Assembly (NCBI RefSeq): GCF_963676685.1
Contig: NC_092357.1
Location: 22,878,001 to 22,942,000 of the forward strand
Origin: Mytilus edulis
Taxonomy: Eukaryota
Reading direction: 5' to 3'
Length of the DNA: 64,000 bases
Shown here: positions 1 through 64,000 of the stretch, in pieces
Position numbering within the stretch: position 1 is the stretch's first letter
Layout: every line of letters starts with the position of its first letter
Program-made: the position numbers and the translations under genes
Notes under the pieces: generated by a model
Seen by the model: only the letters and a program-made list of their open reading frames with translations
Told to the model about the DNA's origin: nothing
Databases searched by the model: none

Positions 1-1044
1 TATTAAATCACGCGCTGTACATGCGCAATTAATAGAAATTAAGATCAAGCATGCACATTATAGAAATACTCTAATGTTAGCTTTAAAAATATGCTACATA
101 TAATAAGATCCAAGATCAATTTAAATGAGAAATACATTTAAAATTAAACTGTCAATTGTTCTTGAACAATTGAGAGGTCTTTCCTTTTGTAATGTAAAAT
201 ACATAATCCAACAGACGTAGAATGTATTGAAAAGGTCAAGGTCAACCTTAAAAAGCTCGAAAACACACTAAAAATCCTTTATATAAGGTTAAAAACACTA
301 AATTCGCACTCTGGGACATGACCTTGACCTTTGACCTTTTGACCTTTGGCAAGGTCATTAGTCCCCAATGCCATTACTGAAGACCCCAAGGGTCTAGGAC
401 CTTTGGTTATATAGAAAAAGCTGATTTTGTGTTTTCAGAAACCTAAAACAGGCTTTATGCCCCTTAAAAAAAGGTCAAATCTCTTCGGTCAAAATGTAAC
501 AAAGTTGCGCGGTAATGACCCAAACATTTTCCACTATTTAAAACTTCTGTAAGTATAATGGTTGCTGAGATTAATCCAAAACAAGGTGTAAGGTCAAAGG
601 TCAAGGTCAACATACAAATTTGACCTTGAGATATTTTTCGAAGATACAAGAATTGATGATGAATGGTGAAGATCCTAGGTCTCTACGACTTACGGTTTCT
701 GAGTTTTGGTGGTCCACCGACACCGGTTAATTTTCATAGGGGCATAACCCTACCAATGAGTCGTTGAATCTTTTCGATCCAAATGTAACGAAGAACTGGG
801 GTCTGGTCCTGAACAAATTTCACCCTTTGTTTTTTTTCTACCTATTATGGTTACGGTGTTGGAACGATAACAAGGTTTTTTGGTTTCGGAGGAATTACTC
901 CGAACCGACAAAATATTTCGACTAACAGGGTGAGTTCCAGATAGGTATTCATGACACCGATACAAAGTGTGAACATGAAAGCGACACGTCTTACGGTTTG
1001 GGCTGCTAACTTCGTCAAAGTTTGGCGGAAGAATAATAATAATA

Positions 1045-2807
1045 ATTAAAAACCAATTGTTCAAAGAACAATTGAAGGTCTTTCAACTAATAAAGATCTA
1101 TTTTGACATGAAAATATTAAAATTCAGTTAAAAATGTCAGTTCCTATGGCTTTATGATGTATAAATAGGAATTTAAAGCAAAGGTCAAAATCTAGAACGT
1201 CCAATTAACCTTTGACCTTGACCTCAATTTCAAGGTCATAGACTTAACATCTCGAATCAAAAGACACTAGTTCCTTAATATGTAAGGTTCATGAGTAATA
1301 TCACTTTACGCATAATTCTAAATATAAGAGAGGCAAAAACTCCCATTTATTGTCTACGCACCCTTCCAATCAAAATTTATGAGTTACGACATGTCGCAAC
1401 TAACAATTTAGTAAAAATAATTTGTCGAAATCTTATAAAGTTAATGAAAGTAAGTGAAAATAAGCCAAAATCAAAATTTAAAATTTGACCTTGACCTTTG
1501 ACCTTGACCTAATTTTCATTTTTTTGGACCAAGGATCTTAAATCAAAAGACCCTAGGTCTCTATCACTTATGGTTTACCAGTTAGAAATGCAAATCACTT
1601 ATATCATATATAAAAGTGGGATAACTCTCATATGGAGTCTCCGGATAGCTTCGGTCCAAATGAAACAGAACATCCTGAGGATATAACGAGCAATTTGGAA
1701 AAATAAATTTGTCGGTTTCTTATACGGTTGCGAAGCCTTAGAGATAACAATAAAAACAGTGTTCGGGGAGATAACTCTTATATGGGAAAGTATTCGGTTA
1801 AGCAGAGTTGGTTTCAAAAGCGTATAAACTGTTCGATATCATATTTCAAATATCTAAACGACATCTTGCGAAACAAAAAAACAGCGAAGGTAAAAAAAGT
1901 TGGCGGAAGAAAAAAAAAAATAATTAAAAACCAATTGTTCAAAGAACAATTGAAGGTCTTTCAACTAATAAAGATCTATTTTGACATGAAAATATTAAAA
2001 TTCAGTTAAAAATGTCAGTTCCTATGGCTTTATGATGTATAAATAGGAATTTAAAGCAAAGGTCAAAATCTAGAACGTCCAATTAACCTTTGACCTTGAC
2101 CTCAATTTCAAGGTCATAGACTTAACATCTCGAATCAAAAGACACTAGTTCCTTAATATGTATGGTTCATGAGTAATATCACTTTACGCATAATTCTAAA
2201 TATAAGAGAGGCAAAAACTCCCATTTATTGTCTACGCACCCTTCCAATCAAAATTTATGAGTTACGACATGTCGCAACTAACAATTTAGTAAAAATAATT
2301 TGTCGAAATCTTATAAAGTTAATGAAAGTAAGTGAAAATAAGCCAAAATCAAAATTTAAAATTTGACCTTGACCTTTGACCTTGACCTAATTTTCATTTT
2401 TTTGGACCAAGGATCTTAAATCAAAAGACCCTAGGTCTCTATCACTTATGGTTTACCAGTTAGAAATGCAAATCACTTATATCATATATAAAAGGGGGGA
2501 TAACTCTCATATGGAGTCTCCGGATAGCTTCGGTCCAAATGAAACAGAACATCCTGAGGATATAACGAGCAATTTGGAAAAATAAATTTGTCGGTTTCTT
2601 ATACGGTTGCGAAGCCTTAGAGATAACAATAAAAACAGTGTTCGGGGAGATAACTCTTATATGGGAAAGTATTCGGTTAAGCAGAGTTGGTTTCAAAAGC
2701 GTATAAACTGTTCGATATCATATTTCAAATATCTAAACGACATCTTGCGAAACAAAAAAACAGCGAAGGTAAAAAAAGTTGGCGGAAGAAAAAAAAAAAT
2801 AATAATA
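1045..2807 (-). mobile_element. Two near-identical subfamily-A HINE bodies (1045-1922, 1923-2807), each interrupted at its (AAT)n tract
   Basis: Each starts attaaaaaccaattgttcaaagaacaattgaaggtctttcaact and ends ttggcggaag-A(n)-(AAT)n, running directly into the next left end. Confidence 0.8.
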
Positions 2808-3751
2808 ATTAAAAACCAATTGTTCAAAGAACAATTGAAGGTCTTTCAACTAATAAAGATCTATTTTGACATGAAAATATTAAAATTTAGTTAAAAATGT
2901 CAGTTCCTATGGCTTTATGATGTATAAATATGAATTTAAAGCAAAGGTCAAAATCTAGAACGTCCAATTAACCTTTGACCTTGACCTCAATTTCAAGGTC
3001 ATAGACTTAACATCTCGAATCAAAAGACACTAGTTCCTTAATATGTATGGTTCATGAGTAATATCACTTTACGCATAATTCTAAATATAAGAGATGCAAA
3101 AACTCCCATTTATTGTCTACGCACCCTTCCAATCAAAATCAATGAGTTACGACATGTCGCAACTAACAATTTAGTAAAATAAATTTGTCGAAATCTTATA
3201 AAGTTAATGAAGTAAGTGAAAATAAGCCAAAATCAAAATTTAAAATTTGACCTTGACCTTTGACCTTGACCTAATTTTCATTTTTTTGGACCAAGGATCT
3301 TAAATCAAAAGACCCTAGGTCTCTATCACTTATGGTTTACCAGTTAGAAATGCAAATCACTTATATCATATATAAAAGGGGGGATAACTCTCATATGGAG
3401 TCTCCGGATAGCTTCGGTCCAAATGAAACAGAACATCCTGAGGATATAACGAGCAATTTGGAAAAATAAATTTGTCGGTTTCTTATACGGTTGCGAAGCC
3501 TTAGAGATAACAATAAAAACAGTGTTCGGGGAGATAACTCTTATATGGGAAAGTATTCGGTTAAGCAGAGTTGGTTTCAAAAGCGTATAAACTGTTCGAT
3601 ATCATATTTCAAATATCTAAAAGACATCTTGCGAAACAAAAAAACAGCGAAGGTAAAAAAAGTTGGCGGAAGAAAAAAAAAAATAATAATAATAATAATA
3701 ATAATCAGAACAAAACCTATAGGTCTTTCAACTGAAAGGTTGAAAGACCTA
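2808..3751 (-). mobile_element. Complete, uninterrupted subfamily-A HINE (~944 bp)
   Basis: A-type left end at 2808, then body, (AAT)n, and cagaacaaaacctat followed by the hairpin aggtctttcaac-tgaaag-gttgaaagacct (3721-3750). Confidence 0.8.
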
Positions 3752-3760
3752 ATAATAATA

Positions 3761-5542
3761 ATTAAAAACCAATTGTTCAAAGAACAATTGAAGGTCTTTC
3801 AACTAATAAAGATCTATTTTGATATGAAAATATTAAAATTCAGTTGAAAATGTCAGTTCCTATGGCTTAATGATGTATAAATATGAATTTCAAGCAAAGG
3901 TCAAAATCTAGAACGTCCAATTAACCTATGACCTTGACCTCAATTTCAAGGTCATAAACCAAGGATCCCAAATCAAAAGACCCTTGGTCTGTATTATGTA
4001 TGGTTCATGAGTAATATCACTTTAAACATAATTCTAAATATAAGAGGGGCGAACACTCCCATTTATTGTCTACGCACCCTTGCAACCAAAATTTATAAGT
4101 TACGACATGTCGCAACTAACAATTTAGTAAAAATAATTTGTCGATATCTTATAAGGTTAATGAAAATAAGTGAAAATAGGCCAAAATCAAAATTTAAAAT
4201 TTGACCTTGACCTTTGACCTTGACCTAATTTTCATTTTTTTAGACCAAGGATCTTAAATCAAAAGACCCTAGGTCTCTATCACTTATGGTTTACCAGTTA
4301 GAAATGCATATCACTTATATCATATACAAAAGGGGGGATAACGCTCAAATGGAGTCTCCGGATAGCTTCGGTCAAAATAAAACTGAACATCCTGAGGATA
4401 TAACGAGCAATTTGGAAAAATAAATTTGTCGGTTTCTTATACGGTTGCGAAGCCTTAGAGATAACAAGAAAAACAGTGTTCGGGGAGATAACTCTTATTT
4501 GGGAAAGAATTCAGTTAAGCAGAGTTGGTTTCAAAAGCGTATAAACTGTTCGATATCATATACCATATATCTAAGCGACATCTTGCGAAACAAAAAAACA
4601 GCGAAGGTAAAAAAAGTTGGCGGAAGAAAAAAAAAAATAATAATAATAATAATAATAATTAAAAACCAATTGTTCAAAGAACAATTGAAGGTCTTTCAAC
4701 TAATAAAGATCTATTTTGACATGAAAATATTAAAATTCAGTTAAAAATGTCAGTTCCTATGGCTTTATGATGTATAAATAGGAATTTAAAGCAAAGGTCA
4801 AAATCTAGAACGTCCAATTAACCTTTGACCTTGACCTCAATTTCAAGGTCATAGACTTAACATCTCGAATCAAAAGACACTAGTTCCTTAATATGTATGG
4901 TTCATGAGTAATATCACTTTACGCATAATTCTAAATATAAGAGAGGCAAAAACTCCCATTTATTGTCTACGCACCCTTCCAATCAAAATTTATGAGTTAC
5001 GACATGTCGCAACTAACAATTTAGTAAAAATAATTTGTCGAAATCTTATAAAGTTAATGAAAGTAAGTGAAAATAAGCCAAAATCAAAATTTAAAATTTG
5101 ACCTTGACCTTTGACCTTGACCTAATTTTCATTTTTTTGGACCAAGGATCTTAAATCAAAAGACCCTAGGTCTCTATCACTTATGGTTTACCAGTTAGAA
5201 ATGCAAATCACTTATATCATATATAAAAGGGGGGATAACTCTCATATGGAGTCTCCGGATAGCTTCGGTCCAAATGAAACAGAACATCCTGAGGATATAA
5301 CGAGCAATTTGGAAAAATAAATTTGTCGGTTTCTTATACGGTTGCGAAGCCTTAGAGATAACAATAAAAACAGTGTTCGGGGAGATAACTCTTATATGGG
5401 AAAGTATTCGGTTAAGCAGAGTTGGTTTCAAAAGCGTATAAACTGTTCGATATCATATTTCAAATATCTAAACGACATCTTGCGAAACAAAAAAACAGCG
5501 AAGGTAAAAAAAGTTGGCGGAAGAAAAAAAAAAATAATAATA
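3761..5542 (-). mobile_element. Two interrupted subfamily-A bodies (3761-4657, 4658-5542)
   Basis: A-type left ends at 3761 and 4658. The matching right ends are displaced to the stack at 6506-6659. Confidence 0.75.
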
Positions 5543-6482
5543 ATTAAAAACCAATTGTTCAGAGAACCATTGATGGTCTTTCCACCACTTACAACATATT
5601 TTGATGTAAAAATATTAAAAATTCAGTTGATATGTCAGTTCCTATGACTTTATGATGTCTAAATATGAATTTGGAGCAAAGGTCAAAATCTAGAACGTCC
5701 AATTAACCTATGACCTTGACCTCAATTTCAAGGTCATAGACTAAGGATCTCAAACCTAAAGACACTAGTTCCTTAATTATATATGGTTAATGAGTAATAT
5801 CACTTTACCCATAATTCTAAACATAAGAGGGGCGAAAACTCCCATTTATTGTCTTCGCACCCTTTCAACCAAAATTTATAAGTTACGACATGTCGCAACT
5901 AACAATTTAGTAAAAATAATTTGTCGATAAGTAACACGGTTTTTTAAAATAAGTGAAATAAGCCCAAATCAAAATTTATAATATGACCTTGACCTTTGAC
6001 CTTGACCTTATTTTCATTTTTTTGGACCAAGGATCTCAAATCAAAAGACCCTAGGTCTCTATCACTTATGGTTTACCAGTTAGAAATGCATATTCTTATA
6101 TCAAACATAAAAGGAGGGATAACTCTCATATGGAATCTATATACGGCTTCGGTCAAAATAAAACAGCACATCCTGAGGATATAACGAGCAATTTGGAAAA
6201 ATAAATTTGTCGGTTTCTTATACGGTTGCGAAGCCTTAGAGATAACAAGGAAAACAGTGTTCGGGGAGATAACTCTTATTTGGGAAAGTATTCGGTTAAG
6301 CAGAGTTGGTTTCAAAAGCGTATAAACTGTTCGATATCATATTCCAAAAATCTAAGCGACATCTTGCGAAACAAAAAAACAGCGAAGGAAAAAAATTAGG
6401 CGGAAGAAAAAAAAAAAAAAAAATAATAATAATAATCAGAAGAAATCCAATAGGTCTTTCCACGGAAAAGTGGAAAGACCTA
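5543..6482 (-). mobile_element. Complete subfamily-B HINE
   Basis: B-type left end (cagagaaccattgatggtctttccacc), B-diagnostic body variants (tttggagcaaa, ctcaaacctaaa, ggaatctatat, aaattaggcgg), and B hairpin aggtctttccac-ggaaaa-gtggaaagacct (6452-6481). Confidence 0.8.
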
Positions 6483-6659
6483 ATAATAATAATAATAATA
6501 ATAATCAGAACAAAACCTATAGGTCTTTCAACTGAAAGGTTGAAAGACCTAATAATAATAATCAGAACAAAACCTATAGGTCTTTCAACTGAAAGGTTGA
6601 AAGACCTAATAATCAGAACAAAACCTATAGGTCTTTCAACTGAAAGGTTGAAAGACCTA
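6437..6659 (-). repeat. Stack of four HINE terminal hairpin modules (B,A,A,A) separated by (AAT)n
   Basis: Hairpins at 6452-6481 (B) and 6521-6550, 6578-6607, 6629-6658 (A). Confidence 0.9.
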
Positions 6660-6671
6660 ATAATAATAATA

Positions 6672-8443
6672 ATTAAAAACCAATTGTTCAAAGAACAATT
6701 GAAGGTCTTTCAACCAATAAGGATCTATTTAGATATGAAAATATTAAAATTCAGTTGAAAATGTCAGTTCTTATGGCTTAATGATGTATAAATATGAATT
6801 TTAAGCAAAGGTCAAAATCTAGAACGTCCAATTTACCTATGACCTTCACCTCAATTTCAAGGTCATAGACTAAACATCTCAAATAAAAAGACACTAGTTC
6901 CTTAATATGTATGGTTCATGAGTAAAATCACTTTACGCATAATTCTTAATATAAGAGGGGCGAAAACTCCCTTTTATTGTTTACGCACCCTCGCAACCAA
7001 AATTTATAAGTTACGACATGTCGCAACTAACAATTTAGTAAAAAGAAATTGTCGATATCTTATAAGGTTAATGAAAAAAGGTGAAAATAAGCCAAAATCA
7101 AAATTAAGAATTTGACCTTGACCTTTGACCTTGACCTAATTTTCATTTTTTTGGACCAAGGATCTTAAATCAAAAGACCCTAGGTCTCTATCACTTATGG
7201 TTTACGAGCTAGAAATGCATATCACTTATATCATATATAAAAGGGGGGATAACTCTCATATGGAGTCTCCGGATAGCTTCGGTCAAAATGAAACAGAACA
7301 TCCTGAGGATATAACGAGCAATTTTGAAAAATAAATTTGTCGGTTTCTTATACGGTTGCGAAGCCTTAGAGGACACAAGAAAAACAGTGTTCAGGGAGAT
7401 AACTCTTACAAGGTAAAGTTTTTTGTTACGCGGTGTCTGTTTCAGAAGCGTATTAACTGTTCGATATCATATACCTTATATCTAAGCGACATCTTGTGAA
7501 ACAAAAAAACAGCGAAGGAAAAAAAAGTTGGCGGAAGAAAAAAAATAAAAATTAAAAACCAATTGTTCAAAGAACAATTGAAGGTCTTTCAACTAATAAA
7601 GATCTATTTTGACATGAAAATATTAAAATTCAGTTAAAAATGTCAGTTCCTATGGCTTTATGATGTATAAATATGAATTTAAAGCAAAGGTCAAAATCTA
7701 GAACGTCCAATTAACCTTTGACCTTGACCTCAATTTCAAGGTCATAGACTTAACATCTCGAATCAAAAGACACTAGTTCCTTAATATGTATGGTTCATGA
7801 GTAATATCACTTTACGCATAATTCTAAATATAAGAGAGGCAAAAACTCCCATTTATTGTCTACGCACCCTTCCAATCAAAATTTATGAGTTACGACATGT
7901 CGCAACTAACAATTTAGTAAAAATAATTTGTCGAAATCTTATAAAGTTAATGAAGTAAGTGAAAATAAGCCAAAATCAAAATTTAAAATTTGACCTTGAC
8001 CTTTGACCTTGACCTAATTTTCATTTTTTTGGACCAAGGATCTTAAATCAAAAGACCCTAGGTCTCTATCACTTATGGTTTACCAGTTAGAAATGCAAAT
8101 CACTTATATCATATATAAAAGGGGGGATAACTCTCATATGGAGTCTCCGGATAGCTTCGGTCCAAATAAAACAGAACATCCTGAGGATATAACGAGCAAT
8201 TTGGAAAAATAAATTTGTCGGTTTCTTATACGGTTGCGAAGCCTTAGAGATAACAATAAAAACAGTGTTCGGGGAGATAACTCTTATATGGGAAAGTATT
8301 CGGTTAAGCAGAGTTGGTTTCAAAAGCGTATAAACTGTTCGATATCATATTTCAAATATCTAAACGACATCTTGCGAAACGAAAAAACAGCGAAGGTGAA
8401 AAAAGTTGGCGGAAGAAAAAAAAAAATAATAATAATAATAATA
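6672..8443 (-). mobile_element. Two interrupted subfamily-A bodies (6672-7550, 7551-8443)
   Basis: A-type left ends at 6672 and 7551. The 6672 copy has a diverged patch at about 7370-7480. Confidence 0.75.
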
Positions 8444-9384
8444 ATTAAAAACCAATTGTTCAGAGAACCATTGATGGTCTTTCCACCACTTTCAACATAT
8501 TTTGATGTGAAAATATTAAAAATTCAGTTGATATGTCAGTTCCTATGACTTTATGATGTCTAAATATGAATTTGGAGCAAAGGTCAAAATCTAGAACGTC
8601 CAATTAACCTATGACCTTGACCTCAATTTCAAGGTCATAGACTAAGGATCTCAAACCTAAAGACACTAGTTCCTTAATATGTATGGTTTATGAGTAATAT
8701 CACTTTACACATAATTCTAAACATAAGAGGGGCGAAAACTCCCATTTATTGTCTACGCACCCTTTCAACCACAATTTATAAGTTACGACATGTCGCAACT
8801 AACAATTTAGTAAAAATAATTTGTTGATAAGTTATACGGCTTTTGAAATTAAGTGAAAATAAGCCAAAATCAAAATTTATAATATGACCTTGACCTTTGA
8901 CCTTGACCTTATTTTCATTTTTTTGGACCAAGGATCTCAAATCAAAAGACCCTAGGTCTCTATCACTTATGGTTTACCAGTTAGAAATGCATATTCTTAT
9001 ATCAAACATAAAAGGGGGATAACTCTCATATGGAATCTATATACAGCTTCGGTCAAAATAAAACAGCACATCCTGAGGATATAACGAGCAATTTTGAAAA
9101 ATAAATTTGTCGGTTTCTTATATGGTTGCGAAGCCTTAGAGATAACAAGGAAAACAGTGTTCGGGGAGATAACTCTTATTTGGGAAAGTATTCGGTTAAG
9201 CAGAGTTGGTTTTAAAAGCGTATAAACTGTTCGATATCATATTCCAAAAATCTAAGCGACATCTTGCGAAACAAAAAAACAGCGAAGGAAAAAAATTAGG
9301 CGGAAGAAAAAAAAAAAAAAAAAAATAATAATAATAATCAGAAGAAATCCAATAGGTCTTTCCACGGAAAAGTGGAAAGACCTA
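8444..9384 (-). mobile_element. Complete subfamily-B HINE
   Basis: B left end at 8444, B body variants, B hairpin at 9354-9383, followed by one A hairpin at 9405-9434. Confidence 0.8.
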
Positions 9385-9438
9385 ATAATCAGAACAAAAC
9401 CTATAGGTCTTTCAACTGAAAGGTTGAAAGACCTAATA

Positions 9439-12080
9439 ATTAAAAACCAATTGTTCAAAGAACAATTGAAGGTCTTTCAACTAATAAAGATCTATTTTGA
9501 TATGAAAATATTAAAATTCAGTTGAAAACGTCAGTTCCTATGGCTTCATGATGTATAAATATGAATTTAAAGCAAAGGTCAAAATCTAGAACGTCCAATT
9601 AACCTTTGACCTTGACCTCAATTTCAAGGTCATAGACTAAACATCTCGAATCAAAAGACACTAGTTCCTTAATATGTATGGTTCATGAGTAATATCACTT
9701 TACGCATAATTCTAAATATAAGAGGGGCGAAAACTCCCGTTTATTGTCTACGCACCCTTGCAACCAAAATTTATAAGTTACGACATGTCGCAACTAACAA
9801 TTTAGTAAAAATAATTTGTCGATATCTTATAAGGTTAATGAAAATAAATGAAAATAAGCCAAAATCAAAATTTAGAATTTGACCTTGACCTTTGACCTTG
9901 ACCTAATTTTCATTTTTTTGGACCAAGGATCTTAAATCAAAAGACCCTAGGTCTGTATCACTTATGGTTTACCAGTTAGAAATGCATATCACTTATTTCA
10001 TATACAAAAGGGGGGATAACGCTCATATGGAGTCTCCGGATAACTTCGGTCAAAATAAAACAGAACATCCTGAGGATATAACGAGCAATTTGGAAAAATA
10101 AATTTGTCGGTTTCTTATACGGTTGCGAAGCCTTAGAGATAACAAGAAAAACAGTGTTCGGGGAGATAACTCTTATTTGGGAAAGTATTCGGTTAAGCAG
10201 AGTTGGTTTCAAAAGCGTATAAACTGTTCGATATCATATTCAAAAAATCTAAGCGACATCTTGCGAAACAAGAAAACAGTGAAGGAAAAAAAAGTTGGCG
10301 GAAGAAAAAAAAAAATAATAATTAAAAACCAATTGTTCAGAGAACAATTGAAGGTCTTTCAACTAATAAAGATCTATTTTGATATGAAAATATTAAAATT
10401 CAGTTGAAAATGTCAATTCCTATGGCTTTATGATGTATAAATATGAATTTAAAGCAAAGGTCAAACTCTAGAACGTCCAATTAACCTTTGACCTTGACCT
10501 CAATTTCAAGGTCATAGACTAAACATCTCGAATCAAAAGACACTAGTTCCTTAATATGTATGGTTCATGAGTAATATCACTTTACGCATAATTCTAAATA
10601 AAAGAGGGGCCAAAACTCCCATTTATTGTCTACGCACCCTTGCAACCAAAATTTATAAGTTACGACATGTTGCAACTAACAATTTAGTAAAAATAATTTG
10701 TCGATATCTTATAAGGTTAATGAAAATAAGTGAAAATAAGCCAAAATCAAAATTTAGAATTTGACCTTGACCTTTGACCTTGACCTAATTTTCATTTTTT
10801 TGGACCAAGGATCTTAAATCAAAAGACCCTAGGTCTCTATCACTTATGGTTCACCAGTTAGAAATGCATATCACTTATATCATATACAAAAGGGGGGATA
10901 CCTCTCATATGGAGTCTCCGGATAGCTTCAGTCAAAATAAAACACAACATCCTGAGGATATAACGAGCAATCTGGAAAAATAAATTTGTCGGTTTCTTAT
11001 ACGGTTGCGAAGCCTTAGAGATAACAAGAAAAACAGTGTTCGGGGAGATAACTCTTATTTGGGAAAGTATTCGGTTAAGCAGAGTTGGTTTCAAAAGCGT
11101 ATAAACTGTTCGATATCATATTCAAAAAATCTAAGCGACATCTTGCGAAACAAGAAAACAGTGAAGGAAAAAAAAGTTGGCGGAAGAAAAAAAAAATAAT
11201 AATTAAAAACCAATTGTTCAGAGAACAATTGAAGGTCTTTCAACTAATAAAGATCTATTTTGATATGAAAATATTAAAATTCAGTTGAAAATGTCAATTC
11301 CTATGGCTTTATGATGTATAAATATGAATTTAAAGCAAAGGTCAAACTCTAGAACGTCCAATTAACCTTTGACCTTGACCTCAATTTCAAGGTCATAGAC
11401 TAAACATCTCGAATCAAAAGACACTAGTTCCTTAATATGTATGGTTCATGAGTAATATCACTTTACGCATAATTCTAAATAAAAGAGGGGCCAAAACTCC
11501 CATTTATTGTCTACGCACCCTTGCAACCAAAATTTATAAGTTACGACATGTTGCAACTAACAATTTAGTAAAAATAATTTGTCGATATCTTATAAGGTTA
11601 ATGAAAATAAGTGAAAATAAGCCAAAATCAAAATTTAGAATTTGACCTTGACCTTTGACCTTGACCTAATTTTCATTTTTTTGGACCAAGGATCTTAAAT
11701 CAAAAGACCCTAGGTCTCTATCACTTATGGTTCACCAGTTAGAAATGCATATCACTTATATCATATACAAAAGGGGGGATACCTCTCATATGGAGTCTCC
11801 GGATAGCTTCAGTCAAAATAAAACACAACATCCTGAGGATATAACGAGCAATCTGGAAAAATAAATTTGTCGGTTTCTTATACGGTTGCGAAGCCTTAGA
11901 GATAACAAGAAAAACAGTGTTCGGGGAGATAACTCTTATTTGGGAAAGTATTCGGTTAAGCAGAGTTGGTTTCAAAAGCGTATAAACTGTTCGATATCAT
12001 ATACCATATATCTAAGCGACATCTTGCGAAACAAAAAAACAGCGAAGGTAAAAAAAGTTGGCGGAAGAAAAAAAAAAATA
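9439..12080 (-). mobile_element. Three interrupted subfamily-A bodies (9439-10320, 10321-11201, 11202-12080)
   Basis: A-type subTIR gaaggtctttcaact at each left end. The 10321 and 11202 copies share private variants (caaactctaga, aaaagaggggcc, ggttcaccag). Confidence 0.75.
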
Positions 12081-13029
12081 ATTAAAAACCAATTGTTCAG
12101 AGAACCATTGATGGTCTTTCCACCACTTACAACATATTTTGATGTGAAAATATTAAAAATTCAGTTGATATGTCAGTTCCTATGACTTTATGATGTCTAA
12201 ATATGAATTTGGAGCAAAGGTCAAAATCTAGAACGTCCAATTAACCTATGACCTTGACCTCAATTCCAAGGTCATAGACTAAGGATCTCAAACCTAAAGA
12301 CACTAGTTCCTTAATATGTATGGTTTATGAGTAATATCACTTTACGTATAATTCTAAACAAAAGAGGGGCGAAAACTCCCATTTATTGTCTACGCACCCT
12401 TTCAACCAAAATTTATAAGTTTAGACATGTCGCAACTAACAATTTAGTAAAAATAATTTGGTGATAAGTTATACAGCTTTTGAAAATAAGTGAAAATAAG
12501 CCAAAATCAAAATTTATAATATGACCTTGACCTTTGACCTTGACCTTATTTTCATTTTTTTGAACCAAGGACCTCAAATCAAAAGACCCTAGGTCTCTAT
12601 CACTTATGGTTTACCAGTTAGAAATGCAAATTCTTATATCAAACATAAAAGGGGGGATAACTGTCATATGGAATCTATATACGGCTTCGGTCAAAATAAA
12701 ACAGAACATCCTAAGGATATAACGAGCAATTTGGAAAAATAAATTTGTCGGTTTCTTATACGGTTGCGAAGCCTTAGAGATAACAAGAAAAACAGTGTTC
12801 GGGGAGATAACTCTTATTTGGGAAAGTATTCGGTTTAAACGAGTTGGTTTCAAAAGCGTATAAACTGTTCGATATCATATTCCAAAAATCTAAACGACAT
12901 CTTGCGAAACAAAAAAACAGCGAAGGAAACAAATTAGGCGGAAGAAAAAAAAAAAAAATAATAATAATAATAATAATAATAATCAGAAGAAATCCAATAG
13001 GTCTTTCCACGGAAAAGTGGAAAGACCTA
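12081..13029 (-). mobile_element. Complete subfamily-B HINE
   Basis: B left end at 12081, B body variants, B hairpin at 12999-13028. Confidence 0.8.
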
Positions 13030-13212
13030 ATAATAATAATAATAATCAGAACAAAACCTATAGGTCTTTCAACTGAAAGGTTGAAAGACCTAATAATAAT
13101 AATAATCAGAACAAAACCTATAGGTCTTTCAACTGAAAGGTTGAAAGACCTAATAATAATAAACAGAAGAAATACAGTAAGGTCTTTCCCTTTTGTAAAA
13201 GGAAAGACCTTA
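12984..13212 (-). repeat. Final stack of terminal hairpin modules (B,A,A,C)
   Basis: Hairpins at 12999-13028 (B), 13062-13091 and 13122-13151 (A), and 13179-13211 (C). Confidence 0.9.
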
Positions 13213-13683
13213 ATTACATACAACAAAAATATTGGATTGCCTCCCTTACACTTGACATTTATTTAACACTGTCGAAACACACATTTTTAAATCATTTGAT
13301 GTTACTACATGTACTACTTCATAGTAAACTACCTTAAAACCAAACGTTGACCCTATTTGGAAAGGACGGACGCACGGCCCCATCGAAACATGATATGCTC
13401 CTACAAAATATTGTTAGCGGTACATACAATTGTTTAGAAAGGGAATCGCCAGAGGTAATTCTTCTTAGATAATATAAATATTTATAGACTAAAATTGTCT
13501 AAAGATATTTGTTTTGCATTGAATAGATTATCATATAATAAAATCAAATGCTTAAAAGAATTACATAATTTTTAATCGTAAATTTACAAAACTTTTATGT
13601 CTTACAGAAAAAAAGATATAAATAAACTCAAATGTATAATACTAGCATCGTAAATCAAAGTCAAGGGGGTAATGTAGCATGCA

Positions 13684-13905
13684 AGAGGGGTCTGAATGAG
13701 GTTTACAGACTATAATAGATTAACAGACCAACTTACTAATGAATAGGGCAGAATGGGTAAGTTATAAAAGAAAAGAAGAAAATACTAAGGTGCTAGAATA
13801 TCAAAAAAAGGAACAATTGGCAACAAAAATAAAGAAAAGAGAAAATTGTCTTAAAAAAATCCAAAATACAGAAATGAAGACCCCACGAAGACCCCCATCC
13901 ATTTA
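13684..13905. repeat. Decayed MITE-like repeat with a purine-rich (AGAAT-rich) interior; related copies at ~32498-32692 and ~35915-36113
   Basis: All three copies start with gag/aag-ggggtc-like sequence, have agaata-rich interiors, and end with cccc..atcc-like motifs. Similarity judged by eye. Confidence 0.35.
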
Positions 13906-16900
13906 CAGTCACTTGTGCAACGAAATATAAGATACAATGGGACAAGTGAATTTCCAATATTGTTACATGTAAATGTTGATAAGAGGTTATAAAGATGAAT
14001 ACTAAATTAAAGAACTAATTAATCTTGCTATCTTGTCCACGGAGGACAGAACTACAACTGTATATCGAAAACTTTTGTTTTATACGAAAAACATGTAAGC
14101 ACCTAATTTTTTACTTTTATAGTAACCTACAAGTACAAGCATGCGTTGCAATACATGTATATATGTAACATTTTTGCGATCACATATCTGTATTCATTAA
14201 TTTATTTATCTAACTTTTGTGTTTTTCCTCTTTTTTTTACGGGGTGTGTGGTAACTGTTGTGTTACTGTCTAATTGGTATATATCCCACATTTTCTTTTA
14301 TTCATAGAAACGTTTTTAACAATATAATAAAGATCGTGTATACAGCTCGCAATACTTTCCTAGTAATTTAAAAATATGCAGTTATTGAACGCTTAAGTCT
14401 TGTTATAAAAGATTGATAAGATATAATAATAGTTCTTCAAAAACTATAAAACAACTCTTTTATGTTTGAATAATGTTTCTTTCCACTTTGTATGCCTTAA
14501 GTCGACTAAAAGAAATCTGTAAGCAATTCTGGCATAAAAAAAAAGTTCATTTAAACATGAATTGGAACTTGAAGTGGTTTAATATTTATTTTTAAAAGTT
14601 CTTGTACTGGTAGCAAAGCATGGGTTATAATTTCTAGATATTATATCAGATACATAAACCTTCGAAATTCACTGTTAATTTTTTTCTCCTATATGCATTA
14701 AATATTATCACCTAAAATTAATCAAACTGTTATAGATCAATAAATATTTACAACAACGCTAAGGAGAGGAATAGAAAACCAATTGTTACTTTCCACGACT
14801 TTCCGCTTCATTTACTTAACAAAATGTTTTCTGGGGCTATTTGACAAAAAGACAGGCAACGAATAAAACAAAGAATATGACAATCAGCACCCCCCCCCCC
14901 CCCCCCCCCCCCTAAAAAAAAAGAGAAAAAAAGCCATAACTTAAAACAAATAAAAATAAGATTTGCAAATAGCACATAATGTTTAGAAAACAAAATGAGT
15001 TTGTGTAAATTATACTTTTGTGTAAATTATACTAATGTCTTCGCCGTAATTGATATTATAGACTATAGACTAAGTACTGCTTGTATTCAATGTTAATATA
15101 TAACTACGTGTAATTCTTTAAAATAAGCTGATAGTAAATGTATGTTGTAAAACGGAAATATTGTCCCTTATGCATTTTATTCGGTTTTCTATTCCGATAA
15201 TGACGATCACATGTTTTTACTACAGGAAAAACGGTACTATTTATTCTGCCATAGGCGACAATATTAACATTTTCTAAATTTACAACTTTTTAAGATAAAA
15301 ACCTTGATAAAACAGTTATGTTGTGTTAGTACTTTATTATTGTGTTTTAAAAATAAAAGCCAAATAGTGTCATGACCAACTTCCAACGGAGCTTGTTTAT
15401 GTTATCCATGCCCACCGTCATTTTGCACCAAATTTGTAAAATTTTGCAAGTCTTTTCAAATAATTCTCTACAAAATATTTCAATAGGTTTCAAAATTTAT
15501 GTTGTAAATATACACACTGCAGTTATTCATAGATAAATAAAAAAATATATTGTACCCTTACATCCAATCACAGTGCTCCTAATTTGACTTCCTTCACCTG
15601 CCTTGGGTACACAAAAGGCCAACCTAATGCTGGGAAAATTAAATACTACCGTTTTCCCTATATCTAGTTTAGCTGAAATGTGAAATACGGCTCCAAATAA
15701 ATCATCATGTACAAATGTAGGCCATATGGAAAGGCTATATATTAGACCAGTTTTCAAATGACCTTATATGAATAACTTAAAAAAAAATCAGGCAGCCATA
15801 TGCTGTTTTAATTTGAAGTAGGCAAGTAGTAAATCCATCTCCCTCAGTTAACATAAAAAAATAAAGCCCCCAACAAACTGAGGTTAGCGTTTAATACCAA
15901 CAATCCTTCAATCTTGCATGTAAACAGTAGGTGGTCCGCCTTCCTTCTTTAACAAAAACGAGCCGCCCCGATAAAGCTAAAGAATCAGTCTGTGGCGTGT
16001 TAACACCAAAAAATATTCAATGCTGCGTGAAGACAAGAAGGTACTCCGCTATAGATCATTAACAATAAAGTAGCCGCCATGCATGGTATAGCCTAGCGTG
16101 CTAATAATGGCGTTTAACACCAACAGTCGCGTTCAATTTTGATGGTAAAAAAAAGTAGGTATCAATAGACGATTTGTAAAGAAGTATATTTTTTTCTTTC
16201 ATTTAACAAATTAAAGATGTCAAAGATCAGCGAGCTACCCAAAACAAACAAGAATTTCGCAATCAGTCACGAGGACCTTATAGTTATGGTTTCCAAGGAC
16301 TTTTAAAATTGCTTTTATGATAATAGGAAGACATCATGAATTTGATTCTCTACTCAAAGAGTCTACATTTATTTTCTTGTTTTAGGGGACGACTATTTGA
16401 TATTTAATGGGGAAGGATTAAAGGGGAATTTTCAGTGGACGGAACTTTTATTTTCATACTTATTTTTTCAGTTGCTTCGATGCAAGAATATTTACTTTTC
16501 TTTGGTACACAATCATTTGTGTGTTTGCATTTTAGACCTTTAGTTTTACTTATCTTGAGCAAGATTTGTTTCCAATTCAGGTTATTTTCTGAAACCTCTT
16601 CCCCTACCAGAAAATCCCCCATTTCTAATTGTGTGTTTCGTTTTGTTTTTATCTTTTTCCAAGGCGTGTTTTTTTCGTAAATGATATTTCTCCTTTATCT
16701 TAATTGACAAACTTGAAGTATTGTTTTGTTTACATTAATGTGGGACAATATTACGTTAGAAGAATAGACTCAGAATCAACTTATATTGAGTAATATTTGA
16801 ATTGATTATCAATACAGATAATCAAATATTAAAAATTAAAAATTTACCTCAATCGTCTTCCTCAGATAACAGAATTTATAATCTAAATTTGACCTTACAA

Positions 16901-17296
16901 TTTTCCAGCATATCTGATTTTGATGAATGTATACATAGATATTAAATAAGATAAACGCCATTTAAATCAGAACAAAGAATATATTAGATTCGGCATATAA
17001 ACGATCATAAAGAAAACTATTCAAGTACAAAAATTTAATATCTTAACTATATTAACCATAATGTTTAATTCTTTTCTGATACGTGCCAATTCCTGCTTTT
17101 GTGATCAATGATCCCGAACAAAGGGGATTCCCTCAAGACAAAAAACTATTGCAATACACATAGCTCAATCATCCATGAAGCAGTAGTGCCATCTGGCGGG
17201 AGAATTATGTTTAGCAAATTCTTATATACATAAAACAAACAGTGGAAGTAAAAGTTTGAAATGGATTGAGTTTTTTATATTTTTTTTCGTTTTAAG

Positions 17297-17382
17297 GACT
17301 AGTTAGTGATAATAAACTAAACTGCCAAAATGGGGAACGGTTTGTGTGTTGAGACGGGCAGTAATATGACCATTTTTGACTG
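17297..17382 (+). CDS. Candidate alternative first coding exon of the innexin (MGNGLCVETGSNMTIFDW); ATG at 17330
   Basis: Polypyrimidine acceptor (tttttttttcgttttaag), strong ccaaaATGG context, and a phase-2 GC-type donor TG|GCAAGT compatible with the 58077 acceptor. No transcript evidence. Confidence 0.3.
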
Positions 17383-19203
17383 GCAAGTACTTTCTGAGTG
17401 TATATAGAAGTGTAACTAACTTATGTGTGTTGTATTTAATTTTCTTTTTAAAAATCTAACTAACAATGGTCTCTTTCACGCATAGTTTTATAGCTGTATA
17501 ACTCCACATATACAATTACACTGCAAATTTTAACGTGTAGTTTAAATGTTCTATTATTTATATAACTAACTTAAAAAGTACGAATTTATAGCACTCATAT
17601 TCAATTTTTTAAGTTGTCAAAAATGCAGGTAGTATACAAAGCAATTTTGGTAAACAGGCAGTGGAAAATGATATTGAATATGTATTGTAAAAACATACTT
17701 AAAAACGCATTTATTCTGATATGAAAATGTCAAATGTACTGCACATGAAAAACCCTATTGAAAATAATTACTAATATCTAAAATAAATTCATAATATTCA
17801 GCATTGATCACGCCATAGTCTAGTCAAATTTTGCTTCTGTTATTTATTGAAAATTGTTTTGTTCATATTTAAAAGAAAAAAATATTTATTAAGTGACTTC
17901 TTCTATAAACAGTATTACGGAATTGATTTTTGTTCTGTTTGTTTAACCCCTTATTGAACACCTATACAGTTTTACTACAAGAGAAAAGACAAATTGACGG
18001 AGATATATTTTGAGATATAAAATAAATGAAATCGTTAAAAATATCTATAAAACTTCAAATAGCACATGTCCTTCTCAGTTATATATATATAAAAGAATGT
18101 ATACGTTGAAACTTAACTATTTCAAGTAAAATGAATTAGAGAGAAAAATGAATGCAAGATTGTGCGACTGTAAACGTTTGAAATATTTCTTGTGCGATAT
18201 GTGTAATGTTATTTAAAACGGTCTTTCTTTTATTTTGCCTTGTCTTTGATTTGTGTGGTGTTATGTAGACTGTTGTTTGTCTTTTCGCTTCAATTTTTTT
18301 GCCATGATTCGCCGGTCTCTATAAACTAATGAGTTTTGTTTTTCCCTTTTGGTATCTCCCGCCTCTTCTCTAATTTACTTCTTCATGCGAGGAGCCATAA
18401 AGAGTTTAATATTTCCACCTCTTTCAATAGGACAGAAGGGAGAGATAGACGAGATTTTAGCTGATTTAAAAAAAAACGAAATCTATTGAATCAATCAACA
18501 ATTTAAACGTGTTTCAATATATAAACACACATTGTGTATGTGTTTTGCTCATTGTTAAAGGCCTTACAGTGAAATATAGTTGTTAATTTCTCTGTCATTT
18601 GTTCTCTTGTGGAGAGTTATCCAATTTAAAAAGGATAACACATCTTCATATTTCTACATATCATCTTACACAATTATTGATTGGGTGTTTTTGAAAATAA
18701 AATAAAAATGCAAAATAACTGATTATGTGCATCTTGTTCCTACAGTACATTGCTCCATTTTCAGGACAAATTCTCTTAGTGCAACCGAATACACGACTAA
18801 CATGTCACAGAATAACCTCATCTAACCTCCGACATGTTACATATTTATAGAAATACATTCATTCATTGTTTCCTGATCTATGTTAGAACATCTGGTGTAT
18901 ATATCTACACAAGATTGTGTAATAAAGAATTCAAATGTTCAGATTGGATAAACATCATACTGCTATTACTGTGCTGATACGTGCAAAAGTTGTGAAATTA
19001 TGACAAGATATAATATAGGGAAGCAAAATAAACATCACAACTGTATACATAATAGAAATCTATATCTCATACTTAGATCCGTGATAAAGTTGTACATTAT
19101 AGATGTACATTGTATCTTTTGTTCCCGTTTTGAGAAAGAAAAAATAACTTCTTTTGAGTCAGTACAATAAAACAGTTTCCTCGGTCATGGCATAGTATTC
19201 CTT

Positions 19204-19348
19204 TCTTCTTTCACATTCTGTACCAGTTTCCTCTTACTAGACCATTTTATCTTCTTTCACATTCTGTACCATGCAGTTTCCTCTTACTAGACCATTTTAT
19301 CTTCTTTCACATTCTGTACCAGTTTCCTCTAACTAGACCATTTTATCT
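19204..19348. repeat. 46-bp tandem repeat, ~3 copies
   Basis: tcttctttcacattctgtaccagtttcctcttactagaccatttta starting at 19204, 19250 (with a 4-bp insertion) and 19300. Confidence 0.9.
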
Positions 19349-20729
19349 GCAAAATATTGTTTGTATAGTTCTCTCAACTAAATTTACCCACCTACAATGT
19401 AATTGTTGTTTAATTACAGCATTATATTTATGATCAACAAACTAATTTATAGAATTCAGCGGGTTTTACTCATTGTTGAAGGCTGTATTGTGACCTTTAG
19501 TTGTTAAATTCTGTGTCATTTTGGTCTCTTATGGAGAGCTGTCTTATTGACAACGATGCCACATCTTCTTATTTCTATAAGCTAGTTCCCGGCAGACATC
19601 CATGCTTGTGTTCAATAGTTTTGAACGAAGCATTGAATGTTTAATTAATACACTACACATATTTTCTTACCTGCAATGGCTTAAGCATCTGGTGATCGTT
19701 AAAATAACGAAATCATGCTTGACAATAACACATGTACATAGGTTAAAATGTCTTGTCAGTGCACGTGTAAGACAAGTTCAAAGTGATAGGATGACACTAT
19801 AGTATGCCGCTTAATTACATGCACGTGTCGTGATTAAGCCGTTCGATTGAGATTTAATTTGTTCCTTTAGATGATCCTCTATTCCTTGGAATGTAAATCT
19901 AGAAAAGGGTATAAAGGTCGGTTCCTGTGTACTGTGGGTATATAAAATTTACCTCAATTATTATGTAAGGCTTAAAGCAACAAGAGCAAAAAGCCAGACC
20001 AAGGCGTCCGCTGTTCAGCTGCTGTCGTTTATTGGTGTGGTTCATAGGTGTCTCGTTTTGTATTTAGATTTGAATCGTTTTACGCTGGTTATTTTGGGCC
20101 CCTTTTTTGGCTTGCTGTACGGTGTGAGTCAATGCTCTGAGTTGTAGCCCGTACTTTCAACTAGATTAATTGTTAACTTTTTATATACATTGTGATTTGG
20201 ATGGAGAGTTGTCTCATTGCCCTGGTACTCATACCTTATATTCTTATTCATTCAGATCGTGGTATTTAGAATGTATATACAGTAGTAAAATGTTTTGTTA
20301 TAAGCTCTGCATTTTTCAATTATGCAATCTACTGTTCTTGACATTGAAGGTTTGTTTATATAGCTTATATGGAAGATTAAAATCACAACGTGTCTGAAAT
20401 CAGATCAATCGAAGTACTTCTTATGTTTACATGGGTTCTTAAGTTTTGGCAAACGTGTCCTATCTAGAATAATATCACCGTCTTGAATTGAGTTGTGCAA
20501 TTTGATTTGCATGCATGTGTGCATTTATTTATATAATTGATTGCAAAAACATGAAAACACTCCAAGACAATAAAAAGTGTGTAAATGAAGTGTTTGAGGG
20601 AGGAATGTTTCTTTTTAAGTTTGTTTATGCATGTGATGGGCTTGAATATTCATGTGCAGATCTTAAGTGTCATGCACATAACATTATGTTATAACGTCAG
20701 CGACTGGATCTCTGTTTGAAAATTTATAC

Positions 20730-20946
20730 GTGTTTCTCGTTTTTTATATAGATTAGACCGTTGGTTTTCCCGTTTGAATGGTTTTACACTATAGTAATTT
20801 TGGGGCCCTTCATAGCTTTTTGTTCGGTGTGAGCCAAGGCTCCGTGTTGAAGGCCGTACATTGACCTATACTGGTTTACTTTTATAAATTTGTTATTTGG
20901 ATGGAGAGTTGTCTCATTGGCACTCACACCACATCTTCCTATATCT
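20730..20946 (+). repeat. Short interspersed repeat ending ggagagttgtctcattggca-tc-accacatcttc; related copies at ~18540-18650, 19460-19577, 20040-20245, 27866-28039, 36290-36395, 43450-43630, 46870-47125 (reverse) and 60680-60862
   Basis: Shared blocks (ggggcc, ttgaaggccgtac, tgacctata, ggagagttgtctcattggca, accacatcttc) recur in multiple dispersed copies on both strands. Confidence 0.85.
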
Positions 20947-23900
20947 AAGGATGCGTTTTATTTACAAAACGCTAATACTCATTGATACTGTCAAGTTTTA
21001 TATTCATGTCTTTTAAGCACATATGCAGTCGTAGTTTATAAGTCTGCTTTTTATAATTTTCTAAATAGGGTTGCTTAATGATTGCTACATACTACATGTT
21101 AAAAGTTGAAGGTGGCATTCCCAACCTAAACTCATAAAAATGCATTGTTTTCTTTTTATTAATTTGCCATCTTATTTCTCTCAGGTTGTCTTATTCAGTT
21201 ATTTCTCGTCGTTGACATGTCCTTGAGAGATTTTATTCGTTGAAATAATGATTTTTGTTTTTCCCATGTATCTTATTCAAACGTTTTTCTTAGTAAAAGG
21301 CTACAAGTCATTGTTTGAATTGTGCACCTACGATCACCTGAAATATTTTAAAATGAAATTTGATCGCTAATCTCTCTGACCTCCTTTACCCGGATTTGAA
21401 TTAAAAAAACTGAAAATTGTTACATGTAAAACAAACAAAAAGTAGTGTTTAAATTGTGTTGATAATCTTAAATTTATAATAGTCTGAAGTTCTTTGTATC
21501 CTATTTTAGGAACTATGGAAAGTACATTTAATAACAAATGTTGGACGGATATTCCGTCAAAAGAAAATGTTTTAGGTACATTTTGATTTTCATATTCATT
21601 TACCCCGGATATATTGAAACGTTCTACTAAACAAACTTCTGAATAAATTCAAATTTCATTCAATTTTTTCCTAAATAAATTTGCTGAAACCATAGAATAT
21701 ATATGTATTATCGATGTCTACAGTTTTTATTTGTATACTCTTGAATGGAATGGCTACTTTTCTCACTAATTAGCTAATATTTGTATACACCTGTTTACAT
21801 AAATCAACACATCAATGAAGACAAGTAAATGTATATATCCTTTCAGTGAAGGAGAAAATAGGTATCAGGTTTTAAAATAGCTGTTTTCCTCTGTTATATT
21901 TTTTAATTACAAGCTATTTGCATAGAACTTGCGGACCAGTTTTCAGAGAATGAAAAGATTTTCATATAGCCTTCTCAACAAGTCAAATTGAATGAAGTCG
22001 TGAAATCTTGCACCTTCAGGCTGGTATTAACAAGAGTCCAGTATGCATTTTCATTCAATATCATTCGATATTCAAAACTGAGTGATATGCAGTATCTCGT
22101 TTTAGATCTAGTATCATCAAAGAGAGATTGTGATAGGGGGTGTTGTCGACATCTTTTGCCCTAAAAACAAAAGGGAAAAAGGGTGGGGGGGGGGGGGCAC
22201 TGGTTCAGATCATTCAAATTTTCTCCCATTTACTGCATAAACTTCACCTGTCACAAGTTACTAAATTGAAAGAGTTTTTCTAATATAAATTTTCTTCAAA
22301 TATAAAGGTTATATAATGAATTGTTATTGCTGTTACATGTACATTACATATATTTGGATATTATCAAACAAGCGTAAACAACGTTGGACGTTTTTGTTTC
22401 CATTTAACTCGACAGAATAAAGAATTTCATTTTTTGATACTGAATGTAGTTCAATTTTTACACATACCTTTCGAATTGTTAATATTTCGCCTCAACCTTA
22501 TTCAACTCCAGGTATATAATATATTGTTGTTTGGTCTGAATGTGGTTGAAATATTTGCCACTGGACGTAATGCAAAGAATCTCATTTACGGGGCCGGCAA
22601 CAGGGGTTGGAAAAAGGGAAAATACAGTCAACGAAAATATTGTTTTTGAGTGGAGAAGATCGATTCATAAAATAAATAAAAAGGGGGAAGAAGGCGGCGG
22701 GGGGGGGGGGGGGGGGGGGGGGGGGTAAAAAAAAAACTTGCATAAGGCTTCCTTGTTACAGAAGAAAATGAACAGTCTTTCCCCGAAAAGGTATCCTGTC
22801 AAAATCAATTAGTCGTCCTGTAACATGAGACACAAGAAGTGATTTTATGACGTAATATGTCAATTATTTTGGAAGGATGCATTTCCTTATAATTGCAAGG
22901 TACTGCAACTTTTTAAAACATCAAAGAGCATAAGAATTACCTCGCGTCTAGCTTCAATTTATTACAAAAACAATCTTTACGTTCATTATTATATTAATTC
23001 TATAAGCCAACGCACCATAATGTATCTTATTTCAACAATTCTTTGATCAAACCACGTGCTTTTTGTCGAAGTTTCATCAAACAAATTCAAACCTTCGCAT
23101 CCCTGTCATCTCCACATTTGATTTTTACAACTTTCGACATGTGTGGATCATTATAAGAGTTGAGTGATTCATATTTTTTCAGTTGCCCATAAGCTCTTCA
23201 AGAAAACTGTTTTACTACATCGTTTATCGTCTGAGCGCGTGGCGGCACGCGTATAAAAGCTATAACGACTTCCAGTTGCAGACGACAGTGGAATTTACAA
23301 AATGCACGTGATGGATTTTGTTTATCAAAACTTATCTTAATGTTATTAACTGTAATTTAAGTGTACATGATGGCTTGCGTCTTTCGGTGCGTTGTTTTCA
23401 ATCATAATTTTATTTCCGATAATTCAAACATTAAATATTTTTTTTCTTTAAATTTAAAAGTATCTGGTTGCAAGGGTAGCAATATATTTGTTTGAATACT
23501 TGTTTTGTTATGTGCTGCTATGTTTGAAACAAACATACTAGTTATGAGATATTATATTGAAAATAATAAAGAAACGACCATTAAACTTCAAAGGAAGGGG
23601 GATTTTTCTTCTTCTTAAAACATATCATGTTTTTTTTGGAAAGTTTTGGAAAGTTTTTTTTAACTTTGTTGATTGTTATTAAAAAATTCTTGCAGGGTCT
23701 TTTCATAATCTGTCGGATCTTACTGGATCTTACTGGAACTATTTTTGACAATAGAACCAATCATGTATGTAATGTTCGAATATTACTTCAATAAAAAATG
23801 AAGTATGTTTATTTTATGATAAAAGTGTAAAACTTCTATTGAAACAGCTTTTTATATCAAATTTGAACTAACACCGAACACAACACTTTTCACCTGTTTT

Positions 23901-25849
23901 GTGTCTTAGATTTGTCTATTCTATGGTGTAATTTGAATACATCGTCATACATCCATCACGGTGTGACGTAAAACTCCATTACTATATACAGAGAAAGATC
24001 AATGCAGACATAATATACTTTATACTAATCAATATGTTTATTGACTTTCTCTTGTCATTTACATGCATGTTTGTTGATCAAGATTTTTGTTGATTTTTTA
24101 TCAGGAATCTCTTGCTTTTGTTAGTCTTTTGTGGTTTTTATTTTAATTTCAGTTCATTTTTATGTTTTGGAGTTTGTGTCTGACGTCCATTTTCATTGAA
24201 CTAGTATATATTTAGCTTAGGGGCCAGCTGAAGGTCGCCATCGGGTGCAGGATACTCTCGCTGTGTTAAAGACTCTGTTTTTGGCATTCGGCTGTTTTCT
24301 ACTCTTTGGTTGGGTTGACATTAGATGAATTTGACTATTTTATAAGTTCAGTTTTTGCAATTGGCTCTCCCACTGGTTTGGTTCTTATACATTTTGGTTT
24401 TTATATGTTCGGCTTTGAGTGTTCCCAATGAAGGCAAATCAAGAAAAAGCATTTCACTTGAATAAAATAAATGAAATTTTTAGTGTTATTTTCATTCTAA
24501 TTTTTTTTCTGCAACACTCTTAAAACAGAAAGATTGTTATTACATTTATGCTGCATGGTTTAAAGTGGACAGGATTTGGTGAACAGTACTGAGATAAATA
24601 AGATTAAGTAAATTCCTGTTAAGTGTTCAGTCGCAAATATTACAGAGTTAAAATGAAATGGTTACAAGTAAAAAGGGCCATTTTACAATCTTCAACAATG
24701 AACAAAATCAGTTGCAATGCATAATTTAACCAATATTCCATTCGTTTATTTTCGAAATCCTACATTTATTATATGCTTGACCATAAGAAGATCAACTTGC
24801 TGAGAGACCCTACTTTTTCTACATTTTTTTAATTCTTTCCTTAGGCATTAGTATTTGCTTATTAATTTCGCGTAAACAATTGGTACGCATAGACTCGGTG
24901 AATTTGGAATTAATATATTTCCAGCCATATACATGTATATGGTTCTGATGTGTTTGTCTAAGGAAAGAACTTGGTTTTTTTTTGTATGAGAAAATCAATT
25001 AAGAATTGTTATTAAGTCAGTCTGTTTATATAGTATATATTTTAAGTAATGGTTGACCTATTGCTTAAATGGATTATGTTTCTTAACTCTTCTATAGGCA
25101 ACGGTCATTTAAAAGTTTATTGACAATATGAGTATTAATTTGCTGACCCGTTTATATACGATCAAATGCTTTTACATGTAATTGCAATAAAATGACCCAA
25201 CTTTTAGACGTACAATGTATATAAACAATGGCGAGTCAGATAAAAATAATAATATTTATAACCTTTCTTTAAATCATCCAATTAATTAAAGAACTATGTG
25301 TCAAGCTTCATTCTATCTAGACATAAAAAATGTTTGGTATTCATCCTCGTCTATTTTTTCTACACATTTTGGGATATCTTCCACTAAACGCCATTACAAC
25401 CTGACCGTTTTGAGCTTACAATTGTTATCTTATTTGAATTTTGAATTTTGTATTTGCTATTTGTTGTATAAGCGTAAAAAAAGCTGTAACATTTAAAATG
25501 TTTAAGAGTCGCTGCAATCAATAAATACACGTTTTTGGAACAATGTGTTCTAAAGCAGTCGTTGCCGACTGACAATTTTTGAATCTCAAATTGGTCAGAC
25601 TGTATACCTGTTGAATCCATTACTATCCCCAGTACCTGTTAACTACGGGTCATTAAAAAGCAGCGTTCTCACCTCTGGCTCTATGATATGCTATCTCTTA
25701 ATAGTTTCACGCTATTTTGTGTTTATTTTTAACATCAGGTTCATTGCAGTATGTACCAACACAAAAAACCGTCAAATCAATTGTTCTTCTGGACGAAGGT
25801 GTTGATGTATTGTGTTGTTGATACATGTATGTGTTGTTTTTGTTTCAGG

Positions 25850-26760
25850 TTTCTTTGTTTTATTTTGATATTTTTATTGTCTTTGAATTGGTTCATAAAA
25901 TAAACTGACAGTCACACGTATCAAATAATATGTTTATTTTTATTTCGGATTTCCCTTGGTTTTATATTATATTTCTATAGTCTTAAAATTTGTTCATCGA
26001 ATATATTGACGCGCATCAAATGAGATGTTACACAATGTATACTTTTACGATATATGTTTATTTTAGTTTCGGATTTCTCTTGGTATTTTATATTGGTTTT
26101 ATCGTTGTCTTTGAATTGGTTCATGGAGTATATTGACGTGCATCAAATGAGATGTAATACTTTTACGATATGTTTATTTTTATTTCGAAGTTCTCTTGGT
26201 TTTATATTTGTATATCTATATGTCTGGTTCATCGAGCATATTGACGCGCATCATATATAAGTTGTTATACGTTTACGTTGTTTATTTTTATATTCGATTT
26301 CTTATGGTTTGTATTTTTATTTTTATTGTCTTTGAATTGGTTCATGGAATTCATATTGACGCGCAACAAATCAGATGTTATACTTTAACGATAGGCATGT
26401 TTTTATTTCGGATGGTTTTCTCTTGGTATTTCATGTCTTTGAATTGGTTAATCGAATGCATTGACGCATCAAATGAGATCTTATATTTTGAAGATATGTT
26501 TATTTTTATTTCGGATTTCTCTTGGTTTATATTGGTATTTCTATTGTCTTTGAATTGGTTCATGGAATATATTTACACGCATCAAATGTGATGTTATATT
26601 TTTAAGATAATTATGTTTATTTTTATTTCCGATTTATCTTGGTTTTATATTGGTATTTCTGTATATATAGTCTTTAAATTGGTTCATTGGGTATGTTGAT
26701 GCATATCATGAATATTTTTTGTTTCGGATTTCTCTTAGTTTAATATTCATACTTATAGAA
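25850..26760. repeat. Degenerate ~115-125-bp tandem repeat, ~7-8 copies
   Basis: Recurring tttatttttatttcggatttctcttggt...tctttgaattggttcat...attgacgcgcatcaaatgagatg. Confidence 0.85.
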
Positions 26761-27865
26761 TCTATAATGAACGTTTTATCGACTATACTTTGGTAAAAAA
26801 TAAGGTGAATAGGATTTCTTGCTTCAGGTTTCTCTTGCTTTTATATTCTATATTCTTCAAATGTTTGAGACATTGAAAAAATATTGTACTAATAATGAGT
26901 ATTTTTTGGTTTTAAATTGTTCTTGATTTTATATTGTAACTGCTATAGTCCTAGTATATTGGATCGAATATATTTAAGCTAAAATATTATTCTTTTTCCC
27001 TTTTCTTTCGTTTGAATAGTATCACTGTTCTGTACCTTTGCTTTTAGAAAAATTCCCTATTTGAGAAAGTTTAATTCATGTCCCAAACAGGGCTTTTCCT
27101 TGAACGTTTAGAACCACTAGATATTTACACGTGAAAATTTCAGTCTGTCTTTATCATGCAAAATCCTCTATTTATGCGAGGCAAACCATTATATCGTTTC
27201 ATTACACCATTGACGTAAGGAGTACATTAAAACAAGATGTTGAAATCAGCTTGACCTTTTTGAACAATTCATAAGATATGATAGAAGACGTCTGTTTTGT
27301 ATTCTCTGTAATTACATATTGATGAGGCTATAGCTGTTTGATTCGGTTCTTCTTTCGCTGAGGCTTTTATCTCTTGCATTTGAACCAGTGACGAATGAAA
27401 TATTTAAGTGATCAATGCATAAACACAATGAAAGAGCCTTGACACGTTTCGTATTGCAATCATTAAAGTAATTTTCACTCAAGTAGATTATTCCAATAAA
27501 ACGGAAGTATATGGGTTTTTTTTTTCTCATGCAATTAATGTTCTTGAGTTGTTATTGCAAATTTCATATGTAAAAACGTTGTTCTTTTGAAGTACACAAG
27601 TTCAACAAAAGACGTCATCTGTTAGCAATATGTTAAGGGTGAAATAAAGCAAATGAAAAGAAAGAACGATAAAGAAAGAAAGAAACATTTTTTTTCAAAT
27701 TGTGTTTCAAAATACCATTAAATCACTACGTAATTGAATTCTATCATACAGTGTATCATTCGTAAAACGCACGTTCTAAAGGTACATTTGAAATGACGCA
27801 AATTGATATAATCGATAGAAATGTGTTGCAGGTCATACACAATCGATAGATATTGAATGATATCG

Positions 27866-28039
27866 TTTGAATTGTTTTACATTGTCATATCGGGGCCTTC
27901 TATAGCTGACTATGCGGTATGGACTCTGCTTATTGTTGAAGGCCGTACGGTGACCTATAGTTGTTAATGTCTGTGTCATTTCGGTGTCTCGTGGACAGTT
28001 GTCTCATTGGCAATCATACCACATCTTCATTTTTATATT
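27866..28039 (+). repeat. Well-preserved short interspersed repeat inserted at the edge of a 30-bp minisatellite
   Basis: Same family as 20730-20946, flanked by atatcg at 27860-27865 and 28040-28045. Confidence 0.8.
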
Positions 28040-29030
28040 ATATCGATTCAATAGTTATTTAATTATTTGACACGAATCGATATTTATTGAATGTTCTGAC
28101 ATCGACTTGATTGTCATTGAATAACCTTACACCGACTTCATACTTATTGAATGAAGGACATCAACTCAGTAGTCATTTTTGAAATTGATCTGACATCAAT
28201 TCGATAGTTATAGAATGGTCTGATATCGATTCAATAGTTATAAAGTATTGAATGATCTTATATCGATTTGATAGTTATTGAATGCTCTGACATGAACTCT
28301 ATATTTATTGAATGATCTGACAAGAATTCGATATTAATTAATAATCGTCATCGATTCGATAGTTATTTAATAATCTGACATTGACTCGATAGTTATTGAA
28401 GATTTTACTATGATTCGATAGTTAATAAATAATCTGACCTGACATTGACTTGATATTCATTGAATGATTTGATTTCGACTCGATAGTTTTTGAATGATTT
28501 GACATCAATTCGATACTTATACATTGCTATCACACCGATTTGGTAGACTAGTTATTTAATGATGTGACATCGTCTCAATAGATAATGAATGATCTGATAT
28601 CGATTAGATATTCATTGAATGGTCTGACATTGACTCGATAGTTATAGAATGGTCTGACATCAATTCAATACTTACTGAACATTCTGACATCGATGGTGTA
28701 GGCATTATATGATCTGACATCGACTCGATTAGTTATTGAATGGTCAAATATCGAGCAAATAGGTTTTGAATGGCTTTATTGAATGGTCTGATACCGCCTC
28801 GTTATAATAAAGAATTTGACATCAACCTCAATATTGATTGAATGATCTGACATGAACTATAAACCCGATAGTTATTCATTGAACTGACATCAACCTGATG
28901 GTATTGAATAATCTGATATCGACTCGATATTTTTACAGTGGTCGTCAATCGATTTGTTAGTTATTAGATGATCTGACATCGTCTCGATAGATATTTAAGG
29001 ATCTGATAACGACTCGATATATCATGATCA
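28040..29030. repeat. Degenerate ~30-bp minisatellite (~30 copies)
   Basis: Consensus approximately gacatcgactcgatagttattgaatgatct. Confidence 0.85.
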
Positions 29031-30584
29031 GACGAGATCAACGATAAAGAAAAGAATGTATGAAATGCTTCCTCTGTCGTCTGCTGTCTACAATATTGAT
29101 AACTAATCGAGCTGTTCCTACTGTTTTTAATCGCTTCATTCACTTTTGATGTTTTAATAATATGATGTCAAGGTCATTGGAAATATATGATATTGTTAAT
29201 GATATATAATTGTTTGATGGGACCAGTAGGGAGGAAATGAAGATAACGATCATATCAGATGTTGTGTTAAGTAGATGTCTGTTTTTTAATGGACAAGGGT
29301 CAGTGAACTTCATATATATATGCTTCTCATAAGTGTCATCAATGAAAATATGTGCACGTGTGTTTATGTCCGTTAGCTTACATCGAAACTGTATAAATTT
29401 CTTCCAAATACTTATAAACTGCTTGGATAACTCTCTATCTAAGAAGATAAGGAGATGCGATATGTTTTATTAAAACAATTCTATGACAGATATTTTACCT
29501 GTTTTGTAAAGAGCTTAAAACCGACTCAAACTGTACATTTTGTAATACATGTACTTGCTAATATATTTTTGATATTATACATCAAATATTTGCCACTGAA
29601 CGTGCAATAAGCAACAGACAATCAATCATTCACTGTGCATGGTATGGTGCTCATTTCAACCTGCATGTGCCTATTCAAAGACCAATTCTCTTAATGCCAG
29701 GTTTGGAGTTGTCTGTCTAAGTTATCGTTTAAATATAAATGTGATTTACCCATGAATTTTTCAAGTTTTTTTCTGGGTTGATACCGCTGCGGGTGGAATG
29801 GTAGTTTTCTAGTGTATAAAACCTCGGAAATAATTACTATTAGTAATTTGGTACTGACATCATTTATAGCATACCTTTATTGAATTGTTCGTTAATATTG
29901 AGACATATTTAAGGACAAATTAAAGGTCTCATCTCGCTTAGGCAAGTTGTGCCTTCTAGCATATACCCGTATCAAATATTTATACACCCTTGGCTTTCAA
30001 CAGTTTCGGTTTAAACTCAGGGTCAATTCAGAAAAGTACAAAACTAACAAAGCACTATTTTCATTGTTTTACATTCTATTTTGAAAAGATAATCATGTGT
30101 TTGTTCCAAGAAACAATTGTTAGAATGCTTTAAGTAATATTACATAATGTTTTGTCTTCAGCTCATTAGTTACTTCTAAAACATAAAAGTCTTCTTGTAC
30201 AGAGTCTGTCAATTAAGTATCTGAACTCTCATTAACCGCAAATTCTCAAAATATTCAGACAGGTACATAAATTAGCAAGTGCGTCATTAAAGAGGCTTCA
30301 ACTGTTTTTTGGAGTAGTTCTCTAATTATCATCTTCATGGCATCTTTCTAATAACGACTCATTAGATTCAAGAATAAATCGTCCAAGTTCATTCCAAGAG
30401 TGTGACTTGGGGATCAAAATGAGGTTTTCATACGACCCGTAGTAAAATAATGTTATGAATCTCAAATTGGTCAGACTGTATACCTGCAGAATCTATTACT
30501 ATCCCCAGTACCTAACTACGGATCATTAAAAAGCAGCGTTCTCACCTTTGCTCTATGGTGTGAGTATGAGTGAGGAACAGAAAT

Positions 30585-31207
30585 ATAGCCACTTCGGTCT
30601 TCTTCCGACTGGTAGTAAAACCCTTGCCGAAGTGGGACTTCTGTTTAGCTGTATGTGATGTACAAGTACTCAGCCACGTCCGATCAGAATGCGGACGTTA
30701 AGTCCGATGACTCATGTAAAGAGAGTACGACGCTCTCTGTACATTAATAATACTTCAACAACTCACGTGGGGTCTGTAGGTGTCCTGTCGCAAAGGAAAA
30801 TGTATGTCTCTATCACGTTCATCCTAATTTTCCAGTTGAAGTCCAAATCTCGCCGACCTTCAGCACGGATGGGTTCTATTGATATTAATCTGCCTATTGT
30901 TTTCATTGTTAGGGAGCTACCATTTGATTTTTAGGGGGGGGGGGGGGGGGCTAGGATGAAAAATTTTGTCCTGCATTTTTTTTTTTAGTTGTAATCTCTG
31001 TCCTGCCTTTTTATTTTTCACTCTATTCAGTCCTGCCTTTTTTTTTTAGTTTATCCTGCCTTTTTTTTACTCAAAATTCCTGTCCTGCCTATTTTTTTCA
31101 AATTTCATCCTAGCCCCCCCCCACCTATAAAAATCAAATGGTAGCTCCCTTAATTTGTTTTCGTCCTGAACATGCATGCAATATTTGCCACTGGATGTTC
31201 AGTAACT
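30585..31207 (+). mobile_element. Probable SINE remnant, interrupted by a MITE
   Basis: GC-richer body with a ggacgttaag-ccgatg..tgtaaagagag..gcacgttaa-like central domain. The 3' tail aatatttgccactgga-gt also occurs at ~22550-22570 and ~29586-29603. Confidence 0.45.
30912..31149. mobile_element. MITE, Tourist/PIF-Harbinger-like, with a TTA target-site duplication
   Basis: Perfect TIR gggagctaccatttgattttta / taaaaatcaaatggtagctccc, extended by G-tract/C-tract and ctaggatgaaa/tttcatcctag. TTA on both sides; internal tgtcctgcc repeats. Confidence 0.85.
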
Positions 31208-33543
31208 TATAATCTAGAATTTCTATTAACTGAAGGTCAAATATGAATAAAATAAGCTCAGAGAAAGGTCTTTTAAAAATACTCTGCGACTATATTCACC
31301 GGTTGCATATTATATATTTCATTTGACGGACCAGTCAGTTTGAAATGTATATTGAAGTTGATGGCTTATTAAGATATCACTTATTCATAAACATTTACAT
31401 GTAAGATTGGGAATTTGCATTCACTAGAAGATGCCCTGTCCTTGAACATCTATATACTTATATTAATGTTTTTAAATTACTATTATTTGACAAAATTGGT
31501 TGTCTTAATATTTTATTAAAGTATACTATGTTGATAAACATTATACAAATATCAAAATGTGGAAAACAATCACAGATATTAGACATAAACACTATTAGAT
31601 ATATTTTACAGAAGTACTAATCTTTAATCGACTAGAAAACCGGTCAGAAATTTGATTAATCACAACATTATCTTAAGTTTTATTGCCTTGATGGCTAATA
31701 AAATGGAAAAAAAATGGGCAGAGGAATGCTTGTGCCTGATTTGATTTACAGGTATTTCATATTTCATAAACAAATAAATAAATATATTAATTTGTTTTCA
31801 ATTGGTTTGATGTCTTAACTAAAGGCAGTTACGTAATTTTAGTTGGCGATGATTATTCACATAACACTAAATCAATATTTTTTCCAATCTTTTATATTAT
31901 TGTTAGATTCTTTAGGATGAAAAAAAATATTTGTTAATAATCCAATGGTATGTTGTACTTTACATTCAGATCACACGTGATTTTTCGTTGCTATGCATCT
32001 TTGTTCAAACTAAATCGGAAAACTTAGAAGGACTTTGCTTCTCTCAATCTGAAATCGGCCGAGTTATTACAAATTTGTTCAACCTATGCCCTTTTCTCGC
32101 TGTTGGCTCACGTATTTCTTTGTGTTCGTATTTTTGTTGTTTGATACCTCGTGTTGTTAGATTGCGAAGTTGTATACATAGACCCGAGGTGATTCTGAGC
32201 TCTTCTTACGGTTTGGGTTGATATCCATAAACCCTCATGTATTCATCCTTTTAAAGAGGCTTTTTTTCCTCTTAAGTTCACCAAATACATGTATGTATTT
32301 TCATATTTAACCGTAAGTCATATTTCAAACGAAACTGTTTTAGAACCATGGACAAGAGGAGAGGCTTTATATGATTTATGTCCCTGATATATGTATTCTC
32401 AATGCAAATTAATCGATGACGAATATGGAATAATTTAGGAGGACAACGTTCTTTTTTAGAACAAAAATAATTTTTTGTTCTGTTTATGGTAATTTCATGA
32501 GGGTCAGGGTGAGGTTTATAGAATAATGAATAAACGACGAAAGGTTAAGAATATAGGCAATAACAATAAAGAATAGAGAATAGTAGGGAATAATAAGTGC
32601 TACGAGAATAATGGGCAATATGGTAAAAAAAAAGAGAGAAAGATGTTATACAAAATAAAGAAATGAACTACCCGGCCCCATCCTTTCATCCTCTTTTATG
32701 TTCCATGCGTAGATAATATCAATGGTAATATTCTATGTAAAAACATAAATGTCTGTCTGTATCTAAAAAATTAAAACAAAACAAAGAGCAAAGAGTTTAT
32801 ATATTTGTAACGTAAAACGGACATCTGTTAATGAAGTCCTCAGTCATTTATGTGTGGGGGTTAACTCTTTAAGAGACTATGTCTGAAATTCAAATACCAA
32901 CAAGAACCTTTGATAATTATTAATACCTTATTGCACAAAAACTGTATACTTTACCTAATTAAATGTACTGATAGCATCTTTATACCGTAGGTTGACATAG
33001 GTTCATGTTACATTACAATTAACCTTGAGTGATCTCATTTAAATAGTATGTCATAGGATTGATAGAGTCTTGTATTGTTGGACCGAAGATGAGATTGAAA
33101 TATCAAAACTTAGTCACGCACATTAGTTTAAAGAGGTAAACATAATTATGTATAAATGAGAAAGATCATCTAATTAAAATAAAATATAGATCAGAGCGTT
33201 TAGAATTTATATTACCCCATAGCCGTGGAAATTGAACAATTAGGGGTGATTGCTAACTGCTTGTACATGTAAAGTAGAGAAAACTTAAATGGTCCTAGAG
33301 ACTTTCTTTCATATACTATGTTGCATATTATTAATCTAATATTTTGAAGGATTAGTGATACGTTAAGACTTCATTATATGTTCGTTTGTACTTATTCAGT
33401 TTACACGTCAATTGATCTTGTGTTACGCTTTTCGTAGTCAAAAGCAGTATATTGCAATGGGGATGCAGCTTGTTACTAAAATACATCGCCAATTTTACAT
33501 TGTTCGTGCAATAGTCGTGATTGATTGATAATATACCAATTGT

Positions 33544-33669
33544 AGCCTTTGGTTGAGGTCAATACGAAAATATGTCGACCTAGAGAAGCATATCGACCTT
33601 GGACTTTGTCCCCAGTCAATATGATTCTCTTGTGTCGATATAACCCCGTATCAACTTCATAAAGAGGCT
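33544..33669. repeat. Long imperfect foldback element
   Basis: Arms agcct..gaggtcaatacg..gtcgac..agagaagcatatcgac and gtcaatatgattctct..gtcgata..cgtatcaacttc..aggct. Confidence 0.6.
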
Positions 33670-33976
33670 TTATTCCTCATATAGAGGCTTTAATTGTGCA
33701 ATATGTCCTATCCATCCCAACGCTATAAAAAGTTTTCACCGCCACTGTATTGACTTTATATTTACATGAAAGAATTCAATCTGATCGTTCAACCTGCAGT
33801 CTGTCAGCAAGCATTCTCGTAATTATCATGAACTAATGATTGCACAGTTTTTTTTCTATAAGATGAAAGAAACGAAACATTAACGGTGCTCTGAACACAC
33901 ATATAGTATTGAATATATGTTTGGTTATCTGTTGATTCCAGCTGTGTTGTATATAATGCAAGAAATTTTTGATGGA

Positions 33977-34105
33977 AAAAAGTAAAATAACAAAAATACC
34001 GAACTCTTAGGATAATTCTTTACAGAAAGACATTTATTAAATCAAAAACTCAAAAACATCAAACGAATGGGACAACTGTAACATTCCTGACTAGGTGCGA
34101 GCCTT
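33977..34105 (+). repeat. Interspersed repeat; second copy at 47719-47840
   Basis: Both read aaaagtaaaat-ac-aaaatac-gaactc...aactgt-a-attcctgac--ggt. Confidence 0.7.
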
Positions 34106-35224
34106 TTCGGATCTAGAAAACGCCTTTTTCAGTTAGCTAAACCTCTCACTTGTATAGACCACAATGTGTGAAAAAAAGGAAACAGACAAAATAAGTATAT
34201 TTTTTTTAAAGATTTTGGTGTAATAAGGGAAACAAATTCAAACAATTATGTTCTTTGTTGTTTGTTTTTTTGTTGTTGTTTTTTTCGGGGGGGGGGGGGG
34301 GGGGGGCATTATACTTATACGAACTGACGAAGACATTAATTCAATTGGCACATAATAGGTTAAAACAAAACAAGAGTAAATGGTAGCTCCCGTAGCAATC
34401 ATACCACATCTTATTCTATTTTAATTTGCAGTGTTGTAAAGAGGTTATATAAACTGAAGTCAAGGCAAAATAGTATGGCTATTTGAAAACATTCTTTATT
34501 CTACTTGGACTTGAACTTTGTATTTAGAAAGAAGTTAAGAATTTTCACAATGTAGAGGATAAATATTTATGTGAATCACACTCAGAAAACATATGTAGTC
34601 AAGTAGGATAAAAAAGGATTATAAATACCAGTTGTTTAGTATGATCCCATCTCGATAAACTAAATATTTACATATCATATATTTTTGCAATCCAGTTATT
34701 AAAGAATTATTTATGACAAAAAGTTAATCGGTATTGGAAAATACATTTAAAGGTTTTAATTCTAATGGTTTTCAGGTTCAATTAAGAAGAAACTATTGTA
34801 TGTAATGATAATAATATAGATCAAGGCGGCAAATTTAAGATATAATGGAAAATTTAAAAAGCGATTTATTAAATTACTTGAGAAAAGAATTGAATAAATA
34901 TATAAGGACACATTAACATGAACACACATGTATAGCATACCAAGTGTTAATAATGATCCGTGTGCTTTCCTTAATCATCAACGTTAGCAGTGATCAGTTC
35001 ATCGTCACAGATTTATGTATATATATATATTCCCACTTTCTTAGTTTAGGGCACAGTGGGGTTGTCTGATTATTTCCTTATTTTTTATTTGTAAAACTAA
35101 CTGCTCTAAAAGAGAAACAGTAGGTCCAAACATTTTAATATAATAATGTAATTATGAAATTGAAACTCTTCTATGGTTTTATCCAAATCGTTGGGGGAGA
35201 TGGAGGGTGTCCCATAACAAATCA

Positions 35225-35271
<47 letters not shown>

Positions 35272-37149
35272 AAATAAATAATTTGGGAACGTGGTTTATG
35301 AATGTTTTACTCTAAAAATTGTTGTTAGTTTAATTTGTCTTGAGTTCGTACCTGGCTAGAATATATATCATGTTTTTCAAACCTTACAAAAGCTGTGTAT
35401 ACATGTATATCTATTTATGCTAAAACCAATTTTGATGTTTACATAATAATCATAAAGAATGTATACTTATCCAACAAAATAACTCAGATTTGAGAAATAT
35501 CAATGCATATTTATTTCTGTACATTAAGGGCCAATATTTGTTTGAAATGTTTGAAAGCTTTACAAAATTACTTGTAAATGTTGCTTTTGTCCTTAGTTCT
35601 AAAGGAAAATATTCAAACTTAAGACCTTTGTGAAAAAAAATCAATAATATGTGTTTTGGATCGAAATAGATAATAGTTATAAATCATTGCTCTTTGCACA
35701 AGTCCATTGAACCGCTAAAATCATACCATAATAGACCCATTATGGTTATGGACTTAAAATAAGGTCAGCCATTGGAAAATTTAAAAGCATGGTTGATTAA
35801 ATGTTTACTTATTCTCAAAGACGACAAACGACCTGAAACAATAACATTCAAATTTGTGTATTTGTTAATTTTAAGAAAAATCGTAATATTGCAAATAACC
35901 AGGTTCAATAGCTTGAAAGGGGGTCTTAACGATGTTTACAGAAATCAGAATAATAGGCAAGAAAGTTAAAAAGAATAGAGAATTATGGGATAATCGAATA
36001 GGAAGAATAAGCAATAACGGACAAAAAATAAGAATTAGGAAAAATTGGCCAAACAGAGTAAAATATCCTTAAAAAACGAAGACCTCTTATCCCCGGCCCC
36101 TATTCCGATCCTCATCTAAGTTTCATTTATATATTTAAATAAAGCAATATTTGAAATACTTCGATTATCTTAGCATATCTGATGATGGTTATTCTAAAAA
36201 CACGTGTCGTTGTTCTTTAAAGGTAATTAAAACGTATATTTGTGGAAAATTGTTACAAATAATGTACGAACTGACTAAACGGTATTGTTTTTTTTTCATT
36301 GTTAAAGGCCGTACAATTAACTATACTTGTTTATATCCATGTCAAAGTTATCTCATTGGCAGTTATTAATCAGTTATATCACATCATCTTATTTTTTTTT
36401 ATATTAAGAAAATAACATCAAAACATTAAATTTCTGTTAAATATCAATATTTCAAGATAATCACACAACATTTTGTTGCCAAGAAGAAGTACTTTTGTTT
36501 TTATCTTATCATACTCCTTAGACTGATACCACGCTATGAAGTATATACCTCAGCAAACTAATTACTACAAATAAATTTTAAAATAGTTTGATTGAAGGTA
36601 TCAATTGCTTTAGATGCTAAATTTAACCAATTTGCGTAAAACTTTGTTTTGACGAATGTATACATGTGTTATCGCGATGTATAAGATAATTTTTAAAACT
36701 TGGTTCAGCAAAAAAAAAAAAAAAAAAAAAATTATCAATGCTACTTACATACATATAGACACAGATGCTTAGGACATGTGGAAATTAGATAACATGTTAA
36801 AATAAATGAAAGAACAACATGAGTACAGATACTAGTATATATTTTTAAACAGTTATAGCGAAGATCTGTTTGGCAAACTGAATTGTATCTATGCATGGAT
36901 CAAATGAAATATAGGATATAAATAAAGGCAACAGTAGTATATCGCTGTTCAAACTCATAAATCCATGGACAAAAAACAAAATCGGGGTAACAAACTAAAA
37001 CTGACGGAAACGCATAAATATAAGAAGAAAACAACGACACAACACTACAATGTAACTAACACACACAGAAACGGACCAAGCATCAGACAAAATCCCACGA
37101 GAATAACAAATATAACATCAAAACCAAATACATGAAAAAAGACAATATA

Positions 37150-38450
37150 ACAATATAACACGAACCTTAATGTTCACTCTGTTGTCCTTGTAGCTACTTC
37201 ATTTATATTTCTTGAGGGTTCAAATTAGAAAGCAGATGGAAAGATCGACCACTGTAAAATGTATCAATATTTAAAGTTTTTTTTACCTTTTCATTTACAA
37301 CCTCAATAAGATAGCGAAATCATAAACAAAAACACAACTTTTAGAGGTAATATGCATCTTGAGTCTATCCCTAGCTAATAGTAAAAAGAAGAAGGAAGAG
37401 CCAAATTGACAATTTCAATAATAACACTATGAACAATACAAAAACTACGAAAACAAAATTCAACAATGACAAAAAATTAATCAGAAAAGCAAAGATTGCG
37501 CAACTATCCAACGAAAACAGACTTCCGGTAAGCAGTACCTTCTCCAAATGTAGAACCCGTCGTGTCATTCGAGGAGGTAAATTCTAGTGATAAGTACACA
37601 TCATTTATATTACAACCAGAGTGTTCATTCCATATGTCTAGCTCTAGATCACCTCTAGTAAATTAACTGTGAATAAGTGAAACAGATAATACCAAAGACA
37701 GTGCTGTTTACCACAAATTTTCAAGATGACAAAAATATAAAGATATCATAAGAATCAACAACTAGCAAATTCATGGCATAGGACACCAGTATTAACGTGT
37801 ACTTGGGTAACCCTATTTTTTTTTATTCATCTAAAACTGAACCCATTTTTTTTTTGGTGTGTGATCGGATAAAGCGCCAAACCTACTGTACTAATTTTAC
37901 GTTCAGCCATTTTTTTCACAGATTATGAAAGACTTAAATGAATCATTTGTCTAAATCTAATATCAAATCTCATTTGCTTATAAGAATTCAATATTAAAAT
38001 TTGACTGAATAACTCATGCCTATTCATACTGTTGTCCTTGTAGCTACTTCATTTATATTTCTTGAAGGTTCAAATTAGAAAGCAAATGGAAAGATCGACC
38101 ACTGTAAAATGTATCAATATTTAAAGTTTTTTTACCTTTTCATTTACAAATACATTACTTTAAAACTTCGCTTAGATAAACAAATATTGACATAGAACTA
38201 ATAGTGTCTTTTTGTTTAGAAGAATTGTTTCTAAAAGTGCCTTCTAGCTATTGTTCTGTGTATAAAGATACAGAATAGCTCTTTGTAATCGAAAAATCGA
38301 ATACGCTATAATTATCTAATTCCGTAAGAGTAAAAATGGACGACGGAAAGGGTTTTTATTTTTTCGAATTTCTGTAAAATGCGAGCTCGGGAAGTGTATG
38401 GCCACGGCGAAGGAACATTAAAACCGAAAACAAGGTTCGTGTTATATTGT
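37150..38450. mobile_element. Non-autonomous TIR element flanked by TA, carrying an internal 121-bp direct repeat
   Basis: taacaatataacacgaacctt (37148-37168) is the exact reverse complement of 38432-38452. Direct repeat at 37179-37300 and 38029-38149. Confidence 0.6.
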
Positions 38451-39107
38451 TAACATTGTTGTAAAATTAAAAAAGAAAAAAATACATAAAAGACTGTTTA
38501 AACAGGATAAACAACTATGATACATTATTTAGTAAGGGAAAAGTGGCATGAAATCAGCTCTGTTGATAGCGCTTGAATAATGTTGAATTCAAAATTGAAA
38601 ATAATGTGAGCGACGGAAACAGCACAATCATATATTAGTTTAATAAATTTCTTGTTATTGAGGTGGTTTTTTTTCTCGAATGTCATACAATTTTTCTGAC
38701 CTATAAATACAAAAGTAAAAAACAACTGTTACATTCGATATGACACAATACACAACATATAAAACAGTTTTTGAAATTTGTATTCTCCTACCAAAATGGC
38801 ATAGCTTTCAAGACAGTTCTATTGCTGTATCATTAATTCGTTGCGTGCAAGTCGTATTCTTATACAATCCTAACCGTATCTTAGTCTTATCATACGTCAC
38901 TTATATCAATAAGAGGCAGGATATATCGAAAGAAGAATCAAGTCATATTTAAAGTAAAGAAAAAGCTGTCAAATTCGTTGAAAAAAACACCTGAAAATGA
39001 CGACATCATAAACAATAGTCCACAAACACTACAGAAAACAAAAAACAGGTGATCCGGAAAGGTAAGTTTGTTCTGCATCACATGTTGCACACGTCCAATG
39101 TTGTTAG

Positions 39108-39244
39108 CAGGGTTGAGTTCAATATCGTAGCAGCTACGTAGCCGCTATCAATATCTATGTAACAACTAGTCTATATAGCTACACGTTCAATAGTCAAAAT
39201 CTACGTAGGACTACGTAGCAGCTACAATATTGAGCTCAACCCTG
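39108..39244. mobile_element. 137-bp MITE/foldback with 34-bp TIRs
   Basis: Left cagggttgagttcaatatcgtagcagctacgtag versus right-arm reverse complement cagggttgagctcaatattgtagctgctacgtag (31/34). No clear TSD. Confidence 0.75.
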
Positions 39245-39406
39245 TACAAGGAATCGTAAAACAAAATAATTGCTATGTAATTTTATAATAAACGTGAGCA
39301 GTCTTTGCATAACAATCCGGTTTATTCTTTTTAAGTTGTTTCAGTAATTTATATTTTGTTTATCCTTATTTTTTTCATTTTGTATTGCATTGTTAAAATT
39401 GTCTGC

Positions 39407-39645
39407 AGTTTTTGGTGGGGTTCGTGTTGTGAAGTCTTTAGTTTTTGGTGGGGTTCGTGTTGTTAAGTCTTCAGTTTTTGGTGGGGTTCGTGTTGTAAAG
39501 TCTTTAGTTTTATTTTTCCATGTTGTTGTTTTTGTGTATTATTGTTTTTCTGTTTGTCTTTTATCTTTTTAAGCCATGGCGTTGTCAATTTATTTTAGAT
39601 TTATGAGTTTGAGTGTCCCACTGGTATCTTTCGTCCCTCTTTTGA
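39407..39645 (+). repeat. Truncated interspersed repeat (44345 family) with a triplicated ~32-bp segment
   Basis: agtttttggtggggttcgtgttgt three times, then agccatggcgttgtca...ggtatctttcgtccctcttt. Confidence 0.85.
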
Positions 39646-40925
39646 AAGTTTTTTTTCTGGTACAATTTTATGTATACTAGTGCTGATGATAGTTACCTAT
39701 CTAAGATAAAGGCCACAATCAAAGACGAACTGGATTTAAGACAGTGTAAACATATAATGAACGGTACACAAACAGCTTCAGATAGTTGAATACCATTCAT
39801 TTCATCTAATTTTTCTTTAAAATCAAATACAAATGGACGAACTCCTACCCCTTTTCCGGTTGAATATCAATGAGGATTTTTGAAACTGAGTATTAAACTT
39901 TAAAGAAATAGATATTTGTTCAGAAAGATGGAAAACAATACTGATGGTAGATTTAACTGGTCGTTCCTTACTTTTCCTTTTGATATGATGCTCTTTTTTA
40001 ACTTTCAGTTACTTCGCAAACAATGCCCGTTTGCCCTTCATGATTGATTATGCATAAAATAACTCCAAACTCTCTCGTGCTCATTCATATGTATGTACCT
40101 GTAGCTATTCCTCTTTTAAGTAAAGACAGTACCGTTCAATTTATATCCTTAATTCTCTTAAGTGTATAAATTGCAGATTCAGTGAAATTGTGTTCTGATA
40201 ATTTGTTAACATCTATATTTGATAGCTGTTTCGGTAGTAGAGGAGGGTGAAGGGGTGATCTGTTTGAAAATCTTGGATTTAAACAAACAGGCGTTGACAC
40301 GTTTTGAAACGTTAGTTTTGGGAAGTTGCGGCGTTACATGACAGACTTTTTACCCGGTATTATCTTGTTTCAGGCGTACACTTCAAAAAGCTTTTTAAAT
40401 TAATTTGAGTCGTACCTGTATTAAATCAGGCTGCCGTATGAAAAAAATAAGTATTCGTGGAGGTTTTAAATTATAAAAAAAAATAGGTTTCAGTTTCAAA
40501 ACGACAAGTTTCAATTAAAATGATTGAGAAGTTTGAAGAACATAGTAATGAGAACTATGTATTTGCTTTGCAAATATAATTAAAGTTTGTAACTTTGTAC
40601 AGACATATAATACCTAAACCTATACAGGGCATAAGATGAACTATTATTATACTATTTTGAACATACATTGTACTTTATCCGAGTTAAATTCACTGATTTA
40701 TTTTTGACATATAAACTGATGATCTGATTATTTTCTTTTACATGCATCATCAGTACAGATGTATGTGAGAAAAGTATTGGTGTCAAGTTTAGATAATGTT
40801 CACAATACATCTTCTAGTGCAATTAGGGTATATGTTCCTGATCGCATTCACATCAATTGTGTTTGCAATAATGTACAGTAGATTTTTATCTGCTGTCCCA
40901 ATTGTCATTACAATACAGTAGATGC

Positions 40926-40974
40926 TAACATTGATCATAATATGTTAAAAACTAACATATTATGATCAATGTTA
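40926..40974. repeat. Perfect 22-bp inverted repeat with a 5-nt spacer
   Basis: taacattgatcataatatgtta-aaaac-taacatattatgatcaatgtta. Confidence 0.95.
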
Positions 40975-41289
40975 TCTAAAGCATCTACAGTACAGGTAAT
41001 AGGGTGTTGGTACTTTCGTCTCCTAAACTATTAGTTTTGCTAAACTATTTTTGAACATGGTCGATAATACAACTTGAGAGTAAAGTTTAAGCTCAAAACA
41101 CAAAAGGAAATCATCTCACAGATAACAACTATTAGAAAAGATAATATTTTTGTTCATAAATCTTAATATATCGTCTTTGTGTCTCATTTTCTATCACATT
41201 CTTTTTATTTTGACACTAAATACAGTTATACGTCAGTGGATAATTTGGGAAAGGTTTAAAAGCGAATCGATTCTAGGGCTGAGATGTCT

Positions 41290-41530
41290 AACTATTGTAT
41301 CATTAGACTATTAACACTAAGTCTTATGTTGTGAGTTCGAACCCTGCATATATGGCAGATGCATTCAACTTCAATCCGAAGTGAAAAAGATTGTGAGCTT
41401 GCCTGCCTTTGTTTTGCGGTTTTCTTCGGGCACTTCTGCTTCCTCTGACAATACAAAAAAGGCACCAGCAGTATCATTGACCGCCACAATATATCCAAAG
41501 TGGCATCGAACACCAATCAATCAAGCAATT
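41290..41530 (+). mobile_element. Decayed tRNA-derived SINE, V-domain-like
   Basis: Pol III B-box GAGTTCGAACC (41333-41343), V-domain-like ggttttcttcgggcacttctgcttcctc, and tail gaccgccac..aaagtggc..aacacc-(aatc)n. Confidence 0.55.
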
Positions 41531-41686
41531 AATCCCCGGACCCTGGATCGGCCCCTGGTTATATAATCTAAAAGTACCAATGATATTAGTTTGAATGCTT
41601 TGGTTTAATCTCTTTAAAAATAATAAAATTACCGATACCATATTGATGTAATTGATACTTTATATAACTAATAATTAAATTCAGAC

Positions 41687-42162
41687 AAGTTGGACCATAA
41701 TACTGTAATACCTCAACTTCAATGCGATTTGTGTACTCGACTTGTGTGGTAGAGAAGTTGGACCATAATACTTCAATAACTCAACTTCAATGCGATTTAT
41801 GTACTCGACTTGTGTGGTAGAGAAGTTGGACCATAATACTTCAATACCTCAACTTCAATGCGATTTGTATACTCGACTTGTGTGGTAGAGAAGTTGGACC
41901 ATAATACTTCAATACCTCAACTTCAATGCGATTTGTGTACTCGACTTGTGTGGTAGAGAAGTTGGACCATAATACTTCAATACCTCAACTTCAGTGCGAT
42001 TTGTGTACTCGACTTGTGTGGTAGAGAAGTTGGACCATAATACTTCAATAACTCAACTTCAGTGCGATTTGTGTACTCGACTTGTGTGGTAGAGAAGTTG
42101 GACCATAATACTTCAATACCTCAACTTCAGTGCGATTTGTGTACTCGACTTGTGTGGTAGAG
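41687..42162. repeat. 68-bp tandem repeat, 7 near-identical copies
   Basis: aagttggaccataatacttcaatacctcaacttcaatgcgatttgtgtactcgacttgtgtggtagag at 41687, 41755, 41823, 41891, 41959, 42027 and 42095. Confidence 0.97.
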
Positions 42163-42639
42163 ACAGCTTTTTATGTTACATGCAATGAAAAAAGGCTACA
42201 AAGATCTATTGTTTGCTTTGGAAAATTTTTGTTATCTTAGTCAGTGTTTTATGACATATTGCTTAAGAATCATTATATACTGAAGTGCATCTTATGTTTA
42301 AGAAATTAGTCGAACACATCTTTCATCTGAAGTTGCATAACAAAGTTATATAAAAAGCTACATTGTTTAAACGAGACATAATTAAAGTAGGTAATAATAT
42401 AAACACAAATTGGATATTAAGAACAAAAGCTTTTGCTGATCATATATTCTCTTAGCTATTTAATTAAAAGAAGAATGCATGTGGTATATTTATAACTATC
42501 TCTGGATATCGAAAATTGCTACTTTTTTATATTTACCAAACATTTTCGTACTTTACGAGTTTTATAACCCACATCCTATTACCGACTATCGGTAAAGCAG
42601 ATGAAACAGGTAACAATGATCAAAATCTGCTGTACGCCA

Positions 42640-42910
42640 TTGCAAATCGTAAACGCAGATTGCAAACTCCATTGATTTTAAATGAAATCGTAAACGCAGA
42701 ATGAGGTTGCAAAATCCATTGTATTGAAATAGAATCGTAACGCAGATTTAAAAAATCATTGTATTGAAATGGAATCGTAAACGAAGATTTAAAACCCTTT
42801 CTATAAGATGGAATCGTAAATGCAGATTTCACAACACATTGTATTGAAATGGAATTGTTAACATATTTCAAAATCCATTGTATCTAAATGGATTAAAAAA
42901 AACGCAGACG
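42640..42910. repeat. Degenerate ~40-bp tandem repeat, ~6 copies
   Basis: aatcgtaaacgcagattt..aa-tccattgtattgaaatgg repeated. Confidence 0.8.
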
Positions 42911-44344
42911 TAATCTGCTTTTGACAATAGCAAAGCATTTTTTTAATGTTCAATCGGGGATATATACCATATTGTATTTGTCGTAGTGATAGACGGTTAC
43001 AGGAAATGTGACCGACTCTTAGTAATGCTCAAAACAGAAACATAAGGACACGGCTAATGGACATGTAAGGAACACTAGTTTCATACTGAAATCTGATACA
43101 TAGGAAAAGTGAAATAGGGTCCTCTTCCCATGTAAACGGGGATCTTTGTTTTAATCAGTTATGTTTTCTTAGCATAATGATTGGAGTCATAGTTTTACTT
43201 AGGCATACTGAAAACCTGTTCATTAAGATACGTGGTATTCTTATTTCAGACAATTAAAACTACCTAGACGTTGGAAGTACTAAACTTGCTTTTTATATTG
43301 CTAAAGATTATTATGCTGCCGTCTGTAGTCAAAGCAAGTTCTTAAATAACTGCAACAGGAATGACAAGTGGAATTGATTTTTCTTTGGAGTTTCTCATCT
43401 GTGTTAAACAATTATAGCATCATATGGCTTTAGTTGTTTGTTTTATTTTGAATTGTTTTACATTTTGTCGTATGAATACGACGACCTTTTATAGCTGACT
43501 TTATGTTTGTCGGATCTGTGAATTGTTGAGTGTCTTACGTTGGCATAATCAATAGTTGTTTATATCATCGTCCTAAAATCGCTGGTGAATAGTTATCTTC
43601 TTGAAAATCACACCTCTTCGCCTTATTTTCATATTGAATGAGTCTCTTCGAAAAGAAATAAAATAAACTAAGAGTAAACCAAGTACAAGATAAAATAGAT
43701 CAAATATAAATCATTATTCAGTCTGGCCAATTATGACTTTTCTGTAGGTAGATTACCGCATGATAAGTATAATTTTCAGTACTACATCTGATCAAATGAA
43801 AGACAGATTTAAAAGCGTTTTGTGAGTTTCAAAACAAAATATTCAATTTTAATCTGATCATGACAAAGAACTAATTGTATTGATAGGAATGATTTGTGAA
43901 AATGGTTTTGAGCATGTGTTTATTATAGAATCGTCAAGGCTATTACCTACATTTCTCACAAAGGACAATGTGGGTGTCTTTGTGATTATAAACTTTGAGG
44001 TGTTTCTTATATTTACATATCTACAGGTTACAATAAAATAAAACCTACTGAATTATTTTCCGTTTATGTCATATTTGCTTTGTCCTTTTAAATAGCAATT
44101 TCAATACTTTAAATTATTACTAATCAAATGATATTTCAATATCGAAATACCTTTAAAAAACTTCTTATATTTGCATACGTTTTGGACACACTACGTTTAA
44201 ATAAAACTTTCAAATCTCCCCCGATGATTTATATGTAAAATTTTATATCTGATTGCTTATTTAATATATTAAATATATTAAATTTCTAAATGAGAACAGA
44301 ATTATACTTATAAAATGAATGCATATGTACTTTAATTAGACTAT

Positions 44345-44592
44345 TAACCGGATTTGTTATCACATAAGCAACACGACGGGTGCTGCATGTGGAGGATCTG
44401 CTTACTCTTCCGGAGCACCTGAGATCACCCCTAGTTTTTTGGTGGGGTTCGTGTTGTTTATTCTTTAGTTTTCTATGTTGTGTCGTGTGTGCTGTTGTTT
44501 GTTTGTTTTTTTTCATATTAAGCCATGGCGTTGTCAGTTTGTTTTAGATTTATGAGTTTGACTGTCCCTTTGGTATCTTTCGTCCCTCTTTT
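44345..44592 (+). repeat. Interspersed repeat (best copy); decayed copies at ~18200-18370, 48225-48437, 56150-56385 and, reversed, ~37400-37570, 38990-39095, 49950-50140
   Basis: Shared blocks ggatctgcttac-cttccggagcacctgagatcacc, tttttggtggggttcgtgttg, gccatggcgttgtcagttt, atgagtttga and ggtatctttcg-cctct. Confidence 0.85.
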
Positions 44593-47500
44593 AATTACTT
44601 AGCCTTTGTGTCAATCCGAATCCTTCATACTTTGTTGCTGAATACTCATGGCTGTCGTAGTTTTGATTCAAGAAAGCGTCATTGCTACTCGAGATGTTGT
44701 GGTTTAGTGTTTTGAAAGGTCAAGTTATTCTTGAAGCATACCAAGTTGTGCATCTTGTGTTCCGTTTACGTTTTTAAGACCCTTTTTGTATTTTCAATAT
44801 TTTCAATCGAGTAGGAATGCATTTGTATATGTATGTATCCTTGTTTATCAGAAAAGTAAAACATAACATCAGAGTTGTTTATTCTCTCCAATGAATTTAA
44901 TCTAGTTAAAAGTGTTTGAAAACATTATGCATGTTTGAGTTCCCTTCTTCATTATAATCAGAATTCATTTAGAAAAGAAAATACTCAAAGTGGAAATTTA
45001 GCACTCTAGTTAAAATAAGTTTTGGCACTTGCTCTTCATTTTCGTTTGGTTGTTTATATGTCGCACGTGGATCAGCGAAAGAAAATGAGAACAAGTACTG
45101 AAAACTTTAATTAATTAGATTGGAAAATTATATGTCTTATGATACCTGCAATATGACATTTTCAATAATCATCCAGGAAAGATAACGCTTTACCAGATAA
45201 GCATAGAACAAAATGATGATGGTAATGCTTTGCTTTGTGTTTGGTCATATGTCTTGTTAACATAGTTTTACACCCCAAAATGCAGTTATGTTTCTAACTT
45301 TTTACAAAAGATATGACAATAGTAAATGTAAAGTCGATGCCTTGAAATCATTAAACATGTATAAAAAAAGTCCAATAAGACACTATTAACCAAATTAAAT
45401 TATTCTTTCATTGTGTATTCCTCTGCATATAAACCAACCTCTTTTAATGTACCCACCATAGGAATGAGCAACAAATGACCTGTTTATTTTGTATAAAGTA
45501 GCTTAGCATCACTGACCGAATACCAAAGTTTGTTGGATTTTACATGCATTCAATAAATTTTATACAAACTGTCAAAATGTTAATCACATGTTTATAAATT
45601 TTTATATTAAACACATTTTATGATTTCAATATCTGATTTACACATAATTACAATTAATTGTGTTACATTTGGATACTAATGTGTCTAATGGCCTGTGGAT
45701 TTAAAAACAATCAGTTCATCTTATCCTAATTGTTGTCAAAACTATTGTCCGAGTTTGCACAGTGTCATACCACTAGTACATTAAGTTTTCAATCATTAAC
45801 TTTAAACAATACTATACGTATATAACAGTTTATCTTGTCAGTAAAGCTCCATTGGATGACAAAAACATCTCTGACGTGTACCCCCAAAATCTTCAAATAC
45901 ATAAATGTTACGATCGACGTGGACTTCTTGCCAACAATATCATCCATCTTTCATATACAAATGGCGGTATGTTTGACATGTCCAATAATACATAGATATT
46001 ATTCCATTATGTATTTACATAAAAGTGAATGTGTGTACACATGATGGGTTGAATGTCATTGTTGTGAGAGAGGGTGATACTTTCCATATGTTTTGGCAAA
46101 ACACAACAATTGGTTTATATAGAGACCAAGAACAGGTAAGCCATTCAGTTCATTTGAAATACTTTTATTTTGAAAGAAAAAAATATATGAACCGTTTCAC
46201 TTATTGAAATAATCATTTTGACTGTCTTTTTCAAAATTCGGGACATAATTTATATAATGTCTTTCATTGATCATGTTGACATTCTTTACATTGAGATACT
46301 AGTTTCTACAACTTTCCATGTAGATAAACACGTTGTACCCGGTTGATGCCACCGATATCAGTAATTTCGGCCTATTCCCTCAGTTTTTGCCGCTAGTTTT
46401 GTATATTTAAAACAAATTTACAAGATTTGAACATCAGTAAACAAATGTTGTCTCTTGTGTATCTAGGACAATAACATGTGTGTAACAGATGTATTCATGA
46501 ATACGTCATTCTTTAAGATAAACGCCATACATTTTTGAACAATCATGTGTTTAGTCAGTTCTAATTACACACGCCTTGAGCAATGAATCTTATAAGTGTT
46601 AAAAAATTGTACGATTTTTATCTCGGTCTTGACCCTCACTTAAAAGACGTCTGGTGAAATAATGTTGGCACCTACTTTACACTTAGTTCCTTAAAGTTAC
46701 TTTTTACGGAAGGTTGAAAATTGGTTCTATTTCCTTAACCTTTTCTGTCATCTTATATTTGGCTATTAGTGAGAAACGAATGTCTTTTAGAAGCATTTAT
46801 TCAATGTATTTGTATATATAAAAATAAATGCAAATTAAGGAATAGTAATTAAAGAACTTTAAACATATATAAATGTAAGAAGATGCAATATGAGTGCCAA
46901 TGGATAACTCTCTATCCAAGTAAAAAATTGTAAAAGTAAACTATCATAGGTCAAAGTACGGTCTTCACCACGTAGTCTCGGCTCACACAGAACAGCAAGC
47001 TATTAAAGGCCCCTAAAAAGAATAGTGTAAAACCAGTTAAACAGGAAAAACATCAGTCTAAGCTATATGAAAAACGAGAAACACGTATGAACCACATCAA
47101 CAAACGATAACCACTGAACATCAGGTTGATGACTTGTGAAAACAAATGTAGTGAGTACATATAAATATTCGACACATGAACAGTGTCTACAACTCGTGAC
47201 GTTTGGTCGTTTTCATTTTTTTGTCATAGTTTTGTCAGTTTTATTTCGAATAATGAATTTGTATTGTCTTGCCATTTTGTTTTACCCTGACAACATCTTG
47301 ATAAATGTGGTCACATATTATGTCTAAATATAAGCATTACATGACACCCGAAATACGTTCATACTAGAACATAGATTTATACATTGCACTCAATATATAT
47401 ATATATGCTGTTTTATCGTCGTTTTGCACTTAGAATCTAGACAGACACAAAACACTTACATTGTACATGACTTACTTCTACTTCATTATCTTAGAAACAT

Positions 47501-49748
47501 CATTATAATAAGACACAATATGGTAACTTTCGGGGAGTAATAGTTAATAATATGTATTGACATTTTATTGCTTATTGTGTCAATTTAATGGAATGTACAC
47601 TGTTTATAAATTTTCAAAACGAATATTTGAATGACACACATGAATGATTTCCAATTCGCAGATAAAATGAATAAATCATATATAAAACTATATTATATTC
47701 TTGCACAATATAACCTTTAAAAAGTAAAATCACGAAAATACTGAACTCCGATGAAAAATCAAAACAGAAAGTCATTAATCAAGTGGCAAAACTAAGGCCC
47801 AAACAGATCAACTGTCATATTCCTGACATGGTACAGACACTTGCAGCAAATTTGATCAAAACAGAAATGTCTAAGCAGAGAAGAAAATACTTTTGAACAT
47901 TGCAAGGCTGACAAAAAATATCACTGGCTCCGAGAAGTCAATTCTAGTTAATGAACTTTAACCTTGAACTGTTTATTTTGAACTTTACATATCTAACAAA
48001 ATAGTTTGAAAGGTATATCCAGGTTTATTACTGATAATTAGATAAGACAAAAGTATTAATGAATTCAAAATTTGATAATATTGAGACATTGTTTTCAACC
48101 AGTAGAGTATTAATAAAGCATTGCTTACAGAAAATTTCGCAATGTGCATGAAGTGCTCTTGTCGATTAAGTACTGTTCAGACATTGATTTTTCTAGTTAC
48201 TGATCAAACCTTACATATACTTCGTGGATTAGGATCATCTTACCCTTTCAGAGCATCTGCGATCGCCCCTGTGTATAGGTGTGGTTCGTGTTACTCTGTT
48301 TTTAGTTTCATGTTGTGTATGAAGACTGTATTTCGTGTTATTGTTGTTGTTTTTTTATTGTTTCTGTTGACCGTGGCGGTGGTAGTTTGACTTCAACTTT
48401 TGAGTTAGAATATCTCTTTGATTTATGTCGCCTCTCTGTAAAAAAGTACAGCTGTTATTTTGTTTTCTTACTTTTCAGTTAAAATTTCTTATGATGACAT
48501 TTTTTAATGGTGTGTAATAAAAATTCAATCGGAAATGATTTTGAAAACTATATTGAGAATATATTTTTAAAAGAATTGCTTTTTAACTTACCTGTCTGAA
48601 ATATGAATATTGACATTGAGTTCCTGGATAATATGGTTAAAGTATGGTAATGTTTATGTAATTAACTTTTGTATTCTAAAGTGAATACATTCATTTGTCT
48701 GCAAAGACTACAAGTAGGCCAGATTTCTTAACACCTTATGTGCTATACCTTTAAAGTATTTAAAAAGATAACTTTTTTGAAAAATTGTCACCTCTGATTG
48801 ACAGTTAAAGTTGATGTTAATCATTGATACTTTTGTAGGTTTTTGGTATGTGAAAACCAAATAAAATTACCTACAGAACGGAATGTAATCCACATAGAAA
48901 ATTTAGAAAAGATTGTTTGTTTAACAAAATAAAGGAAACAAAGATTCATTTATTGTGTTTTTTTTCAATTTTGTAAAATCGTGTTTCCATAACAGACAAT
49001 CTTAAATAGCTTGGGAAGAAGATAATCCATAATAATACCTATTTTTGTTTCTCAATTCTTTCCAGGAAACAAGAAAACCACCAAGCCGGAATTCTTAAAA
49101 AATAGGATAAGTTGTAGTTAATCACTTTGTTTCAATATTTACTTGCCCTTTAAAACTGCAATAGCCAAAATAATAATATTAAAGATTAAATTCAAAAAGG
49201 GGAACTCCTTAAGAATACTTACAAAACAAGACACTAGACTATATCAAACAAAGGGACGACTGGGAATAAAAACTAATTCCTTACTTAGTATTGGCATGTA
49301 CCGAATACACGTTGGTTTACTTGGTTTAGCTAGATGAATATCCCATTTGTATAGTTTGCATATGATAGTACCGTAATAATAACCAAGTTATAAACACAAA
49401 ATTCCATAACTTTGTAACAGTGGAGCCTTTACTAAAATGTATGATTCTTCTGAGGATGTATCAAAATATACCTGATAAAAACAACCGTTAAAGATAGAAT
49501 AAATAATATTTTTTTTATTACATTGGTTGCCATGAATTACATTGATTTCCCAGTTAAATAAAAACCTATAATACCGCATGTGAAATAAACGTGGTTATTT
49601 CACTCTCTGACGTCATACAACAATAGGCGTTGTCAAGACGTCGATAACGGCGAATCAAAACAAATTGTGAATGCGTAGAAAAACAATATAGTTCCTTACA
49701 TGTTTTGCATTTATTTCTTTGAAAAAGCCATTTGCAATTGTAATAAAA

Positions 49749-49907
49749 AGAATAACTAAATATAGAATTCAAATATCGAAAAATATTCAACTCGTGACCG
49801 AACAACACTGATAACTAACTCATGCGCTACGCGCATTCGTGAATTAATGTGTTGTTCGGTCACTCGGTGAAGGTTTTTTCGATTTGAATTTTTCAATTAG
49901 TTATTCT
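49749..49907. repeat. Long foldback with ~60-bp arms and a central tgcgc-tac-gcgca mini-hairpin
   Basis: agaataactaa..aattcaaat..cgaaaaa..ttca..gtgaccgaacaacac is mirrored by gtgttgttcggtcac..tgaa..tttttcgatttgaatt..ttagttattct. Confidence 0.8.
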
Positions 49908-50389
49908 ATAAGTATATCATCAACATCTTTGTAAAATGCAGTTTTTTTTTAAAGAAAGAGGTGGAAGATACCCAAAAAATAATTTGCTTAAACTCATTAT
50001 TTGAGAAACATCATGACAAAAAAAAAGATAAAAGAATATTTAAAGCACAACCTAGAAAACTAAAGATTTAATCTTACGAAACCAACCAAAAAATGGTGCT
50101 CTGGAATGGTGAGCAGATATTGTTCAACATGTGTCATCACTTTTGAATGCTTGTCTTTGTTATATCTACGTAGAACACACTTTAAAAATGTTGGGGGTCA
50201 TATGAGGAAATAACTGAGAGACTAATAGACAAATATCTGGAAATCATCAATGACCAAAATGAATTACTGAAAATGTACATGCCTTTTTAATAATTTGCGA
50301 ATGAAAGGACCTAAAAGTCATTTAGTAATGCTTCTATTTGTTTTACTGTAAATAAATAGTTGTCAAAGGTACCAGTATTATGATTTAAT

Positions 50390-50433
50390 ACGCCAGACGC
50401 GCGTTTCGTCTATATAAGACTCATCAGTGACAC
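50390..50433 (-). ncRNA. Type I hammerhead ribozyme within a retrozyme-like repeat fragment (~50355-50562)
   Basis: Minus strand reads gtgtca-CTGATGA-gtct(tatat)agac-GAAAC-gcgc-GTC-tggcgt. All core nucleotides are present, with a 4-bp stem II, minimal palindromic stem III, GUC cleavage triplet, and stem I gugUca/uggcgu including G-U pairs. Confidence 0.85.
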
Positions 50434-52436
50434 TCAGATCAAAACAGTTATAAAGCCAAACAAGTAAAAAGTTTAAGAGCATTGAGGACCCAAAATTCCG
50501 AAACGGTGTGCCAAATACGGCTAAGGTAATCTATTCCTGGGGAAAGAAATTCCTTACTTTTTTAAATGTAGGTGGCTACATTGAACCATTTGCAAGTAAT
50601 TAACACAATTCCTCGCCTTTTGTATAATCGCCTTGGTTGATATATTAACACTCATCTATATGTATGTGTCATAGATAAGTAGGCCATAAACTACCTGATC
50701 AGAATTATCATACAAAAAGACCAATTCATTTAATATATGCATTTATACGTTTAACTTGTGATTATGTCACATTACCGTTTTCAAAAGATTATCAAACTAT
50801 TTGAGTAGTTAATACAGTTGTCTTTAAGATACCTTCATGCAATATCAGTTGTGGATATGTAACTCATGGGGAGTTTTACTTATATGTAAGTGATTAAGAT
50901 AATATTTTCATTTTATTTCATCTTCCTTAACGGACAGGGTGGGCAAATATAAAACTACATATAAACTAGGCGAGAATTCAAAGGATTGAGGATTTTTATG
51001 CTAATATTAATGTGTCCTTCCTCTTCATGAGCTTGTAAATAAATTTAAGTAAAGTGAAACAAATATGGCTGTTGAGGATGTATTTGCTCCAAACATTTTA
51101 AACAAAACGATTCCTTTTTCTCATCTTCTTTTTTTTTATAACGGATGTACCTTTTTTTGTGCATATTTATACATTCTTTTTTGCAATTTAGTAAATTTCT
51201 CAAAGTAGAAAATTATATTTTGTCATGGAACAGTTATAAGTTGACAAATGAATCGTCTTGGCATACAAATTGTCCTGTCGCTATGTTCACACTTTCTTCT
51301 GACACTAATGTAGCGAAAAAATAAGACGACAAATATTTAACGAAAATGTACACAATGCTTCTTCCTCGCACTAATATTACTTATCTAACATTGATTGAAT
51401 AAATAGAAAACAATCAATTTGTTTTATATGTCTCAAAGACTTCATTTATATAAGTGAAAACAAGAAACTTAAATAAATCAGCACAGGGCGTTCACGATTT
51501 CTGAGAGTTACTTTTAAAAATTACATTTAGCTTGCTTATTCTATTAAATAATGCGTCTAAATGAGTCGTAAATCGTTTTGACATGAAGATTTGACGGAAA
51601 AGCTTGGTTTCGTAGTTTGAAAGAGTAAAATTGAGCTAAGTATATTGAACTGGTTCTTATTTGTTTGTGTTTGTATTTCAAAAAATATTTAAATGAACGC
51701 AACATGAAATACTGCTAGACAAAATCTTAATAACGTTTCTTTTTTTTTTACCAGTAAACCAGCTTTGAAATGAAACGATCATGTTGGTTTAAACATCTTT
51801 AATACATTTATTTAGTCATCATCAGTCCTGCAGTCAATTTTCATTCTTATCCACTCCGGGAATTTTGATGTCAATAAAGATCCATTTAGTCTATGTTCAG
51901 ACTAGTAAGAAGATGTATTGATCCGCTATATTGAATCAATAGAACCCACAATGTTCGATTAATAAATCATAATAAAAAGAAACAAAAAACAACACCTACC
52001 TCGATATGCCATTTTTAAAATGATTTTCTCTTAATTTAAATGGTGCAAGAAACGGAATATGCTTCAATAAAACGTTTTTATCTGTATGAAGTAAAGTATT
52101 TCATGACAAAATCATTCACGTATTTTTGCGGAATTTTAATTATTATTATATCACGCATTTGTTAAACGTTGTTTTAACTCTGCAACTGTTTCGGTATTAT
52201 ACATCTTTTTGTTTTCAATAAATGGGCTTTAAGCGTTTCTCGTGAAGGTTTATCCTGAAAAAAGCTCTTCTTACGCATGAAATTAAGAATATGTAGTTTT
52301 CATGTTTTTCGAATGTATTTTTGTCTGTTCAAAATGCATTAGACAGTCAGGGGCATTTTTAAACAAGTAACTGTAAAATTACCTAGACAGAAAAAAGTTA
52401 AAAACAAGGCTATTTGATATATTACTTATATGAGTA

Positions 52437-53008
52437 GAGTGGGGTGCTCAATTTCGCCATATCTTTCTATGTTTTCTACAGTTTATGTTCAGGTCTATAG
52501 GTTTTTTGAAGTATGCTGATATTTCTATATGAAGATAACTTCAAATGCAAAATATTCTTAAGCTTGAAAATAATCATTTGAAAAGTTAGATTAAAGGGTG
52601 TTTGAAATTGCCTGATGTTTTGTCAATGGGGGACACATATTCGCCGTTTTTATACATCTTTTTAAACCCAAATAACTGCAGCTTTCAACAAAATTTCCCA
52701 AATCAATTTCATTATAGACGAATAGCAGACATTTTTCAAAGGTGTACAGAACTGAAATTTAGGACAATCAGTCAATGAATTACCAAGAAATATTTCTTTT
52801 GAAATCATGTTTTTCATTCAGGAAATTGGCCGCAAATCGTTGTCAGTTTTTCGGTCCTTTGTGGTAAGTGCGGCAATTTTGTCGTAGTTTAAAAATTAAT
52901 CATATTTGTTATAAAAATCGAATTTACCGGCATATTTCTTCCATTTCGGCTATCCTATGAAGTTTTACACCTCAAAATCATAAAACGGCGAATACGTGCG
53001 CCCCACTC
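52437..53008. mobile_element. MITE with TA flanks (Tc1/mariner-type TSD)
   Basis: TA|gagtggggtgctcaatttcgcc ... ggcgaatacgtgcgccccactc|TA (19/24 inverted match including the TA). Internal TIR-like copy ggggacacatattcgcc at ~52628. Confidence 0.7.
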
Positions 53009-55136
53009 TAACACTTCTAAGGCCTATGAAAGAAAATCCAGAAAAACATGCAATTAAGAACATGTTATTTTCATTTTTTTTTTAACTGTAGTGCTTAAAA
53101 CAACTCCCCAATTTTGTTGATTCTAATTTCTATATAGGGAAAAAGAACTTATCAATTTTTTTATTTTTCTATAATGGTCTTACGTCTTATGTTCGTCAAT
53201 TTTTTGCTTGTCAATTACACCTCAGTTATACAGTACATTTAGTGAGATGTACTGTCTGGCTTATATAGGACCTTGGGAAAATATGCCAAGAAAATGTATA
53301 CTTTTTAGAAAACAGTAATTCACTTACAAAACCTCTTTACACACTTCGAATAATGAACAAACAAATTAGGTTACTTGATAATCGTAAGTTAGGTGTTTTC
53401 AATAGATTCAGGAGAAATTTTTAATTGTTGTTTAACCTCGGTGTTGAGTGCATAAATTAAAATGTACTATTAATATTTAATCAGACATCCTGCAATATGT
53501 ATACATATGCAGTGACATAATGGATAGAAAAGATTCTTTTTAACTCGCACACAGATATCTGTATGAGACCAATGTGAATAAGTATATTCTGAAATTTTTT
53601 AAACGTATAGTACTAAACAAATACACTACAGATGTTTTATTCACTGCATGATCGATATTTACTTTTTAAAGCGTTGCTTTTCATGCTTTTCTTATATACC
53701 TGATAACTACATACTAAAATTTGAAAGGGTAGTTGAAAACTCATTTGTAAAGACATAAAAATTCTCAGTTAGAAGAATGAACTAATGTCTTCACTTTGAG
53801 TATAAAGGCCGTAATTAATAAATCAGAATTACTTCGCTAAAATTTAGATAAAGAAAAATTGTTAAAAGAAATGTAACACGGATAAAATAAATTTAGATGA
53901 ATATATAATTAAGTTTATGTTTCGTTTCTTAATTACATATGTTTCTTTGTATTTTGATTTTCTAAAAGCACAGGGTATCAATAAATAAAGTCTACTTCAC
54001 ATTCAAGTATCTTCTTTTTTTCAAAAACGTCTGTATTATTTACATGACAACTATCGTTAATCAGTTAACCTGGGGTTTCCGCTTTACATGAGAGGTGCAT
54101 TTACAGTGCGATCGACGACATGAAAAAGAAGACATATGGAGATTCTAGCAGACGCACATAACAAAACCCAAAGCAAATGGACATCGCTTGTATTCCTGAT
54201 CTTCATAACGGCAAAGTCCGGTCTTCAATCCGAATCCCCGCTACTCACTGTCATTCACGAGAACACCTAGCCCAGCGTTTAGATGATTTTGAGAATGTTT
54301 TCATTAACGATTGTCCGTCAGCAGCTCCTGACTGTGTTAGATATGGAGCTAAAGATTGTCTATATAAAGCGGCGGAATACTAATATACCAAAAAACTCAG
54401 CAAACAAACTGAAAAACACTTGAGGAAAAACACAACGCAACGACCAAAAAAAAACCCCGAAAAACATGACATAAAAAAAATAAAAAATCACAAAATTCTA
54501 TTTAGAAGAAAAATCCTACTTATATCCGGATAGTTATATCTTGTCATTCGTTAGAATTATTTATTTTTAAATGTATGAAATTTATGAAATTTATGAAATA
54601 TTGAATTCGCGTTCGTGAGTTTAACCTTTCGAATAAAGCGAACTTCCTGAAAGATCAAATAAGCGGGACAGTAACTTTTGAGATTTAGCCTTAATCGCGA
54701 ATTAAGCAAAAACGAATACCTCACGAAAGATACTTTTCTAGCCCTGGCCATATTTGAAAAGTTCTTTTCATACGAATTTACACCTAAATTGCATGACTTA
54801 TTAATTTTCTATAGCCATAAATTTCATTTGAAGCAGAATATGATTCTTTAGAATTCCCAAGAGTTTATGTCCTAAAATGCATTTTGACAATCATTTCTAT
54901 ACCAAGATCTTTAAAGTTCAAGAATATTTACTCAAATTACTCAATTATATAATTATTGCGTAAATAAATCAGTTTGACAGCTTTTGTAAAATAAATAAAT
55001 TTGGATCGAACAACTAGTCATTAGCATGCATATAGATATTTATTATATATCTGCTTTTTTCTCTTTTGTTAATATTTGCACCGCATACAGCGGTTCATTG
55101 ATTATAGAACACTGAGATTAAACGCTATAATAATTG

Positions 55137-55815
55137 ATATTCCAGATATATACAAATACATTTACTATAACTTTGTCTTTAACAATTCAACATGCAGGAA
55201 CACATTCCTTTGATAGCCTGTTTTGAATCCTGAGAAGTCATACTTTATAAAAGATGGCATAATGTTCTTTCAATATCTTTTTCTTCTCATTTTGACATCA
55301 AAAATAAGGCCTCTCTGTGGAAGGCTTGCACAATTTGTCTTGACATGCTTGATGGTGTGGGTTGATATCCCAGATATATAGAAATAGATTTACCCTAAAA
55401 TATTGTCTTTAACAATACAACACGCAGGAAGACATTCCTACTCTGTGTTTAATCCTGTGAAATAGTACTTCGTAAAAGATGCCATAATGTTCTTTCAATA
55501 TCTTTTTTCTTCTCATTTTGACATTAGAAATAAGGCCTCTCTGTGGAAGGCTTGCATAATTTGTCTTGACATGCTTAATGGTGTGGGTTGATATCCCAGA
55601 TATATAGAAATAGATTTACCGTAAAATTTTGTCTTAAACAATACAACACGCAGGAACAAATTCCTAGTCTGTGTTTAATCCTGAGAAATAGTACTTTACA
55701 AAAGATGCCATAATTTCCTTTCAGTATCTTTTTCTTCCCATTTTGAAATGAGATATAAGACATCTCTGTGAAAGGCTCGCAGAATTTTTCATGACTTGCC
55801 ATACGGTGTGGGTTC
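55137..55815. repeat. ~226-bp tandem repeat, 3 copies
   Basis: gatat-ccagatatata-aaata-attta... starts at 55137, 55364 and 55590. Confidence 0.92.
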
Positions 55816-56704
55816 ACATTTAAAAAAAAGGAAAATGGGGAGCCGATGACCCCATTTATTTTAACGCAACAGGTTTTTGAAATAACTCATAAATGTAAAC
55901 AATGTAGTATCCTTAAATATGTGCTTCATCTTCCTACATATGTTGATAGGGTTCATTTTGTCCTTAATTTACCTTATGTTGTGCTTTTACGCTTCTTTTA
56001 CTTGAAGTTGATATGTTTGTTGTTTTCTTCTACGAAATCTTTAGAATTGAAATTAATCTTATTACCGTACACTTTTAAAATTTTAGTTATCAAATTGAAT
56101 TGAGTTGTTCTGCAATGAATGGACTCTGATGTTCGTTTAGGAGTTTGAATTAACATGAGCAACACGAAGAATTCCTCATGTATAGCAGGATCTGCTTACC
56201 CATCCGAAACACCTGAGATCAAACCAGTTTTTGATTGGGTGTATGTTGATCAATCTTTACTTTACCATGTTTTCTATGCACAATTGTTTATCTGTTGGTC
56301 TTTTCTATTTTACCCCTGAGTTTGTCAGTTTATTTGAATTTACTAATGAGTTTGAATATCCCTTTGGTATCTTTCGCATCTCTTTGGGTATCGTCTCCAT
56401 CTAATTCGTTTGTCCTTTTTGGACAATAAACCATATGTAAACTTTCTTTTTGATGAGCATAATTATTGTAGAGTTATTCAATTGAAGCTTCCTTTCTTAT
56501 CTTTATCGATAACGATTTCTGAACATGTGTATTTTACCACTGTGTATGAGTCCTCGCATTCAAGGTGCAAAGGGATTAATATTACATGTAAATGCAATAA
56601 CTGGATTCCCAATCCAATATCAACACATACACTAAACTACTAAGTGGTAAGGCAGATCTCTATTTAGTAACATTTGTGTATACCCTGGTCTTGTTTGTTT
56701 ACAG

Positions 56705-56765
56705 GAATGACACTTGGAGGACCAACTGTTGCCGCTTATCTGGATGACACGAATCAGTACCCAAA
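56705..56765 (+). CDS. Candidate upstream coding exon of the innexin (ATG 56707, MTLGGPTVAAYLDDTNQYPK)
   Basis: Good acceptor (cttgtttgtttacag) and a GC-richer coding-like stretch. A phase-2 donor would be AA|GCAAGT or the weaker CA|GTACCC, so the donor is uncertain. Confidence 0.4.
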
Positions 56766-56892
56766 GCAAGTGATGATCTAAATAAAAATTAAAAATAAAG
56801 TCATATCCAATTCAAATACTGTACTGTAAAATTGTAAATTAACCTACGTGTTACCTTATTGGTGTAGATTTGGGTTTGAGAAAAAACACTAT

Positions 56893-57032
56893 TCTGTGGA
56901 TTCATTATTAAAATTTTCTTTAGGCTTTGTAAGCAGAAATTGGCAACACCACGAAATCAAAAATCCAGAAAAAAGCAAACAATTTTCAATCCACCAAAAT
57001 TGATACCCACGAAAATAAATGAATCCACAGTA
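56893..57032. mobile_element. Decayed MITE (ctgtggattcatt / aatgaatccacag TIR); related right half at ~63120-63204
   Basis: Inverted ends, and ccacgaaa subrepeats shared with 63165-63204. Confidence 0.65.
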
Positions 57033-57456
57033 TTAAGTATGGTGTTTCCAATAGATTTTTTATCAACCTTCTTAAAAATTCATGTGCTAGTCATGTAATT
57101 AAGGTTATTTAGAAATTGTGTGCTTTATTGTTAATCATTTTCTTGCACCAATCTAACCATTTGATTGACTATTGTCAAAACTAAATATTTCTGCTGAATT
57201 AACAAGCTTGTCTTATAAATGGTGTGTGCCTAGTGTGTGCTCTTTGATCATTTTCAATGTATACGAGTATCTGTGAAACTTCGATAGATAAAAAAGAAAG
57301 GAAGATGCCAAAAATTCTTTGAAATTATTGGTTTTTATATTATAATTATTTTTTTTTCTTTTTCGAAAATTTAACAGCTTTGTCAATTTTGATTGTGACT
57401 ATCGACATTTTACCGTATTTGTATGTTACATTTTGTTTATTAATTTTTTATTTCAG

Positions 57457-57462
57457 AGCTAG
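57457..57462 (+). CDS. Candidate 6-nt frame-preserving micro-exon (AGCTAG) of the innexin
   Basis: Strong acceptor ttttttatttcag and consensus donor AG|GTAAGT only 6 nt apart. A phase-2/phase-2 reading fits the 58077 acceptor. Confidence 0.4.
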   Translation, partial: S

Positions 57463-58076
57463 GTAAGTTAATCTTTTGCTATTTAAATGATATAAAGACA
57501 GAATTACATCCTTAGTTTTAAACCGTCATCGTATTTTGAAGACTTCTATTTCTACAAGATTTATAAGTTAGGAGTTTTAATGACAATTTTGTATTAATAA
57601 TCACCGTGATTGATTTTTTAAAAGTACGCCAAAACCTTCGCTAATGTAGATATTTATTTAACTCTATGGGTTTTGATTTAGCATTGCATTCATAAAAAAG
57701 GTTCATTATGATACTCTTGAAAAGAAAGTGTGCACAAAATACATCAAATACAAATTATATTGTTCGTTTCAGAATCTAACGGATTTTATTACGCAGGCTG
57801 AGAACTTATTCTTAAAAGTACCCAGAATATAAATGTAAAGTTATAAAGAATCGGTGATCAAAGTAATTGTTCTAAAAAGTGCGAATCATACAACTGGTAA
57901 ATGGTAGTAGAAAATTTGTAATTGTTTTGGCATAAATTGTCTTTGGTTAATATCAAGCTTCTTCGATACATTTTATATTTTTCTTATTTGATCGATAGAA
58001 TAAGCACGAATGAAACTTAATTAGACTCTTGTTTTCTATCTATATTCCTAACTTTTGTCATTTTCTCTTTATTTAG

Positions 58077-59286
58077 GTTAGACCATGTCTTAGGTACTGC
58101 CGGTCAAGCTGTCGGAATACGAGGTACATACGACGATGACTTCATCGATAGATTAAATCACAAATATACTGTGATGCTATTAGTGATATTTACGGTAATA
58201 GTGAGTACAAGTCAATATGTCGGCGATCCAATAGAATGTTGGTGTCCGACAGACTTTACGGAAAATCGAGTCGATTATACAAATTTCGTATGCTGGGTTT
58301 CGAATACTTATTATATTCCCATGCAGAATCAAATCCCTGCTCAGTACGACCAACGTAGAGAACAGGAACTTACATATTATCAATGGGTTCCACTTATTCT
58401 TCTTGTATGCTCAATGTTTTATAAGGTTCCCAGATTAATATACAAAGTTCTTAATTCATATTCCGGGATCAGCATAGATAAAATTAACGGGATGGCACGT
58501 GATACACAATACCTTGCACCGGAGGATCGGGAAAAGAAATTGAAGCATATATCCAAATACATGGGACAGTGGTTGAAATCTGCCTCACCACATAGGGCCG
58601 GTCTTTGTCCGAACCTGCGTACGCAGATAGGAAACGTCTGTTTCTTTCTTTGCGGACGTCATTTTGGAAATTATCTAACAACAGTGGCTATGGTATACAA
58701 GATATTATTTTTGGTAAACTCGATTGTAATGATGTATTTGATGAATTCATTTATGGGATCAAAATACAGTGTATACGGATTTGAAGTTCTAAATTCGCTC
58801 TATGAAGGAGAAGATTGGACCTATTCTCCTAGATTCCCACGTGTTACTCTCTGTGATTTCGAAATTCGTCAGATGACAAATTTACAACGATGGACTGTAC
58901 AATGTGTGCTTCCTGTTAATCTTTTCAACGAAAAAATATTTATATTTCTGTGGTTTTGGATGGTTTTTATTGCCATTGCAAATGGTTTTGGTTGTTTGAC
59001 TAATCTCTATGGATACCTTTTGCCTCATCATCGGCGTTCATACATACGAAAGTATCTTAAAATCAACGATCTTCACAAAAAGACTGATTCTGATAGACGA
59101 ATCAGAGCAGACTTTGTAAAGGACTTCTTGAAACAGGATGGTATTTTCGTATTACGTCAAATAAGTAACAATGCCAATGACGTAATAGCTTCAGAGGTCA
59201 TCAGATATTTATACCGAGATTTCTTAGAAAAATATAAACAAAGCGCAGACGATAACAGCAACATTGAAAATGCAGATTCAGTGTGA
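58077..59286 (+). CDS. inx: Innexin (invertebrate gap-junction protein, unc-9/unc-7-like), main coding exon
   Basis: Open frame from acceptor ttttctctttatttag|G TTA GAC, encoding LDHVLG...DDDFIDRLNHKYT, QYVGDPIECWCP, CW, signature YYQWVP, FPRVTLCDF, QCVLPVNLFNEKIFIFLWFW. Four hydrophobic segments and two Cys pairs in the extracellular loops; stop TGA at 59284-59286. Confidence 0.97.
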
Positions 59287-62200
59287 TTTAATCAAATTTA
59301 CTAGATAAAAACGAAATTGATTTCACGTGATATAACTAAGTGAGAAATATCTCACTAACAGAATGCCGTCCCGTTTAAGAGTATGTCCGGTGACTTAACT
59401 CATACGATTGTGCCTTATAAGATGCATGTACAATAACATTCATAAGAATAAGAGTGTTGAATTGGTATGATATGGTGCACTCGAATGATGGGACCAGATT
59501 CCAACCGCTTTGAAGCAAAATAATATTTGGAGGAAAAAGATTAGTCTGCGTTTTGTTTGCTCATATATTTGTTTATCTCTTCCTTTTTTAATTATTTTAT
59601 GTTCATAACAGTTTAGTTTTTATTTTTAATTATGGGCAATTAGGGGGAATTCATTATTGGTTGAACTATCTTAGTTCCAGGTATTTAATCACAGACATGA
59701 TCAATGCCAAAACATTGTTGCAGCAATTAAACTATGCATCATTGAAAAATGTTCATGAGTAGCAAGATAGCAGCATGACTTATATTCCATGATAAACATT
59801 CACCCATTTCATTTAAAATGATACAGAGTAGTTGATTTAACTATTGTGCCAAAACAAATTCATACTGATATTGCATCTCAAATCAGAGATTAGTAATTAG
59901 CATAAAATTTATATATCAACATGAAAATTTCCTTAGCTCAAGTACAGCCGAAGCGAGTAAAATATAATAATATTGTGAAACAAGGCTTGATCACGTATAT
60001 GGCACTTGAATATAGTAAACGTTAAGTTGGTGAAAATAATTTTAGAAACCAAGGCTCCACTCCAAAATTTCAGTAGTAATTGAGTGTCCCTTGAGTCGGA
60101 ATATCATGCTCAGTATATTTAGACAATCGCATGAAATTGTTAAGAAATTGCTCATTGAATATTATGACATCTGTCTTAATATGGAATAGAAACATGCAAG
60201 TTTATCCAAAAACCAACCATTGAAGTAATGATATAAGTACAACGATTAATGTATGTACTGTATACATGCTTACGTACATTGCTATTCCATTTTTGTTCTA
60301 TATATAAATATATGTTTTGTTTTTAATACATGTAGTTAGAAAATAAGGTTGTGAACTAGATTTTGATTGAATGGATCAGTGTTTATGTGTGTCCCCAGAT
60401 ATATGTGCTATACTGTATTGCCAAAAATATTTTTCATTATTTCATCATGTGATGATTTCATTATACATATAACATTCAATATCGTGTTTGCTATTTTTCA
60501 ACAGTTCAATATCAAATGAGTATTATATGCCATTATAGCTAAGACATCGAAATCAATCATTTACTACAAAACCTTTTAGTGTAATCGAAGTTCTGTTTAA
60601 GTGACTACTTTATAACTATTGATGCCTTAGAACAATTATGCAGTTATCAATAGTTTTCCTTTTTAATATGTATACAGGTTAGAACAGACATTTGGTTTTC
60701 CCCTTTTAAATAGTTTTATACTACTAATTGTTGGGGCCATTTAAAGCTTAATGTTCGTTATGAGCTAAGGCTCCGTGTTAAAGACCGTACTTTGACCTAT
60801 TACTTTTGTGACTTGATGGAGAGTTATCCCATTGGCACTGATACCACATCTTCTTATGTCTATCAAATTCCGAATGCAGATCTGTCATAGAAACTACGAG
60901 TGTATTCTGATAATAACTATAAGGTAGCGATCAGTTTTTCTAAATTACATAAAGTTGTAGAAAAATATGTTTTCACCACTAATTTTTGGCTTTGTGCAAT
61001 TAGGGTGCTGCCTCTTTGGCGTTATACTAGACCCCACATTGTCTTTAAATAGTATCTACAATCTAGAAAGACTCGTTTGAGTGCTTTGAAATTTAATCAA
61101 GAAAACACTCTTGGCGAGAAAAAAATGAACGCAACTCTAACTGGCTAGAGATATTCAGTAGTATATGTAATTAGTTTTATTCCTTGTCTCATGTGTAAAG
61201 AATGTTTAGAAATTGGGTGGGTTTTACTTTTTAATTTCTAAGTCTTCATATGTTGAAAGTTGCGTAAAGTCTACACATATCTATAATTTAAGTTTGCACC
61301 GTTTTTTATTGTAGATATTTCCATGGTAGATAACTATGTCATCTTGATTTGTAAGCTTTAAAAATTGTTAGACAATGCATGTTACTTCAGGGGATGTATT
61401 GAACATTTTTAAAACATCAAACATGTAACACAATATCAAACGTATGCAGTGCATTTCTATTCTGACGTAAAGCGAACGAAATTATAAATGCATAAAGGTA
61501 TCGAACAAGTGTACTAGAAAAAAGCGTAATCTTCAAAATAAATTGTACTTCACGCTGTTTAAGTCGTCAATAAGTAACAATGAATTTTGTTTGGCTATAG
61601 ATATCGGTTAATGTCTTATAAAACGCTATAATAACATTAAAATGCTTTTAGCCTGATTCTTTACAACAATATTTTCATTTGGGTTTGATCGACAAACATG
61701 GAGAGAAATGCAGAATATGATATACTTTTTTGTTCTCAATTTTTCTGGAGAATGATTAATTAAAGCGTTAATTATGTCTAGTATTCAATTGGATTTTAAA
61801 AACGTAAACCATAATGTTCGTTTGTTTAAAGATGTATTCAATCTTTTGGTACGCTTTTTCGTTTTTTTTTCTTTTTTTTCTTTTTATATCCCAACACTAT
61901 TTTTAGTCTTAGACATTCCAGAATCCTAACTTGTTACATCAAACACTTTATTATGGACTTTCATTCGCGATGTTGATGGGAGACAGGTGAATTTTGAAAA
62001 TAGATATTATGTCATTGTAAAATTTGCCCAACAATATCCTGGATTAAATTGTGTACAAAAGTGAAATTTGTTATCGCAAGAAATGATAAAGTCAGAGCGG
62101 CAACCTATCAATATGAATATTCCGTCCACACGAAATTCTGTAGGTCCCTCATAAAAACAATAGTTTGTCCTCTTACAAAATACTTCATGCATATTTGTAG

Positions 62201-63825
62201 TAAAACATTATTACAAAAAAAAATATAAGAGGAAATAGTTATTGTCTTTTTTTTGCCAGTGTTATTTGTTATCGGTACGGTGTCCTTTGTTACAATAATA
62301 AGTTTTATATATGATTAAGACTTCATCCCCATTAGTCGGGAATATTAAGTAAAAATCACATACTAGGTGGTGTATCTGAAAAATACCCACAATGAAGATG
62401 AATATTTATCTTATCTTTTTACTATGGTGATAAACCAATACGATTTTTCCAACTTTTTGTAAATTTTAAAAAGGGTAAAATGAATGTACAGATTGGTTGT
62501 TTTTCGGCACAGATGTAATGCATTGGCTGTTTGAGAATATATAATATGTATATTCTTTAAGAGATTGACAGTTTTCATTTCAACAGCATTTTAACTGAAG
62601 GGCATAACAAACCATTCTGGTTAGTGCAATTGGCATTTAACTCTCCTTTCTGGTGTCGTTTATTTTTTTCCATCTTAATTGTTGTTTTTTGTTTAACTTT
62701 TATATATCATTCCCCAAGAGTTTATATTTATGTCCGCTTTATTTATAGATCTTTGCGTTATATGTATTGTTTATAGTTGTTTGATTATTTTATTAACAAA
62801 TAGTATTTATACAGCTGTTTAGTTTTTTGTCAGTATTTTATTGTTAGATTTATATATATATAACAGTTAAAGTATCGCTCTGTGATAACTTAATTTTGTT
62901 GATACATCTAATATTGGCTACTGGTTTGAAAATTATTATATGTACCCGAAAATGTAATGGTCGAATCATAATTGGAATTTGTTTTTATATTTTTGGCGAC
63001 ACAAAATAAAAGATATGGTTTCTGTGCCAAGTGAGCATGTAATGTATCTTTACAAAAAAATAATTAATAGTATAAACATGTTTTAATGCACAAATTCCAA
63101 TAATAATAATAGTTTGCAAAACCATGAAATTAGAAATCCACGAACATACAAATTTGCTTTTATCCACGAAATTTGGTACCCACGAAAATAAATGAATCCA
63201 TAGTATTAAGTAAATGCTTCAGATAATTCTCAATCAACTGCGCCGATCTCACGCACAAATTTGGCTATAACAAAATAATGGAAAATGTAAAATATAGCAA
63301 TATGTTAAAGAGCCCCGTATATTAAATATAATGATTTCAAAACAACCCATCCCTAAGAGAGACAAAAGGGTCATTTTAGACTTTGCAATAAAACACTTTT
63401 GAAAGCTGCTTACTAAGTTATAATATTGAATTTGTTTTGTGTTATCTTTATGCCGGTTGTAAGCTTATATAACTTTGTCTTAAATAACCTAAAAATAACG
63501 TTTCGGGTAATTAAACTTCCGTACCGATTGATGCGATCATAACCTGCACAAAAGACGTTTTGTCAGTTTGAAAGTTAACTTGATACATTTAGACCAAACA
63601 AACGAGAAAAAATGTTCAATTGTAAACCTGACCGTAATCTTCTTTTTTTTTTTACTAACGCCTAAGGAACAGTCTGCTTTAAAGTTGAACTTGTGTAGCT
63701 TTTGGATCAGTCAGATCAGTAAATATGTCTGGTCATCAAGTTAACTTTCTGTACAGGTTATGACTGCACCCATTTGTATATGTATAGTTAAATATTAACA
63801 TGGCCGTTTCAGAATCTAAAGGACT

Positions 63826-63972
63826 ATTGGGTTATTTCATTGTTCGTATCCCAAAATGAAAACAACGTCACGACATTGGTTCAATGTCTATGGTTTTGCC
63901 CGTTTTCAACCAATCATGACGTTTTGGTGTACACTTTTGAAAATATTACCCAAAATGCAATAGATTCTGCAA
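63826..63972. repeat. Decayed foldback/MITE
   Basis: Nested inverted blocks cagaatcta/tagattctg, ttgggt/acccaa, and aacgtca..attggtt/aaccaat..tgacgtt. Confidence 0.55.
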
Positions 63973-64000
63973 TGTCGAATTATAGCAAGACCTGGTCCGA

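Follow-up and report, generated by a model that had tools for sequence, protein, structure and literature searches.

Between positions 143 and 13,214 of a 64,000-nucleotide stretch of Mytilus edulis DNA (the window), hairpins and distant short repeats carry variants of one motif that change in step. The first-pass annotation sorted them into subfamilies A, B and C, and proposed that the three motif copies must base-pair or are copied from one another during transposition, giving each subfamily an end-matching key. Do these motifs form such a key, and what keeps them in step?

End motifs and anatomy of the nested stack

The window contains 37 copies of the motif GGTCTTTC, where 1.34 are expected, and 36 of them lie within 176-13209. 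The sequence holds hairpins A, B and C, as well as three variants of the subTIR, exactly as first annotated. Folding energies of the hairpins lie between -11.9 and -12.5 kcal/mol, with z from -5.8 to -7.5. Each hairpin consists of a 5' subTIR and its inverted repeat (IR), while the distant subTIR is the 3' subTIR adjoining a palindrome. Because the ORF orientation of an autonomous copy fixes the strand, the elements lie on the minus strand and the hairpin is their 5' end. The A/B 'code' comes down to one base, position 9 counted after the first G of GGTCTTTC, and this difference is compensatory across the stem both in the window and genome-wide.

The annotated distance of about 900 bp between hairpin and subTIR holds for all three B hairpins and one A hairpin (about 880 bp), and these pairs carry matching motifs with no other end in between. 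It does not hold for C, whose subTIR at 176 sits 13 kb from the hairpin at 13181 because 13 A/B bodies are nested between them (Table 1). Nor are the three sites of C identical. Its 3' subTIR, CTTTT, equals the outer arm only, and the inner arm, CCTTT, forms a T-G wobble on the element strand. Among C units (n=14), the outer arm and the IR agree at position 10 in 21%.

Table 1. Features of the nested stack, in window coordinates; numbers in brackets are positions of ends or hairpins.
Feature	Position	Strand	Comment
Whole nested stack: one C-type HINE host with 10 A and 3 B bodies	143..13214	-	
C 3' palindrome (stem-loop)	153..172	-	
C 3' subTIR, key CTTTT	175..188	-	
C body with, at its end, the (TAT)n tract holding the A/B stack	189..1044	-	92-94% to intact C units
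A1: 3' palindrome, subTIR (1077), body	1045..1922	-	
A2: 3' end (1955) and body	1923..2807	-	100% identical to A5
A3, complete unit: 3' subTIR 2840, 5' hairpin 3721-3750	2808..3752	-	
A4: 3' end (3793) and body	3761..4657	-	
A5: 3' end (4690) and body	4658..5542	-	
B1, complete unit: 3' subTIR 5575, 5' hairpin 6452-6481	5543..6483	-	
Three stacked A 5' hairpin modules (6521, 6578, 6629), belonging to outer hosts	6500..6660	-	
A6: 3' end (6704) and body	6672..7550	-	most diverged A
A7: 3' end (7583) and body	7551..8443	-	
B2, complete unit: 3' subTIR 8476, 5' hairpin 9354-9383	8444..9385	-	
A 5' hairpin module (9405-9434)	9390..9436	-	
A8, A9, A10: 3' ends (9471, 10353, 11234) and bodies	9439..12080	-	
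B3, complete unit: 3' subTIR 12113, 5' hairpin 12999-13028	12081..13030	-	
Two stacked A 5' hairpin modules (13062, 13122)	13045..13153	-	
C 5' hairpin: outer arm = 5' subTIR CTTTT, inner arm CCTTT	13179..13211	-	

On the element strand, the ends follow the order caabBAAAabBAAaaabBAAaAAAC, where lower case denotes a 5' hairpin and upper case a 3' end. With 14 3' ends and 11 hairpins, three A bodies lack a hairpin. The identity given for the C body refers to 7 intact 0.9-kb C units elsewhere in the genome. Only two 150-aa ORFs, of chance size, overlap the stack.

The stack could be a local tandem amplification or an assembly artefact, its pattern being copy noise. The A1, A2, A5 and A7 bodies, 99.3-100% identical to one another, and the three bodies without hairpins fit such an origin. 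However, the B passengers nested in those A bodies are only 96-98% alike, and similar stacks with different element orders occur on at least 7 chromosomes, which makes this origin highly improbable. Stacks elsewhere hold tens of elements and reach 60 kb.

The nesting is bracket-like, with 192 of 222 outer pairs matched versus 163 in shuffled order (maximum 180). Ends inside stacks would match simply because each element inserts whole into a (TAT)n tract beside a 5' end. Host body follows the 3' end in 56 of 111 cases, a count that becomes 31 of 70 once the two longest stacks are excluded. We do not claim self-targeting above chance, as the background density of tracts varies with the threshold: 217 per Mb (11 tracts) or 20 per Mb (1 tract). 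Solo units (n=25) have T-rich flanks on both sides and, as judged from the flanks alone, no obvious target duplication.

Helentron features and the autonomous partner

The elements of the window are non-autonomous Helentrons (HINE/HLE2). The 5' subTIR lies a few bases from the end and forms a hairpin with its adjacent IR, and the 3' subTIR is followed by a stem-loop near the 3' end. The elements have no coding capacity and carry a microsatellite, (TAT)n, near the 5' end; a partner with Rep, helicase and AP endonuclease has both ends in common with them. We rejected a canonical Helitron (HLE1; 5' TC, 3' CTRR, A^T target, no inverted repeats), as the ends read TTAGG.. / ..TTTTAA with subTIRs. 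We also rejected a MITE or cut-and-paste TIR element, as the 3' repeat lies about 30 bp inside the end and the partner carries RepHel, not a DDE transposase.

This Rep-Helicase-endonuclease partner with the same ends, which the first-pass annotation had proposed to look for, is a solo 19-kb element with CAC ends at about 26,971,186-26,990,370 of G000:C6. Its 2,987-aa ORF contains Helitron_like_N, PIF1, Exo_endo_phos, OTU and DUF6570 domains, the last of which has been named as an HLE2 marker (PMC11417382). Units A3 and B1 of the window are about 90% identical to autonomous copies over the first 720-730 bp and 87-96% identical over the last 45-56 bp.

Covariation of the three motifs and the pairing model are not new, having been in print since 2013 (Bao and Jurka, 2013; PMC3627910). 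In that paper, Helitron2 with Helitron-1N1_CQu and -1N2_CQu likewise has a 5' ATIR in the 5' hairpin and a 3' ATIR upstream of the 3' hairpin, shows compensatory changes between related elements, and is proposed to set its end point by 5'-3' ATIR pairing. That case comprises two consensus elements, whereas the Mytilus family offers thousands of countable copies, tolerates single mismatches and, unlike Helitron2 there, has a partner with an endonuclease domain.

Helentrons, HINEs and DINE-1, as described (Thomas et al., 2014, PMC4067079; Yang and Barbash, 2008, PMC2374699), share with our elements 11-13 bp subTIRs, a partial IR, a microsatellite near the 5' end, a 3' stem-loop, an apparently T-rich target, a Rep-helicase-endonuclease plus OTU partner, and subtypes with different subTIRs in one genome. 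The same sources report that in D. mojavensis the 5' and 3' subTIRs differ by a fixed mismatch. In contrast to these elements, the Mytilus microsatellite (TAT)n is itself the target, which leads to deep nesting. Subfamilies A, B and C and a further type, D, have only 8-9 identical subTIR bases in common and thus count as separate families by the 11-bp rule.

The Pacific oyster Cg_HINE (PMC7492417) has the same substructures. Its subTIR, IR and stem-loop vary from element to element, and a single subTIR mismatch predominates in most of them. Cg_HINEs have satellite-like central repeats, which the A, B and C elements lack and D has. The word 'nested' is absent from the main text of that paper. 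In the FoHeli model (Chellapan et al., 2016; PMC5148889), self-insertion similarly gives several 5' termini, and chimeras join one element's 5' end to another's 3' end; that study presents one nested example, as against the Mytilus stacks with their tens of elements. In the openly accessible literature searched, we found no earlier proposal of a subfamily key and no earlier description of elements nesting into their own microsatellite.

Covariation of the three motif copies

Across genomic copies, the A/B change is compensatory in 2,871 hairpins (AAC/GTT 431, CAC/GTG 2,440) and mismatched in 44 (AAC/GTG 26, CAC/GTT 18). The latter number is at the level of point mutation, because a control C-to-T change at the same hairpin site is found in 27 copies. 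All 11 discordant hairpins that could be resolved are on CA-type bodies. The hairpins of the genome number 5,592 in all.

We compared the three arms in units chosen by pattern, a sample in which stacks and D ends are over-represented. Agreement at core positions 2-8 is 98-100% across 221 units, and only 114 of the 190 non-D units have three identical arms. At position 9, the 5' and 3' subTIRs agree in 182 of these 190. Among A units with a near-identical neighbour, 17 of 52 differ in the 5' module, none crossing class. Both counts are compatible with a weak preference for class-matched ends.

A protein reading all three sites would be expected to produce similar covariation. On such a reading, RepHel binds the motif as protein-DNA sites, and positions 9-11 covary solely through common descent and the stability of the hairpin. 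Positions 2-8 are invariant in all families. The five coding copies examined all end in CAC although A, C and D elements abound, and a single class of enzyme may therefore act on every type. What this reading does not predict is the contrast at position 10, where the 3' subTIR matches the distant outer arm in 98% of the 190 non-D units and the adjacent IR does so in 73%. We therefore consider it unlikely.

Templated rewriting, in which the three motifs are copied from each other during transposition, could account for the flank types beside the hairpin, which are found with both keys and show 19 changes on a tree of 48 units, as opposed to 2-3 for the key. However, recombination among the stacked 50-bp hairpin modules may explain this shuffling, and mismatches persist in an A subfamily with altered IR (365 AAC/GGT hairpins), in CAT-ended units (12 of 12 with CAC hairpins), in D families and in the C IR. 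Because mismatches survive many rounds, in hundreds of copies, this part of the earlier proposal is very unlikely. Selection on pairing would instead keep the motifs in step.

The A/C switch accounts for 2 changes on the tree and may have happened only once. We dropped its repeated independent origin, as one clade for the switch is not rejected (AU p 0.052) and the bodies look mosaic.

Non-matching ends and the pairing model

Under a strict key, only a 3' end from its own subfamily would allow a 5' end to be mobilised. Such a key agrees with the same-class ends of 121 of 126 units of 840-930 bp and with the cost of a position-9 mismatch in junction folds, roughly 3-4 kcal/mol. On the other hand, the genome contains 2,077 D-type 3' ends, whereas its perfect CCC hairpins number only 20 and look like those of a different family. 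All 31 sampled D-ended units have a non-matching 5' hairpin (CAC 24, ACC 6, AAC 1), and none has the matching CCC type; one hairpin similar to the perfect CCC type belongs to a unit with a CTG-type 3' end.

Elements of this kind have spread. Ten solo D units have non-family flanks, the intact dispersed class that the first-pass annotation held to speak against a key. D copies on C2, C3 and C4 are 96.5% alike over 2.5 kb with sharp ends. The ACC5'/D3' elements on C1 and C3, 99.6% alike over 500 bp, carry, at position 9, the A-G mismatch that should keep A and B apart under a key. An AAC5'/CAC3' (A5'/B3') chimera is found twice, at sites separated by 31 Mb and within different hosts, with bodies 97.7% alike, and an autonomous copy on C5 has an AAC 5' end and a CAC 3' end. 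Within the stretches parsed, three of the five bracket partners of AAC-CTTTCG hairpins are B. For A bodies, we observe 1-2 cross-class units where, by our own estimate, neighbour availability predicts about 2; the counts are too small to claim a depletion of cross-class swaps. The end-matching key is thus scarcely credible.

We consider it probable that HINE/HLE2 elements are nested in each other's 5' (TAT)n, and that the GGTCTTTC repeats covary through likely pairing during rolling-circle copying, which tolerates one mismatch and imposes no key. The claim that the motif copies must base-pair stands in the form of a common constraint on them that is consistent with base pairing, and the folds speak to its plausibility: the 3' subTIR pairs with the 5' subTIR in the lowest-energy fold of 3 of 5 matched real junctions versus 1 of 10 mismatched ones. 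The partner's RepHel presumably nicks at the T-rich 5' end. Following the model of Bao and Jurka (2013), the 5' subTIR would pair first with its IR and would then change over to pairing with the 3' subTIR, where it would stack on the 3' palindrome and set the end point.

D ends differ in their surroundings. A 190-bp spacer follows 16 of 63 D ends versus 0 of 451 A/B/C ends, and at one locus it is present only between two units; it may represent one old capture. D families contain head-to-tail arrays with units 99.9-100% identical, compatible with rolling-circle copying through a circular intermediate. A/B ends, too, often abut a next hairpin (114 of 414 cases). In the two D elements checked, the 3' part does not match the 3' ends of the five coding copies. 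As a more speculative and rather unlikely extension, subTIR pairing might be a graded termination switch. Matched ends would close well and give single units, which target their own (TAT)n tract and build Russian-doll stacks; mismatched D ends would leak, reading through the captured spacer into satellite-like arrays. A single old capture of the spacer, and the frequent abutment of A/B ends on a hairpin, would both weaken this reading.

A strict key, if true, would have been a new DNA-pairing rule separating transposon subfamilies, and the genome refutes it. What the genome offers is a Helentron family, young and large, whose coding partners are intact and whose ends vary naturally, and with which the 2013 pairing model can be tested. 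It also gives a clear route from a transposon carrying its own target to nested arrays of 13-60 kb. If the graded switch is true, this family, together with its intact partners of 3,000 aa, would amount to a mutagenesis experiment on HLE2 termination already carried out by nature.

Compensated hairpins in a Helentron family

The first-pass annotation placed hairpins of classes A, B and C, with variant subTIRs, in the window, and we found them there. On the minus strand, each unit runs 5' subTIR, inverted repeat (IR), (TAT)n tract, body, 3' subTIR, stem-loop and T-rich end; the 5' subTIR and IR form the outer and inner hairpin arms. This is the plan of HINE/DINE-1/Helitron2 elements, as described in PMC4067079, PMC7492417, PMC3627910 and PMC2374699. 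The window holds 37 copies of GGTCTTTC (1.34 expected), 36 of them within 176-13209; the stack's copies group as 11 hairpins and 14 single copies, each of the latter adjoining a CAATTG..CAATTG palindrome. The folding energy of hairpins A, B and C is about -12 kcal/mol (z < -5.7).

The claimed A/B compensation across the stem holds as a single compensated pair, at position 9 from the first G. For class C, the proposed three-way match stands for the distant copy, which equals the outer arm, but fails for the inner arm, which differs at position 10 (a T-G wobble on the element strand). Nor does the ~900 bp spacing between hairpin and subTIR apply to the C pair, whose members are separated by 13 kb, the C host having taken in 13 nested A/B bodies. 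Elsewhere in the genome, 7 intact C units share 92-94% identity with this C body.

Across the 1.37-Gb assembly (window at C14:22,878,001-22,942,000), there are 5,592 family hairpins and 3,722 A/B/C-type 3' ends. Matched oriented hairpins (AAC/GTT 431, CAC/GTG 2,440) far exceed mismatched ones (AAC/GTG 26, CAC/GTT 18), confirming the compensation genome-wide. The discordant hairpins are decay, not lineages, because a control C-to-T change at the same site gives 27 hairpins and 11/11 resolvable discordant hairpins sit on CA-type bodies.

We further compared 221 de-duplicated hairpin-to-3'-end units from the window and selected stretches (59 chosen by chromosome 1 position, one segmental duplicate dropped; 40 chosen for their D ends; 20 from the neighbourhood of RepHel genes and 40 from that of A-rich stacks). 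SubTIR positions 2-8 agree in 98-100% of units. Position 9 is the same in the 5' and 3' subTIRs of 206/221 (182/190 non-D), while all three arms are identical at positions 9-11 in only 114/221 (114/190 non-D). On a 48-body tree, we count two changes of the 3' key (variable subTIR bases), three of the 5' key and 19 of the flank type; a test of a single CAC clade gives p 0.052, short of rejection.

The covarying motifs are a real feature, described before in a known element class. In Bao and Jurka 2013 (PMC3627910), compensatory mutations preserve the ATIRs and 5' hairpin of two related Culex Helitron2 elements, and 5'-3' ATIR pairing is proposed to destroy the hairpin and set the end point. Other papers classify families by subTIR (Thomas 2014, PMC4067079) or define subfamilies by left/right end co-occurrence (HELIANO, PMC11417382), report a single subTIR mismatch as the rule in most Cg_HINEs (PMC7492417) and as fixed in D. 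mojavensis DINE-1 (PMC2374699), and propose FoHeli chimeras by self-insertion (PMC5148889). Our literature searches turned up no statement of an end-matching key, or of nesting in an element's own microsatellite, in the passages they covered.

The autonomous partner

The Rep-helicase-endonuclease partner that the annotation expected was located as a solo copy on chromosome 6. A PF14214 search of the assembly gave 150 matches, and we surveyed 40 kb around five, taken from those with an ORF of about 3,000 aa. Downstream of the ORF, 5/5 coding loci have a family 3' end of CAC type, and 3/5 have a family hairpin upstream. These five autonomous Helentrons look intact (17-19 kb; ORFs 2,975-3,026 aa), four inside or adjoining HINE stacks. 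The chromosome 6 ORF carries Helitron_like_N, PIF1, Exo_endo_phos, OTU, DUF6570 and Herpes_teg_N, with Herpes_teg_N and OTU preceding Rep, helicase and endonuclease; it identifies the hairpin as the element's 5' end. Window units A3 and B1 match the coding copies over their first 720-730 bp (~90% identity) and last 45-56 bp (87-96%); both are internal-deletion derivatives.

A ~61-bp mini-element, whose IR directly precedes the 3' palindrome, is likely a deletion between IR and 3' subTIR, which are direct repeats.

Features and their coordinates (C numbers, chromosomes; L numbers, genome stretches examined)
Feature	Location	Strand	Details
Autonomous copy	C6 ~26,971,186-26,990,370 (L284-L286)		solo, 19.1 kb; 2,987-aa ORF
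Further autonomous copies	C8 (L280-L282), C5 (L296-L298), C10, C14
D arrays	L223 3013-3243	minus
D arrays	L246, L247, L320-L321; C2:50.645-50.678 Mb; C4:46.34-46.41 Mb
~60-kb nested stacks	C1:27.37-27.43 Mb (L098-L101, L317-L318); C1:53.375-53.435 Mb (L303-L308)
Mini-element	L066 4646-4750; L096 2735-2780
More distant families	L069 4030-6060; L047 3999; L052 4002		GGTCTTTC core; CCC/CTC keys
Innexin ORF	window 58171-59286	+	371 aa, single exon; PF00876, E 7e-89
Tandem repeat, unrelated	window 25828-26955		period ~110 bp
Tandem repeat, unrelated	window 28062-29023		period ~30 bp
Tandem repeat, unrelated	window 41615-42231		period ~68 bp
Tandem repeat, unrelated	window 55146-55733		period ~226 bp

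Mismatched ends and proposed end pairing

The proposed subfamily key, barring wrong end pairs, is refuted: intact dispersed elements with mismatched ends exist. D-type 3' ends (key CCC) number 2,077 genome-wide, many in arrays, and perfect CCC hairpins 20; the 5' hairpins of 31/31 D-ended units are CAC (24), ACC (6) or AAC (1). Ten D-ended units stand solo in non-family flanks (two share flanks), and D-ended copies on chromosomes 2, 3 and 4 are 96.5-96.6% alike over 2.5 kb, with homology ending at both ends. The ACC5'/D3' pairing, whose chromosome 1 and 3 copies share 99.6% identity in their first 500 bp, has the A-G mismatch at position 9 that an A5'/B3' chimera would have. A/B crossing occurs in 5/126 units of 840-930 bp, one a point mutant; two crossing units, 31 Mb apart in different hosts, have a common 5' module, and their bodies are 97.7% alike. 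The chromosome 5 coding copy joins an AAC 5' end to a CAC 3' end, 12/12 CAT-ended units carry CAC hairpins, and 365 hairpins are AAC/GGT, with a bulged but stable stem. Mismatches retained through many copies also speak against the suggested motif-to-motif copying at transposition.

Among the more distant families, the L069 element joins a CCC hairpin to a CTG 3' subTIR.

A weak preference for same-class ends may exist: of 52 A units that have a neighbour with a body at least 97% identical, 17 carry a different 5' flank, and no class crossing is seen among these. Since a B hairpin lies upstream of only 4/51 A units, we estimate that about two A/B crossings would be expected, against one or two seen.

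The annotation also held that the motifs must base-pair or are copied from one another. Shared compensation fits base-pairing, but classes are not locked. In displaced single-stranded DNA, the 5' subTIR would switch between IR and 3' subTIR; the 5'-3' helix would stack on the 3' palindrome, leaving the T-rich junction unpaired. The common 8-9 bp core would serve any end pair, and one mismatch would weaken pairing without forbidding it. In 15 real head-to-tail junctions, the 5'-3' subTIR fold is lowest-energy in 3/5 matched and 1/10 mismatched cases; without the IR, it spans -14.5 to -18.8 kcal/mol when matched and -13.8 to -15.5 kcal/mol with a position-9 mismatch.

Nesting and arrays

D-ended head-to-tail arrays hold units 99.9-100% identical, separated by a 190-bp spacer, with up to about 25 copies among the matches listed; this spacer follows 16/63 D ends versus 0/451 A/B/C ends. 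Given the spacer and the near-identical units, mismatch-graded termination might set rolled-out arrays apart from nested stacks, a reading we consider improbable.

The ~60-kb chromosome 1 stacks contain runs of at least 13 hairpin modules of 50 bp.

Each new element inserts into the (TAT)n tract just inside its host's 5' hairpin, and the ends therefore close like brackets; the window order is caabBAAAabBAAaaabBAAaAAAC (lower case, 5' hairpin; upper case, 3' end). A host body follows 56/111 3' ends in the first batch of stretches, hinting at self-targeting. Units A5 and A7 are 99.5% alike and their passengers B1 and B2 less so (97.8%), so the B insertions were independent. Over all genome stretches examined, outer bracket pairs are of the same class in 192/222 cases, against a mean of 163 and a maximum of 180 after shuffling within each stretch; for innermost pairs the count is 182/189 (shuffled mean 135, max 153). 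Insertion of whole elements into one another yields this class matching without any key.

Follow-up and report, generated by a model that had tools for sequence, protein, structure and literature searches.

The 13-kb mussel array that reads as a satellite with an 880-bp period is composed of small non-coding rolling-circle-type transposons. It is very probably a stack of non-autonomous, ~0.9-kb Helentron-like elements (HINE/DINE-1-type) nested by insertion into resident copies. A preliminary description of this DNA had attributed the last-in-first-out order of the element ends to nested insertion, and this proposal is supported here by other loci, end counts, solo copies, nearest relatives located on other chromosomes, and an empty site.

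Ends and Order of the Array

A pattern scan of the window (the whole 64-kb stretch of DNA that was analyzed) located the shared core GGTCTTTC at 25 plus-strand sites inside 143-13212, and only one further, unrelated site (18220) in the remainder. Fourteen of the 25 sites are preceded by the palindrome CAATTGTTC..GAACAATTG and constitute the IR-bearing ends (the left ends of the preliminary description), which start at 143 and at the positions given in parentheses in Table 1. The remaining 11 sites are the cores of hairpins, at 3722; 6453, 6522, 6579, and 6630; 9355 and 9406; and 13000, 13063, 13123, and 13181. The motif after the core defines three intrinsic types, i.e., AAC (A), CAC (B), and C(C)TTTT (C), by an identical rule in the IR end and in the 5' arm of the hairpin, and the 17 nt preceding each hairpin are also type-dependent. 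The hairpins fold as DNA at -10.5 to -11.4 kcal/mol (z -4.1 to -5.9), a value equaled by 0/200 shuffles. There is no ORF of at least 200 aa in 143-13212.

Writing IR ends as letters and hairpins as closing brackets, the order from 143 to 13212 is C A A A )a A A B )b )a )a )a A A B )b )a A A A B )b )a )a )c. The core scan reproduced exactly the 14 left ends and 11 hairpin ends listed earlier, with their coordinates and A/B/C types, as well as their order, in which B bodies are closed at once and C is closed last. The bracket string proposed from them is correct as an order, but it is not balanced: there are 14 opens versus 11 closes, and three A-type units have no hairpin, so that more than one parse is possible. 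The junctions between units are of two kinds, with 0-4 hairpin ends interposed, and the repeat unit of the hairpin piles measures 51-63 bp. Unit A' at 6672 has the subTIR AACC and no matching hairpin within the window. Weak paralogous matches to the right flank occur on the same chromosome, ~9.5 kb upstream of the window, and the TTAATTA that follows the C hairpin of the window is common to two other C ends in unique flanks.

Table 1. Features of the array, in window coordinates.
Feature	Position	Strand	Remarks
Left flank	1-142		Unique: a genome search matches the window alone
Outermost C element: IR end, body, left (TAA)n remnant	143-1044	+	Palindrome 153-176; subTIR core from 176; body end GGCGGAAGA at 1024-1032
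Three A1 units (1045, 1923, 2808)	1045-3704	+	Each runs into A-run/(TAA)n
Single A hairpin end	3705-3749	+	17 nt pre-hairpin + 12-bp stem; closes unit 2808
Units A (3761), A1 (4658), B (5543)	3761-6435	+
Four-hairpin pile B, A, A, A	6436-6657	+	(TAA)2-8 between
Units A' (6672), A1 (7551), B (8444)	6672-9337	+
Two-hairpin pile B, A	9338-9433	+
Units A (9439), A (10321), A (11202), B (12081)	9439-12982	+
Tandem duplication of one 881-bp period	10091-12002	+	Pairwise global alignment
Last pile, first three ends B, A, A	12983-13150	+
C hairpin end	13163-13211	+	Closes C opened at 143; right C (TAA)n remnant before
Right flank	13212-14700		No haplotig copy

Architecture and Orientation of the Elements

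The subTIR reads GGTCTTTCAAC, 33 nt inside one end of the element, and GTTGAAAGACC at the other, and it co-varies by type (AAC, CAC, C(C)TTTT). The hairpin end is formed by the subTIR and its complement with a loop of 4-6 nt between them, at a distance of 17 nt from a (TAA)n/A-run tract. At the IR-bearing end, the 9-bp palindrome CAATTGTTC/GAACAATTG is located between the subTIR, 2-3 nt away, and the terminus, ~10 nt away; the folding energy of its stem-loop is -6.9 to -8.2 kcal/mol in types A and C, and the fold is weaker in B. The plus-strand termini are (A)TTAAAAACC ... GAAAGACC(TAAT), ambiguous by 1-4 nt; the 5'-TC ... CTRR-3' termini of a canonical Helitron are absent, and this class was rejected. 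Several features of HINE/DINE-1 elements are present, i.e., subTIRs of ~11-13 bp, a complementary 5' IR with a microsatellite, a 3' stem-loop, and no coding capacity. By their end architecture, the elements would be Helentron-like, and the earlier Helentron-type assignment is kept in this structural sense of membership.

Since the subTIR, the complementary IR, and the microsatellite occur together in the hairpin piles, these represent the conventional 5' end according to the DINE-1/HINE convention. The left/right naming used previously has to be reversed: the hairpin 'right' end is the conventional 5' end, and the 'left' end is the 3' end. A Helitron_like_N profile search returned 150 hits, many of them in open frames of 2000-3250 aa. 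Of the ~27 hits in one Helitron_like_N class, matched over 597 nt at 119-121 bits, ten are at distances of 4.5-24 kb from A/B arrays, and all ten of these Rep ORFs are on the strand opposite to the left-to-right direction of the preliminary description; the ORFs at two C-type loci belong to another class and run on the same strand. The direction of the Rep ORFs lends slight support to the re-orientation, which is based on the end architecture. A search for the PF03372 endonuclease (150 of 2329 candidates scored) gave none beside the Rep ORFs among the matches listed, and those listed are all in frames of ~1300 aa or less, read as LINE-like.

Relationships Among Units

The A1 units 1045, 1923, and 2808 share 98.6-99.7% mutual identity, and 1045 and 1923 differ at 3 positions only. 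A genome search revealed copies of unit 1045 rounding to 100% identity on C9, C1, and C5, and also a copy on C155, the haplotig of the C1 copy. The units of the array have 99-100% identical copies on other chromosomes versus 92-96% identical neighbors. For example, unit 6672 is 92-93% identical to its neighbors versus 99% to copies on C1, C11, C5, C8, and C6, and the C element has 99% identical copies on C11 and C10.

A classical satellite made by local amplification was rejected because neighbors are not the closest relatives (6672) and the junctions are non-uniform, although one period was truly duplicated locally. In fact, 10091-11121 equals 10972-12002 save for one A-run length difference (pairwise global alignment). 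This 881-bp tandem duplication is recent, lies out of register with the element ends, and explains one of the three hairpin-less units. As it is an ordinary one-period duplication, local duplication contributes too, and the earlier statement that the array did not arise by ordinary satellite amplification holds for the array but not for this period.

Solo Copies, Empty Site, and Insertion Target

The preliminary description had predicted solo copies of ~940 bp with matching ends, and we have found solo copies of ~940-990 bp whose ends pair by type. Many solo L..R pairs on C1 have matching CAC ends at a spacing of 850-1160 bp, and at C1:103.15M and C2:65.31M solo C copies adjoin a C hairpin. 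Run X10, which is from another organism, contains a 384-nt contig with the depth of a single copy. In this contig, L036 2165 is connected to 5940 through only 2 letters, and a 3.77-kb four-element nest is missing from its outermost IR end to its last hairpin, without any repeat at the junctions. What this empty site reveals is the nest as a single unit of insertion size, not its stepwise filling. No partially filled or intermediate allele was seen in the comparison with reads, in which the internal joints, which derive from paralogous copies, were left out. Concerning the window's own insertion, a search for an empty site, either haplotig or paralogous, gave no second flank copy beside the other flank.

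The X10 site bears on the alternative that the array records few events, not thirteen, i.e., that pre-nested composites such as A(B) or A(A(B)) moved into C, and that unequal crossing-over of 880-bp periods did most of the growth. The only empty site seen misses the whole four-element nest at once, one period was certainly duplicated locally, units 1045 and 1923 are nearly identical, the A-A-B pattern with hairpins B, A occurs three times in the window, and the chimeric-element model of Fusarium, with several 5' termini, shows how composites could move (PMC5148889). Nevertheless, we consider this alternative unlikely. The [A A B] blocks were not duplicated as blocks: their corresponding units differ by 0.6%, 2.5%, and 7.5%, a poor fit to block copying; the junction microsatellite lengths are unequal between blocks; and the nearest relatives of 6672 are on other chromosomes. 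In addition, self-insertion would still be needed to make the composites, so that the number of events would change, not their kind.

Regarding the target of the nested insertions, the first 100 IR ends on C1 comprise 54 preceded by TAATAA, 12 preceded by an A-run (plus one TAA or none), 11 directly next to a hairpin end, and 23 in other DNA. The (TAA)n share is an overestimate if nested composites move or are duplicated as a whole. On the conventional strand, TT follows 20 of the 23 non-nested IR ends, the cut site being ambiguous by 1-4 nt, and a phase between A and T also fits. The preferred insertion target would be the element's own T-rich (TTA)n tract. Insertions enter any microsatellite segment of the stack, and siblings occur; of the claim that each element inserted into the previous one, the nesting is supported, but not the restriction to the previous element.

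Type-Matched Order of Ends in Other Arrays

At 14 independent loci, body ends were assigned to hairpins by typed non-crossing matching, and the result was compared with a null in which the first hairpin after each body was fixed and the outer hairpins were shuffled (n = 2000). We have obtained 90 matched pairs, a score reached by 0/2000 shuffles (mean 83.1, maximum 89); the bracket parse suggested for other clusters thus gives a last-in-first-out order there as well. A coarser three-class A/B/C matching had a weak significance (30/2000 shuffles), because most piles are single-class, and was replaced by body-end tokens and finer types. At C1:47.88M, the bodies B, B', A, and C are followed by the ends C, A, B', and B, and the stack at C14:10.0M is seven deep. 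At C1:24.824-24.835M, taken from a position-based sample, one CAC-type body precedes 11 A bodies and 9 A ends, and a lone CAC end comes last.

The 14 loci contain 126 hairpins and 137 body ends, with 49 AACT bodies versus 50 AAC hairpins, 29 AACC versus 30 ACCT+ATCC, 28 CAC versus 33 hairpins, and 16 C versus 13. Genome-wide, the 3274 A/B hairpins and 2816 A/B IR ends are roughly 1:1. Between types, the hairpin stems show compensatory differences (AAC/GTT versus CAC/GTG). Some loci have surplus hairpins or class mismatches, e.g., C5:57.7M and C1:35.18M. The left-end tokens miss other end kinds, such as a family starting AGGGAAAAAACTGG and units at C1:35.18M, and thus some apparent surplus hairpins may have unrecognized partners.

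These proportions are difficult to reconcile with a rolling-circle concatemer, in which a circle that had lost its terminator would be replicated several times and then integrate in tandem, one end being repeated many times and the other present once. Near-identical runs without intervening hairpins (1045/1923/2808 and 10321/11202) would suit such an origin, and arrays in which several 5' ends accompany a single 3' end have been reported in plants. However, the ends are ~1:1 both genome-wide and by type, the arrays mix subfamilies 85-96% identical, each with nearer relatives elsewhere in the genome, and a type-palindromic end order is unexpected. On these grounds a concatemer is highly improbable, in agreement with the preliminary description, which had discarded it.

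The array can hardly be an assembly artefact, in which the piles and the unit order would come from a misassembled high-copy repeat. Units up to 100% identical do sit 2.7 kb apart in the window, but the matching grammar is found at at least 14 loci on many chromosomes, at another locus haplotig C155 and the chromosome copy C1:35.18M have the same 12 ends in the same order, and contigs assembled from the reads of other organisms contain many hairpin-to-IR-end junctions. Finally, circle integration by homologous recombination between microsatellites, or unequal exchange in (TAA)n, without transposase-made ends, is scarcely credible: every junction lies in a (TAA)n/A-run tract able to support recombination or slippage, but a joined-end circle recombined into the host tract would place the guest hairpin before the guest body and the host hairpin directly after it, whereas the hairpin directly after a body matches the class of that body in 46/48 cases.

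Discussion

We propose that nested insertion would build the array as follows. One end of each element carries a type-specific hairpin, 17 nt, and a (TAA)n/A-run, which is a (TTA)n/T-run on the conventional strand, and the other end carries an inverted subTIR, a conserved 9-bp stem-loop, and ~10 terminal bases. Elements of the young subfamilies A1, A', B, B', and C would insert, in a single orientation, into the T-rich tract of a resident copy, splitting this host and displacing its hairpin end outward. Repeated insertion would then pile up the hairpin ends in the reverse order of the bodies, yielding an 880-bp 'satellite' of bodies punctuated by piles of 51-63-bp ends. By analogy with published HINEs, which prefer T-rich/TT sites, the element's own microsatellite may be the preferred target; strand-specific target recognition may set the orientation, and the enzyme may be provided by the ~3000-aa Rep/helicase ORF family found near the arrays. 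Whole-period unequal exchange, together with loss or gain of 51-63-bp ends between (TAA)n tracts, would blur the record, and to these processes we ascribe the three unclosed units and the surplus ends elsewhere.

More tentatively, the element might carry its own target, i.e., the T-rich microsatellite by the 5' hairpin might be a favored strand-specific site, each insertion adding target, so that arrays would grow by preferential attachment and keep a readable chronology. A matched end pair might then be recognized, by end-to-end base pairing or type-specific binding, and nested hosts might still be mobilizable with their guests.

DINE-1/HINE elements are non-coding, have 11-12-bp subTIRs, and are present in thousands of copies; an IR complementary to one subTIR forms a hairpin with a microsatellite beside it, a 7-11-bp stem-loop with compensatory changes between families lies a few nt beyond the other subTIR, and insertion occurs at T-rich sites without a long TSD (Yang and Barbash, 2008, PMC2374699; Thomas et al., 2014, PMC4067079). 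The mussel elements resemble them in these end features, non-coding state, and copy number, and would also resemble them in T-rich insertion sites without a long TSD. However, their microsatellite combines (TTA)n with a T-run and is separated from the hairpin by only 17 nt, they have no central tandem repeats, and they lie mostly inside each other's microsatellites, a situation that we have not found in the HINE/DINE-1 literature consulted.

The Cg_HINE/pearl elements of oysters have a subTIR, an IR, and a microsatellite in LF, and a subTIR and a palindrome in RF (Vojvoda Zeljko et al., 2020, PMC7492417), and the Helitron 'graveyard' loci of C. gigas are complex, with elements inserted into elements (review PMC12628747). 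The mussel elements share with Cg_HINE/pearl a bivalve host, the end architecture, and the tie to satellite-like arrays. The oyster satellite, in contrast, is an internal array of 100-500-bp monomers inside the element, whereas the mussel 'monomer' is a whole element and the array consists of nested copies; we have found no ordered, type-matched stacking of ends described in these oyster accounts (PMC7492417, PMC12628747).

For Fusarium, an origin of multiple 5' termini by Helitron self-insertion was proposed previously; the non-canonical Helitrons there have duplicated 5' termini of 31-85 nt (Chellapan et al., 2016, PMC5148889). According to that model, a copy inserts near another's 5' end, and the composites may then move. 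The short duplicated 5' termini are alike (51-63 nt in mussel), but the Fusarium cases are few, from a single family, and without a typed order to test, whereas the mussel has thousands of ends, several co-varying types, stacks of at least seven levels, and a target tract that has been identified.

The rolling-circle tandem Helitron arrays of Xiong et al. (2014), as summarized in PMC12628747, also contain tandem Helitron-derived units with repeated termini, but that model predicts many copies of one end, a single other end, and uniform units, in contrast to the ~1:1 ends and heterogeneous units of the mussel. TE dimers formed by double insertion have been proposed to seed satellites (McGurk and Barbash, 2018, as summarized in PMC12628747), and simple repeats are targeted by Micron and MuTAnT (PMC4486113) and by the telomere-repeat Helitrons of Paramecium (PMC13085455). 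As in these systems, a site preference would make tandem TE copies, and strand-specific insertion into a simple repeat would fix the orientation; unlike them, the mussel element would carry the target repeat itself, and each insertion would add target.

The array offers a concrete and testable route from transposon to satellite-like DNA that needs neither internal tandem repeats nor rolling-circle concatemers, as the whole element is the repeat unit and the tandem order comes from nesting. It is also a warning for annotation: tandem-repeat tools report an 880-bp satellite plus a 51-63-bp minisatellite, and transposon tools report truncated copies with 'multiple termini'. As the order of events is preserved in the ends, arrays of this kind could date subfamily bursts relative to each other, and very young insertions could be genotyped with them in populations of mussels. 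The self-carried target, if true, would explain the frequent association of HINE-type elements with satellite-like DNA in bivalves.

Typed and Ordered Ends of the Array

The array, which spans positions 143-13212 of the window, contains 14 ends bearing an inverted repeat (IR) and 11 hairpin ends that share the core GGTCTTTC, and at all 14 IR-bearing ends this core is preceded by the palindrome CAATTGTTC..GAACAATTG. Direct reading and a core scan agree with the 14 left ends and 11 right hairpins listed in the preliminary description, and the scan detected no further copy of the array ends in the remaining 50 kb of the window. The bases located 3' of the core define the element type (AAC, type A; CAC, type B; C(C)TTTT, type C) and agree between the IR-bearing end and the 5' hairpin arm. 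The types also differ in the 17 nt before the hairpin and in the final 14 nt of the body. The hairpins, folded as single-stranded DNA, have energies of -10.5 to -11.4 kcal/mol, equalled by none of the shuffles, and a compensatory pair (AAC/GTT vs. CAC/GTG) distinguishes the stems of types A and B.

The order of the ends was also as first described: a B hairpin lies directly after each B body, and the sole C hairpin comes at the very end of the series, 13 kb away from the sole C body. This result confirmed the presence of typed, ordered array ends. When each IR-bearing end is taken to open a bracket and each hairpin to close it, the string proposed earlier is right in its order but is not balanced, having 14 opens and 11 closes. 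Tandem Repeats Finder reports no 880-bp array because its period limit was 500, but it detected a 13-bp motif repeated at a spacing of ~880 bp, as well as the 51-63-bp units listed in the table below. The other tandem arrays of the window might be internal repeats of other elements.

Related Arrays in the Genome

The assembly comprises 1.37 Gb with 14 chromosome-sized contigs (C1-C14), in which the window corresponds to C14:22,878,001-22,942,000, and a search with one A unit as query yielded 3354 first-look candidates, located mainly in arrays on many chromosomes. Raw reads at ~1.4x gave a depth of ~1 on the flanks of the array at C1:47.88M and of 90-1350 on the elements, which is equivalent to copy numbers from the hundreds up to a thousand or above at an identity of at least 95%. 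We compared 14 other arrays, and all of them share one grammar: runs of end plus body in a single orientation, broken by piles of one to seven hairpins. These arrays also contain the subfamilies A' (subterminal inverted repeat, subTIR, AACC; hairpin ACCT) and B' (1150-bp body), a family with an ATCC hairpin, and longer C-like elements.

In the A' elements (e.g., window 6672-6715, and the hairpins of the compared loci L037/L038, C8:2.2M), the 3' arm of the hairpin, GGTTGAAAGACC, is perfectly complementary over 12 nt to the subTIR at the opposite end of the element, and a bulge is needed for it to pair with its own 5' arm; end-to-end complementarity is better kept than the local hairpin. At C1:35.18M (L032, ~3985-4848), a related body has a quite different end, starting ATATAGCTACTTCTGG. 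A body starting AGGGAAAAAACTGGAGTTGTCG is found directly after hairpin piles at C14:10.0M, C5:57.7M, C11:52.7M, and C14:3.78M, and pairs with ATCC-type hairpins. The existence of related bodies with unlike ends suggests a modular swapping of ends between families. At C14:3.78-3.80M (L048/L049), a 4.5-kb higher-order unit, in which a nest made up of three types of element is joined to 2.6 kb of other DNA, occurs three times with an identical order of ends, and therefore, nests have themselves been duplicated segmentally. Very large stacks of 50-60 kb in one orientation are found at C9:19.608-19.657M (C-type) and C1:27.376-27.437M (A/B-type).

Last-In-First-Out Order

The preliminary description held that the ends follow a last-in-first-out order and proposed a bracket parse of other clusters. 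In our order test, body ends were treated as opens and hairpins as closes, classes were taken from the bodies and from the hairpin directly after a body, and the score was the largest non-crossing, class-matched pairing. For the null, the first hairpin of each body was fixed, and the classes of the outer hairpins were shuffled within loci 2000 times. The 14 loci gave 90 pairs, a score reached by none of the shuffles (mean 83.1; maximum 89), which bears out the claim. At C1:47.88M, the bodies B, B', A, and C are followed by the ends C, A, B', and B; at C14:10.0M the expected order holds to a depth of seven; and at C11:72.8M an A/B nest lies inside a C pair whose body sits just upstream. A position-based sample, comprising the first 100 hairpins and the first 100 IR-bearing ends on C1 and hence independent of the search query, provided a further case at C1:24.824-24.835M, where a single CAC-type body precedes 11 A bodies, then nine A hairpins and, lastly, a lone CAC hairpin. 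The exceptions are surplus hairpins at C5:57.7M and C1:35.18M and a few class mismatches, due in part to elements with other kinds of end that the tokeniser misses.

Probable Insertion Target, Solo Copies, and Empty Site

In the window, all the internal junctions fall within the A-run/(TAA)n tract that separates a body from its own hairpin, and when a guest is taken out, the host microsatellite becomes continuous again. All the elements of a stack have one orientation. Among the first 100 IR-bearing ends on C1, 54 are preceded by TAATAA and 12 by an A-run, either alone or with one TAA, 11 abut a hairpin end directly, and 23 lie in other DNA, where the flank ends in AA in 20 cases. Since such tracts make up a minute part of the genome, this preference remains extreme even if copied composites have inflated it.

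Solo copies with matching ends, as had been predicted, do exist at ~940-990 bp. On C1, many CAC-type IR ends form isolated pairs with a CAC-type hairpin on the same strand, 850-1160 bp apart, and a C hairpin is found within 20-56 nt after C bodies at C1:103.148M and C2:65.308M.

Four public runs were compared with the C1:47.88M nest and 1 kb of flank per side. One of them, X10, whose organism label differs from that of the other three, yielded a 384-nt contig at the single-copy depth of the run. This contig covers positions 1904-2165 and then 5940-6053 of the compared locus L036, with two letters between them, and is devoid of the entire 3.77-kb nest. The missing DNA starts with ATATTAAAAACC, the outermost IR end (type B), and ends with GAAAGACCTAAT, the last hairpin (type B). 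Thus, the inserted DNA is bordered on one side by the first IR end of the stack and on the other by its last hairpin. The empty site carries no long target duplication, and it is compatible with either stepwise or whole-nest filling. About 9.5 kb upstream of the window, at C14:22,868,463-22,869,201, two segments resemble the right flank of the array with 77-85% identity; they may derive from an old local duplication, within which a paralogous empty site could lie.

Alternative Origins and Local Duplication

Under local satellite amplification, neighbours should be the closest relatives. Part of the array did arise by local duplication. Positions 10091-11121 are equal to 10972-12002 save for one difference in A-run length, one 881-bp period having been duplicated out of register with the element ends, which explains one of the three hairpin-less units. 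Units 1045 and 1923, with three differing positions, could represent a further local duplication, and loss between flanking (TAA)n tracts may account for the third missing hairpin. Hence, the parse of the window is not unique in detail; the B-with-B and C-with-C pairings are fixed. Against amplification as the main cause, unit 6672 shares 92-93% identity with all the other units of the array and 99% with copies located on five other chromosomes. On C9, C1, and C5 there are copies of unit 1045 whose identity rounds to 100%, and the C element has copies at 99% on C11 and C10. The A-A-B pattern, which occurs three times, did not arise by duplication of a block, since its corresponding units show differences of 0.6, 2.5, and 7.5%.

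Rolling-circle concatemers formed after terminator loss should show, according to PMC12628747, many copies of one end, a single copy of the other, and uniform units. However, the genome contains 3274 A/B hairpins and 2816 A/B IR ends, the 14 loci contain 126 hairpins and 137 body ends, the counts are in balance for each type, and the units are heterogeneous. The earlier exclusion of both origins thus holds for the main cause, on end counts and relatives, but not for the one period duplicated locally. If circles had integrated through recombination inside the microsatellite, the hairpin next after each body should be a foreign one, whereas the innermost hairpin is of the class of the body in 46 of 48 cases.

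Identity and Orientation of the Elements

In DINE-1/HINE elements, the 5' block consists of a subTIR, a complementary IR, and a microsatellite; the 3' subTIR is followed at a short distance, a few nt, by a stem-loop of 7-11 bp, and insertion takes place at TT or T-rich sites without target site duplication (PMC2374699, PMC4067079, PMC7492417). The mussel elements match this layout of the ends point for point on the minus strand of the window, and the published T-rich preference agrees with their target tract, (TTA)n plus T-run. Therefore, the left and right ends of the preliminary description have to be reversed, the hairpin being the conventional 5' end and the IR-bearing end the 3' end; the bracket logic is unchanged.

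Helitron_like_N domains were found at 150 places in the genome, many in open frames of 2000-3250 aa. One class (597-nt matches, 119-121 bits; ~27 hits) has 10 members located 4.5-24 kb from A/B arrays, all 10 on the strand opposite to the direction first used and with frames of up to 3092 aa, and is a candidate autonomous partner. The strand of these frames agrees only weakly with the re-orientation, because two C-type loci have a different ORF class on the same strand. As for the Helentron-type label, the layout of the ends fits DINE-1/HINE, but a domain search of the genome did not recover the endonuclease domain by which Helentrons are defined, all the matches listed looking LINE-like; membership is thus structural only.

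Coordinates of features in the window and of Helitron_like_N sites near A/B arrays in the assembly
Feature	Location	Strand	Details
51-63-bp tandem units	window 6422-6696		Tandem Repeats Finder
51-63-bp tandem units	window 9332-9440		Tandem Repeats Finder
51-63-bp tandem units	window 12965-13162		Tandem Repeats Finder
Tandem array	window 26035-26660		~110 bp x 5.6
Tandem array	window 28042-28742		30 bp x 23
Tandem array	window 41683-42163		68 bp x 7, 97% matches
Tandem array	window 55134-55814		226 bp x 3
Uninterrupted single ORF	window 58171-59286	+	371 aa; Innexin family match over whole length, E 7e-89
Helitron_like_N	C8:2,240,789
Helitron_like_N	C12:69,699,266
Helitron_like_N	C12:64,418,893
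Helitron_like_N	C12:64,456,310
Helitron_like_N	C10:82,256,123
Helitron_like_N	C5:15,910,890
Helitron_like_N	C14:3,815,001
Helitron_like_N	C1:35,163,877
Helitron_like_N	C1:116,351,146
Helitron_like_N	C14:23,971,720

Relation to Previous Work

Self-insertion, multiple 5' termini, and tandem TE dimers that seed satellites are already known ideas. A Fusarium study explained short duplicated 5' termini by self-insertion and proposed the mobility of chimeras with several 5' termini (PMC5148889), and strand-specific Helitron insertion into telomeric repeats has been described in Paramecium (PMC13085455). The oyster satellite papers and a review (PMC12628747) report complex loci with Helitron parts inserted into other elements, and the oyster Cg_HINE paper does not mention nesting (PMC7492417). 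Our literature search found no description of typed last-in-first-out stacks that arise by insertion into the element's own microsatellite and form satellite-like arrays genome-wide. With corrections to the bracket balance, the orientation, the part played by local duplication, and the family assignment, nested insertion is probably the origin of the array.
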